Shown one piece after another: positions 1 through 64,000 of a stretch of DNA of 64,000 nucleotides. The position numbers and the translations under genes are program-made. The DNA is from Mobula hypostoma. Its lineage: Eukaryota. The notes beneath the pieces are model-generated. The model was given only the letters and a program-made list of their open reading frames with translations, did not search any database and had not been told where the DNA came from. Numbering within the stretch: position 1 is the first letter of the stretch; each line of letters opens with the position of its first letter. The stretch covers positions 106,456,001 through 106,520,000 of the forward strand of contig NC_086097.1 in assembly GCF_963921235.1 (NCBI RefSeq), in the 5' to 3' direction.

Positions 1-697
1 GGTACCAGTGACCCCTGTTTCCATCCAGGGGGTCAGTGTGGACATGGTGGAGGATTACAAATACCTGGGGATACGAATTGACAATAAACTGAACTGGTCA
101 AGGAACACTGAGGCTGTCTACAAGAAGGGCCAGAGCTGTCTCTATTTCCTGAGGAGACTGAGGTCCTTTAACATCTGCCGGACGATGCTGAGGATGTTCT
201 ACGAATCTGTGGTGGCCAGTGCTATCATGTTTGCTGTTGTGTGCTGGGGCAGCAGGCTGAGGGTAGCAGCCACCATCAGAATCAACAAACTCATTCGTAA
301 GGCCAGTGATGTTGTGGGGATGGAACTGGACTCTCTCACGGTGGTGTCTGAAAAGAGGATGCTATCCAAGTTGCATGTCATCTTGGACAATGTCTCCCAT
401 CCACCACATAATGTACTGATTCAGCACAGGAGTACATTCAGCCAGAGACTCATTCCACCGAGATGCAACACAGAGCATCATAGGAAGTCATTCCTGCCTG
501 TGGCCATCAAACTTTACAACTCTTCCCTTGGAGGGTCAGACACCCTGAGCCAATAGGCTGGTCCTGGACTTATTTCCTGGCATAATTTACATATTACTAT
601 TTAACTATTTATGGTTTTATTACTATTTAATTATTTATGGTGCAATTGTAACGAAAACCAATTTCCCCCGGGATCAATAAAGTATGACTATGACTAT
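1..697 (+). mobile_element. Rex1/Babar-type LINE, 3' end (ORF C-terminus, 3' UTR, tail)
   Basis: ORF 8-556 with YKYLG..D.KLNW...LYFLRRLRSFN..FYESVVASAI..AVVCW (post-RT region); ends AATAAAG-TATGACTATGACTATG tandem tail; inverted sister copy at 38791-39437. Confidence 0.85.
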
Positions 698-1159
698 GTT
701 TCAGGGTGTGATACTCCTTAGAGTGAAGTCTGCAGCAACAGGGTTGGACAGTGTAATGAATCTCCAGTGAATAAAATATGGCCTGTAGACCCCATTCAGC
801 CCATGGGATGGTCCATTGGGTGCACCTACACAGCACACATGCTGTCTGCATAGTCCTGTGAAATTCCTTCTGTTCCATCTCACCACTTACCTGTTTGCCC
901 TGGAAAATTCTGCTTTTGACCTGTGAAGTTGACTACTTACCTGCATTCCACAAGGTCCTAGTGTCTCTGACATTAATGTTTCAATCTTAAATTGCTGAAG
1001 TATGTTTTCGTTTAATTGTACAATCAGGAGATGACTCCAGTAATATAAAATTGTGATGATCACACATGCCTGCACAAGTGAAAATTTCCACTCCTCAATA
1101 TTTAAAGGGAGCCTCACAACCTTCTAAATACAGATTGGGTGATGATAATTATAATCACA

Positions 1160-2180
1160 GTCAGAATCAGGTTTAATATCACTGGCATATTTGCAGCAAC
1201 AGTACACTGCAACACATAATAAAAAACTATAAATTACAATAAGAAGTATGTACATAAAAAAGTAAATTAAATTTATTAAGTAGTGCAAAGAGAGAGCAAA
1301 ACAATACTGAGATTCATGGTTCATTATCCATTCAGAAATCTGATGGCGGAGGGAAAGAATCTGTTCTTGAAACGTTGAGCTTGTGTCTTCAGGCTCCTGT
1401 ACCTTTTCCTTGATGGTAGCAATGAGAAGAGGACATGTCCTGGGTGACGGAGGTTCTTAATGACAGATGTGCCTTTTTGATGCATCACTTTTTGAAGGTG
1501 TCCTGGATGTTGGGGAGACTAGGGTCCATGATGGAGCTGGCTCAGTTTACAAATTTCTACAGCTTATTTTAATCCCATCAGGTGCCCCCACCCCATACCA
1601 GACATTGGTGCAGTTAGAATGCTCTCCACGGGTAGAAATTTGCGAATGTTGTTGGTGACATATCAATTCTTCTCAAACTCCTAATGAAATATAGCTGCTG
1701 GCATACTTTCTTTGTAATTTAATTAGTAAGTTGGGCCAGGATAGGTCCTCAGAGATGTTGACACTCAGCAATTTGAAACCATTCACACTTTCCACTTCTG
1801 ACCCCTCAATGTGTGTTCCCTTGACTTCTCTTTACTGACGTTCACAATGAATTCCTTGGTCTTACTGATGTTGAGTGCAAGGTTGTTGCTGCGATGCCAC
1901 TCAACCAACTGATCTATCTTGCTCCTGTACACCTCTTCATCATCATCTGAAATTCTGCCTACAACAGTAATGTCATCGGCAAATTTATACATGACGACTG
2001 AGCTGTGCTTAGCCACATAATTGTGGGTGGAGAGAGTAGAGGTCCACTAGTGTTGATTGTCAGCATGGGGAGATGTTACTTCTGATCCACACTGCCTGTG
2101 GTCTCCAGGTGAAGAAGTCCAGTTTCAGAAGGAGGTACAGAGGCCCAGGTTATGGAGCTTGTTGATGTTATGGTTATTGA
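1160..2180 (-). mobile_element. Degraded Rex1-type LINE (RT to 3' tail)
   Basis: ORF 1783-2016 has KFADDITVVG...LVEW...NNL.LNISKTKE; minus-strand ATTAAACCTGATTCTGA tail near 1160-1180. Confidence 0.75.
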
Positions 2181-2412
2181 CAAGATGTAAAAGAGCACAG
2201 GGGATATGATAAGTGGAGCAATTAAGGAGATGGGGGGAGGGTCCAAATTGGGGAGGGGGGGTTTAGTGAGTGAAGCAGCAAAAACAATAGCATTAATATT
2301 GGTATCTGATAATATAGAGTCAAAGCAACATATGTCTCTCATGAGTTAATCTCAGAAGTATATTGGATTTGAAACCTTCTCTCTTCTTAAAGGTTACACC
2401 TTTACCCTAGAC

Positions 2413-2492
2413 CAAAGGTTTCCACCCTTTTTTATGCCATAGACCCTTAAAATTAACCAAGGGGTCCGTGGACCACAGGTCAGGAACCCCTG
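2413..2492. mobile_element. Possible short hAT-type MITE
   Basis: Imperfect terminal inverted repeats CAAAGGTTTCCACCCT ... AGGTCAGGAACCCCTG (CAGGGGTTC-type ends); no 8-bp TSD seen. Confidence 0.4.
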
Positions 2493-2610
2493 AGGAATAC
2501 CTCTATTCATCATCCTGGAACTCCGCTCCCTTCCTCTTTTAATCTCCATGTTTTAGCACATTCATGGGCAAAGTGCTTACATGTGCATGTGTGTGTGTAA
2601 CTGTACTGAA

Positions 2611-3258
2611 TTAGATTTAGATTAGATTATGAGGACACTCAGCCCTCGTTTCTTGTTCCTCCAGAGTGATATCACAGAAACACAGGACAAACCAAGACTA
2701 AAACTGACAAAACCACATAATTATAACACATAGTTACAACAGTGTAAATGAATACCGTAATTTGATAAAGAGCAGACCATGGGCACGGTAAAAAAAAGTC
2801 TCAAGTCCCGATAGCCCCATCATCTCACGCAGACGGTAGAAGGGAGAAACTCTCCCTACCATGAACCTCCAAGTGCAGCAAACTTGCCGATGCAGCACCA
2901 CTGGAAGCACCCGACTGCAGCGGACTCTGAGTCCGTCCGAAAACTTCGAACCTCCGACCAGCCCTCTGACACCGAGCACTGAGCACCATCCTCTGCTGAG
3001 CGCTTCGACCCCGCCCGGCCACCGAGCAACAAGCAAAGCCGAGGACTCAGGACCTTCCCCTCCGGAGATTCTGGATCATATAGTAACAGCGGCAGCGAAG
3101 TAGGCATTTCAGAAGTTTCTCCAGATGTTCCTCCGTGCTTCTCATGTCTTGTCTCCATCAAATCAGGATTGTGCACGGCACCCTACTTGACAGATAACAG
3201 ATATCACCACCGGAGGGGCCACTGCGAGCTGTGTCGTGCCACCATCTTCTCCTCCTCC
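2611..3258 (-). mobile_element. Non-autonomous ~650-bp GC-rich retroposon with (TCTAA)n tail
   Basis: CpG-rich block in AT-rich DNA; minus strand starts GGAGGAGGAGAAGATGGTGGCACG and ends ATAATCTAATCTAAATCTAA; no credible ORF. Confidence 0.55.
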
Positions 3259-3638
3259 AAAGGCCAAATAATGTTAAGCTTCATTTGAATGTCTTCACTG
3301 CTGCACTGAAGACTGAGATCCACTGATAACTCAACAAACTAGCATTCACACTATCTTAACATTCTTTTAACTATTTCATTTTGCATCAAATGAATTTGTA
3401 GGCCACAATTTCCAATATGCGATTGCATTATCAGACCCACCCTCATAATGGCTGTGTTCAAAACGGCACCTGGAGAATCTCACATTTGGCCCAGACATGT
3501 TAAATGGCAGTCACTGTAGTTGAACTACGTCTGAAAGATTTCACGACTAGCAAGGTTTCCTGACCTTGTCTGAGAACTGCTCTCTGTGGTATAAGGTCTC
3601 ATCTTTGAGGTCTTTTTTTAGGAATATGTTTTGCTCAA

Positions 3639-6600
3639 GTCCTGGGTATGACCCTAAACTGCAACCGGTGATGAGACTCTGACTGGGGACTTTCAGAGCT
3701 TTGGGGATAGTGGAGTTACCTCTTAGTCATTCATTGCTCCCAGGGCCGCTCTGATCTGGAACGGTAGCACCTGAAAGGGTTCCTGCTCAGGATACTAGTG
3801 AAGGCCAACTGCAGATCTAGCAGGTTCAGTAACTGAACTTATGATGGAGAAGGCGGATGAGCTAGGACCTCAAATGACAATGGCTATAGTACAGGCGGAT
3901 GAACATTTGGGAAGAGAAATGGTGGTTTCTTTAGTTCGCCCAATGGTAGGCAATAGCAAACCACTGTTGCTGGATACTAGTTTCCTAGAATCTATTTGCT
4001 AAGAAAACCATGGTCAAACTCACAAAATATATCACACAGCAACAGCGTCAAGACGATCTTCAAGACAATTCTGAAGATGCTTTGCTCGGTAGGGTTGATT
4101 CTGGTCAGCAGGGGATCCCCGACCGTCATCAAGCTACTGCTCATAAAATTCAAGTAACACAAAAGAAAATTATTGCCACTTGGAATGTAAGAACTCTATA
4201 TCAAGCAGGAAGATTGGACAATGCGATAAATGAAATGGAAAGACTAAAGATTAACATCTTGGGAATTAGCGAAGTTTGTTGGACAGTTGCTGGAACACAT
4301 CAGAATAGAAATAAAACACTAATTTATTCTTGTGGAACATCCCATGCTAATGGAGTAGGAATTCTTATGGATGAAAATATGGCAAAAAGTGATTTAGGAC
4401 ATTGGGCAATATCAGAAAGAGTGTTCCTTGTTAGATTCAGAGAACAACCATTTGATTTAGCAATTTTACAGGTATATGCACCAACAACAGATGGAACAAA
4501 TGAGGATATAGATAAATTCTATGAAGAGCTTGAACAAGCAAAGAATAGATGCAAATCTCAAGATATTGTTATTGCCATGGGAGATTTAAATGCTGAAGTA
4601 GGACAAGGTGTTGATGGAAATACCATAGGAAAATTTGGACTAGGGGAAAGAAATGAAAGAGGTGAGAAATGGGTAGAATGGTGCAAGATGAATAATCAGG
4701 TCATTATGAATACCTACTTTAAAAACCATCTAAGGCGCTTGTGGACCTGGAAAAGTCGAGGTGATAGCACTAGAAATCAAATTGACTTTATTACTGTAAA
4801 CCAAAGATTTAGAAACTCAGTGACTCAATGCAAAACATATCCAGGTGCAGACTGTAATAGTGACCATAACCCAGTAGTATGTGTTGTAAAAGTAAAACTT
4901 AATAAAACTAAAGAAGCAAAAACCTGAACAATCCCTTGACTACTTGCAATTAATTAAAGAAGAAAACTTAAGACAAAAATTTACAATATAAGTAAGGAAT
5001 AGATTTCAAAGTCTAGAAATAAAATCTGTTGAAGATGATAGCAATCATGTAGAAATTAAATTTAACTCTCTAAAGGATGCCTTGGTAGAATCAGCAAAGT
5101 CAGTGATTCCTAAAAAAGAAAAAAAGCACAAAGAATAAATGGATGACAGATGAAATCAAAAATCTAATGGAAGAAAGGAGACAGAAGAAAGCAAATCCTA
5201 TAGAATATAAGTCCTTAGATAAAAAAGCTAAAAGCTTATGTCAAAAAGCTAAAGAAGTATGGTTAAACCAGGAATGTGAGCAAATAGAAAGAATCCCTAT
5301 TACTGATCCAAAAAGGTTACATCAACAAATCAAGAATATCACTAGTAAAAAGCTCCTCTGTTCTTCAGGCGGATGTTTCAAAGCAAAGAATGGTACCATT
5401 ATCATGGAAAAAGATGAGATTATGAACAGATGGACTGAGTATATTCAGGAATTGTTTGAAGACGATCGAGGTGAAAAACCAGAAATTAAGAAAAGCATTG
5501 AAGGTCCAAGTATTTTAAAATCTGAAGTTCGTAATGCAATAAATACTTTATATTTCATAGTCGCCAAACAATTGATACTAGAATGTACAATCACCACAGC
5601 GATATTTGATCCTGCGCTTCCCGCTCCCTGGATTACAAATATTAAATATTAAAAATAGTAAAAAATTAGTAAATATTAAAAATGTGAATTATAAATCATA
5701 AATAGAAAATAGAAAAATGGAAAGTAAGGTAGTGCAAAAAAACTGAGAAGCAGGTCCAGATATTTGGAGGGTACGGCTCAGATCTGGGTCAGCATCCGTT
5801 CAGCAGTCTTATCATAGTTGGAAAGAAGCTGTTCCCAAATCTGGCCACACCAGTCTTCAAGCTCTTGAGCCTTCTCGCAGAGGGAAGAGGGACAAGAAGT
5901 GTGTTGGGTGGGTGAGTCATGTCCTTGATTATCCTGGCAGCACTGCTCCGGCAGTGTGTGGTGTAAAGTGAGTCCAAGGACGGAAGATTGGTTTGTCTGA
6001 TGTGCTGCGCCGTGTTCACGATCTTCTGCAGCTTCTTTCGGTCTTGGACTGGACAATTTCCATACCAGGTTGTGATATACCCCAGAAGAATGCTTTCTAC
6101 TGTGTATCTATAAAAATTAGTGAGGGTTTTAGGGGACAGGCCAAATAAGATGAAGAAAGGAGAGGCAGCAGGTCCTGATGAGTTAGTAATAGAACAAATT
6201 ATCGCCCTTGAAGATTATAGAATTCAAAAACTTACTGATTTAATCAATGACATTTATGAAACTGGAATAATACCAGAAGAAATGAAAAAAATCAGTATAT
6301 ATCACTCTTCCAAAGAAACCTGGAGCAATAGAATGTGAATTACATAGGACCATAAGTTTAATAAGTCATATCACCAAGATACTTCTAAGAATTTTGATGA
6401 CAAGAGCTGAATTAAGATACAAGCTGAATTAGGTAAAGAACAATGTGGTTTTGTGAAAGACAAAGGTACAAGAACCGCAATATTGTTGTTAAGGATACTA
6501 CCAGAATGAGCTATTGAAGTGCAAAAAGACTTGTTTGTTTGTTTTATCAACAACACAAAAACATTTGATAAAGTGAAGCACAATAAGTTATTTGAAATAT

Positions 6601-7568
6601 TACAGAACACTCTAGATCTCGATTCGAAAGACCTCTGCCTAATCAGAAATCTGTACTGGGAACAAACTGCCACTGTAAGAATAGATGGAGAAGTGAGTCA
6701 GTTTATGAAAATCAAGAGAGGCGGTAGACACAGGTGTGTTTTCTCCCCTAATTTATTCAATGCATACAGTGAAACAATATTACAAAAAATAAGAGACACC
6801 TTGGGAATCAAAGTTGGCGGTGAAAACATCAATAATTTCAGATATGCACTGTGTTAATTGCAAGTATGGAGAAATAACTACAAAACTTAATTGATATAAT
6901 TGTTGAAGAAAGTTCAAAAATGGGTCTATCTATCAATAGCAAAAAGACAGAATGTATGGTCATATCCAAAAAGAAGGAGAATCCCATCTGCAGGCTGAGA
7001 ATAAATGGGGAAGACATAAAACAAGTACAGAATTTTTGCTACTTAGGAAGCTGGGTGACATCAGATGGCAGGTGCGACATGGACATCAAAAGAAGAATAG
7101 GAATGGCAAAAGACACCTTTACGAGAATGAAGAGTATACTAACCAATACTAAACTAGGCATGACAATAACTCAAAATGTTGGACAATATTTAGTAACATG
7201 AGGAAATGAATTGAAGCAGCAAAGATATGGTTTTTGAGGAGGATGCAAAGAATATCATGGACGAAACGAATATCTAATGAGGATGTCATGAACAGAGCAA
7301 ACACAAAAAGAGAAATAATGTATGAGATCATGAAAAGGCAACGTGACTTCATTGGACATGTGATTAGGAAAGGGGAGTTAGAATGCACGGTAATGATGGA
7401 AAAGATTGAAGGGAAGAAAGCAAGAGGAAGACAAAGACAAATGATGATGGAGACAGCAGCCAGAGAATTGGAAATGAATACCAATGAACTGATCCACTTG
7501 ACCCGAAACAGGAGTGTGTGGGCCATGACAGTCGAAGCTCAAACTGGGCACATCACCTGATGATGATA
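3639..7568 (+). mobile_element. Full-length RTE-clade LINE (BovB/Expander-like), disabled, interrupted by Rex1
   Basis: APE endonuclease ORF 4010-4927 (TWNVRTL, ILGISE, QVYAPT, GDLNA, NQIDFI, SDH); RT fragments 6120-7200; (TGA)n tail; TSD TTTTGCTCAA at 3629-3638 and 7569-7578; about 3.3 kb after removing the insert. Confidence 0.92.
5544..6146 (-). mobile_element. Rex1-derived 3' fragment inserted in the RTE ORF
   Basis: Host reads ...EVRNAIN|KMKKGEAAGPD across it; encodes AARIIKD.THP...LPS.RR...RFGNSFFP; sister copy 53421-54038. Confidence 0.85.
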
Positions 7569-7578
7569 TTTTGCTCAA

Positions 7579-8836
7579 TAAGACTAAGAAATTGATTGTG
7601 GACTTCACTAAGAGGAAGTCGAGGGGGACCACCAGTCCTTATTGAGGAGTCAGCAGAGGAAAGGGTGAACAGTTTCAAGTTCCTGGGTGTTAACATCTTT
7701 GAAGATCTGTCGTGGTCCCAGCAATATTGATTCAGTTATGAAGAAGGCATGCCAGTGGCTATATTTCTTTATGAGTTTGAGGAGATTTGGTATGTCACCA
7801 ACAACTCTCGCAAATTTCTACAGATGTACCTTGGAGAATATTCTAACTGGTTGCATCACCGTCTGGTATGGAAGTGCTACTGCACAGGGTCAGAAAAGGT
7901 GCAGAGGGTTATGAATGCAGCCTGCTCCACTGTGGTCACTAGTCTCACCAGCGTTAAGGACCTCTTCAATGGGTGACGCCTCAAGAAAGTGGCATCCATC
8001 ATTAAGAACCCTCACCACCCAGGATGAGCCCTCTTCTCACTGTTATCATCATGGAGGAGACTGAAGACACACACAATGCTTTAGGAACAGCTTCTTCTCC
8101 TCTACCATCTGATTTCTGAATAGATTATGAACTCATGAACACTACCTTTCTTTTTGCGCTACTTTAAAACATATTTCCTACTGTAACTTACAGCATTTTT
8201 TAATGTATTACACTGCACTGCTATCACAAATCAGCAGGCACTTAATTAGATACTTCCTGTACCTAATAAAGTGGCCAATGAGTGTGTGTTTGTGATCTTC
8301 TGCTATGGTAGCCCATCCACTTCAAGGTTCAACGGATTGTGTGTTCAGAGATTATCTTCTGCACACTGCTGTTATAACACAAGTTATATGAGTAACTGTT
8401 GCCATCCTGTCAGCTTGACCCAGTCTGGCCTTTCTCCTCTGACCTCTCTTATTAACAAGGCATTGTTGCCTGTAGAACTGTTGCTCACCGTTTTTTTTTT
8501 TTGTTTTTTGCTCCATTCTCTATAAACTCTAGACACTGTTGTGCATGAAAATCCCAGGAGGTCAGCAGTTTCTGAGATACTCAAACCACACCATCTGGCA
8601 CCAACAATTATTCCACAGTCAAAGTCACTCAGATCACATTTCTTCCCCATTCTGATGTTTTGTCTGAACAACAATTGAATCTTTTGACCACATCTTCATG
8701 TTTTTGTGCAAGTCATGTGGACTTGCGGCCACATGATGACTGATTAAATATTTGCATAAATGAGCAGGTGTACAGGTGTAACTAATAAAATGGCTACTGA
8801 GTGTATGTCAGTGATAATAAACCTGATTCTGATTCT
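7579..8836 (+). mobile_element. Degraded Rex1-type LINE 3' part, interrupted by a Tc1 MITE
   Basis: ORF 7687-7914 LRRFGMSP.TLANFYRCT.E.ILTGCITVWYG; tail AATAAACCTGATTCTGATTCT resumes after the MITE. Confidence 0.75.
8238..8803 (-). mobile_element. Tc1/mariner non-autonomous element with transposase N-terminus
   Basis: ORF 8384-8674 MGKKCDLSDFD.G.IVGAR..GLSISETADLLGFS.TTVSRVYREW (Tc1 HTH); TIR-like CTAATAAA.TGGC.A.TGAGTG followed by TA. Confidence 0.8.
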
Positions 8837-8929
8837 TATTCAGTTAAACTGCTTTGGAATGTTTGCTTTTCTTCCTGTTTGATGATACTGAGGCATAATA
8901 GTGTAAATAAGGGCTCTAAATCCAATAAC

Positions 8930-9600
8930 CTAAGACCACAGAGAGCAATTGTTTTCAAGAAGGGAAGGAACTCTTGGAAACAGAGTTTCCATAAAAGATA
9001 GGATGAGGCATAAAAAGGAGGGTGGAGGTAGCAATGTTGGTTGAGGAAGTAATTACAGCCCTGAGGAGGGATGATATGTGTCTGCAAAGCAGTAATTGAG
9101 ACATGGGGTGACATGCTAGAGAGATCAAAATAAGTTCTTTGCATTGAACTAGGAACATAAAGGATCACACAGCAGGGAGTGTACTATAGACTCTCAAAAC
9201 AGTCAGCAGCAGACAGAAAAGCACTCTTCTGAAAAGTACAGAAAAAATATGAGCAGTAAATTAAAAGATTTTGACTACTGAAATATTAAGTGGATTGGAA
9301 ATACTGTAAAAGAAAACGTGCTGAGTTCTTAACAATGTGTCAAAGTCTGTATTAATTAGAAATTAACAAGTCCAAAAACTATAGGGCAATTATAGACTTA
9401 CTTTTGGGAATGAAGTTTGGTAGGCAGTATAGGGAGTGTAGTGTTTGTGAAGAGATTGAAAAATTTACTTCGGATAAAAAGAGGGAGGAAATATCGTTAG
9501 TCTTTAATATCGCTAACAATAGTTAATTTGCCAAGCTTGGGTAAAATGTATACCAGGATATTAAGGGAAGCGATAGAGAAAATAATGGGGCATCGATCAT
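8930..9600 (+). mobile_element. Highly degraded CR1 endonuclease-region fragments
   Basis: Residual similarity to the CR1 at 11290-11900 (e.g. GGAGGGTGGAGGTAGCAATGTTGGTT, GGGAGTGTACTATAGAC). Confidence 0.5.
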
Positions 9601-9696
9601 CTTGGATCACTTCTCTCTTCATCAGGGATTGATGTGTACTAAATGCTTACTTCCAAGTAGTTGTGCTGGACTGACTGCAGCTCTTAACACTGATAC

Positions 9697-10257
9697 AGAT
9701 AGATAAAAACTAAAATCTTTCACTTTGTTAATATAGTAATTATCTATAATAACATTTAAAATGAAGCACTAATATATTTAACATAAATTTAGCAAGCATT
9801 TGCATCTGAAGTAGAGCTAAATCTGAAATTATCTGAATTTCTGAGCTTTAAACTACAAAAATTCTGCAACTCTGATACAAAGAGAAAAAACATAGTAGTC
9901 AGCGAGACAGTGATTACAAACTCATGCAGCAGATTCCCTATAAAATGAAAATCAATATTTCCACAAGTTGCTGTTACATAAAAGATAACCTCCATTGATT
10001 TTTTTTAGACTTAGGCCTCTCTGATAAAATCTAATATAAATTTTCGGCCATGTGGATTTGGATCAGGGTAGAGTGTGATAAATCCTGTGCATCTTTAGAC
10101 CCAGATGATTTTTTTTGAAGCACGTGGTTGCACTATTATGCCCTGTGCAAGCAAAAAGCCCTGCCATCATCGCTATCAGAAATCTGTTCTAATTTTTATT
10201 ACTGAGAGGATAAACCCTGTTCCAGATAATTTGGAAATTTCAGGGGAATTGTGATAG
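9697..10257. promoter_or_regulatory. Candidate GATA-bound intronic enhancer (10 WGATAR motifs)
   Basis: WGATAR on either strand at 9697, 9701, 9740, 9829, 9983, 10022, 10076, 10173, 10224, 10252; CACGTG E-box at 10121; apparently non-repeat DNA. Confidence 0.45.
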
Positions 10258-11214
10258 AGCTGATGGTGCAGGCAGCCTAAGTTGAGAAAAGAGCCAACCT
10301 GTAATAGCCTCCGTGCCTGTCCTGATTAAATGTTGCCGTAGATGAAAGGCTTGCCATCACCGCAATAAATTAACCAATCACACAAATCCCAAGTTGGTAC
10401 TAATCCTTCCTTGATACTCTGATCCTCTGATCAGCTCAAGGAGGTAAAGAAACTGACTGGTGACATACAGAGTTCCAACCTTGGGTTTCACAGAAACTAG
10501 AAGCTAATGATTTCTCTCTGACTGTTTTACAGCAGAAGTCTGGTGTAAGCAAAAGTAAAAAAAAACCTCTGAGAATGAAAGAGAGATTGTCATTTCTTTG
10601 CTGCTTCTGTTATCAGTCAACTGAATATTTAACTAAATGGGAAATACATTGGGACAATTTATTATTTTGTAGATTATGTATACTTATCATGAACTGCAGG
10701 CTTCTGATGATGCAAAATTAAACCAATTGCTCTAATCACTCCTGCATTTCCAAATAGTCCAAGAAAGGAAAAGAAAATGCAAGCTGAGCAGCAAAAAGTG
10801 AGATACCTGTCACTGTGAAAATCCATGAAAAAAATTTCTATAGTCCCTGTGCAGCTTGCTTCTCCATTATCACTTTTTAATTACCCAGCATTTCAAAGAC
10901 ATTCATATGTTGGCAGAAAACATACCGCACACATTTTGGCAAGTCTTATCATCCTCTGCTCCCTCTTATCCACCACCACCATCCACAAACCCCACCCTGA
11001 ACAAGATACAAGACTGGGCCGATGTGAAGTAAAAGATTGAGGAGATTGATTTTTAATTTTTTATCTGAACCTCATGTTGAAATTGATGCGTAGTACTGTT
11101 TTGTGAAATAAGTCAAAACATTTAAACACATATATTAAATTAAATTTTAGAAGTTGCAACCTGTATTTTGCAGTTTCAAAGTACCATCGGTATAAAGAAT
11201 TTAGACTTTTCTAA

Positions 11215-14200
11215 TCTATTTATTGAGATACAGTGTCGTACAGGCCCTTCTAGCCTTTCGAGCTGTGCTACAAAGCAATCCCCCAATTTGTGTCTATTTC
11301 AGCACTAGGAGTATTAGGAATAAAGGGGATGAACTTAGAGCATGGATCAGTATGGGGAACTATGATGTTGTGGCCGTTACTGAAACCTGGCTGGAGGAAG
11401 AGCAGGATTCGCTGATTCAGGTATCGGGGTTTAGGTGTTTCAAAAGGAATAAGGATGGGAGGTAGAAAAAGGGGTGGGGTTAGTAGCATTACTGGTCAGG
11501 GATAGTATCACGGCTATAGAAAGGGAGGACGCTGCAGAGGGAGTATCCACTGAGTTGGTGTGGATGGAAGTCAGAAATAGGAAGGGATCAATCACTGTGC
11601 TGGGAGTAGTCTATAGGCCCCCAAATAGCCCTCGGGACACTGAGGAGCAGATAAGCAGGCAGATTTTAGAATGGTGCAGGAAATACAGGGTTGTAGTTAT
11701 GGGTGATTTCAACTTCCCTCATATTGACTGGCACCTTCTGACTGCAAGGGGGATAGATGGGGCTGAATTTGTCAGGTGTGTTCAAGGATTCCTAACACAG
11801 TATGTGGAACGGTTGACGAGAGGAGAGGCCATACTGGATCTAATTCTGGGTAATGAACCTGGTCAGGTGGCAGACCTCTTGGTGGGGGAGCATTTTGGTG
11901 AGAGTGACCACAAGTCCCTTAGCTTCAGCATAGCTATGGAAAAGGATAAAAACAGACAAAATGGGAAAGTGCTTAACTGGGGAAGGGCTAACAATGAAGG
12001 GATGAGGCAGGAATTAGCGAGAGTAAATTGGAAACAGATGTTCAAGGGTGAAAGCACAGAAGTACTGTGGAGGAAGTTTAGGGACAACTTGTGCTGGGTT
12101 CAGGATAGGTTTGTCCCATTGAGACAAGGAAAAAATGGTAGGAAAAGGGAACTGTGGCTGATGAAACATGTGAGGCAACTCGTCAAGAGGAAGAAGGAAG
12201 CATATGTTAGATATAAGAGGCAGGAAGCTGGAGGGGCTCATGAGAAATATAGGGTAGCCATGAATAAGCTTAAGAAAGGACTTGAGAGCTCGAAGGGGGC
12301 ATGAGAAGGCCCTGGCATGTAGGATTAAGGAGAACCCCAAGGCATTCTATGTGTATATGAAGAACAGAAAGATGACAAGAATGAAGGTGGGGCTGCTAAA
12401 CGATAAAGAAGGCAACATGTGCCTGGAGGTGGAGGAGGTTGGGGAGATCCTAAACGAATACTTTGCTTCAGTATTCACAAGTGAAAAGGACCTTGATCAG
12501 GGTGAGGTAGAAATAGAACAGGCCTGTGTGCTGGACAATGTGGAGATTAAGGAAGAAGTGTTGGATCTTCTTAAAAACATCAAGATTGATAAGTCCGCAG
12601 GGCCGGACGTGATATACCCCAGGTTGCTGTGGGAAGTGAGGGAAGAGATCGCTGGAGCAGTAGCTATGATCTTTGAATCCTCTCTGGCTGCAGGGGAGGT
12701 GCCGGAGGATTGGAGAATCACAAATGTAGTTCCCTTGTTTAAAAAAGGTAATAGGGAGAATCCTGGGTACTACAGACAGGTGAATCTTACATCGGTGGTC
12801 TGCAAACTATTGGAAAGGATTCTTAAGGATAGGATCTACGAGCATTTGGAGAAGTACAGTCTACTCAAGGATAGTCAACATGGCATTGTGAAGGGAAGGT
12901 CGTGCCTCACGAGCCTAATCGAGTTTTTTGAAGAGGTAACAAAAGGAATTGATCAGGGTAGGGTGGTAGATGTGGTCTACATGGATTTTAGCAAGGCATT
13001 TGACAAGGTCCCCCATGACAGACTCATCCAGAAAGTCATGAGGCATGGGATCAGTGGAAACTTGGCTGTTTGGATAAAAAATTGGGTTACAGGAAGAAAG
13101 CAGAGGGTAGTAGTGGAAGGAAAGTATTCTGCCTGGAGGTCGGTGACTAGTGGAGTGCTGCAAGGATCTGTCCTGGGACCCCTGCTCTTTGTGATTTTTA
13201 TAAATGACCTGGATGAAGAGGCAGAAGGATGGGTGAGTAAGTTTGCAGATGACACAAAGATTGGAGGAGTTGTGGATGGAGCTGTAGGTTGTCAGAGGTT
13301 ACAAGAGGATATAGACAGGATGCAGAGTTGGGCAGAAAAGTGGCAAATGGAGTTCAATCCAGATTAGTGTGAGGTAATGCATTTTGGAAGGACAAACCAG
13401 AAGGCTGAGTACAGGGTTAATGGTCGGTTACTTTAGAGTGTGGATGAACAGAGGGACCTTGGGGTTCAAATCCATACATCCCTCAAGGTCGCTGTACAGG
13501 TTGATAGGATAGTTAACAAGGTCTATGGGATGCTAGGCTTCATTAATAGGGGGATTGAGTTCAAGAGTAGAGATGTCATGTTGCAACTCTACAAATCTCT
13601 GGTGAGACCACACTTAGAGTATTGTGTTCAGTTCTGGTCACCTCATTATAGGAAGGATGTGGAAGCTATGGAGAGGGTGCAGAGGAGATTTACCAGGATG
13701 TTGCCTGGATTGGAAAACAAGTCTTATGAGGCAAGGTTAGCAGAGCTGGGACTTCTCTCTTTGGAGCGTAGAAGGATGAGAGGGGACTTGATAGAGGTCT
13801 ACAAGATTATGAGAGGCATAGATAGGGTGGATAGCCAGTACCTGTTTCCCAGGGCACAAATAGCAAACACCAGAGGGCATATGTACAAAGTTAAGGGAGG
13901 GAAGTTTAGGGGAGACATTAGGGGTAAGTTTTTTACATAGAGGGTTGTGGGTGCCTGGAATGACTTGCCAGGGATGATAGTGGAGGCTAAAACATTAGGG
14001 GTATTTAAAAGCCTCTTGGACAGGCACATGGATGAAAAAAAAATAGAGGGTTACGGGATAGTGTGGGTTTAGTACTTTTTTTTAGGAATATATGGGTCGG
14101 TACAACATCGAGGGCTGAAGGGCCTGTACTGTGCTGTAGTATTCTAGTGTCTAGTGTCTAGCGTCTAGATTTAACCCTAGCCTAATCACAGGACAATTTA

Positions 14201-14320
14201 CAATGACCTATTAACCGACCAACCAATACCTCTTTAGACTGTGGGAGCAAACCAGAGCATCTGGAGGAAATCCACGCAGACACAAGGAGAATGTACAAAC
14301 TCCCTATAGACAATGGTAGG
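11215..14320 (-). mobile_element. HE1/V-SINE-like SINE split by the CR1 insertion (parts about 11215-11289 and 14168-14320)
   Basis: GGACAATTTACAATGACC, GTGGGAG.AAACC.GAGCA..TGGAGGAAA.CCACGCAG.CAC..GGAGAA.GTACAAACTCC core; halves join across the CR1. Confidence 0.7.
11290..14168 (+). mobile_element. CR1 LINE, near-complete ORF2 (APE + RT) and 3' tail
   Basis: ETW, VYRPP, GDFN, SDH; RT with QHG...GRSCLT, DFSKAFDKV, GVLQGSVLGP, FADD; C-terminal RPHLEYCVQFWSP; (GTCTAGT)n tail; a few frameshifts and stops. Confidence 0.95.
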
Positions 14321-15594
14321 AAGTAAAGGCATCAATTGAGTTATGGATTTTTCAAGAACAAACAAAGAAAATGTTGGAAATACTTTGCAGCTCAGATAAT
14401 TTCTATGGAAGGATAAACAATTAACTTCCTTGGCCTGGGGCTCTCCTTCAGAACTGGAAAAGACGATTATTCAGCAAGATTGGAGGAATGCGTCGAACAA
14501 AGAGGATATTTCTGACATGGTGACACCCTGTTCTAGATAGCTATGCTTTAGTCCTGGAGTTCAACTAGGCATTTCTCAATATGAATCAGGCACAAGGGCT
14601 TGATTAAATTTACATGTTAGAGGTGCAAAACAGTGATACTGTTCCAAGAAGCAAATGTTATTGTTCACTTATTGAAATAACATGCCTTCAGTGCAATGCT
14701 CTGGACTGGGACCCTACTGAGCTGTGTTTCTATTTTATAATTTAGAGTCCGCACAGCTAGAATGCCAAACCTTCTCTGACATATTAATTTCACTCAATGA
14801 TTAACTAAGTCCTCTAGCCCCACAATCTCTGACTTCAAACTGCCCAAATTCCTTTCAGACCTAAATACTAAACTCAGACATTTTATAAATCAATTTATTT
14901 GTTTACATATTCTTGGCTTCACCCTCCCATCATCCCCTCCATACAACCTTCCAGATTATATTGACAGTACTATGCTCACTGATATTTGAAATTTTGTTCT
15001 CTTGTCCTTTTTAAATAATGAAGTGGAAGAATAATCTACCTTTCTTGTTATGTTTAAGCCACAAATAACTCTCCACTCTTAAAATTCCTTGATAGAATTA
15101 CACCTGTATTTAATATCTGTTCCCTTCTCTCTTTCTCAATTTTAACTCAGTCAATCCCAAGGCCACTTTGGTCAGTATAGTTTCTTTGATGGAGCATTAT
15201 GAATGTCCTTGGGATGAGAGCTCTGGTCTAATTCTTCCACAGTAATACCTATACCATTTAAACTCTCCCATCGAAGTACCATCAAGGCATGTTTAGTATT
15301 TTCAGCCTAATTCCTATTGGTTTTTCACAATCTTTAGTCTCAGACTTGGTGTTGCCCAATTGCTTGTTTTAAAGTCACCATCCTTTCCCCTGTTTAATAC
15401 AACACTTGTAGTATCTGTTAAAAAGGATTGCTCACTTAGGTCACTATGTTATTACTGAACCTCTTTTAAAGAATTCAACATAACTTAAAATATAAAATGG
15501 GGTAACCAAACAAGAAGTAAATTCCTAGTCTATGCATCTGATCATATTAGAATATGCAGCACAAATGAGGTACAACATGGAATGCTGTAAACAG

Positions 15595-15821
15595 ATCAAA
15601 CATCAGAATGGGAAAGAAATGTGATCTAAGTGACTTTGGCTGTTGGTGCCAGATGGGGTAGTTTGAGTATCTCAGAAACTCCTGGTCTGAACAACTACTG
15701 AACCTCTTGACCATGTCTGTATGCTTTTAAACATTGAGTTACTGCCAAATGTTTGGTTGATTAGATATTTGCATTAACAATCAGGTGTACAGGTGTACCT
15801 AATAAAGTGGCCACTGATTGT
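15595..15821. mobile_element. Tc1 MITE fragment (one TIR)
   Basis: CATCAGAATGGGAAAGAAATGTGATCTAAGTGACTTTG and terminal GGTGTACCTAATAAAGTGGCCACTGATTG-TA, shared with the copies at 8238 and 17192. Confidence 0.75.
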
Positions 15822-16258
15822 ACACCTCAACCTAGCTTGGACAGAAGAGTGGCTGACTGGCAGGAGGCAAAGAGTATAATATTATCCTGTAAGTGTTAAA
15901 ACATACTTGCAATATAAAGACTTTCAGTTCCATTAACTCCAATATTTGAAAAACTAGCAGATAATAGTTATCAGATATTTAGCACTAGCAACAGGAGACA
16001 AACTTCCCCCACTGTCATTATGGAGTTATATATCCAAGATAATTCTGGGATTTTCATCTCCAGCATGCTTTGAACCATAAGGAAAATACTTTGTTGTGCA
16101 AAATATTGGATATCGTGATGTAATTAATTTAAAACATGTTTATTTTATTTTGGTTACATTTTTAGTTGGCAGGCAAAACTTGCCTCCCACATTCTTAAAT
16201 TGGGACTGGTAGAATGTTGACCCACTGTTCAGGCAGAAACCTTTACAAGTAGAACTTT

Positions 16259-16460
16259 ACAGTGGCAAAATTGGTAATGTTGGTGTGTCTCAGCTCCAGT
16301 GACCTGGATTCCAACCTGACATCCAGTGCAGTCAGTGTGGAGTTTGCAAATCCTCTCTGTGACCACATCTTTCTCCACAGAGCTCTTGTTCCCTTCCACA
16401 TCCCAGAGGTAGATAAATTGGTAGGTAAAGTGGCAGTAGGTGAACTAGGGAAGAGCTGAT
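16259..16460 (+). mobile_element. Old HE1/V-SINE-like tRNA SINE
   Basis: Degenerate A/B box head followed by GTGTGGAGTTTGCA..TCCTCTCTGTGACC core. Confidence 0.6.
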
Positions 16461-17191
16461 GAGCATGTGAAATTGAACTCAGACAGACACCTTCAATGGC
16501 TTCTTTAAACATCATTCCCTTTTTCATGGAGTAGGGATATTTTCTGGTGGTTGTGTAATGTTCAGTCAGTTCCATTACTGGTAAATGAACCAGTTCAACC
16601 CAACCTGCAGATAGATCTGGCCAATATTCAGGCCTAGGCTGACAGGCAGTATGTTACACTAACACCATTAAAGTGCCAGTTTATAGTCTCCGTCAACAAA
16701 TACAGTAGAACCACTGATACTTTATATCCAATGACATGGATTTTCTGAGGATCACTAATAATCGAGCTTAACTGCATCAGTGACATAAATACTGTGCCTA
16801 AGATACTAGGATCTGTGTATGTACTGTGGAAGTGATTCATCTCCTGATACCCTAAAGCTTTTCTATCACGTACAAACACAACTTAGAAGTGAGATAAAAT
16901 ACTTGCTTTGATTAACAAAGCTCAAGCAACTGGATGCCATCCAGGACAATGAAGCACATTTGACTACTACCTCATCCACAAGCCAATATGTTTATCTTCT
17001 ACATCACTGGTGTACTGTGGCTTCAGTGTGTACATTTGCAAAATGCACTGAGGTAACTTGCCTTAGCTATCTAGCAGCAACTCCCAAACTTGCAACCTCT
17101 TAGTCCAAGAAATAGAAGTGTAGCAGGCAGCTATGAACATGACCATTTGCAACTCACTCTCCATGTTATATGTCATCCTGACTTGGAAGTA

Positions 17192-17684
17192 CACTCAGTG
17201 GCCACTTTATTAGGTTCAAGAGTGGCACCCAATGTTGTCTTCTGCTGCTGTAGCCCACATACTTCGTTTTGTCACATTGCGATTCAAAGATGCTTTTTTG
17301 CACTCCACTGTTGTAACGCATGGTTATTTTGAGTAAATGTCCGACAGGAAGTTGACTGGTTCCTGTCAGCTTGAACCAGTCTGGCCATTCTTCTTTGATC
17401 TCTCCCATTAACAAGGCATTTTCACCCACAGAACTGCTGCTCACTGGATGTTTTTTTTCCCCTTTTTTGAACCATTCTCCGTAAACTCTGGAGACCGTTG
17501 TGCATGAAAATACAAGGTGATCAGTCATCTCCATCTGGCACCAACATTCATTCCAAGGTCAAAGTCACTTAGATCATGTTTCCTCCCCTGCTGATCTGTA
17601 TGCTTCTGTGCACTGAGTTGCTGCCACGTTATTTGCAAGAACAAGCAGGTGTACAGGTGTACCTAATAAAGTGGCCACTGACTG
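17192..17684. mobile_element. Tc1 MITE with both TIRs and TA target duplication
   Basis: TA|CACTCAGTGGCCACTTTATTAGGT ... ACCTAATAAAGTGGCCACTGACTG|TA; internal FSCTTVSRVYGEW transposase remnant. Confidence 0.9.
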
Positions 17685-18230
17685 TATATTACCTTTCTTC
17701 CAGTGTCCCTGGGTCTAAATCCTAGAGGAGGAGTTGAGGCCTGGGGTAGATCAGCAATGATCATATCAAAAGACAGGGCAGTCCTGAGGAACCAATTAGC
17801 CTAGTGTGCTCCTTGAGTTCTTCTTTTCTCTGTTACAGAATTGTGTGAGCACCTTCATCATCACGAGAAGCCCTGCAGTGATTCAAAATGGCTATCTGAC
17901 AAATGCTCAGGGCCTATTAGTTAGTGAAGGGCAACAGATACTGGCTCTATTAGTGATGCTGAAATTCCAAAATATGAAGAAGTTAAAGAAAAATTAGTAA
18001 CATTCTGATACAGTAGTAATTGGCCAGTTTATGTTTTCCTTTATCTCATCTACAAGACAAAAATATATATTTTTTTTAGGTAAATGAAAGTGTTATAACT
18101 ATACTGATGTGTCCTGGCTTGAGGCACGTTTAATTAATGGGTTGTTATCAGCCATTCCTACATCAGGCAACTATTTCTTGATATTATATCAAGAACTGAA
18201 TTTGCTCTAGATTGGTATTTGTGATAGCCG

Positions 18231-21200
18231 GGTTTTGTAACTCCAAAGCATAAAAACTAATCAAAAGCAAAAACACGGAGCTGAGCTGCAAATCTAACTT
18301 CATTTTTACTTTAAGGAAGACACGTACTTATGATGTGGTAGCGTCATGATATACTCCATTCACTTAATTTTACACATAACCTGAAATGAATTATATAATA
18401 CAACTATTATATAGGTATCCAGAGGATAGAAAATTTTAAATTGTTTCATTTGGGCCAACAGTTTTAACAGCTGTGGCATAATTCTTTGTTTTCTGGGATA
18501 ATGTCTTTCCTGACTAGGGGCACAACTCTACTTGGTAGGTGAGACAATCTCAAGTTCTGGGGCCTCCTCTGTGGTGGTTGTAGGAGTTGATTCTGAGACT
18601 GCAGGAAAGGTTCTGACAACTCTGGCCACCTTTCTTCCCTAACAATTGACTCTGCTCTCCTCAAGCAAGGAGGACTTTGACGAGCTTCTGATTCAGTGTC
18701 AGAGTAGTGTGTTTTGCTGACATTGCTCGCAGTGTGTTCTTTAGACTCTGAGCAAACTTTTCCACCAAGCCAGTTATACCAGGCTGGTATGGTGCATATG
18801 TAATATGTCTTATTTAATTCATTTTCAGGATCGACTGAAACTGTTCCGCAACTGTCACTGACTAAGTGTTCTGGAACACTAGTCTTTGAGAAGAGGCTTT
18901 TCAATACATCAACAGTGTGCGAGGCTGTAGCGGAGGCCATTAGGAACACTTATGGCCACTTTGTGGCTGATCCACTAGTACCAAGAAATTTGTCCCCTAG
19001 CAAATGAATCCTCTGTCAGGGCAATGCAGGTTACTTCCAGGAATGGACGGGTATTTCTGGATGTGTTGGCATCTCGAAAAGCACATGCAAGTTGCTTGAT
19101 CTGCTCATCTATCCCAGGATACCATACAAATCTTTGAGCTGACTCCTTTCGACCATGCCTAGATGACTGGTATATAGCTCCTGCAAAACTTCAACTTTCA
19201 GCTTGGATGGTGCAATGACTCTCAATCCCTTCATAAGGTAACCTCCCCCAAGAGCAAGTTCATACAGGTGCCAGTAAAAATGAGGGAAATGGAGTTTCTG
19301 CTGCACATTCCAGCCATTTTGGGTGACCATGAAGACCTGAGACATTGTGGGGTCTTTTCTGGTTTCCCTTTGATCATCTCTGCTGTAAAAGGGAAATTTT
19401 GATTTGCGTTAGGGAGAACGTATCAAGAGGAGTGTCCTTTTTTGTAAAATTTTCAGGTATTTCCTTTATCAAGGGTAAACAGTTCATTCCATTGGCATTT
19501 CCACGATTAGTTGTTCTCCTGAATTCGATCTTGTAATTTTGTCCTCCAAGAAACAGAGTCCATCTCTGCATTTGTGCTGTTGCTGTTAGTGGAACACCCT
19601 TCTGTGGATTGAAAATGGATACCACTGGTTGATGATCAATAATGAAGGTAAACTCTCTCACATAGAAGTACTAGTTGAAACATTTTACACCTAAACCAGA
19701 CCCAAGGTTTTCTGTCGATCAGTCCGTAATTTTTCTCTGCAGTGGCAAGCGAATGTGATGCTAAGGCTATGGGACGTCCATTTCCATCACTCATAACATG
19801 TGACATAACTATACCTATACCATAAGGCAAGCTTCACTGGACAAATGTGGATCATAATGCGTGAGTACAGTGTCTCATGTCACCATTTCCTTCACCTTTT
19901 GGAAAGCCACTTCACACGACTTTGTCCATTGCCTTTTCTTCCCAATCTGTTGTAATGAGTTCAAGGGGTGGAGCACAATAACCAACTTGGACAGGAACCT
20001 GTTATTGTAATTGACAAATCCTAAAAAGGATCACTGCTGTGACACAACATATAGCCTTGGGGCATCCATCACTGCCTGAATTTTCTCTGCACTTGCTAAA
20101 TCCTTGTGCACCAATTATGTGACCACAGTAAGCGATGTTTGGTTTAAAGAACTCACACTTGTCACAGCATGCTCCGAGCCCATGACCTTCTAATCTTCTT
20201 AACGATGTCTTGAGATTTTGGAGATGTTTCTTGTCATTCGTACTGGTAAAAAATAACATCATCCAGGTAACACTGAGTGTGTGGGCAGCAATGCAGAAAC
20301 TGGTCCGTAGTTTTTCCCAGAATGCAGATGGAGATGCTACTTCAATACTGATCCTATTAAAGTGATAGAGTACTTTATAACTGTTTATGGTGAGAAAAAA
20401 CTTTGGACTCTTCTTCTATCTCCATCTGCAGGTAGTTCTCAGCTATGTCCACTTTGCTAAAATATTTTCCTCCAGAAAGATTTGCAAAGATATCCTCTAT
20501 CCTGGCAGATCTATTTTCAGTAGTGGGTTGATGGTGACCTTAAAATCACCACAGACCCCGACAGACCCATTCTTCTTGGCCTCTGGGACCATTGGCATTG
20601 CCCAATGCCTCTACTCAAACTTGGAAAGAATTCCTTCAGGCTCCATGCGATCTAGCTCACTGCTACTTTATCATAAAGAACTTGATGACCTTCATAAAAC
20701 TTGGGTGTGGTGTGGCATTTTCTTTAACATTATTTAAACCTTGATATGCCATCCTTGAAAACTGTTATGGCATCCAATACCTTTCTTAATTTGCTTTCAT
20801 TTGACTCTATTATAGGGGACGTGGGATGCAAATGTTTGATTGATCTCCACTCAAGTTGTTGTCTCAGCCAATCACAACCCCACAATGTTGACCTCCCTGT
20901 TTTTACCACATTATCAGCCCAATGTGGCTTTTTGGTTGTTGTATTTCACTGTTAAGAATGTCATTCCCACAGGAATTATCTTTTGTCCAATGTAAGCTCT
21001 TAGTTGGATATCTGCAGGTTTCCTTTTAATATCTTTGAAATGTTATTTATCTCATTTTGTGAAACGACTAAAATAGCTGGTGCCCAATTCTATTTTAATT
21101 AATTCACCATTCACTTCTGGTGTAAGCCATTTTGCTTGTCTGTTGATAGTTTTCACATAGTAAATCTCATGGCTACGCAGTCCTGTGTCACTCTCAGCAT

Positions 21201-22445
21201 TAGCCAACTTTTCATTAACAGCATGCAGATTAGTGCTCATTTTGAAACTGCCACTTGAATTTTTAGCCTTTTCTCTTCTCTTTGTAGTCCATTTATTTTT
21301 GTCTGCCTGATGTGCTCTTTTTATGTGTCCTACCTAGATGAATTTTCTGCAAGTTTTACACTTAAATCTGCATTGGCTGGGTGTATATGATCCCCTGCCA
21401 CAATGGTAACACAATTTGTTTGGAAAGGCCAGTTTCTGTTTAGACACTGTAATATTACTCACACTCACTTTCATTCCTGACTGCACCTCAACTGTGTCTC
21501 TGGCTGCTGTTTCCATTGATACAGCAATCTCAAATGTTCTTGTAAATGTAAGTTGTGCTTCATTTAGGTGCTGAATTTGAATGCTTTCTTGTAAGATTCC
21601 ACAAACTAAACAATGTCTGAGTGCATCATTAAGTACATTACCGAAATGACAATGCTCAATCTCTTTAATTCAGTCACATATGCTGAAATTTTGCTTATGA
21701 AACCTAAAGTATTCTGTAATCACAATGATTTTGGTTCTAAATTTTCTTGCATTACTTTCACAATTTCAGCAAAGCTCATTTCGGCTGGTTTGGTTGGAGG
21801 AGTTAAACTTCAAAGCAAATGATATGCCAATGCACTCAGCAAAACTGGTTCTCGTTTCTCATCGGCTATTCCATTTGTTTCAAAATACCACGCAGTATGC
21901 ATGAGCCAGTTACCCACTGTGCAATCAAACACTTATTTTTTTCTGATGTAGCTAGCCACTTCCGCACTTATTTATTTATGATTATTACCACACGATATTC
22001 CCTGTTTATGCACCTGTGAATTTGTTCATTGTCTGCCTTTTTTAAAACTCGGTTGTCTTTCCTTTTCCAAAATCCTTTTACCCAGTCCTTTTACTCAATC
22101 ACTTGTCACTGCACTTTTTTAAAACTCAAACATCTCACTGTGCTTCAACAGGTAGGTAGCCATCTGAGGTTTGTTTAAAAATCACTCATTGCCACTGTTC
22201 TGTTTTGTAACTCCAAAACATAAAAACTAATCAAAAGGAAAAATAAGGAGCCAGGATGCAGCCTAACTTCGTTTTTACTTTAAGCGAGGCAAGGCCTTAT
22301 GACGTAGTAGCATCATGGCTTATGCAATTCACTGATTTTTACATATAATCCGTAATGAATTATTTAAACAAACAAAGAATGCTTAATCAAACAATATATT
22401 CACCATACAGTATTACTCAAATATTATTGAATTATTAAATACACA
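18231..22445 (-). mobile_element. Ancient Ty3/Gypsy provirus (Mag/K02A2.6-like), gag-PR-RT-RH-IN decayed
   Basis: Divergent direct repeats about 18231-18400 and 22196-22445; PBS-like TGGCAATGAG next to 22195; CYHCG..S...C zinc knuckle; KCEFFKP.I.YCGHII; RNase H YGIG.V.SH...RPIA.ASHSL..AEKNY; DHQP; integrase fragments. Confidence 0.88.
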
Positions 22446-23202
22446 ATGGTCAGGTCTTCAGAAAATAACACTGAGTAGACCATACACTCAATCTTTCTGA
22501 ATAAGGATGGAACAGTTAAGATTCACAAATTTTCATAAATATCTGCAATAGTTGTAAGTTATTTGCATTCTGTGAAAATATTGTAGTAAGCAGTTTAGCA
22601 TCCTTTTAGTGTGGTTGCACAACAGTCACATTTTCAAACATTTTCTCTTAACAGCAACACCTTCCTGAATATTAACCAAAACTACAGCTGAACAGATGGC
22701 AAATGGTTCAATTTTTAACCAAAAGAGACAGTGTTTAGAACTTCCCTCTAATGACTGAAAATAAAATAAATTTTGTGTAACAGAAGCAGTTGGGTTAAGC
22801 TGCCACAGACCACAACTTACTTGGAACACTGCAACTTGTACAACTCCTCAAAACTAGCCAGATTTACACACTTGTGATTCAGCAATGCTTTGTACAAACT
22901 GAAAATGTGAAAATATCCGAACAGGCTGAGTTGGTCACTTTTCAGTACAGAATCCAAATTGCTGCAAGCAGACAAAAGGTTACTGTCACTTTTAATGAAT
23001 CATATCTTACTAGCCTTTTCCTGGCTGAAAATGGCAAGGAATGAAGCAGAATAAATGGTTTTTGATCCCAATTAGTTTAGCAGAAGAGGTCTGATACTTT
23101 GGTATAATGACGTTCACACTCATTTACTTCACAAACTATAAAGGACCACCGGGATTGATTTACTTCTGCTTGACATACTCCAGACAACTTTCTCCTCATA
23201 CC

Positions 23203-23943
23203 TTATCAGCAATTTTTATCAACTTTAGACCTGATATGAGACACTAACACTTGCCAAATCTGCATTTTTTCTAAATACTTTAATAAACTGTTGTTCATCC
23301 ATCAAAGTGGTAATCAGATATGATCTGACAGAGTTTTGTCTTGTGTGGTACAGAAAAGGGGATTCTGGGGGAAAAAAGGCTTTTCAGTCTTGATAGTTTA
23401 TCAACTTGCAGATAGTGTGAGATTGCTTTCCCAATGACTTCATTTTCATTATCTTGCCAATACTCTGTATTCTTCCTAAACTCAGGATTTGACTCCCAGA
23501 CTGTCCCTCTCTCCCTCTTTCTGTCTGTCTGTCTCTCTCTCTCTCCGCAACCATTTTGAATCCTCTCTTTCTTATCTGGCTAACACAGGCCTGCATCATC
23601 TTTTCCTTCTCCTGACAGGGGCTACAACAATGGGTTCTGATACCACTGCTCAACATTTGCTTCAGAAAACCCTGCCACAGGCTCAGATTAACAAGAAAAT
23701 AGATAGCTGCATGCAAAACAAAACATTTTTCAGAATGTCTCCATTTGATTAATGGAGTAATGACAAGGGCCACTTTAATTTTAGTGCAGGATTTTCTACT
23801 CCACTTATCATGTCAATGACTATCAATGAATAATTTGGATTATTTACTACAAGCTGCCACAATTTATAGTTTTCACTGTCTGCTATCAAATTTAAACTAC
23901 TCAAATTTTTTACTTACTTTCCAAAAAAAAGGCAATTCTATCA
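23203..23943. promoter_or_regulatory. Candidate GATA-bound intronic enhancer (12 WGATAR motifs)
   Basis: WGATAR at 23203, 23216, 23391, 23398, 23410, 23449, 23572, 23701, 23805, 23820, 23883, 23938 in apparently non-repeat sequence. Confidence 0.5.
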
Positions 23944-24899
23944 TTACGGTTTTCTTAGTGTGTTACATCCCGAGTCTTAAAGGAATTTTAGTTTAGCTCT
24001 TACTTATTCTGTTTTTTTTTTCCTTTTTCTTTTTAAAATTTTATCCTCATGTGAACACAGGCCAATACATTTCATCAATGAGTTGAAAATAGAACCTGTA
24101 TCTCAAAATTTCCGGTATATCTGTGGAATGACGTCTCACTGTCCTTTACCTTTGGGGCTGACGACTGGAAGATGCACTCACAGAAACTAATACAGTTGTC
24201 TTCATTTTAAAATCCAAGCATGATACCAGTTTTCTGTAACTTCCGAAATTATTTTTACTTCCCCATTAGCTGGTGTTCTGTAAGACTCAGACCATTCACC
24301 CAGTTTTCTAAATAATAATGGAAAATGTTCATTTATATAGTATTATTCATTTCCGTTGGATGAGAAGATAGGGAGAAAAAGATTTCCAAATTTAACCTCT
24401 TTTTCATCTTGTCAAGGGAAAACAATATTTGCAATTTTAACCCTACATCATATCACTCTGATGTATTGTTATTAAATAACAGTAATTGTTTTCTAAAAGA
24501 TAATCATCTTATTTCATTCTTACAAGCACAAAATTATAATTCTCATAATGTCATATTGTCACTGATGTTGTTTTTCATATCTTCGTTGAATTTTTTTTCA
24601 TTTTAAGGAACAGGAATCCTTTCATGAATTTATATTCTGTTTATTCATAGATGTTAATTTATTAGTTTATAATTGATTTTGTTTAAATCTAAATATATTT
24701 GCAGGTTTCAACTTTGAACTTCCCCACCCTGCATGATCAGGTGGAATGTATTTTGGATCCTGGGGCATTTTAGATAGTTCTACATGAAAACTGAGCAACG
24801 GAAGCACACACAATCATTACACATCATCATCCAAAAAGTAAACAGGTTTATCTGAAGGCTATATTTTAATGTGTGCCTGCTGTTCCCAGTTAAAGCAGT

Positions 24900-26480
24900 T
24901 ATAGAAACATAGAAAATAGGTGCAGGAGAAGGCCATTCAGCCCTTCGAGCCTGCACTGCCATTTATTATGATCATGGCTGATCATCCAACTCAGAACCCT
25001 GCACCAGCCTTCCCTCCATACCCCCTGATCCCCGTAGCCACAAGGGCCATATCTAACTCCCTCTTAAATATAGCCAATGAACTGGCCTCAACTGTTTCCT
25101 GTGGCAGAGAATTCCACAGATTCACCACTCTCTGTGTGAAGAAGTTTTTCCTAATCTCAGTCCTAAAAGGCTACCCCTTTATCCTCAAACTGTGACCCCT
25201 CGTTCTGGACTTCCCCAACATCGGGAACAATCTTCCTGCATCTAGCCTGTCCAATCCCTTTAGGATTTTATACATTTCAATCAGATCCCCCATCAATCTT
25301 CTAAATTCCAACGAGTACAAGCCTAGTTCATCCAGTCTTTCTTCATATGAAAGTCCTGCCATCCCAGGAATCAATCTGGTGAACCTTCTTTGTACTCCCT
25401 CTATGGCAAGTATGTCTTTCCTCAGATTAGGGGACCAAAACTGCACACAATACTCCAGGTGTGGTCTCACCAAGGCCTTGTACAACTGCAGTAGTACCTC
25501 CCTGCTCCTATACTCGAATCCTCTCGCTATAAATGCCAGCATACCATTCGCCTTTTTCACCGCTTGCTGTACCTGCATGCCCACTTTCAATGACTGGTGT
25601 ATAATGACACCCAGGTCTCATTGCACCTCCCCTTTTCCTAATCGGCCACCATTCAGATAATAATCTGTTTTCCTATTTTTGCCACCAAAGTGGATAACTT
25701 CACATTTATCCACATTAAATTGCATCTGCCATGAATTTGCCCACTCACCCAACCTATCCAAGTCACCCTGCATCCTCTTAGCATCCTCCTCACAGCTAAC
25801 ACTGCCGCCCAGCTTCGTGTCATCCGCAAACTTGGAAATGCTGCATTTAATTCCCTCATCCAAGTCATTAATATATATTGTAAACAACTGGGGTCCCAGC
25901 ACTGAGCCTTGTGGTACCCCACTAGTCACCGCCTGCCATTCTGAAAAGGTCCCGTTTATTCCCACTCTTTGCTTCCTGTCTGCTAACCAATTCTCTATCC
26001 ACATCAATATCTTACCCCCAATACCGTGTGCTTTAAGTTTGCACACTAATCTCCTGTGTGGGACCTTGTCAAAAGCCTTTTGAAAATCCAAATATACCAC
26101 ATCCACTGGTTCTCCCCTATCCACTCTACTAGTTACATCCTCAAAAAAATTCTATGAGATTCGTCAGACATGATTTTCCTTTCACAAATCCATGCTGACT
26201 TTGTCCGATCATTTCACCGCTTTCCAAATGTGCTGTTATCACATCCTTGATAACTGACTCCAGCAGTTTCCCCACCACCGACGTTAGGCTAACCGGTCTA
26301 TAATTCCCCGGTTTCTCTCTCCCTCCTTTTTTAAAAAGTGGGGTTACATTAGCCACCCTCCAATCCTCAGGAACTAGTCCAGAATCTAACGAGTTTTGAA
26401 AAATTATCACTAATGCATCCACTATTTCTTGGGCTACTTCCTTAAGCACTCTGGGATGCAGACCATCTGGCCCTGGGGAT
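24900..26480 (-). mobile_element. Young 5'-truncated CR1 LINE (RT to tail)
   Basis: ORFs 26141-26494, 25618-26124, 25171-25590 (GPDGLHPRVLKE, YLDFQKAFDKVPH, GVPQGSVLGP, FADD, RPHLEYCVQFW); TTTCTATGTTTCTAT tail. Confidence 0.95.
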
Positions 26481-26854
26481 AAACCATTCAACACAGATAT
26501 TCTAAACCACTATTTCAGAAGTACCTGGTGATAGCTGGAGTGAAATGCCCATGGGTAAATAGCCCACAGGTAGGAATCAGATGCACCCTATTTCTATGCC
26601 ATGAAATATCAACCCACTTGAAGTTAGTCCAAAAAATCTGGGAACTTGTCTTGGGTGTTATGGTGAATTTGTGGGTCTTCATTAAACTCATACTTGGCTA
26701 TAAATATAGAGTAATTGTGCTAGGATCAGAAACAAAATGAACATTTGCAGCCTTCGTTTCTGCATCATTCCTTAGGAGTCAAGGACAGTACAGCGGCAAC
26801 TTGTACACTGAAGCATCTCTGACGGGTACAACCTTAATTTTCAATTGTGCGATA

Positions 26855-27022
26855 ACTCACATGAAATGCCGGAGGAGCTCAGCAGGTCAGGCAGCATCTA
26901 CGTAAGGAATGAACAGTCGATGATTTGGGCCAAGAACCTCACCAGGACTGGACAGGAATGGGAAAGATGCTAGATTGAGAAGGTGGAGGTAGGGGAAGGA
27001 GTAAAAACTAGAAGGTGATAGG
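26855..27022 (-). mobile_element. Degraded Penelope pseudo-LTR fragment
   Basis: GGAGGAGCTCAGCAGGTCAGGCAGCATCTA...CAGTCGATGATTTGGGCCAAGAACCTCACCAGGACT matches the 42080-42170 terminus; hammerhead core decayed. Confidence 0.65.
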
Positions 27023-27194
27023 GTCAATTGTGCCAACAGCAAAGATCATGAGGATGGATCTAGTTGGTGCGGGAAGAGCAAACAAATGTGAAAAGGTCAA
27101 AGCCCCATCATACCAATGCTGCCATGGTATAATTTACTGTAATTAGTAACCTAGATAGGGAAAAAACAAGCCTATCTACTGGGTATTATTTCTC

Positions 27195-27928
27195 CATAGA
27201 ACCATAGAACATTACAGCACAGAAACAGGCCTTTTGGCCCTTCTTGGTTGTGCTGAACCATTTTTCTGCCTAGTCCCACTGACCTGCACCTGGACCATAT
27301 CCCTCCATGCACTTCTCATCCATGTACCTGTTCAAGTTTTTCTTAAATGTTAAAAGTAAGCCCACATTTACCACTTCATCTGGCACCTCCTTCCACACTC
27401 CCACCACTCTCTGTGTGAAGAAGCCCCCCTAATGTTCCCTTTAAACCTTTCCCCCTTCACCCTTAACCTATGTCCTCTGTTTTCCTCAGTGGAAAAAGCC
27501 TGCTTGCATTCACTCTATCTATACCCATCATAATTTTATATACCTCTGTCAAATCTCCCCTCATTCTTCTATGCTCCAGGGAATAAAGTCCTAACCTATT
27601 CAATCTTTCTCTGTAACTCAGTTTCTCAAGTCCTGGCAACATCCTTGTAATCCTTCTCTGCACTCTTTCAACCTTATTAATAGCCTTCCTGTAATTTGGT
27701 GACCAAAACTGCACACAATACTCCAAATTCGGCCTCACCAATGCCTTATACAACCTCATCATAACATTCAAACTCTTATACTCAATACTTTGATTTAGAA
27801 AGGCCAATGTACCAAAAGCTCTCCTTATGACCCTATCTACCTGTGATGCCACTTTTAGGGAATTTTGTATCTGTATTCCCAGATCCCTCTGTTCTACTGC
27901 ACTCCTCAGTGCCCTACCATTTACCTTC
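27195..27928 (-). mobile_element. CR1 3' end
   Basis: ORF 27463-27936 EQRDLG...RPNLEYCVQFWSP; TTCTATGG tail; sister copy at 62150-62857. Confidence 0.92.
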
Positions 27929-28785
27929 TCCTTCAAATAATAATGGATTCAATGATCAAGCATAATAAAATCACTATGGTTACTTCCTGGATAATAGTGG
28001 ATTATGTACAAACATTGTACTGTATCTGTGGTCAGTAGCAGCTGAAGATTAATTCTTCCCACGAAGGCCATGTTATAGGTGTAAGTAGCCCTGCTGCATG
28101 GTATGGAAAGACGTCCTGCTACCTCTTATTCAGCCATTTTTTTTGATGATGTTGACCCTTGTATTCTCTTCAGTTATCATCTTCTTGACAGATGAATGCA
28201 GGTTGCTTGGTGTCTCTTGGGGTGGCTCAAAAAGGTGTGGTGATATGAAAGATATGTATTTGAATTATTCACTAGCAAAAAATATAACCATCAGGCCTAA
28301 GCAAGACAAGTTAATCTACAAATTAATTTTAAAAATACTAAGCGTACACTTTCTCACCACAGACTTTGATTCCTGTACTGAAAAATTCTGTTTCTTTTGA
28401 TGGAAACATTATTTATAATAGGAAGGAGATATTCAGCCATTGTGTCCACACTAGATCTTGGAACATACTCCTCAATTAGCCTCATTTCCCCCTTCTTTTC
28501 CTATTGCTGTATAACATTATATGTTATTCAGTTTTGCTATCATTTTCGTTACAACACCAGGTGTTTAATTTGCAGAGTGAGCTTCATAGATTTCTTAATC
28601 CAATTTTAAGCCTATCACACACAGTTTTGTTACGAAGGATATCAATATACTTATTTTAAAAATCAATTGTGAGTAATCCCACTGAGTATACCATATTTTC
28701 AAAAACATGCAGCGAGCCGACGAATTCTGCGGTTGTATGCCATTTATATAACCATATAACAATTACAGCACAGAAACAGACCATC

Positions 28786-29840
28786 TGTTCTTTGACCAGT
28801 CCAGTTTATTGTCAATTCGTATCCCCAGGTATTTGTAATCCTCCTCCATGTCCACACTGACCCCCTGGATGGAAACAGGGGTCACTGGTACCTTAGCTCT
28901 CCTCAGGTCTATCACCAGCTCCTTAGTCTTTTTCACATTAAGCTGGAGATAATTCTGCTCACACCATGTGACAAAGTTTCCTACCGTAGCCCTGTACTCA
29001 GCCTCATCTCCCTTGCTGATGCATCCAACTATGGCAGAGTCATCCGAAAACTTCTGAAGATGACAAGACTCTGTGCAGTAGTTGAAGTTCGAGGTGTAAA
29101 TGGTGAAGAGAAAGGGAGACAAGACAGTCCCCTGTGGAGCCCCAGTGCTGCTGATCACTCTGTCGGACACACAGTGTTGCAAGCACACGTACTGTCGTCT
29201 GCCAGTCAGGTAATCAAGAATCCATGATTCCAGGGAAGCATCCACCTGCATCGCTGAGAGCTTCTCCCCCGGTAGAGCAGGGCGGATGGTGTTGAACGCA
29301 CTGGAGAAGTCAAAAAACATGACCCTCACAGTGCTCGCTGGCTTGTCCAGGTGGGCATAGACACGGTTCAGCAGGTAGACGATGGCATCCCCAGCCCCTA
29401 GTCGGGGCTGGTAGGCGAACTGGAGGGGATTAAGTGTGGCCTGACCATAGGCCGAAGCAGCTCCAGAACAAGTCTCTCCAGGGTCTTCAGGATGTAGGAG
29501 GTCAGTGCCACCGGTCTGTAGTCATTGAGGCCGCTGGGGCGCGGCGTCTTTGGCACAGGGACGAGGCAGGACGTCTTCCACAGTACAGGAACCCTCCGGA
29601 GCCTCAGGCTCAGGTTGAAGACATGGCGAAGTACTCCACATAGCTGAGGGGCACAGGTTTTGAGCACCCTGGTATGCCACCATCCGGTCCTGCAGCCTTG
29701 CTTGAGTTGAGACGTTTCAGCTGTCTTCTCACCTGTTCAGCTGTGAAGCCCACCGTGGTGGTTTTGTGTGGGGAAGGGGTATAGTCATAAGAGCAGGGTG
29801 GGGGACTGTGAGGAGGGGTAGGAGGGGAGAGTGGAATATG
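28786..29840 (-). mobile_element. Rex1/Babar LINE RT fragment
   Basis: ORFs 29398-29667 (LNDYRPVALTS) and 28763-29329 (FFDFSSAFNTI, GAPQGTVLSP, KFSDDS); same family as 1-697. Confidence 0.92.
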
Positions 29841-29949
29841 TTCTGCAGTAGTTAAAACTGAGTCATCATTTTCTTGCACTGTTCTGACATTTCCTGCTAT
29901 AAAATGATTTATAGTGAGAATAGTTATTTTTGAAACTGTTGTCTCTGCA

Positions 29950-30450
29950 TTGACGACACTCAGTATTCAGCACTATCACCTCCTCAAAATTCATCACCAC
30001 ACTACAAGACCTGAGCCACAGTAACTCCCTATGTAAGTGGATCCTTGATTTCCTCACTGGCAGCCACTCACCATCAGCACAGGTGCACCACAGGTCTGTG
30101 AGCTTAACTCCCTGCTCTGCTCACTTTATAAGTATGATTGTGTGGCTAAGTACAGCTCCAACACAGTATTTATGTTTGTTGATGAGTATTTAAGTTTGCA
30201 CTGTTGTCGGTTGAATCGAAGGAGGAGATAAATTGGCATATGAGAAGGAGATTGAAAATCTGGTTGAATGGTGCCTCATTAGCAGCTTCTTACTTAATGT
30301 CAGCAAAAGCAAAGAGATAATTATTGATGACAGGACGAAGAAGCCAGAATTCATTGAGGCGGTCCTCCTTAGGAGAATGGAGGTGGAGAGGATCAGGGGC
30401 TTTAAACTTCCATTAACATATCAGAGGATCTGTCCTGGAAACAGATTGTA
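29950..30450 (+). mobile_element. Degraded Rex1-type RT fragment
   Basis: AYEKEIENLVEWC....LLNVSKSKEIIID (30233-30451). Confidence 0.65.
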
Positions 30451-30594
30451 AGTCCCTTTGATATTTCCTTTGTTCCACCCATCCCTTCACACCTTCTTTG
30501 ATACTAAAACCAAACTTTATTTTCTTTCCCAATTCCGACAAAGGACCCTAGACCTGAAACATTAATTGCTTCTCTTTCCACAGATGTTGCCTAA

Positions 30595-31696
30595 CCTGGC
30601 AGCTTGGATAAAAAATTGGCTTACAGGAAGAAAGTAGAGGGTGGTAGTGGAAGGAAAGTATTCTGCCTGGAGGTCGGTGACTAGTGGAGTGCTGCAAGGA
30701 TCTGTCCTGGGACCCCTGCTCTTTGTGATTTTTATAAATGACCTGGATGAAGAAGCGGAAGGATGGGTGAGTAAGTTTGCAGATGACACAAAGATTGGAG
30801 GAGTTGTGGATGGAGCTGTAGGTTGTCAAAGGTTACAAGAGGATATAGACAGGATGCAGAGTTGGGCAGAAAAGTGGCAGATGGAGTTCAATCCAGATTA
30901 GTGTGAGGTAATGCATTTTGGAAGGACAAACCAGAAGGCTGAACACAGGGTTAATGGTCTGTTACTTCAGAGTGTGGATGAACAGAGGGACCTTGGGGTT
31001 CAAATCCATACATCCCTCAAGGTTGCTGCACAGGTTGATAGGATAGTTAAGAAGTTCTATGGGATGCTAGGCTTCTTTAATAGGGGGATTGAGTTCAAGA
31101 GTAGAGATGTCATGTTGCAACTCTACAGATCTCTGGTGAGACCACACTTATGGAGTATTGTGTTCGGTTCTGGTCACCTCATTATAGGAAGGATGTGGAA
31201 GCTATGGAGAGGGTGCACAGGAGATTTACCAGGATGTTGCCTGGATTGGAAAACAAGTCTTATGAGGCAAGGTTAGCAGAGCTGGGACTTCTCTCTTTGG
31301 AGCGTAGAAGGATGAGAGGGGACTTGATAGAGGTCTACAAGATTATGAGAGGCATAGATAGGGTGGATAGCCAGTATATGTTTCCCAGGGCATGAATAGC
31401 AAACACCAGAGGGCATATGTACAAAGTTAAGGGAGGGAAGTTTAGGAGAGACATCAGAGGTAAGTTTTTTTACACAGAGGGTTGTGGGTGCCTGGAATGA
31501 CTTGCCAGGGATGGCAGTGGAGGCTAAAACATGAGGGATATTTAAGAGCCTCTTGGACAGGTACATGGATGAAAGAAAAATAGAGGGTTACGGGATAGTG
31601 TGGGTTTAGTACTTTTTTTTCGGAATATATGGGTTGGCACAACATCGAGGGCTGAAGGGCCTGTACTGTGCTGTAGTATTCTAGTGTGTAGTGTCT
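30595..31696 (+). mobile_element. 5'-truncated CR1, same subfamily as 11290-14168
   Basis: Near-identical to 13062-14165, including the in-frame GAT TAG TGT stop; CTAGTGT tail. Confidence 0.95.
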
Positions 31697-32259
31697 GATG
31701 ATCATTACCAGCTTTTTCTAGCATTACTCTGCTAGTTTGAATTGTCCTGTATCCTAGCTGAGACTGGAAATACACAGAAGTGTAAAAACTCCTTACAAAC
31801 AGGCGGGGATCAATTTTACAGCTCGTCTAACCGCTATGCTGTTGTGTGGCCAAACTGCACCGTGCCAAGACTAGTTGTATTCAGGGCTGCCGGAAGACAT
31901 GATAATCAACAATTAATGTTGTATGAATATGTGATCATTAACATTGTGTACTGTTGGACATTATGACTGTTGACTTTGTAAATTGTCTGATCTTGTGAAT
32001 GTCAGCTCTTGGACTTTTCCCATCTAAGTATTATGCTGTCCAATCAAGCTGTAGTCAGGAAATTTAGTTACATGGCAATAATTTATTCAGTGTTATACAA
32101 TCATAGATTGCTGTCTTCTGAAGTGTAAAGCATTCTGACCACTTCTGGATCATTTTACCACACTTAGGAATTTCGGTTGGACATCTTGCAATCAACCTGG
32201 ATCCCACAATTCATCTGTCTGCATGACTTCTTTCACAAACTCAACTTCACCGCTTATGT

Positions 32260-32665
32260 AGAACATTACAGCACAGTACAGGCCCCTTGGCCCAAGATAT
32301 TGTGCTGACCTTTTAACCTACTTTAAGATCAATCTAACCCTTCCCTTCTACATAGCCCTCTATTTTTCTGTCACTTATGTGCCTATCTAAGAGTTTCTTA
32401 AGTGCCTGTAAGTATCTGCCTCTACCACCAGCGCTGGTAGCGCATTCCATGTCCTCACCACACTGTGTAAAAACTTACCTTTGCCATCCCCTATATGTTC
32501 CTCCAATCACCTTAAAATTAGGCCCCCTCATATTAGCCATTTCCACCCTGGGAAACAGATTCTGGCTATCCACTTTAAACATGCCTCTTATCATCTTGCA
32601 CACCTCTATTAAGTCACTTTTCATCCTTCTTCGTTCCAAAGTGAAAAACTTTAGCTCGCTTATTC
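32260..32665 (-). mobile_element. CR1 3' end
   Basis: LERRRM..DLIEV.KM.RG...VDSQ.LFPR (32475-32669) plus CR1-type 3' UTR. Confidence 0.8.
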
Positions 32666-32874
32666 CCAAAGACTTTTTAAAAAATCAAAATAACTAAACA
32701 AATAAAACAGAAGTGTGGGCTTCAAACAAATGATCGTTTTTGCCAGTCCAAAACAATCCACCAAACTCACTATTTCTTACCCCCCCCCCAGGAAATGTAT
32801 GTACCCCTACAGTGCTAAGAAATTTGACAGTTCATGCACCTTCCAGATTCACAGCAAGCTTTCAAAAGTCCAGG

Positions 32875-33254
32875 TTATTGTCATATTGTTGTTCCTCTCC
32901 ACGCTTAGTGGCACATTGGATGGCAACCTCGCTGTTTCTTGCCTATTTTTTATAAGGCTGAGTTGCTAGCTTGACGCTCAACCCAGCACAGGTGGAGAGT
33001 GTAAACACGAGGAATTCTGCAGATGCTGGAACTTCAAGCAACACACATCAAAGTTCCTTCAGTTAGTCCTGACAAAGGGTCTCGGCCTGAAACATCGACT
33101 GTACCTCCTCCTAGAGATGCTGCCTGGCTTGCTGCGTTCACCAGCAACTTTGATGTGTGTTGTCAGGTGGACAGTGTGCAAGGAGCTGGCTGGATTCGAA
33201 CCTGGGATGCCTCACTTCGAAGTTTGGTGTGGAAGCCACTACACCACATGCCGG
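32875..33254 (-). mobile_element. tRNA-derived SINE interrupted by a Penelope-derived insert
   Basis: Minus strand: A box TGGTGTAGTGG, B box GGTTCGAATCC; 3' end GCGTGGAGAGGAACAACAA. Confidence 0.75.
33003..33163. mobile_element. 161-bp foldback Penelope pseudo-LTR insert with mutated hammerhead
   Basis: Inverted arms CAACACACATCAAAGTT / AACTTTGATGTGTGTTG; TSD CAGGTGGAGAGTGT (32989-33002) / CAGGTGGACAGTGT (33164-33177). Confidence 0.85.
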
Positions 33255-33429
33255 CGATTGTCATATGGACAAGTACATGTATGCACAGGTGAAGTGAAAA
33301 GCTTACTTTCCAGGAGCATCACAGGTACATAGCAGTAGCAAATATCAAGTGTAAAATTTAAAGAGCAAGCGGAGCCTGTCAGAATTTTCTGCAGAGCTTG
33401 AGATCGTTTGGGTTACTATTAGGTACTAG

Positions 33430-34695
33430 GTATGGACAAATAAAAAGAAATTAGATTTAAGATGAATGCCATTGTGGGAGCAGCCATTGTTGGAATGGGC
33501 TAGTGTTACCATGGGGAGTTGAGGCTCTGGCTCAAGATGCTTCAGTGAGGAAAGGCAGTTTCTCTTTTTTCCTTATTGAACAGTTAGAGCTGTGGCAATG
33601 GTAGCCAGCATGGTGAATTGCTCCTCTTGTAGGATGTGAGAAGAGAGGGACACCTCCAGTATGCCTGACAACTACACCTGTAAGAAGAGCATCCAGCTGC
33701 TGCTTCTTACAGACCACATTAGGGGACTAGAGCTGGCTGACCTGTGGACCATTGGGAAGAAGGAGGGTTTGACTGACAGGAGTTATATGTACGTAGTTAC
33801 ACCAAACGTGCAGGACACAGGTATCCAGGTGACCATCAGGAGAGGAAAAGGGGATAGGCAGTCAGTGCAAGGTACTGCTATGGTCCTTCCCCTCAATAAC
33901 AAACATATTGTTTTAGATATTTTTGTGGGAGGTGACCTAGCAGAGGAAAGCTACAGCAGTCAGGTCTCTGGCACTGAGTCTGGCTCTGTGACTCAGAAGG
34001 GAATGGAGGAAAACAGGCAAGCAGTAATGATAGGGGATTCATTGGTCAAGGGATCAGACAGGATGAACACAAGACTTGCAGAAGGTATGTTGCCTCCTAG
34101 GTGCCAGGGTCAGGACAAATCTCAGATCAAGTCCACAGCAGTCTTAAGGGAGAGGGTGAGCAGCCAGAAGTCACGGTCCATGTTGGTACCAATGACAAAG
34201 GCAGGGAAGGTGAAGAGGTCCTGCAAAGTATATTTAGGAATGTAGGTGCTAAGTTAAATGACAGGACCACCAAGGTGATGACCTCTGGATGGCTATCTGT
34301 CCTACAAGTAGGAAGATAATGCAATTTAACATGTGGATAAGAAGATGGTACAGGAAGGAGGGCTTCAGATTTTTGGACTTTCTTCCAGGGAAGGTGGGAC
34401 CTGCACATACAGAATGTTTTGCATGCACCTGAACCAAAAGGGGGCCAATATTCTTGCAGAAAGGTTTGCTAGTACTACGCTGAGGAGGGGGGTGTTAAAT
34501 TGGAGTTTCAGGGAAGTTAGTGGGGAAAGTAAATGTTAAGCCTACATACAAAGATAGGATATGAAAGATTTAACATGAGTTGTGTCTATTTTAATGCATG
34601 GAGCAGCATGTGGAATTTTGATATTGTGGCTATTAATGAGACAGTTGTAGGAGGGGCAAAACTGGCAGCTCAACATTCTGGAGTTCTGTTGCTCT
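33430..34695 (+). mobile_element. Old CR1 5' part (ORF1 with SGNH-esterase motifs, start of ORF2); continues at about 40198-40499, 41799-42026, 43476-43630
   Basis: VMIGDSLVKG, VTVHVGTND, MHLNQKG motifs typical of CR1 ORF1; endonuclease sequence resumes after each nested insertion. Confidence 0.8.
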
Positions 34696-34886
34696 AAAAA
34701 GATTTTTTAAAAATCACAAAGAGAAGGGGTCCCAGAACAGATCCCTGAGGCACACCACTGGTCACTGACCTCCATGCAGCATTTGACTTGTCTACAACCA
34801 CTCTTTGCCTTCTGTGAGCAAGCCAATTCTGGATCCACAAAGCAAGGTCCCTTTGGATCCCATGCCTCCTATTCTCTCAATAAGCT

Positions 34887-35469
34887 TTGCATGGGGTACC
34901 TTGTCAAATGCCTTGATAATATCTATATACACTACATCTACTGTTCTACCTTCATCAATACGTTTAGCCACATCCTCAAAAAATTCAATCAGGCTCCTAA
35001 CGCACGACCTGCCTTTCAGAAAGCCATGCTGACTATTCCTAATCATGTTATGCCTCTCTAAATCTTCATAAATCCTGCCTCTCAGGATCTTTTCCATCAA
35101 CTTACCAACCACTGAAGTAAGACTCACTGGTCTATAATTTCCTGGGCTACTCCCTTTCTTGAATAAGGGGTACCTTGTCAAATGCCTTGCATGGGGTACC
35201 TTGTCAAATGCCTTGATAATATCTATATACACTACATCTACTGTTCTACCTTCATCAATATGTTTAGCCACATCCTCAAAAAATTCAATCAGGCTCCTAA
35301 CGCACGACCTGCCTTTCAGAAAGCCATGCTGACTATTCCTAATCATGTTATGCCTCTCTAAATCTTCATAAATCCTGCCTCTCAGGATCTTTTCCATCAA
35401 CTTACCAACCACTGAAGTAAGACTCACTGGTCTATAATTTCCTGGGCTACTCTCTTTCTTGAATAAGGG
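34887..35469. repeat. Tandem duplication with 300-bp period inside the CR1 RT
   Basis: 34887-35169 repeats at 35187-35469 with two visible mismatches; extra GGGGTACCTTGTCAAATGCC copy at the junction. Confidence 0.95.
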
Positions 35470-36603
35470 AACACCATCTGCAGCCCTCCAATCCTCTGGA
35501 ACCTCCCGTCCCCATTGATCATGTAAAGATCATTGCTAGAGGCTCAGCAATCTCCTCCCTCGCCTCCCACAGTAGCCTGGGGTACACCTCGTCCGGTCCC
35601 TGAGACTTATCCAATTTGATCCTTTCCAAAAGCTCCAGCACATCCTCTTTCTTAATATCTATATGCTCAAGCTTTTCAATTCACTGTAAGTCACCTCTAC
35701 AATCGCCAAGATCCTTTTCTGTAGTGAATACTGAAGCAAAATATTCATTAAGTACCTCTGCTATCTCCTTCAGTTCCATACACAGTTTTCCACTGTCACA
35801 CTTGATTGGTCCTATTCTATCATGTCTTATTCTCTTGCTCTTCATATACTTGTAGAATGCCTTGGGGTTTTCTTTAATCCTGCTCGGCAAGGCCTTCTCA
35901 AGGCCCCCCCTGGCTCTCCTAATTTCATTCTTAAACTCCTTCTTATTAGCCTTATAATCTTCTAGATCTCTATCATTACTTAGTTTTTTGAACCTTTCGT
36001 AAGCTTTTCTTTTCTCCTTGACTAGATTTTCAACAGCCTTTATACACCATGGTTCCTGTACTCTACCATCCTTTCCTTGTCTCATTGGAACGTTCCTATA
36101 CAGAATGCCACGCAAATATCCCCTGAACATTTCCCACATTTCAGCTGTACGTTTCCCTGAGAACATCTCTTCTCAACTTATGCTTCCAAGTTCCTGCCTG
36201 ATAGCTTCATATTTCCCCTTACTCCAATTAAATGCTTTCCTAACTTGTGTGTTCCCATCCCTCCCCAATGCTATGGTAAAACAGATAGAATTGTGATCAG
36301 TATCTCCAAAATACTCTCCTGACACTTGACCAGGTACATTTCCCAATACCAGATCAAGTACAACCTCTCCTCTTGTAGGCTCATCTATATATAATGTCAG
36401 GAAACCTTCCTGAACACACCTAACAAACTCCACCCCATCTAAACCCCTCACTCTAGTGAGATGCCAATCAATATTTGGGAAATTAAAATCTCCCACCATG
36501 ACAACCCTGTTATTATTACACCATTCCAGAATCTGTCTCCCTATCTGCTCCTTGATGTCCCTGTTACTATTGGGTGGTCTATAAAAACACCCAGTGGAGT
36601 AAT

Positions 36604-38512
36604 ACCTCGACACTGTTTTATCACCCCTTGTTCAATCCCTTCCGACCTATGTTCGTGACACTTCTCACGCTTAAACTTTTCGATGATTTTAAGTTCCCTG
36701 GCCCCCACCGCTTTATTTTCACCATGGATGTCCAGTCCCTATATACTTCCATCCCCCATCAGGAAGGTCTCAAAGCTCTACGCTTCTTTTTGGATTCCAG
36801 ACCTAATCAGTTCCCCTCTACCACCACTCTGCTCCGTCTAGCAGAATTAGTCCTTACTCTTAATAATTTCTCCTTTTGCTCCTCCCATTTCCTCCAAACT
36901 AAAGGTGTAGCTATGGGCACCCGTATGGGTCCTAGCTATGCCTGCCTTTTTGTTGGGTTTGTGGAACAATCTATGTTCCGTGCCTATTCTGGTATCTGTC
37001 CCCCACTTTTCCTTCGCTACATCGACGACTGCATTGGCGCTGCTTCCTGCACGCATGCAGAACTCGTTGACTTTATTAACTTTGCCTCCAACTTTCACCC
37101 TGCCCTCAAGTTTACCTGGTCCATTTCTGACACCTCCCTCCCCTTTCTAGATCTTTCTGTCTCTGTCTCTGGAGACAGCTTATCCACTGATGTCTACTAT
37201 AAGCCTACTGACTCTCACAGCTATCTGGACTATTCCTCTTCTCACCCTGTCTCTTGCAAAAATGCCATCCCCTTCTCGCAATTCCTCCGTCTCCGCCGCA
37301 TCTGCTCTCAGGATGAGGCTTTTCATTCTAGGACGAGGGAGATGTCTTCATTTTTTAAAGAAAGGGGCTTCCCTTCCTCCACTATCAACTCTGCTCTTAA
37401 ACGCATCTCCCCCATTTCACGTACATCTGCTCTCACTCCATCCTCCCACCACCCCACTAGGAATAGGGTTCCCCTGGTCCTCACCTACCACCCCACCAGC
37501 CTCCGGGTCCAACATATTATTCTCCGTAACTTCCGCCACCTCCAACGGGATCTCACCACTAAGCACATCTTTCCCTCCCCCCCTCTCTCTGCATTCCGCA
37601 GGGATCGCTTCCTACACAACTCCCTTGTCCATTCGTCCCCCCCATCCCTCCCCACTGATCTCCCTCCTGGCACTTATCCATGTAAGCGGAACAAGTGCTA
37701 CACATGCCCTTACACTTCCTCCCTTACCACCATTCAGGGCCCCAAACAGTCCTTCCAGGTGAGGCATCACTTCACCTGTGAGTCGACTGGGGTGATATAC
37801 TGCGTCCGGTGCTCCCGATGTGGCCTTTTATATATTGGTGAGACCCGACGCAGACTGGGAGACCGCTTTGCTGAACATCTACGCTCTGTCCGCCAGAGAA
37901 AGCAGGATCTCCCAGTGGCCACACATTTTAATTCCACATCCCATTCCCATTCTGACATGTCTATCCATGGCCTCCTCTACTGTAAAGATGAAGCCACACT
38001 CAGGTTGGAGGAACACCACCTTATATTCCGTCTGGGTAGCCTCCAACCTGATGGCATGAACATTGACTTCTCTAACTTCCGCTAGGCCCCACCTCCCCCT
38101 CGTACCCCATCTGTTATTCATTTTTATGCACACATTCTTTCTCTCACTCTCCTTTTTCTCCCTCTGTCCCTCTGAATATACCTCTTGCCCATCCTCTGGG
38201 TCACCCCCCCCCGTCTTTCTTCCCGGACTTCCTGTCCCATGATCCTCTCGTATCCCCTTTTGCCTATCACCTGTCCAGCTCTCGGCTCTATCCCTCCCCC
38301 TCCTGTCTTCTCCTATCATTTTGCATCTCCCCCTCCCCCTCCAGCTTTCAAATCCCTTACTCACTCTTCCTTCAGTTAGTCCTGACGAAGGGTCTCGGCC
38401 TGAAACGTCGACTGCGCCTCTTCCTATAGATGCTGCTTGGCCTGCTGCGTTCACCAGCAACTTTGATGTGTGTTGCTTGAATTTCCAGCATCTCTAGAAT
38501 TCCTGTTGTTTG
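36604..38512 (+). mobile_element. Penelope-like element (Poseidon type), 5'-truncated, RT + GIY-YIG endonuclease + pseudo-LTR
   Basis: Open ORF to 38085: MDVQSLYTSIP, GVAMGT.MGP.YA, RYIDD, PFLD, YKPTD, GVIY...C..C...YIGET.RRL..RF.EH; 12-bp TSD CAGTGGAGTAAT at 36592-36603 and 38513-38524. Confidence 0.95.
38378..38413 (+). ncRNA. Minimal type I hammerhead ribozyme motif
   Basis: AGTC-CTGACGA-AGG gtctcgg CCT-GAAA-CG-TC-GACT: stem I, conserved core, stem II, palindromic ACGT stem III, GUC cleavage triplet. Confidence 0.85.
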
Positions 38513-38790
38513 CAGTGGAGTAATTGACCCCTTCTTGTTTCTAACTTCCACCCACGGAGATTCAGTAGACAATCCCTCCATGACTTCCTCCTTTTCTACA
38601 GCTGTGACACCATCTCTGATCAGCAGTGCCATGCCCCACCTCTTTTGCCTCCCTCCCTGTCTTTTCTGAAACATCTAATCCCTGGCACTCTGAGTAACCA
38701 CCCCTGCCCCTGAGCTATCCAAGTCTCTGTAATGGTCACAACATCACAGCTCCAAGTACTGATCCACGCTCTAAGCTTATCCGCTTTGTT

Positions 38791-39437
38791 AGTCATAGTC
38801 ATAGTCATAATCATACATTATTGCTCCCGGGGGAAACTGGTTTTCGTTACAGTTGCACCATAAATAATTAAATAGTAATAAGACCATAAATAGTTAAATA
38901 GTAATAAGACCATAAATAGTTAAATAGTAATATGTAAATTATGCCAGGAAATAAGTCCAGGACCAGCCTATTGGCTCAGGGTGTCTCACCCTCCAAGGGA
39001 GGAGTTGTAAAGTTTGATGGCCACAGGCAGGAATGACTTCCTATGACGCTCTGTGTTGCATCTCGGTGGAACGAGTCTCTGGCTGAATGTACTCCTGTGC
39101 CCAACCAGTACATTATGTAGTGGATGGGAGACATTATCCAAGATGGCATGCAACTTGGACAATATCCTCTTTTCAGACATCACCGTCAGAGAGTCCAGTT
39201 CCATCCCCACAACATCACTGGCCTTACGAATGAGTTTGTTGATTCTGTCGGTGTTTGCTACCCTCAGCCTGCTGCCCCAGCACACAACAGCAAACATGAT
39301 CGCACTGGCCACCACAGACTTGTAGAACATCCTCAGCATCGCCTGGCAGATGTTAAAGGACCTCAGTCTCCTCAGGAAATAGAGACGGCTCTGACTCTTC
39401 TTGTAGACAGCCTCAGTGTTCTTTGACCAGTCCAGTT
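38791..39437 (-). mobile_element. Rex1/Babar 3' end inserted in CR1
   Basis: ORF 38986-39339 nearly identical to 8-556; (GACTAT)n tail; host reads GCTTTGTT|CATGATGC across it. Confidence 0.92.
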
Positions 39438-39556
39438 CATGATGCTTCTTGCATTAGACGCATCTCAAACTATTGGTCTGAGCATAATCCTTCTCTATCA
39501 CCTGCCTATCCTCCTTCTCACACTGTTTCCAAGCTTTCTCTCTATTTGTGAGCCAA

Positions 39557-40197
39557 TGGTTAAGAAGGAATACGGTGCACTGGCCTTTATCAAACGTGGT
39601 TTGAGTTTAAGAGCCAAGAGGTAATGTTACAGCTATATACTCTGGTCAGACCCCACTTGGGAATACTGTGCTCAGTTCTGGTCAGCTCACTACAGGAAGG
39701 ATGTGGAAACCATAGAAAGGATGCAGAGGAGGTTTACGAGGATATTGTCTGGATTGGGGAGCTTACCTTATGAGAATAGGTTGAGTGATCTCTGCCCTTT
39801 CTCCTTGGAATGACAAAGGATGAGAGGTGACCTGATAGAGATGTATAAGATGATGAGAGGCATTGATCATGTGAATAGTCAGAGGCTTTTTCCCGGACTG
39901 AAATGGTTAACAAAAGAGGGCACAGTTTTAAGGTGCTTGTAAGTAGGTACAGAGGAGATGTCAGGGGTAAGTTTTTTATGCAGAGAGTGATGAGTACGTG
40001 GAATGGGGTGCTGGCTATGGTGGGGGAGGCAGACACGATAGGGTCTTTTAAGTGACTCCCTGATAGGTATACGGAGCTTAGAAAAGTAGAGGGCTATGGG
40101 TAACCCTAGGTAACTTCTAAATTAAGTATATGTTCGGCACAGCATTGTGGGCCAAAGGGCCTGTATTGTGCTGTAGGTTTTCTATATTTCTATGTTC
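39557..40197 (+). mobile_element. CR1 3' end (probable forward arm of a 5'-inverted insertion)
   Basis: VKKEYGALAFI...; TTTCTATATTTCTATG tail; abuts the inverted CR1 segment directly. Confidence 0.85.
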
Positions 40198-40499
40198 CTA
40201 GACATGATAGAGCAGGAAGGATTAAAGGGGGTAGGTTGGTATTACTGGTCAGAAGAAATGTCATGGCATTGCTAAGATAGGATTGACTCATCCACTGAGG
40301 CTATATGGGTGGAACTGAGGAATAGTCAGTGGGATTTAGAGGAGCAGAGCAGACTGTTGCATAAAAAATAAGGAAGTGATTGTATGTGATTTTAACTTTC
40401 CACATATTGACTGCAACTCCCATTCCCTAAAAGGGCTGGATGGGACTGAGTTTTTTAAATGTGTTCAGAAAAGTTCTCTCAATCAATATTTATAGGTCT

Positions 40500-41798
40500 T
40501 GTTGCTGTGGACTGTCATTTTAAGGCACAACAGAGAACTGAGACTAACTTTTGGATTTCTGCTGAGAGAGAGAGAGAGAGAGAGAGACACACAAGCAGCT
40601 TGTGGGTTGCCATAGTGACCAAGGTGGAGTTATTTGATGGACAATCGGTGATATGGTTTCTCTGCAGCGTGTTTACTTTTTACAAGGACAGTTACAGACA
40701 CAGAGAAAATGCTCAGATTCAAGATGGATTCGGTCATTGAAGGACACCAGTGAGTCAGTCGCTGGTTTAAACTTTCAGTAGCCTGGAAAGGGATGAGTAG
40801 AGATCGATCCTGAGTATTGATAAATGACTCTCACAAGTTGTCTGCAACTAGAACAAGTTTGCAGGAAGGGAAGAGAGGAGAGAAAGGTTTGAAACAGAAG
40901 AAACCTAGTGACAAAGAGGTCACTGTTTGGACTCTCTCTCTAAGTAGCCCGTAAGGGTGAGTTTGAGTTCCATTCAAATACAAAGGTGTGATTGTCACAT
41001 AGTTAATCCACAGGAGCGGGTTCTCTGGTGAGGGGAGTACCTTTGTGAATACCACTTGTGTGTTACCCCTTGTCTGGGTGTGGTAGTTCACTGAAGAAGG
41101 GTCCCCCTGTGGCAAATCACTGTTGGAGTTATTTTGTATGTCGTGGAACTGGATAAGTGGCTATCACGTTGTGTGTTTGGGGTAACCTTGTGGAATCTAC
41201 CGGTGTGTCGACCCTTGCCTGGGTGGGAGTTCCCTTGAAGAGGGTCCCCTTAGTGATAAGCTACTGTTGGTGATAATCCATATGTGGATTCTGTTGGAGT
41301 ATCCTGTGGCCACCATTTTGGGATGACCCGCAGCTGAATTCGGGTGTGGTACCACTTGTGTTGAAAGGACATTCGTTGAAGATCACTGTCGGTGATATTT
41401 CGTGTGTGGAGTGGAACAACTTCAGAGATAAAACCTACGACTATTGTTATCTTGTATTGCTGTCGTGGAATCTGTGGAATATCGACGTAATTGCCTTCTC
41501 ATAACATTCACCTTTGGATTACAAACATCTCGCATTAATTAACCTGTGCATCTGAACTGAACTTTTCTTACCTACCAATCTAAGACTGTATTAATTACCT
41601 CCTAAGCTCGAAGAAGCTTGGCTCCATTATTAATCATTGCTAACCTATTTGATATATCTGAATTTATGTTACTGTATTGTGTAGTTACTAATAAACGAGC
41701 TCTAGTGAATAGCAATATTCACTCAGTGAATACAATAGCAACACTCCAGGTGTTTCCCATTTCTTCTGGTTCTTTAACCTGTTACGGGGTACGTAACA
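40500..41798 (+). mobile_element. Solo LTR (1299 bp)
   Basis: TGTT...AACA termini; 4-bp TSD GTCT (40496-40499, 41799-41802); AATAAA near 41690; (GA)n at 40564-40587; diverged internal repeats at about 41030-41400. Confidence 0.85.
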
Positions 41799-42026
41799 GT
41801 CTCAACTAGAGTGTGATACTAGATCACCCTAAAATGCTTCAAGACAGCAGGCACCTCCTTTAAGTACCCAGGGTCTGACAAGGAGTCCTCTTGGACACTG
41901 TGGGAGGCTTGTGCAAAAATTGCAGGGGCCCTGGCAGGTATTTAAAATGCCATTAGAGAGTGGCGGATGTGCTGAAGAACCAGAGGATATCTCATTTTGT
42001 TCCATTGTTTAAGAAAGGCTCCAAAA

Positions 42027-43475
42027 ATAAACCAGGAAACTCTGCAGATGCTGGAAATTCAAGCAACATACATCAAAGTTGCTGGTGAATGCAGCAGGCC
42101 AGGCAGCATCTCTAGGAAGAGGTGCAGTCGACGTTTCAGGCCGAGACCCTTCGTCAGGACTAACTGAAGGAAGAGTGAGTAAGAGATTTGCAAGTGGGAG
42201 GGGGAGGGGGAGATTCAAAATGATAGGAGAAGACAGGAGGGGGAGGGATGGAGCCAAGAGCTGGACAGGTGATAGGCAAAAGGGATAGGAGAGGATCATG
42301 GGACAGGAGGTCCGGGGAGAAAGACAAGGCGGGGGGGGGGACCCAGAGGATGGGCAAGGGGTATAATCAGAGGGACAGAGGGAGAAAAAGGAGAGTGAGA
42401 GAAAGAATGTGTGTATAAAAATAAATAACGGATGGGGTATGAGGGGGAGGTGGGGCATTAGCAGAAGTTAGAGAAGTCAATGTTTGTGCCATCAGGTTGG
42501 AGGCTACCCAGACGGAATATAAGGTGTTGTTCCTCCAACCTGAGTGTGGCTTCATCTTTACAGTAGAGGAGGTCGTGGATAGACATGTCAGAATGGGAAT
42601 GGGATGTGGAATTAAAATGTGTGGCCACTGGGAGATCCTGCTTTCTCTGGCGGACAGAGCGTAGGTGTTCAGCAAAGAGGTCTCCCAGTCTGCGTCGGGT
42701 CTCGCCAATATATAAAAGGTCACATCGGGAGCACCGGACGCAGTATATCACCCCAGCCAACTCACAGGTGAAGTGTTGCCTCACCTGGAAGGACTGTTTG
42801 GGGCCCTGAATGGTGGTAAGGGAGGAAGTGTAAGGGCATGTGTAGCACTTGTTCCGCTTACACGGATAAGTGCCAGGAGGGAGATCAGTGGGGAGGGATG
42901 GGGGGGGGACGAATGGACAAGGGAGTCACGTAGGGAGCGATCCCTGCGGAAAGCAGAAAGAGTGGGGGGAGGGAAAGATTTGCTTAGTGGGGGGATCCCG
43001 TTGGAGGTGGCGGAAGTTACGGAGAATAATATGTTGGACCCGGAGGCTGGTGGGGTGGTAGGTGAGGACCAGGGGAACCCTATTCCTAGTGGGGTGGCGG
43101 GAGGCTGGAGTGAGAGCAGATGTGCGTGAAATGGGGGAGATGCGTTTGAGAGCAGAATTGATAGTGGAAGAAGGGAAGCCCCTTTCTTTAAAAAAGGAGG
43201 ACATCACCCCCGTCCTGGAATAAAAAGCCTCATCCTGAGAGCAGATGTAGCGGAGACGGAGGAATTGTGAGAAGAGGATGGCATTTTTGCAAGAGACAGG
43301 GTAAGAAGAGTAGTCCAGATAGCTGTGAGAGTCAGTAGGCTTATAGAGACATCAGTGGATAAGCTGTCTCCAGAGACAGAGACAGAAAGATCTAGAAAGG
43401 GGAGGGCAGCGTCGGAAATGGACCAGGTAAACTTGAGGGCAGGGTGAAAGTTGGAGGCAAAGTTAGTAAAGTCAC
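42027..43475 (-). mobile_element. Penelope-like element, 5'-truncated, same family as 36604-38512
   Basis: ORF 42458-42784 GVIYCVRCSRC.LLYIGETRRRLG (GIY-YIG); reverse complement of about 37066-38510. Confidence 0.93.
42126..42161 (-). ncRNA. Minimal hammerhead ribozyme motif, sense to the host gene
   Basis: Minus strand AGTCCTGACGAAGGGTCTCGGCCTGAAACGTCGACT, identical to 38378-38413. Confidence 0.85.
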
Positions 43476-43629
43476 ACGGTGAATGGTAGGGCATTGAGGA
43501 GTATGGTAGAACAAATGGATCTGGATACAGATTCATAAATTTTTGGAAGTGACATTAGAGGTAGATGGTGTCATAAAGAGTGCTTCAGTACATTTGCCTT
43601 CATAAATCAGAGTACTGAGTACTGGAGAT

Positions 43630-43942
43630 CTTCCACCATTCATGCTGCCCTCACCTACACCTCCTCCACGTCCCAGACATCCGCTCTCAGCCCATCTTCC
43701 CCTTGCTTTAACAGGTACTTTCCTACCTCCCCATGAGCCTCTGAATCTAGCAAATCATTCTCTGCAGCCTCTGCCATCTTCAAAAAGATCCTACCACCAA
43801 ACACATCTTCATCTCCTCCCAACTCTCCACTTTCCGCAGAGATTGCTCCCTCTGTGATTCCCTTGTCCCTTCAGTCCTATCTACAGATCTCCCTCCAGGC
43901 ATTTATCCCTGCAAGCAGAAGAAATGCTACAGCTGCCCACTC
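43630..43942 (+). mobile_element. Older Penelope fragment
   Basis: GATCCTACCACCAAACACATCTT...GATCTCCCTCCAGGCATTTATCCCTGCAAGC resembles 37550-37700. Confidence 0.7.
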
Positions 43943-45254
43943 AGAGTCAGAATCAGAATCAGGTTTAATATAATTGGCATAGGCCATGAGTTGGGAGTGA
44001 GGCTATATCTAGTCTACAGCATTGCACTAGTCTCTGTCCCTCCCAATCTCTCTGCAATTTTCTGGCTTCTGTCTCCTCCCAGAAATGATCCACTGTCAGT
44101 GCCCTTTAATCACTCAGCAAAGTTCCCCAAAAATGCACCACACTTCCATATCTTGTTGTTAAGATATCTGCCAATCTCAATACCTGCCCCCTATTCAAAA
44201 GCAAATGCCCACTCAAATCTCCCCACTTCCTATAATTAAGATCTGAAGCCCAACAGCACATGCTGCAAAGTGCTGATGACCTCCCTTTGTTCTTGAGTTA
44301 CAGAGCTTGATCTAGGAAAAAGAGAACTGGGGTAGCAGTCTTTCCTCAATGGAAGTGTGCAATGCCAAATCAGCGGAAGAAAGGCTTCGAGCCAAGATGA
44401 TGGCAAGTTCCCTACTTCTGCCCTGTTTTTATGTTCTATGGTGGGTACACAAAAATTACGAGGTAATAATTTGACTTCATGATTCTTTGTATTCTGATCT
44501 CCTAAGTGTGCAGATGATGTATTTTCTAGACCCATAACTGCACACAGTAGAGAAGTTAATATTGTGACTGTAGTTTTGTGACTGTTAGCACTGAGTGCTG
44601 TCTAGTTCACAATGGTTAAAAATATATGTTTCTAGTTTATGACTTTTAATACTGGGTATTGTCTGCTCTTGAGTTTTGACTGGTGTCAAGACTGTTATAC
44701 TAGATTTTGTCTGATCTGGGTAATGATCAGAACTGAGTACACTCTGGGACACTGGAGGTAACAGCTGGTTGATTCCACAATTTTTAGCATAGAACATTGT
44801 CTGAATTTGGGGCAGTAACCAAGTGTGCCATCTAAACTTTCAATCTTAAACATCAAAATTATGCTTTATCTAACGCAGGCATATTAGCACTCGGTATTTA
44901 GGGTCTGCATGTTGATAACCTGACCATCCATGACTGGAACAAATAATATATTCCAGGCAAAATGTTGGCTAAGTGTATTCAATTCTCCCATCTCCTCCAT
45001 TCCCTTAGTGCCATGCATTGTCTCAACAATTGATACTGGTCCACACTTTTTTCATTATGGACATGGGAATTGTCAGCAAGACTCGCATTTGTTGTCAGTC
45101 TCTAAATAACCATGGTAAGATGCTGCCATTGCTCCTGTTCTTCTGGTGAAAATACACAAACAGGATCATTGCATGGTAGATTTCAGGATTTAGACTCAGT
45201 GGCAACAAAATAATAGCAAAATATTTCCAGATAAGAATTATGTGCTCAATTCTA

Positions 45255-45747
45255 GTCACCTCACTTTAGGAAGGATATGGAAACCATAGAAAGGGTGCAG
45301 AGGAGATATACAAGGATTTTGCCTGGATTGGGGAGCATGCCTTACAAGAGTAGGTTGAGTTTTTCCTTGGAGTGACGGAGGATGAGAGGTGACCTGACAG
45401 AGGTGTATAAGATGATGAGAGGCATTGATCATGTGGATAGTCAGAGGCTTTCTCCCAGGGCTGAAAAGGCTAACACGAGAGGACACGGTTTTAAGGTGCT
45501 TGAAAGGAGGTACAGAGGAGATGTCAGGGGTAAGTTTTTATGCAGAGAGTGGTGAGTGCGTGGAATGGAATGGTGGTAGAGGCGGAGACGATAGGGTCTT
45601 TTAAGAGACTCCTGGACAGGTACATGAAGCTCAGAAACATAGAGGACTATGGGTAACCCTGGGTAATTTCTAAGGTAAGGATATGTACGGCACAACTTTG
45701 TGGGCCGAAGGGCCTGTATTGTGCTGTAAGTTTGCTATGTTTCCATG
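45255..45747 (+). mobile_element. CR1 3' end
   Basis: Close match to 39680-40197. Confidence 0.88.
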
Positions 45748-46725
45748 TGCAAATTAGAGGGAAACCTGCAGGTATTGCCATCCCCATGCATCTGAAGCCT
45801 TTCTTATGATAGTAATGGTCATCTGAACAATCGCGAGCTGCAATGGAAAACGCCAAGATGAGTGCAATTTGTAGATGCTATATACTTCATCCAGCATTTG
45901 AAGTATTCATTCTTTTCAGTGCACCAGTACTGGAAGCAATGAACATTTAAGATGGTGGATGAAACGCCAGGTAAATGACCAGGGTTGTCTTGGATGGTGT
46001 CAGGCTTCTTGAGTGTTGGTACTCATCCAAGAAACTGGAGGGAACTACATCATATTGCACATTGTAGAGATGTGAAAGGCTTAGTGGACTCAGATCATTG
46101 ACCAATCATCAGATCACCAAGCTGAAACACTAGTTCCATTCCACCCCTAACAGTATTCCCTGCTGTTTACATATTGCAAACTTCTGTGTTTACATATTGA
46201 TATAGTATACTAAGAGATTAGTTTGAAGTCCTTAACTAAATACTTCACTTCAAACACATTATTAAATTTTTGCAATAAAAATATTTATCAGATTCACTAA
46301 ATAATCAAGAATTTTTATCCTACCATCTTAGCCACAGTCAGAAGAATGAACCTGGAATGTTCTTTGTTTCTGTTAATCATCAAGATACTTTAGTAGTTCA
46401 CCTCTGGCCCACTGAAGAGTGGAACTCAGATACTCAGTTAAAAAAAACGATTAAATTAGAAAGATTAAGGAATGTTGTTGGTGAACCTTAAAACCTTAAG
46501 TTTTCTTGTCAATCAATGATCAGTTGTGGAGAAAATCTTGATTGAGAACTTTGCATAAAATATCTACTTTATGATAATTATATACATACACAGTTCCATT
46601 AAATAACAAGTAACTGCTGTACTTTAACATAAATCTGAATAAAATAACAGTTTTTAAAATTTTTAATAAACCCTAGTCAAAAAGAGATGTATTCAACTCT
46701 CTAACCAGAATAAATAGTAACATAC

Positions 46726-46847
46726 CGGAGAACTGCTGTCTGTCACTCCTATACTGCCATCAAAAGGTCCCCAGGTAGTTCCACCAGGTATTTGTTGCCG
46801 GCTGCGAATCTTTCGCACTCCATTTTTCTGGAATATTTCAAGCTCAT
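46726..46847 (-). CDS. ZFPM2: Internal coding exon of a Friend-of-GATA zinc-finger gene (ZFPM/FOG, N-terminal PR-like region); ZFPM2 best match, ZFPM1 possible
   Basis: ctctttttgccccAG|AT GAG CTT...TCT CCG|GTatgt; 122 bp, phase 1 to 0; encodes (D)[40 protein letters not shown], matching recalled human FOG2 [28 protein letters not shown]; flanking exons not found in the window. Confidence 0.88.
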
Positions 46848-48569
46848 CTGGGGCAAAAAGAGTAGATAACTATTAAAGTGGCCATAGGGTGTGCTACACT
46901 GTCATTGACTGGCAACTGTTCTCACAGCTACATTTGGAGTTATCGGATTGTTACTTGTTGCTATTCACTGCAATTTGTATATGTTAACAACACAGAATAT
47001 TGAAAATGCCTTCACATTTGATAGTTTAAAGTACTAACCAAAAACTTCAGAACTCAATCTGACTAGTGACATATCTTACTGAGTCCTTACTGGGCTTATA
47101 ATTCGTCCTTTGGAACTTTACCAAACCTTTGAAAACAAATTGAAACTTCACATAACTGAATCCAAGCAGATTTCATTTGGCTTCACATTTTACAGAAGGT
47201 ATTGACATTCCTTTTTAACATAGATAATCAGGGATAAATTGGGAAGTAGGGTCAAGTGGAACTTGAAGCTCAGCTAAGATTCTGGAGAAGAATCCAGCTA
47301 CGCCAGAAATGAAAATCAAAAATTGAAATGGAAAATATAAAATGTCAGGAATACTAAACTAACTTGTTGCTTCATTTTCAATTAGGCTAAAGGATCTACA
47401 ACAATAAATGTTACTACAGTTCCTTCTTTTAAATGCTGAGACTTCCCAGCAACTCCAGCTGTGACTGTCTAATAATCTTTCAACTCTGTATGTTGGTGAA
47501 GGAGCACTTGGAGCTGAATCTCTTGGTCTCCACATTAGTATGGGGAGTGGAGAGGAGTGGGACATGTGTGCCCTTCTCTTCCTGTGGTCAAGGTCCATTG
47601 AGATTTTTCAGCACACCTGAACTGGCAAGAAGTAAGAAGCCTAATACAGAGAGAGACTCTGGAGCAGAGGGTCCCAACCTCTGCCATGGACCAATACTAT
47701 TGGTCTGTAGACCCCTGGACTACAGGGATCACAAGCACATTTTGGGAAATGGAGGTTGGAAAGTGGAGTTTGGGAATGTTTTAAAATAGTTCTGTAAGGT
47801 TGAATATAATCCCTTCCAATTAAACTCATGAGCAATTTGCAACACAAATTGGATTTTCTTCTATTTAGCATGACCATCACATTCAAAGAAACTTTAATCA
47901 AGATGGAGACTATATGTCACTAAAATTCCATATTATCTAAAAACACTGACACTGATCAGCAATGAGATGACCTTTACCACAGGTAAAATGCAGTACTGGG
48001 ATCTCCCCAGATAGATCAATCACTGAATAAACCTACAAATGATAAACAATATTATCCTGGGTTGTGTTCAGTTGACCTGTCAAACAGTCATAATGACACA
48101 AAAATATGACAGTTTTAATCTCCCAAAAATAGACAACAGGAGTTTTTTGGAAGAGAGGGGCCAAAGTAAACATTGGCCTCTTAGAGAATAAGGTGTGGGA
48201 AACAGTTGTAGAGGACAAGGAAATTACAACTAAATTAAATAGATATTTTTAGAAGTCTTTATAATAGAAAATTCTATTGACACCCTACTAATAAGAATAA
48301 TATCAGGAATGAATTAAATACTATTATGATTATTAAAGACATAGAAAGAGGTAAAGTAGATGGCCTAAAGTCCATAAATTCCCTACCTCAGATGGCTTGC
48401 ATCCTAGGATACTAAAAAAAAGTGCCTTTCAAGAAATTGAATGCATTGTTTGTAATCTTCCAAAAATCAAAGTATTACTAGAGGATTGAAAAAATGGCAA
48501 TATAAAAAGTGAGAGGAACTTTACCAGAAAAAACCTACCATACCATACTAACAGCAGCATACCATGGGT

Positions 48570-49030
48570 AAATTTTAATTTTTTAAATCTTACATCCATC
48601 GCACAACGTGAGGGAGTAAAATTCTTTGTGTTGTGACTCCGTCGCAATGTACAGACATGTGAACTTATAAGTCTAATGGCTTGTAGAAAGAAGCTATCCC
48701 GTAGCCTGTTTGCCAGATGGAAGCAGCTTGTGGTTGGGGTTACTTGTGTCCCTGATGATCTTCCAGGCCTTCTTTATGCACCTACTGCTGTAAATGCCCT
48801 CAATGGAGGGAAGTTCACAGATCTGCTTGCTTGGCTGTTCGTACCACATTCTGCAGTGCCCAGCGATTGGTACAGTACCCATACCAGACCGTGATAAAGC
48901 CAGTCAAGGTGCTCTCAGTGGTGCCCCTGTAGAAGGTCTTAAGGATTTAGGGCTCATACCGAACTTCTTCAGTCAGCTGAGGTGGAAGAGATGCTGTTGT
49001 GCTTTTCTGGCCACACAGTACAGTCCAGGT
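48570..49030 (-). mobile_element. Rex1-type 3' fragment
   Basis: ELPSIEGIYSSRCIKKA.KIIRD.S.P.H.LLPSG (48694-48882). Confidence 0.7.
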
Positions 49031-49037
49031 GAAATCT

Positions 49038-49335
49038 GGCATGGTGTGTAGCGGTTATCGCCATCGCTTTACAGAACCAGCTGTAAGATCAGGGTCTGAT
49101 CCCTGCCGCTGTCTGTAGGGGGTTTTGTACATAACCACGTGGGTTTCTTTCGGCTGCCCCATTTCCTCCAACCTCCCTAAGATGTATGTGTTAGTGAGCT
49201 GTGGACATGCTATGTTGGTGCCAGCAGCGTGGTACAACTTTGTGCCCAGCACAAACTTTGCTGATTCGATTTGATGGAAATGGTGCATTTCACTATATGT
49301 TTTGATAAGCATGTGACAAATAAAGCTAATCTTTA
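49038..49335 (+). mobile_element. HE1-like tRNA SINE
   Basis: tRNA-like head, ACCACGTGGGTTTC core, CATGTGACAAATAAAGCTAATCT tail; sister copy 51898-52196. Confidence 0.7.
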
Positions 49336-49738
49336 ATAAATGGTAATTACAGTCTAACATCTTCTATTTGAATAATGTTAAATTAATGATTAATAAAGTA
49401 ATAATAGGGCATTTGGAAAATGATAATCTAATTAAGCAGTCAGAGCAGCTTCATAAAGTGGAAAATGTGTCTAACAAGCCTACTCGAGTTTTATTAAGTA
49501 AATCTCAATCAGAGTAGATGGACCTTTCTACTTGGATTTCCAGAAGGCATTTGAAAAGGTGCCTCAAAAATGTTGTCACATGATAAAAGCCACTGCTGCT
49601 GGGTGGAATACATTATGATGGATAAAGGATCAACTAACAGGAAGAAAACAGCTAGTAAGTATAAGGGAGTCATTTTCAGGTTGACAACCTGTGCACAAGA
49701 CTACATAAACACCAGAAACTAGCAGCAGGAATAAGCCA

Positions 49739-49889
49739 ATCACAAACAAGAAAAAAACTGAGATGCTGGAAATCTGAGCAACACACACAAAATGCTGGGG
49801 AGAACTCTGCAGGCCAGGCAGCATCTATGTACTCTTTTATCATAGATGTCACCTGGCCTGCTGAGTTCCTCCAGCATTTTGTGTGTGTT
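49739..49889. mobile_element. Penelope-derived palindromic insert
   Basis: About 50-bp inverted arms (49780-49829 / 49841-49889); TSD AGCAGGAATAAGCCA (49724-49738) / AGCAGGAATATGCCA (49890-49904). Confidence 0.8.
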
Positions 49890-50245
49890 AGCAGGAATAT
49901 GCCACCTGGTCGCTCAAGTCTGCCCAGCTATTCAGTATTATTATGGCAGTTCTACCCCTGGCCTCAAATCCTCCTCTATGCCATTTTCCCATAACCTTCA
50001 GTCCCCCAATCTTTCAAAGCTTTGACGAACTCCACTTCAAATATACCCTAATGGTCTAACCTCAGGGATCAATGTGGGAAACAGCCACTGTTTACAATAT
50101 TTCTAGTTACATTTGTATGAAAATGAGCTATAAGAGGTTACAAACACTTTTTCTGTATTTTGGCCCATTTCATATCGTTTAAACCTACCACAATCAATTT
50201 TTCATTACCATAGGTAGGTGGCACTTTAAACCTACATATATTTAC

Positions 50246-51827
50246 TGTGACAGAACGAACCAGCCAACCATGGACCCAGCGACACAGACACTGGAGATGA
50301 ACTCTCGCCATCCATGATTCCCCAGTGCTGAAACCTCCCACCCACCCACCCACCCAAGTCGTCCTTAGTCCTGAAGAGCCTCTTTCGTTGCCCGGAGGCT
50401 CCCGTAGAAAGTGGGGGGGGGTGGTACTGTCATGGACCGGTCCTTGAAGTCTGCATTCTGGTTCACGGTCCGGTCCGTGGACTCAGGACTCCGGGTCTTC
50501 CAGCTGTCCCTCGTTTGATTGAGTTAAGCATAGGCACCTGATTCCCATCTTGGGGCTTGGAATATAAGTAGCCTTGGGGTTGAATGTGGGCTGTTGGTTT
50601 GTCTTGTCAGTCCTCCTTGGAGCAACCTGCTGATGGAAGGCTAGTGAAACCATTTGTGATCTCTAGGCCTGGATGGAGGACCACTGCTTCATGGAGTGTT
50701 GTTGCCACTTGTTGGAGTAATCTTTGCAGTATGATTTGGCTGTTTCCTGGGCCAGCTGAGTGGCTGTCAGCCACTCTGAGCTAAGGTAGGGATCTGGCTG
50801 TTTCTGTAGCCAGCGGAGGATGCTGGCTGTAACTGTGACTCGGAGCAACCCCGGAGCAGAGATGGAACAGTCTGTCATTCTTTGGTGTTTGTCTCTTCTT
50901 GTCCTTGCCTCTGTGGGTAAGTCAGGCTGTTTTGCTGTTGCCCTGCAGGGGGTATCTGTCTTGTCCTTGCCTCTGTGGGGTAAGTCAGGCTGCTCTGCTG
51001 TTGTTCTGTGGGGGGGGGGGGGTTATGTCTTGTCTTGTCCTGTCCTTGCCTCCATGGGGTAAGTCAGGCTGTTTTGCTGTTGCCCTGCAGGGGGTATCTG
51101 TCTTGTCCTTGCCTCTGTGGGGTAAGTCAGGCTGCTCTGCTGTTGTTCTGTGGGGGGGGGGGGTTATGTCTTGTCTTGTCCTGTCCTTGCCTCCATGGGG
51201 TAAGTCAGGCTGTTTTGCTGTTGCCCTGCGGGGCAACATGTCTTGTCTTTGCCTCTGTTGGGTAAGTCTGGCTGTTCTGCTGTTACCCAACAGGTGGACC
51301 TGTCCCACCTTGGTGTGGAGAGGTTGAGTCCTGGCTTGTCTAAGTACAAGTCTGGGCTCTATGTCTATGTTCTGTTCTGTCTCATGTTAGTGTTGTGTTA
51401 AAGATGAGTCCTGGCTTGTTGAAGGATAAATCCCGGCTCTATGTTGATGTTTGGGTCCCAGTCTGTCTCCGAGCTCCAGGATCCCAGGCCTCGAGGATCC
51501 CGCAGCCGGGCTCGAGGATCCCAGGCCTCTAGTCCCCAGCCACGCCCTGTCCTGAAGCCATGTCATGTCCTTGCCAGGTTCTAGGGTCCGAGCCCGAGAC
51601 TAGACGCAGGTTCTGGGTCCTTGTCCAGTCTCGGGCTCGGAGGTGATGCCTTGTCTCCTAGTCCATGGTTTTTACTCGTAGTCCCACTTTCCCTTGCCCA
51701 AGTCTGCGTTCTTGTCCCTGCTTCTTGCCTGTATCCTGTCAAGTCCCTACTCTAGTCAAGTCCTGTTCCTTGTACTTCAGTGTCTGTGTCTTGCATTTGG
51801 GTCCGTTCCCAGCACCCCATTGTGATA
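50246..51827 (+). mobile_element. Gypsy (Sushi/chromovirus-like) remnant: 7-bp LTR stub, gag start, PPT, full 3' LTR (50428-51827)
   Basis: TGTGACA-GAACGAACCAGCCAACC-ATGGACCCAGCG (MDPA); G-rich PPT then TGTCATGG; ends TGTGATA; 5-bp TSD TTTAC. Confidence 0.7.
50895..51290 (+). repeat. Minisatellite in the LTR, six monomers forming a higher-order dimer
   Basis: GTAAGTC at 50917, 50980, 51059, 51122, 51200, 51262 (spacing 63/79/63/78/62). Confidence 0.92.
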
Positions 51828-51897
51828 TTTACAGGCTTGACACATGCTTTCTAATAACTTTATCAATCTATTTTGCCACCTGAAATGCTTGTACATA

Positions 51898-52196
51898 TGG
51901 CTGCATGGTGAAATATTGGTTAACTCCATTGTCGTGTAGCATCTGTGATCACCGATCAGGGTTCGATCACGGCCACTGTCTGAAAGGAATGTATAATTTC
52001 TCCCTGCGACCACACAGGTTTCCTCCTGGTACACTGGCTTCCTCCCACCTTCCAAAGATGTACAGTTAAGTTTAGTGAGTTGTGAGCTATAAGTGTTGTG
52101 GCAATTGCAGGCTCTCACACTGTGTTTGTCATTGATGCAAAAGGCTGCACTTCACTTTGTTTTGATGTACATGTGCCAAATAAAGCTAATCTAATC
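51898..52196 (+). mobile_element. HE1-like tRNA SINE
   Basis: B box GGTTCGATCAC; GGTTTCCTCC...GGCTTCCTCCCAC.TTCCAAAGA core; AATAAAGCTAATCTAATCT tail. Confidence 0.75.
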
Positions 52197-52512
52197 TGTG
52201 ACATGCCAGACAGTTTTAATAATGTATTCAATTTAAAATATATATCACTTCTCCTCATTCATTTTCCCAAAATACAGAATACATGATTTTTTTAATCTGT
52301 TCAGATTAATGACTAAATATTTGAGCAGTTTCTTACACTATCTTTGTTTCTGTTCACTATAACTTCCTACAAACTGCCGCAGGATCAGAAATGGTATGTT
52401 CTCCAAACTGTGTCAATATCACAATGTATCATTACTGCTGTGCTTTCCCATGAAGGCATCTCACTCCACTTGCCAGCAGCATAGGTATCCATGGAATGTA
52501 TTAAAAACTGTA

Positions 52513-53343
52513 CAGGTCCACAATCCCTTATCCAAAATCCTTGGCCAGTTGCATTTTGGAATTCAGAATTTTTCAGATTTCAGACCCCCCCCCCGCCCAT
52601 ACCAGAAAACACGTAAGCTCAAGTCCCTTATTTATCCTGTTTTAGCTGTGGACTTTAAGACCCAGCAGCGCACCAAACCTACGCACATTCTCCCATATAC
52701 TTCAAATCACCTCTAGATACTTATAATACCTAATACAAAGTAAATGCTATGTAAATTGTTATACTGTACTGTTTGGGGAATAATGGCAATAAAAAAATTT
52801 TATTTCCAACAAAAACATTCAATAAAACATAAAAATATACAGCTTCAAATGAACTGAATCAAACACATGGTAAATGACTTATTGGAATAAATGTAGAACG
52901 TCATTGTCACTCTCACTATAAAACCTCAGTAACTTGTCTTTCTGTTTATTTAAATCATATACAGTGGTAGTTCCAACTCTATTTTCTTCAGTAAGACGCC
53001 GCACAGACACACCACGATCAAGCTTCTGCAATAACTCCACTTTCTGCGTTATTGATAATGAAACAGATGCTTCCTTCTCTTTTTCTCATTGTTACCCATA
53101 GGGATATCTGCACCTCTTTTTGACATTTTCACAGTGAAATTAAACACAGTCAACAGTGAACACAAAATATCAGCGAACAGCAAAATGCACGTGTAACCAG
53201 AGCGCTGCGCTACAACTGACGTCTGGCGGCCTCTGCTAGAGCTGCCACGTCACACCTGCGTGACGTCAGCTGTTGGCGAAAAAAAACTCGAGTTTTCAGA
53301 GCTTTCTGGATTTCAGAATTTCGGAAAAAGGAATGTGCACCTG
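52513..53343 (-). mobile_element. Tigger/pogo-type DNA transposon, internally deleted
   Basis: TA|CAGGTCCACAATCCCTTATCCAAAAT ... ATTTCGGAAAAAGGAATGTGCACCTG|TA; minus strand from 53126 MSKRGADIPMGNNEKKRRKHL/SLSITQKVELLQKLDRGVSVRRLTEENRVGTTTVYDLNKQKDKLLRFY (CENP-B/psq-type HTH, one frameshift). Confidence 0.85.
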
Positions 53344-53420
53344 TAACGGGTTGTACAAAATTCGCAATTTAAGATTGTTTGATGTCATTTCCAGGACACA
53401 AATGTAAATTTGCCTGAGAT

Positions 53421-54038
53421 ATCTTTATACTTCATACTTTATTGTGGCCAAACAATTAGTACTAGAATGTACAATCATCACAGCGATATTTGAATCTGCA
53501 TTTCACACTTCCTGGATTACAGATATTAAATAATAAAAATATTAAAAATAGTTAAAATTAGCAAATATTAAAAATTTAAATTATAAATCATAAACAGAAA
53601 ATAGAAAAATGGGAAGTAAGGTAGTGCAAATAAACCAAGAGGCAGGTCCGGATATTTGGAGGGTACGGCCCAGATCCGGGTCAGCATCCATTCTGCAGTC
53701 TTATCACAGTTGGAAAGAAGCTGTTCCCAAATCTGGCCGTACGAGTCTTCAAGCTCCTGAACCTTCTCCCGGAGGGAAGAGGGATGAAAAGTCTGCTGGC
53801 TGGGTGGGTTGTGTCCTTGACTATCTCGGCAGCACTTCTCCGACAGCGTGCAGAGTAAAGTGAGTCCACGGACAGAAGATTGGTTTGTGTGATATGCTGC
53901 GCCGTGTTCACGATCGTCTGCAGATTCTTTTGGACTTGGACAGGACAACTTCCATACCAGGTTGTGATGCACCCCAGAAGAATGCTTTCTATGGTGCATC
54001 TATAAAAATTAGTGAGGGTTTTAGGGGACAGGCCAAAT
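53421..54038 (-). mobile_element. Rex1-derived 3' fragment, sister of 5544-6146
   Basis: Collinear over the whole length with the same ends. Confidence 0.88.
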
Positions 54039-55125
54039 TTTTTGGAATTTTTGAAGAAATAACAGGCAGGAGAGACAAAGGAGAATCAGTGGACGTTGTG
54101 TACTTGGATTTTCGGAAATAATTTGACAAGGTGCTGCACATGAGGCTGCTTAACAAGACAAGAGCCCATGCTATTACGGGAAAGATACCAGCATAGATAC
54201 AGCATTGGCTGATTGGCAGGAAGTAAAGAGTGGGAATAATGGGAGCCCTTTCTGATTGGCTGCTGGTTTCTAGTGGTGTTCCACAGAAGTCAGTGTTGTA
54301 ACCACTTCTTTTTATGTTGCATGTCAATGATTTGGATGATAGAATTGATGGCTTTGTAGCCAAGTTTGCGGTTGATATGAAGATAGGTGGAGGCTCAGGT
54401 AGTCTATGGAAGCAGGGAGGCTGCAGAAGGATTTGGATAGGTTAGGAGAATGGACAAAGAAGTGGCAAGTAGAATAAAGTGTCAGTATGTGGACGGTCCT
54501 GCACTTTTGTAGGTGAAATAAAAGCATTGACTATTTTCTAAATGGGGAGAAAGTTCAAAAATAAGGAGCAAAGAGACTTGGGAGTCCTTGTGCAGGATTC
54601 CCTAAAGGTTAACTTGGGTTGAGTCAGAGGTGACGAAGGCAAATGCAATGTTAGCATTCATTTCAAGAGGACTAGAATATAAAAGCAAGGACATAATGTT
54701 GAGGCTTTATAAAGCACTGGTGAAGCCTCACTTGTAGTAATGTGAGCAGTTTTAGGCCTCTTACCTAAGAAAGGATGTGCTAACATTGGAGAGTGTTCAG
54801 AGGAGGTACACAAGAATGATTCTGGGAATGAAAGGCATATCGTATGAGGAGTGATTGATGGCTCTGAGCCTTTCCTCGCTAGAATTTGGAAGTGTTGAAA
54901 GGCCTAGACAGAGTGGATGTGAAGAGGATGTTTCCTATAGTGGGGGAGTCTAGGACACAGAGACCAGAGGGCACAGCCTCAAAATAGAGGGGCATCCATT
55001 TAGAACTGAGATGAGGAGAAACTTCTCATCTCACCCAGAGGGTGGTGAATCTGTGGAATTTATTGCCATGTACAGCTGTGGAGGTCAAGTCATTGAAGAT
55101 ACTTAAAGCATAGGTTGATAGGTTT
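54039..55125 (+). mobile_element. Degraded CR1 (RT to 3' region)
   Basis: FEEITGR.DKGESVDVVYLDF; stops and frameshifts throughout. Confidence 0.85.
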
Positions 55126-55127
55126 TG

Positions 55128-55530
55128 TAAACACAAAATACTCTGCAGATGCTGGGGTCAAAGCAACACTCACAACACGGTGGAGGAACTCAGCAGGTCG
55201 AGCAGCATCCGTGGAAACGATCAGTCAACGTTTCGGGCAGGAACCCTTCGTCAGGACCGAAGAGGGAAGGGGCAGAGGCCCTAGAAAGAAGATAGGGGGG
55301 AGGGTGGGAAGGAGAAGGCTGGTAGGTTCCAGGTGAAAAACCAGTAAGGAGAAAGATAAAGGGGTGGGGGAGGGGAAGCAGGGAGGTGATAGGCCGGAAA
55401 GGTGAAGAAGGAATAGGGGAAAGCACAATGGGTAGTAGAAGGAAGCGGAACCATGAGGGAGGTGATAGGCATAGTGAAACTGGGATGGAGGAAGGGAGGG
55501 GAGGGAATTACTGGAAGTTGGAGAATTCAA
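55128..55530 (-). mobile_element. Penelope-derived terminal fragment (second subfamily)
   Basis: GAATTCTCCAACTTCCAGTAA ORF end, pyrimidine-rich UTR, hammerhead, CCAGCATCTGCAGAGTATTTTGTGTTT terminus. Confidence 0.8.
55221..55260 (-). ncRNA. Minimal hammerhead ribozyme motif variant, sense to the host gene
   Basis: Minus strand TCGGTC-CTGACGA-A-GGG ttcctg CCC-GAAA-CG-TT-GACTGA; 6-bp stem I with one G-U; GUU triplet. Confidence 0.7.
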
Positions 55531-55709
55531 CTAACTTTACATTGTATGAAGTGGTGAAAATTGTTCTCTCCCTAGCACTATCAGAAAGCAGGTGTCTTGG
55601 AATGGATAAATGACCATCTTAATCTCTAAGCATGAAGCAAATTGATATCCACAATAGAAAAAGTCACCACCAGACTCTAAATATCAGCACATCCTCAACC
55701 ATGTAAGTA

Positions 55710-56420
55710 GAATCAGAATCAGGTTTAATATCACCGGCATATGCTGTGAAATTTGTTGCTTCTGTGGCAGCAGTACAATGCAATAGATAATAATACAGAA
55801 AAATACTGTGAATTACAATAAGTAAATATATATTAAAAAGTTAAATTAATAACAAAAATAGAAATAAAAAATTATAGTGTTCATGGGTTCAATGTCCATT
55901 CAGAAATCAGATGGCAGAGGAGAAGAAGCTGTTCCTGAATTGTTGGGTGTGTGTGCCTTCAGGCTTCTATACCTCCTTCCTGATGGTAGCAATGAGAAGG
56001 TATGTCCTGGGTCACAGGGATCCTTAATGATGGATGCTGCCTTTTTGAGGCACTGCTTCTTGAAGATGTCCTGGGTACCATGGAGGCTAGTGCCCATGAT
56101 GGAGCTAATTAAGTTTACAACTCTCTACAGCTTATTTCAATCCTGTGCAGGAGCCCCCCACCCCCCAATACCAGATGGTGACACAGCCTGTCAGAATGCT
56201 CTCCACGATATATCGTAGAAATTTGTGAGTGGCTTTGGTGACATACCAAATCTCTTGCAACTCCTAATGAAATATAGTCATACCTTCTTTGTAGTTGCAT
56301 TGATACACTGGGCCAAGATAAAGCCTCAGAGATGTTGACACACAGGAATTTGAAACTGCTCACTCTTTCCTCTGAGGACTGGTGTGTGATCCCTAGTCTT
56401 ACCCTTTCTGAAGTCCACAA
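55710..56420 (-). mobile_element. Rex1-type LINE 3' part
   Basis: CLKKAASIIKDP..PGH.FSLLPSGRRYRSLK; GATTCTGATTCT tail. Confidence 0.8.
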
Positions 56421-57336
56421 TCAATCAGTTAGGTACACATCTAACTGCACACATACAGTATGCACATTGCAATTTTGACTACAAGTTTATTTTTGTGGGA
56501 ATCAAGTTCATGTGTAGCAAGTCTACTTATATGCACTCAGAGTCTTGGAGTTGTGCTTTATAATTGCCAAATTATACAGTCCCATTGGAAATTGTGAAAT
56601 AATAAATTGCTGTGTTACTTTTATATACTTTAATGTAGGAAATATCATTCTTGATTTGCTGAGTCGACGTATAAAGAAAAAATTTGGAATGGTTTGGAGT
56701 GGTTGTATCACGAGTAAACCCTTCTTGCACATACAATGGCATTACAAGGATCCTTGCAGCAAACTGTATTATAACAAACAAAAGCAAGGTGGCCTCATTT
56801 TGTGGGTTGGTACATATTTAGCCTTTCAGCTTCTGGCATTAGTAATATTTGAAATGCAAGAAATACATATACCTTCATAGTGCCATTAAAAGAAACAAAT
56901 GTCATCATGCCTTCATGGCACTGAAAACTGCCAACAATCTGTCCTCTGACAATGGTGTAAGATGCAGTGCCATTATCTTAAAGCTACAGGCTGCACTGAT
57001 GAGAAATAGTTGCCAGCATCAAAGTTCATTCTAAACTGTATCTGTTCACTTGGAAATGGAGTATGGAACAGAATTACACAGGGGAATAATTTTGCTAACC
57101 CTCAAAAATTGGTGCTGGTATTGCAATGAGCAATTAACTTGAGCCTGTTCAATGAATTGTATGCAGAAACCAGGCCATGGCCAGGCAAACAGAGACTCCA
57201 ATCACAATCCAAGCTGCTTGCTATCACATACCAGATACATATTGAGGGAGAGCAACCATTTTAATTTTTGGTTTTCTACAGTCTTTGATGACCATACTTG
57301 CAGGAAGTGCATCCAACTTCCTCAAGTTGAAGGAAA

Positions 57337-57632
57337 GGTGCCATGGTAGTGTAGCAATTAGCGCAGCACTAAGACAGTTCGGGGCATTCCGGAGTTTGGA
57401 GTTCAATGGTAGTGCCATTCTGTAGGGGGTCTTAGTGTACCCTTCCTGTAGAATGTGTGGGATTTCCCAGTTTCCTCTGACAGTCTAAAGATGTACAGGG
57501 TAGGTTAATTGGTCATTGTAAATTGTCCCATGATTTGGTTAGGGTTTACTGGGTTTGTTGGGGTTTGCTGGGGTGGTGTGGCTCAAAGGGCAAGGGCCTA
57601 CTCCGTGCTGTATCGATAAATAAAATAAAATC
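57337..57632 (+). mobile_element. HE1-like SINE
   Basis: GGTAGTGTAGC head, GGTTAATTGGTCATTGTAAATTGTCC core, CR1-like tail with (TAAAA)n. Confidence 0.7.
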
Positions 57633-57649
57633 AAAATTAACTTCAGCTT

Positions 57650-58090
57650 CTAGAGGTCCCAGAACAGATCCCTGAGGCACACCACTGGTCACTGACTACC
57701 ATGCAGAATATGACCCATCTACAACCACTCTGTCTTCTGAGGGAAAGCCAGTTCCGGATCCACAAAGCAATGTACCCTTGAATCCCATGCCTCCTTACTT
57801 TCTCAATAATCCTTGCATGTGGTACCTTATCAAATGCCTTGCTGAAATCCATATACACTACATCTACAGCTCTACCTTCATCAATGTGTTTAGTGACATC
57901 CTCAAAAAATTTTATCAGGCTTGTCAGGCACGACCTGCCTTTGACAAAGCCATGCTGACTATTCCTAATCATAACATGCCTCTCCAAATGTTCATAAATC
58001 CTGCCTCAGGATCTTCTCCATCAACTTATCAACCACTAAAGTAAGACTCACTGGCCTATAATTTCCTGGGCTATCTCTACTCCCTTTTTT
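57650..58090 (-). mobile_element. CR1 RT fragment
   Basis: QHGFVKGRSCLTSL...YMDFSKAFDKVPH (57643-57987). Confidence 0.88.
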
Positions 58091-58310
58091 TTGAAAGAAA
58101 TTCAGCTCAAACTCCTAATGAGACATAGCTGCTGACATGCCTTCTTTGTAAGTGCATCAATATGTTCAGCCCCAGATAGATCCTCAGAGATTTTGACATC
58201 CAGGAACTTGAAACTGCTCACTCTTTCCACTTCTGATCCCTTCATGGGGACTGGTGGTTCCCTCGACTTACCCTTCAGAATCCAGTCCTTGGATTTATTG
58301 ATGTTGAGTG

Positions 58311-61300
58311 TGTAACATGCTGTAGGGTTTCACTGCTGTGTAACATGCTATAAGGTTTTACTGATAATGTAATGGTTTCTCTGTTGCAGTAATGTTTGGG
58401 TTATGACTAGAGATAACGGGGTTTGAAATGCTGTTGTTCGTTCTTATGAGTCTGGAAGAGAGATTTTCGTGGTCTTTTGCCAGGGAGAGATGAGGAGAGG
58501 AGATGCCAATGGAGAGAGTTGGTAGACTGCCGGATGGGGTGGACTTGCAGCGAGGGTCCAAAGAGCAGTGTTACGTACCTCATGGGTATCTTGTGACTAT
58601 CTTATGACCATGATGTAATTGAGTATCTTGTGAGCCTGATGTAATGGTCTTGTGATGGTGGGGTGATGTAATTTTCCCACCAGTGTGAGGTCATGTGATG
58701 ACATGTTCTCAACAGGTATATAACGGGAAACCCCTGTTAGGCAGTTTCAGTTTAGTTCGTCAGTTAATTTGACAGTTACTCAGTTATGCTGTGTATTCGT
58801 CTCATAATGCAGTTTCGTTTTAAAGTGGAGTTTTACTTTCTATTGTAAGTCTAATATTGGAGAGTGAAGACCTTATTAAAGTACGGGAACCTGAAGGATC
58901 GAGCAAAGTTGGTGTCCTTTGGCCGTTTAATACAGGATCGACCTTATGGAATCTTCTTTCAGAAATATTGACCTGCATCTAAGATAACTCCTGCAAGATC
59001 AGGGAAGTTCGTGCAGTGGTCACTCGCCAGAAAAAGGTTAGTTCCTTTAAGCCGTTTTATTTCCTTCATCGTGAGTCCTTTGGACAGAATCAGCAGTAAT
59101 GTCACGTCTCCAAAGAAATCCATTTCCAGAGAAGTCTCTCCTATTTGACTGTGTAAATCACTTGGACCTTCGAATTCACCATTTTAAGACTGTGTTCGAA
59201 TCTACCACTTTACGAACTGTTTTTGAATGTACCATTTTAAGAACTGTTCCAGAGTTGCTGTATAGCAGTTAACTTCCGGTTAAGTTGGTCGTTTGAATAC
59301 TTTTTGCTGTTGTTGAGCAGAGTTTAATAAATGTTTGTTTATAAAACTTAACTCAATTATATATTCATTGTTGCTGGTCATGTGACAGCAGCGACGATTG
59401 GAAGAGGTCAATGGTGGACGATCGGCTTATCAGTGAGCCCCAAAATTGCACAACAGACTGTTTAATAAGATTGGGCCCTTTTTTTAAAATCTTTTTTTCA
59501 TTTCTTTACTAACCATATAGTCAAAGTAAGAATTATAAAGCTTAATTGTTTAATCGTATATTGTGTACTGTTTGTTATTTCGGGGTACTGATTTGTAACA
59601 GGGGACACATCGCGCAGCATCCACCCACTTGAGATTTCTTAAGTTTGGCCAGGCTGGGGGCTATCACCCCCTATATAAAGCCACTAGCTGAAGCAAGAGT
59701 TACAATCGTGGGGGCTATGTTCAGGATTGATTCCGTTGGATGCTGTGTGATTACTCTGAGCAATGAACTAGTGGGGCAGATATTTGTACCCCAAATGAAG
59801 TCGGAGATTGAAGAATACTGCAAGTCATGCATTCGATGCATACGGCGGAAGACACTGCCTACGTGGGCAGCTCCCTTGTCCCACTGGCAGAGCGCGGGGC
59901 CTCTGGACCTGGTGTGTATGGATTTCCTGTCAATAGAACCCAATTTCAGCAACACGGTGAATGTCTTGGTCATCATGGACCACTACACCAGATATGCTCA
60001 GGCTTTTCCTACCAAGGACCAGAGGATGTCTACAGTGGCAAAGGTGTTATGGGAGAAGTATTTCATCTATTATGACCTTACCAGGTGAATACATAGTGAT
60101 CAGAGACAGGGTTTCGAGAGCAGACTCATCCATGAGTTACTGGGCATGCTTGGAGTTGAGAGGACGTGGTCCTCGACTTATCACCCGGAGGGTGATCCCC
60201 AGTCAGAGAGGTTTAATCGGACCTTGCTAGACATGCTCGGGACCCTGGAGATCAACAACAAGAGCAGGTGGAGTCAACATATTGGGCATCTGGTTCACAG
60301 TTGTAATTGTACACAAAATGAAACTACTGGGTACTCGTCGTATTATCTGATGTTTGGGCGCGAGGCAAGGTTGCCCATTGACCTTTGTTTTGGGACCGAC
60401 AAGGGTGACTTACCACCAAAGACTTATCTGAAGTATGTGTCTGATATGAGAAGAGAGTTGAAAAGGGCTTATGAATTAGCTGGGGTCATGGCTGCCCAGC
60501 AGAATCAAGGGAATGAGAGAAGGTATGATCAAAAGGTGACGTTCTCCCAACTCCTGCCGGGAGACAGTCCTCATAAGGAATTTGGGGTTACCTGGAAAGC
60601 ATAAGTTGGCTGACCGCTGGGCGGCTAAACCCTATGTGGTGGAGAGTCAGATGCCAAACCTACCAGTTTTCTGGATGAAACCAGAGGATGAGAATGGGCC
60701 TGTCAAGATTCTCCATTGGAACCACCTGTTGCCCCTGGGACAAGAGGTGCAGGTAGACCCAGAACCCGACTTGAAGCCTACACCTAGTAAGAGGACTCTT
60801 CGGAAACACGGGGTGTCTACTGGGCCCCCAACAGGCGAGGTTAGGCTGGCCCCCACCCCTGAAAGGGATACTGATTTGGAGGATGAGGACCTGGATGTGT
60901 GGTATATGCTGCTTTTCGCTAACTCCCCATTGATTGAGGAAGAGACTCCCGGCCCTTGTCCCATTGAGACAGGTGAAGTTGGGGGGGGGGCGGCGGGCTG
61001 GCTATCTGTGGGCAGCCTGGTTTGCAGCGGGACTCTGCAGGGGAGGAAGCGGGGTTTGGTCACGGAACAGAGGGCTCCGAGTTGCAGGTGGGCACGAGCG
61101 ATAGATCGGGGGAGGCCTTGCCAGGTAGATCGGAAGTATTCCCAGTAGTGTCGGAACCTGAAGAGTTAGATGATGGGGTGCGGAGGTCTCAAAGAATTAG
61201 GAGACCACCAGATGGTTGGCCTACGTAGCACCAGGGGAACAGAGTGTGACCCCTACTGTGCCGGAGAGCTATGTCACTGCCTTTTACACCTGGATTGGGC

Positions 61301-61902
61301 TTTGTGTTTTGCAGGAAAGGTTAGCGAATTATCTCAACGTCATGAGGACATGACTAAATTTGGTGGGGGGGGGGAAGAGTGTAACATGCTGTAAGATTTC
61401 ACTGATAATGTAATGGTTACTCTGTTGCAGCAATGTTTTGGTTATGACTAGAGATAACGGTGTCTGGAATGCTGTTGATGTTTCTTGTGAGCTGGAAGAG
61501 AGATTTTGCGGTCTTTTGCTGGGAAGAGATGAGGAGAGAAGACACGAATGGAGAGAGTTGGTCGACCGCTGGACGGGGTGGACTTGGAGCGAGAGTCTGA
61601 AGGGCAGCGACGATCGGAGGTCGATGGTGGACGATGGGTTTATCAGTGAGTTCCAACATTGCGCAACAGACTGTTTAATAAGATTGGGTTCTTTTTTCTT
61701 TTTTTCGTTTCTTTACTAACCATATAGTCAAAGTAAGAATTATAAAGTTTAATCGCATATTGTGTACTGTTTGTTATTTCGGGGTACTGATTTATAACAG
61801 GGACACATCGTGCAGCATCCACCCAAATGAGATTTCTTAAGTTTGGCCGGGCTGGGGGCTATCACCCCCTATATTAAGCTGCTAACCGAAACGAGAGTTA
61901 CA
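58311..61902 (+). mobile_element. Gypsy provirus, internally deleted (integrase only); LTRs 58311-59704 (interrupted) and 61380-61902
   Basis: TGTAAC...GTTACA LTRs; TSD AGTG (58307-58310, 61903-61906); tRNA-Pro-like PBS TGGGGGCT at 59709; integrase C..C, MDF, DHYTRYAQAFPT, HSDQ, YHPEGD.Q.ERFNRTL; G-run PPT before 61380. Confidence 0.93.
58569..59387 (+). mobile_element. Solo LTR (819 bp) nested in the 5' LTR
   Basis: TGTTACG...TGTGACA; TSD GCAG (58565-58568, 59388-59391); empty site visible in the 3' LTR near 61604; TATATAA near 58718 and AATAAA near 59326. Confidence 0.92.
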
Positions 61903-62149
61903 AGTGTAAGGTTGTTGCTGTGACACCACTCAACTAGCTGCTCTATCTCGCCCCTGTGTGCCTCCTCATCATCATCGAAAGTTCTGCCAACAATAGTTGT
62001 GTCAATAGCAAACTTATAGATGGTGCTTGTGCCATGCCTAGCCATACAGTGGTGGGTGTAGACAGCAGAGCAGTGCTCTAAGCACACATCCTTGATGTGC
62101 ACCAATGTTAATAGTCAGCGAAGTGGAATTGCTATGCTTGATCCACACA

Positions 62150-62857
62150 AACCATAGAAAAACTACAGCACAGAAACAGGCCTTTTGGCCCTTCTTGGCT
62201 GTGCCGAACCATTTTCTGCCTAGTCCCACTGACCTGCACACAGACCATATCCCTCCATACACCTCCCATCCATGCATCTGTCCAATTTATTCTTAAATGT
62301 TAAAAAAGAACCTGCATTTACCACCTCGTCTGGCAGCTCATTCCATACTCCCACCACTCTCTGTGAAGAAGCCCCCCCTAATGTTCCCTTTAAACTCACC
62401 CTTAACCCATGTCCTCTGGTTTTTTTCTCCCCTTGCCTCAGTGGAAAAAGCCTGCTTGCATTCACTCTATCTATACACATCATAATTTTATATACCTCTA
62501 TCAAATCTCCCCTCATTCTTCTACGCTCCAGGGAATAAAGTCCTAACCTATTCAACCTTTCTCTGTAACTGAGTTTCTCAAGTCCTGGCAACATCCTTGT
62601 AAACCTTCTCTGCACTCTTTCAACCTTATTTATATCCTTCCTGTAATTTGGTGACCAAAACTGAACACAATACTCCAGATTCAGCCTCACCAATGCCTTA
62701 TACAACCTCATCAAAATATTCCAACTCTTATACTCAGTACTTTGATTAATAAAGGCCAATGTACCAAAAGCTCTCTTTACAACCCTATCTACCTGCGACA
62801 CCACTTTTAGGAAATTTTGTATCTGTATTCCCAGATCCCTCTGTTCTACTGCACTCC
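62150..62857 (-). mobile_element. CR1 3' end
   Basis: ORF 62220-62882; sister of 27195-27928. Confidence 0.92.
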
Positions 62858-63304
62858 TGTGGTCTCCTGGTGAGGAAGTCAAGGGTTCGGTTGCAGAGGG
62901 AGGTATAGAGGCCCAGATTATGGAGCTTTTTGATTAGAACTGGGGGTATGATTATGTTGAACGCTACACAGCAGTCAATAAAAACTATTGTCCGGGGTGA
63001 GTGGAGAGCCAGTCAGACTGCATCCTCTGTAGACCCATTGTGGTGATAGACAAACTGCAGCGGGTCCAGATCCTTACATAAAAGTTGATTTTAGCCATGA
63101 CCAACCTCTGAAAGTTCTTCATCACAGTAGACATGAGTGCTGCTTCTCTTATTGACTATCATCCGATAGTCACTGAGGCAGCTTACCCTGTTCTTCTTGG
63201 GCACGAGTATGATTGTAACTCTGAACTAAATATGTCCTCAAACACTCCTGCCTGTTGGTTGGCTGGTTGGTTGTTCCAACATGAGGAGGGGCTGTACTGG
63301 ACCT

Positions 63305-64000
63305 GGTGTTTGGTAATGAGCCTGATCAGTTGACCGACAATTCAGTGGATGAACAGTTGGGGAGCAGTGATCACAACTCCTTAAGTTTTAAGGTAGTTAT
63401 TGATAAGGATAAGTATGGGCCTTGTGGGAGAGTATTAAATTGCAGCTGTGAAAATTATGAGAGCATGAGGCAGTAACTAGCAATTAGGAACAGCTGTTTT
63501 TGTGCAAGTCTACATCTGACTCACGGAGTATGCTTCAAGACCAACTGCACAGAGTACAGGACAGGTATGTGACAGTTAGAAAGGTCAAGGATGTCCTTGA
63601 ATGTCAAGAGAGGTGATCAATTCAGTCAAAAAGACAAAGGTTTAGTAGGAAGCTAGAATCATTGTCCTTGAGAATTATAAAGAAGCCGGAAAAGAATTCA
63701 AGAAAGGAATTAGGAAAGCCAGGATGGACTGTGAAAAGTCCTTGGTAAGTAGGATTAAAGAGAATTCCAGGACATTCTATACATACATCAAGAGCAAGTG
63801 GATAACTAGTGAGAGGGTAGCACCACTCAGGGATAAGGTGGGGGGGGGGGGGAGAAAACATTCTCTTGGATGAAGAGGATGTGAGTGAGGTCCATAATGA
63901 GTACTTTACATCAGTATTTACTAAGCAGAAGGAAGTGGAGGATAGGGAGATCCGTGTTGAGCATATTGATATGCTAGGGAATTTCAAAATGAAAAAGGAA
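63305..64000 (+). mobile_element. Degraded CR1 ORF2 (EN-RT linker)
   Basis: GGTAATGAGCCTGATCAG, AGTGATCACAACTCC, AGGATTAAAGAGAATTCC..GACATTCTAT similar to 11850-12560. Confidence 0.8.

Follow-up and report, generated by a model that had tools for sequence, protein, structure and literature searches.

Minimal hammerhead motifs flanking a ZFPM2a exon of Mobula hypostoma: probable 3′ ends of two independent Penelope-like insertions

Minimal hammerhead ribozymes (min-HHRs) are known from metazoan Penelope-like elements. In the sections of Cervera and de la Pena (2014, PMC4209133) drawn on here, a single min-HHR is described as inactive and the activity of dimers and trimers as low, and the G10.1–C11.1 pair is highly conserved. 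For the hammerhead of an anole Penelope-like element, the cited part of PMC11167929 reports no cut without the element protein, and RNA-seq reads that neither begin nor end at the site. A preliminary description of a 64,000-nt stretch of the genome of the ray M. hypostoma (contig NC_086097.1, positions 106,456,001 to 106,520,000; hereafter the window) placed two motifs of this kind on either side of a ZFPM exon, and proposed that they might pair in cis in the pre-mRNA. The computational analysis reported here leads to a more ordinary finding, namely that a highly abundant transposon has left two of its ends in long introns (Table 1). Very probably, the motifs belong to two independent, 5′-truncated Penelope-like insertions, as the minimal hammerheads of their 3′ ends; the placement of the motifs around the exon is likely due to chance, and neither is predicted to be active in the ZFPM2 pre-mRNA.

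Table 1. Location of the exon, the hammerhead motifs and the Penelope-like copies in the window
Feature	Positions	Strand	Remarks
Minimal type-I hammerhead motif, 55-kb	55221..55260	(-)	Upstream intron (intron 3)
Minimal type-I hammerhead motif, 42-kb	42125..42162	(-)	Downstream intron (intron 4)
ZFPM2a (FOG2) coding exon	46726..46847	(-)	122 nt; AG/GT ends; fourth coding exon by mapping
Penelope-like element, 55-kb	55124..55531	(-)	~0.4 kb; 5′-truncated; minor subfamily; carries 55-kb motif
Penelope-like element, 42-kb	42028..43474	(-)	~1.45 kb; 5′-truncated; dominant young subfamily; carries 42-kb motif
Antisense sister element, 38-kb	36556..38505	(+)	Hammerhead core intact at 38382-38405
Antisense 3′-end stub	33054..33162	(+)	Broken core (G8 and palindrome changed)
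Sense 3′-end stub	26854..27001	(-)	Old, decayed
Inverted pair of tail-only stubs	49743..49889	.	Coreless; tail stubs

The two gene-sense, core-intact hammerheads of the preliminary description, each with a palindromic ACGU, are indeed present. Both motifs display the full CUGACGA-A-stem II-GAAA-CG-UH anatomy on the minus strand, conforming to the catalytic boxes CUGANGA and GAAA followed by UH of min-HHRs, and both carry the ACGU palindrome at positions 15.2–16.2 with no stable helix III; helices I and II of both are present in minimum free energy (MFE) folds. The 55-kb motif has a 6-bp helix I, a 4-bp helix II with a G10.1–C11.1 pair, and a GUU triplet whose H17 is nucleotide 55227, after which the cut is predicted. 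In the 42-kb motif, helix I consists of 5 bp (four Watson–Crick pairs and one U–G), the 4-bp helix II is closed by G10.1–U11.1, and the triplet is GUC, with H17 at 42130 and the predicted cut after it. The A between the CUGACGA box and stem II, found in both motifs, is shared by 97% of 152 distinct copies selected allowing up to three core mismatches. Among these copies the 10.1–11.1 pair is most commonly G–U (84 copies), followed by G–C (60), and helix changes are one-sided (G–C/G–U, C–G/U–G) or of the CpG-decay type, double compensatory types not being among the commonest helix pairs. An Rfam scan of the whole window gave no match to the hammerhead family among its four matches at E up to 5, presumably because the Rfam models expect a helix III; the four sub-threshold matches are chance or tail hairpins.

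The suggested Penelope origin was confirmed by the location of the motifs at the 3′ ends of Penelope-like elements, all copies of which in the window are 5′-truncated. The 55-kb element comprises the last ORF codons (VEFSNFQ-stop) followed by the 3′ UTR, the hammerhead, a terminal hairpin and a tail, and is 88% identical over ~390 nt to copies L216 and L220; the ORF upstream in these two copies has 79% identity to the protein of the 38-kb element. The 42-kb element encodes an RT thumb, a linker and a GIY-YIG end split over two frames, and then has a 3′ UTR, hammerhead and tail. The subfamilies of the two elements are 73% alike over 122 nt and their UTRs are unalignable; judging from sequence, the two motifs represent independent insertions of different subfamilies. 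The 38-kb and 42-kb elements share 94% identity over 1.17 kb, in inverted orientation across a 3.5-kb gap, the former lying downstream of the 42-kb motif in gene sense. The 38-kb element retains an open frame of 509 aa (36556-38085) in which an RT with a YIDD motif and a GIY-YIG domain at the C-terminus are joined in one frame, matching RVT_1 (E 4.5e-5) and GIY-YIG (E 3.7e-4) just under the curated cut-offs. The frame also has a CX4CxxC linker at residues 376-384, within the class definition CX2-5CxxC, and two cysteines forming an internal CxxC between GIY and YIG (residues 412-429). By these linker and domain features, the elements appear to be of the Neptune/Nematis type (EN+). In the 42-kb and 38-kb copies, ~300 nt separate the GIY-YIG stop from the hammerhead, and L216 and L220 show the same ORF-to-hammerhead layout for the 55-kb type. 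A terminal stem follows the motif in 28 of 30 genomic loci, and the optional 30-40-nt tail is present after both window motifs and at 12 of the 30 loci. The third intact copy (38382, antisense) the degenerate copies at ~33069 (+) and ~26949 (-), and the tail stubs at 49743-49889 had been overlooked in the preliminary description. A MIR533-like hairpin match was spurious and corresponds to the inverted tail-only stubs.

The exon between the motifs, reported before as a ZFPM exon, could be assigned to ZFPM2a as exon 4. It encodes residues 95-136 of the ray protein, at the start of the PR domain (Pfam PF21182, E 3e-8), and its peptide is 88-100% identical to all 15 matches found, 13 of which are named ZFPM2a and the best of which are from batoids. 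Since the peptide matches ZFPM2a on the minus strand, both motifs are in gene sense. Contigs from three runs of other organisms, guessed to be RNA, cover the exon only and continue into the neighbouring exons; they confirm exon 4 and carry no information on cleavage. Back-splicing by inverted repeats across exon 4 is weakly supported at most, because the pairs in the window are all old and only 65-81% alike.

That such motifs would be abundant was correctly anticipated: exact matches number 76,559 genome-wide (one per 91 kb per strand) against none in the reversed control, so the motifs are not chance sequence, and the flanks of the window copies are 88-95% identical to those of other copies. 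A pattern built on the 55-kb motif gave 3,725 matches, in which related subfamilies are caught too. In ZFPM2 there are 18 sense copies, with two sense pairs at distances of 474 and 543 nt, and exons 3 and 5 are likewise bracketed by sense copies; among the first 100 copies listed, 14 same-strand pairs lie within 13.1 kb. The probability of a sense copy in each of the two flanking introns is 0.45, which agrees with the earlier caution that chance placement is plausible. At genome density, a bracket as tight as the present one is expected for ~1% of exons, and at local density for 4%; uncommon as this is per exon, it is a counter-point to the favoured explanation. Taken together, the bracket is not beyond chance and is likely due to it, the motifs being two among more than 76,000 Penelope copies, and the prediction is that they have no activity in the host transcript.

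A test of strand bias among intact intronic motifs, as proposed in the preliminary description, gave a divided answer, with a sense excess in ZFPM2 and a null result elsewhere. In ZFPM2 introns other than the first (255 kb), strict motifs were 18 sense to 5 antisense (p=0.011) and intact copies 21:7 (p=0.013), the latter against 22:28 for broken copies (Fisher p=0.01). The ratio was 16:4 without the window and 15:4 when counted as insertion events, and three long introns were sense-skewed (5:1, 7:2 and 5:1), the fourth being 1:1. All young ZFPM2 copies stood at 28:18 (p=0.18), young broken ones at 7:11, and CR1-type LINE clusters at 46:39. A pre-registered replication sample of 1 Mb (100/100 stretches) was taken from eight other long genes, and in these genes, for whose location runs of LamG or CUB exons clustered on one strand were the sole guide, so that their orientation is deduced and nested genes are possible, no sense skew was found (strict 11:11, intact 12:21, broken 34:31); a general 3:1 sense bias was rejected there (p=0.012 strict, 3e-6 intact). 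ZFPM2 differs from this set (p=0.004), and pooling gives 29:16 for strict motifs (p=0.07) and 33:28 for intact ones. The first 3.7 Mb of the contig gave no sign of regional strand clustering as a source of the ZFPM2 skew; there, block-to-block overdispersion is absent (p=0.46) and the most lopsided run is 15/23, so that the 18/23 of ZFPM2 stands out. The ZFPM1 paralogue has no strict motif in 100 kb. The skew in ZFPM2 counts against the favoured explanation and is the one result that speaks for the preliminary description.

One alternative is a cis double hammerhead across 13 kb that would cut both sites, free a piece containing exon 4, possibly as a circle, and cause exon skipping. Both motifs are sense and core-intact, and a dimer can be drawn in which the swapped helices I have 5 and 7 pairs, with a 4-bp ACGU helix in addition; a double cut would leave a 5′-OH and a cyclic phosphate on one 13,097-nt piece. 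Ends of this kind can be ligated by an RtcB-type enzyme. However, the drawn structure has -19.3 kcal/mol as against -27.8 kcal/mol for the two monomer rods (-15.6 and -12.2) and is thus 8.5 kcal/mol less stable, with an extrapolated cost of ~14 kcal/mol more for the 13-kb loop, these nearest-neighbour energies ignoring the tertiary core, ions and proteins. The cofold MFE is a different form with the core sequestered. For cleavage at 55227 the weaker half would be required on two counts, the G–U-closed stem II of the 42-kb copy and the GUU triplet, GUU ranking among the weaker triplets. At 3 kb/min (PMC5126111) the 55-kb copy would fold alone for ~4 min before its partner exists, and the 42-kb copy would then be captured by its inverted 38-kb sister, in a duplex of possible length 1.16 kb (-1571 kcal/mol over 800 nt) in which the motif is predicted to be buried. 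The different subfamilies of the two independent insertions and the existence of closer sense partners also oppose the proposal. What stands of the cis pairing put forward earlier is that a dimer is drawable; release or circularisation of a ~13-kb piece is unsupported, excision of exon 4 by the pair is unlikely, and the scenario as a whole seems to us extremely improbable.

A milder possibility is that, in settings such as the germ line where Penelope protein is made, sense copies are occasionally cut in pre-mRNA, alone or with any partner close by or in trans; the result would be collateral cleavage at a low level, for the most part harmless far inside introns, and the 55/42 pair would have no special role. 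Such cutting would be in line with the protein-assisted cleavage demonstrated for the anole element in the cited part of PMC11167929, with the tens of thousands of young copies in the genome, the 509-aa frame in the window and the closely spaced sense pairs in ZFPM2, and splicing can go on even if the transcript is interrupted (exon tethering, cited in PMC5126111). But harmful cutting predicts a depletion of intact sense copies, and no such depletion survives pooling; the anole reads reported in that part of the paper have no ends at the site, and the RNA bound by the protein, which in the anole lies within the first 172 nt of the ORF, may be missing from truncated 3′ ends; we consider this reading improbable. 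Alternatively, the sense excess could be real and gene-specific, young copies being preferentially inserted or kept in sense in some genes (e.g. germ-line-transcribed ones), with the bracket as a by-product. The strict and intact counts, the agreement of three of the four long introns, the difference from the eight other genes and the lack of overdispersion elsewhere on the contig all speak for it, yet the excess was found after the fact in a single gene, the eight-gene set leans the opposite way, the LINE clusters are nearly even, and an insertion bias would not predict the totals of young or young broken copies, which makes it very improbable. The same low probability is given to the idea that intact ZFPM2 hammerheads are sense-biased because they act on the pre-mRNA, so that with the element protein as chaperone sense copies including the 55/42 pair would cut the nascent transcript and could release exon 4 on the 13,097-nt RNA; if true, a host gene would lose an exon through ribozymes under the control of a transposon protein.

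If, as we favour, the motifs are chance-placed ends of two Penelope-like insertions, any activity of theirs would be confined to the tandem transcript of the element itself, where they would act as a dimer with help from the element protein, as the described behaviour of min-HHRs and of the anole element (PMC4209133 and PMC11167929, in part) would suggest. In the host transcript each copy is predicted to form a local rod immediately, with a structure where the core GACG pairs with the CGUH segment; ~1.2 minutes later the 42-kb copy would be locked in the 1.16-kb duplex with its inverted sister, and exon 4 would be spliced normally. With at least 76,000 motifs of intact core, the copy number is far above published vertebrate counts, which were obtained by another method. 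The strand counts constitute a first, small intronic test and show no general skew, and thus no sign of sense copies harming host transcripts. Should protein-assisted intronic cutting be true, a cleavage site controlled by a transposon would be present in tens of thousands of host introns, and Penelope hammerhead function would become testable genome-wide.

A topic search for Penelope/Neptune or hammerhead retroelements in elasmobranchs identified no relevant paper, which does not establish absence from print, and a term search of supplement file 2 of PMC4209133 yielded no shark or skate terms in that file. As far as they are described in that paper, the min-HHRs in the pLTRs of metazoan Penelope-like elements share with the ray motifs the core boxes, the unpaired A between positions 9 and 10.1, a short helix I, the palindromic 15.2–16.2 without a real helix III, the terminal position in the element, and an occurrence mostly as single dispersed copies with close opposite-strand pairs. 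Helix II differs, with 4 bp and a 4-nt loop in the ray versus 7-8 bp in the Schistosoma families, as do the 10.1–11.1 pair, most often G–U in the ray, and copy number, with 76,559 exact matches versus ~4,000 for coelacanth and ~9,000 for Xenopus by a different search method. The Neptune/Nematis-type EN+ retroelements, as portrayed in the cited sections of Craig et al. (2021, PMC8557442), share a single frame in which the RT precedes a C-terminal GIY-YIG, the cysteines between GIY and YIG, the CX2-5CxxC linker, the optional 30-40-nt tail and inverted truncated neighbours, whereas the ray window copies are all 5′-truncated. The domesticated intronic hammerheads of amniotes in RECK, CTCL and DTNB (PMC6155905, in part) are also of type I and in sense in a host-gene intron, but are conserved across species, of low copy number and described as canonical with tertiary contacts, unlike the ray motifs, which are minimal and sit in young transposon DNA that recurs in tens of thousands of nearly identical copies. 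Non-LTR retrozymes, which are related to Penelope-like element ends, consist of RNA between two hammerheads that could be excised and circularised (10.64898/2026.07.22.740005; PMC7229834); in the portions cited, they are short tandem units with the same hammerhead, whereas the ray motifs are of different subfamilies and 13,097 nt apart with host sequence between, and eight of nine Xenopus retrozyme dimers tested showed no cleavage. In PAc (Poseidon) of Anolis carolinensis, as reported in the cited part of Frangieh et al. (2024, PMC11167929), the hammerhead lies near the element end and is followed by an optional tail, as in the ray. PAc belongs to a different clade without the zinc linker. The ray motif may likewise need the protein, and PAc offers the best experimental system for studying the activation of a motif of this kind.

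Both sequences flanking exon 4 of ZFPM2a are real minimal hammerhead motifs, and they lie within two ordinary Penelope-like insertions. The motif scan found them on the minus strand, just where the preliminary description had placed them, along with a third intact core, on the plus strand, that it had not mentioned. Helix I of the motif at 55 kb is 6 bp long and helix II, which G10.1-C11.1 closes, 4 bp; the motif also has the CUGACGA box, an unpaired A, GAAA, the ACGU palindrome and the triplet. In the motif at 42 kb, helix I has 5 bp and a G-U wobble closes helix II. An Rfam scan returned four weak matches (E up to 5), with no hammerhead among them. In a set of 152 distinct copies, drawn from the window and loci L001-L227, the commonest 10.1-11.1 pair is G-U (84 copies, versus 60 with G-C). 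This commonest form probably reflects a fixed CpG-type change, and the most successful subfamily may have relaxed an otherwise highly conserved pair.

Features located in the window (positions and strands are those of the window)
Feature	Position	Strand	Remarks
55-kb hammerhead motif	55221-55260	-	H17 at 55227; GUU triplet
42-kb hammerhead motif	42125-42162	-	H17 at 42130; GUC triplet
Third intact hammerhead core	38382-38405	+	Motif scan
Broken hammerhead copy	near 33069	+	BLAST
Decayed hammerhead copy	near 26949	-	BLAST
Tail stubs	49743-49889		BLAST
Piece ending in 55-kb motif	55124-55531		0.4 kb; starts within last ORF codons
Penelope-like element ending in 42-kb motif	42028-43474	-	1.45 kb
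Uninterrupted Penelope-like frame, 5'-truncated	36556-38085	+	509 aa (RT part, linker, GIY-YIG); antisense to gene
ZFPM2a exon	46726-46847	-	122 nt; AG and GT ends
LTR-retroelement integrase frames, broken	59633-61148	+	Integrase_H2C2 and rve matches
Large LINE remnant, presumably CR1-like	11453-13940	+	Endonuclease and RT Pfam matches
Large LINE remnant, presumably CR1-like	25171-26509	-
Large LINE remnant, presumably CR1-like	34792-36631	-
Short tandem repeat region	50839-51386	both	Repetitive frames on both strands

The 42-kb element has coding frames for the end of an RT, for a cysteine linker and for a GIY-YIG nuclease. This young element and an equally young inverted copy 3.5 kb away, also in intron 4, share 94% identity over 1.17 kb (the pair occupying 42033-43246 on the minus strand and 37348-38505 on the plus strand). 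The 509-aa frame of the plus-strand element, whose openness suggests recent activity of the family, gives RVT_1 and GIY-YIG matches that each fall just short of the Pfam cut-offs, and has a YIDD motif, a CX4CxxC linker and two cysteines between GIY and YIG. According to PMC8557442, such features mark Neptune/Nematis-type Penelope-like elements, to which the elements here probably belong. Among the loci compared, the closest relatives of the 55-kb piece (88%) are L216 and L220, directly upstream of which lies an ORF 79% identical to the 509-aa protein. Since the two motifs agree at 73% of 122 nt and have UTRs that cannot be aligned, they represent independent insertions of different subfamilies. 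The terminal stem of the element follows the motif at 28 of 30 genomic loci, and an optional tail is present at 12 of the 30. Inverted back-to-back pairs with cores 30-90 nt apart are common (loci L004/L005, L026/L027 and L002; 106,551,970-106,552,003 on C1, the contig holding ZFPM2), and 14 opposite-strand neighbours within 3 kb were counted among the first 100 copies listed; the back-to-back pairs are a footprint of the insertion mechanism.

The exon matches a FOG1-like PR domain (E 3e-8), and of 26 candidate proteins, 15 were hit by its peptide; 13 of these are named ZFPM2a, and the best come from batoids. With a ray ZFPM2a protein as query, exons 2-8 fall on the minus strand at C1:106.10-106.86 Mb, and exon 1 was placed at 107.11 Mb by a pattern matching the opening codons. 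This makes the window exon the fourth, between introns of 200 kb upstream and 65 kb downstream. Within the window, it alone is covered by contigs of three presumed-RNA runs from other organisms, the loose ends of which translate as neighbouring exons of the ray protein. The intron flanks (46300-47300) and their counterparts in a related organism's DNA run are about 90-95% alike, so unique intron sequence nearby can be aligned between the two organisms.

A 31-letter pattern fitting both motifs matched the 3.48-Gb genome 38,223 times forward and 38,336 times in reverse, or once per 91 kb per strand, while the reversed control pattern had no match in it. Given the sizes of the two introns, the probability of a sense copy in both is 0.45; for a bracket of 13.1 kb or less, the per-exon value is 0.0095 at genome density and 0.039 at ZFPM2 density. 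Few exons would have such a bracket but a whole genome would contain many, and it was for this bracket that the window was chosen. Sense copies likewise bracket exons 3 and 5, and among the first 100 copies listed there are 14 same-strand pairs no more than 13.1 kb apart. We consider it very likely that the bracket is due to chance and that the motifs are silent in the pre-mRNA.

A strand bias of intact intronic motifs, proposed earlier as a check, was seen within ZFPM2 but not in eight other long genes. Seventy 10-kb stretches plus the window, covering exons 2-8 (C1:106,098,970-106,858,429; intron 1 left out), held 18 sense and 5 antisense strict motifs (p=0.011). Cores classed by BLAST as intact, with ACGU, numbered 21:7, versus 22:28 for broken cores (Fisher p=0.01); tail-only copies were 10:13 and CR1-type LINE clusters 46:39. 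The skew persisted when the window was excluded (16:4) and when insertion events were counted instead of copies (15:4, omitting one mixed event). All young copies together gave 28:18 (p=0.18). Because the skew had been found after the fact, a replication plan was fixed in writing before sampling: 100 stretches of 10 kb, all counted, from eight other long genes (four per strand) that clusters of LamG and CUB exons had pinpointed. These had no sense excess (11:11 for strict, 12:21 for intact and 34:31 for broken motifs); the counts reject a 3:1 sense ratio. Pooled with ZFPM2 (intact 33:28, p=0.61; strict 29:16, p=0.07), they indicate no general strand bias. ZFPM2 does differ from the eight genes (p=0.004), as an orientation bias specific to this gene would predict, but we regard such a bias as improbable; the skew is probably a fluctuation.

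That the 55/42 pair cuts out an exon-containing piece, by pairing in cis as first suggested, is allowed by geometry and opposed by energetics. Swapped helices I would have 5 and 7 pairs, and cutting at both sites would release 13,097 nt, but the drawn double hammerhead reaches -19.3 kcal/mol versus -27.8 for the two monomers together, a different, core-sequestered form has the lowest cofold energy (-30.9), and a 13-kb loop costs about 14 kcal/mol more by extrapolation; as the fold models leave out ions, proteins and the tertiary core, these energies are indicative only. GUU should be a weaker hammerhead triplet, and the cut at 55227 would combine it with a G-U-closed stem II, also expected to be weaker. 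The monomers (55216-55264 and 42119-42167, minus strand) are predicted to form rods of -15.6 and -12.2 kcal/mol in which GACG of the core is paired to the CGUH segment, a self-inhibited form that could be an off state needing a protein or partner to open. At 3 kb/min, a transcription rate taken from part of PMC5126111, the 55-kb copy is without a partner for about 4 minutes, and some 1.2 minutes after the 42-kb copy emerges its inverted sister would offer a duplex covering the motif, predicted at -1571 kcal/mol over 800 nt. The inverted copies would form a pre-mRNA duplex of about 1.16 kb, a likely A-to-I editing target. Excision by this pair is hardly credible; sense pairs of intact cores within single ZFPM2 introns (C1:106,148,687/106,149,230, 543 nt; 106,660,300/106,660,774, 474 nt) are better candidates for dimer cleavage in cis.

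There is a slim chance, greater than for excision or a gene-specific bias, that copies undergo collateral cutting assisted by protein. For the anole Penelope hammerhead, PMC11167929 reports that cutting requires the element's protein, that the hammerhead is unnecessary for insertion in vitro and that no RNA-seq read ends fall at its site. Among related systems, single Schistosoma minimal hammerheads did not cleave, with low activity only in dimers and trimers, according to PMC4209133, and one of nine Xenopus retrozyme dimers was cleaved according to an extract of 10.64898/2026.07.22.740005. Domesticated intronic hammerheads are conserved across amniotes, as described in PMC6155905.
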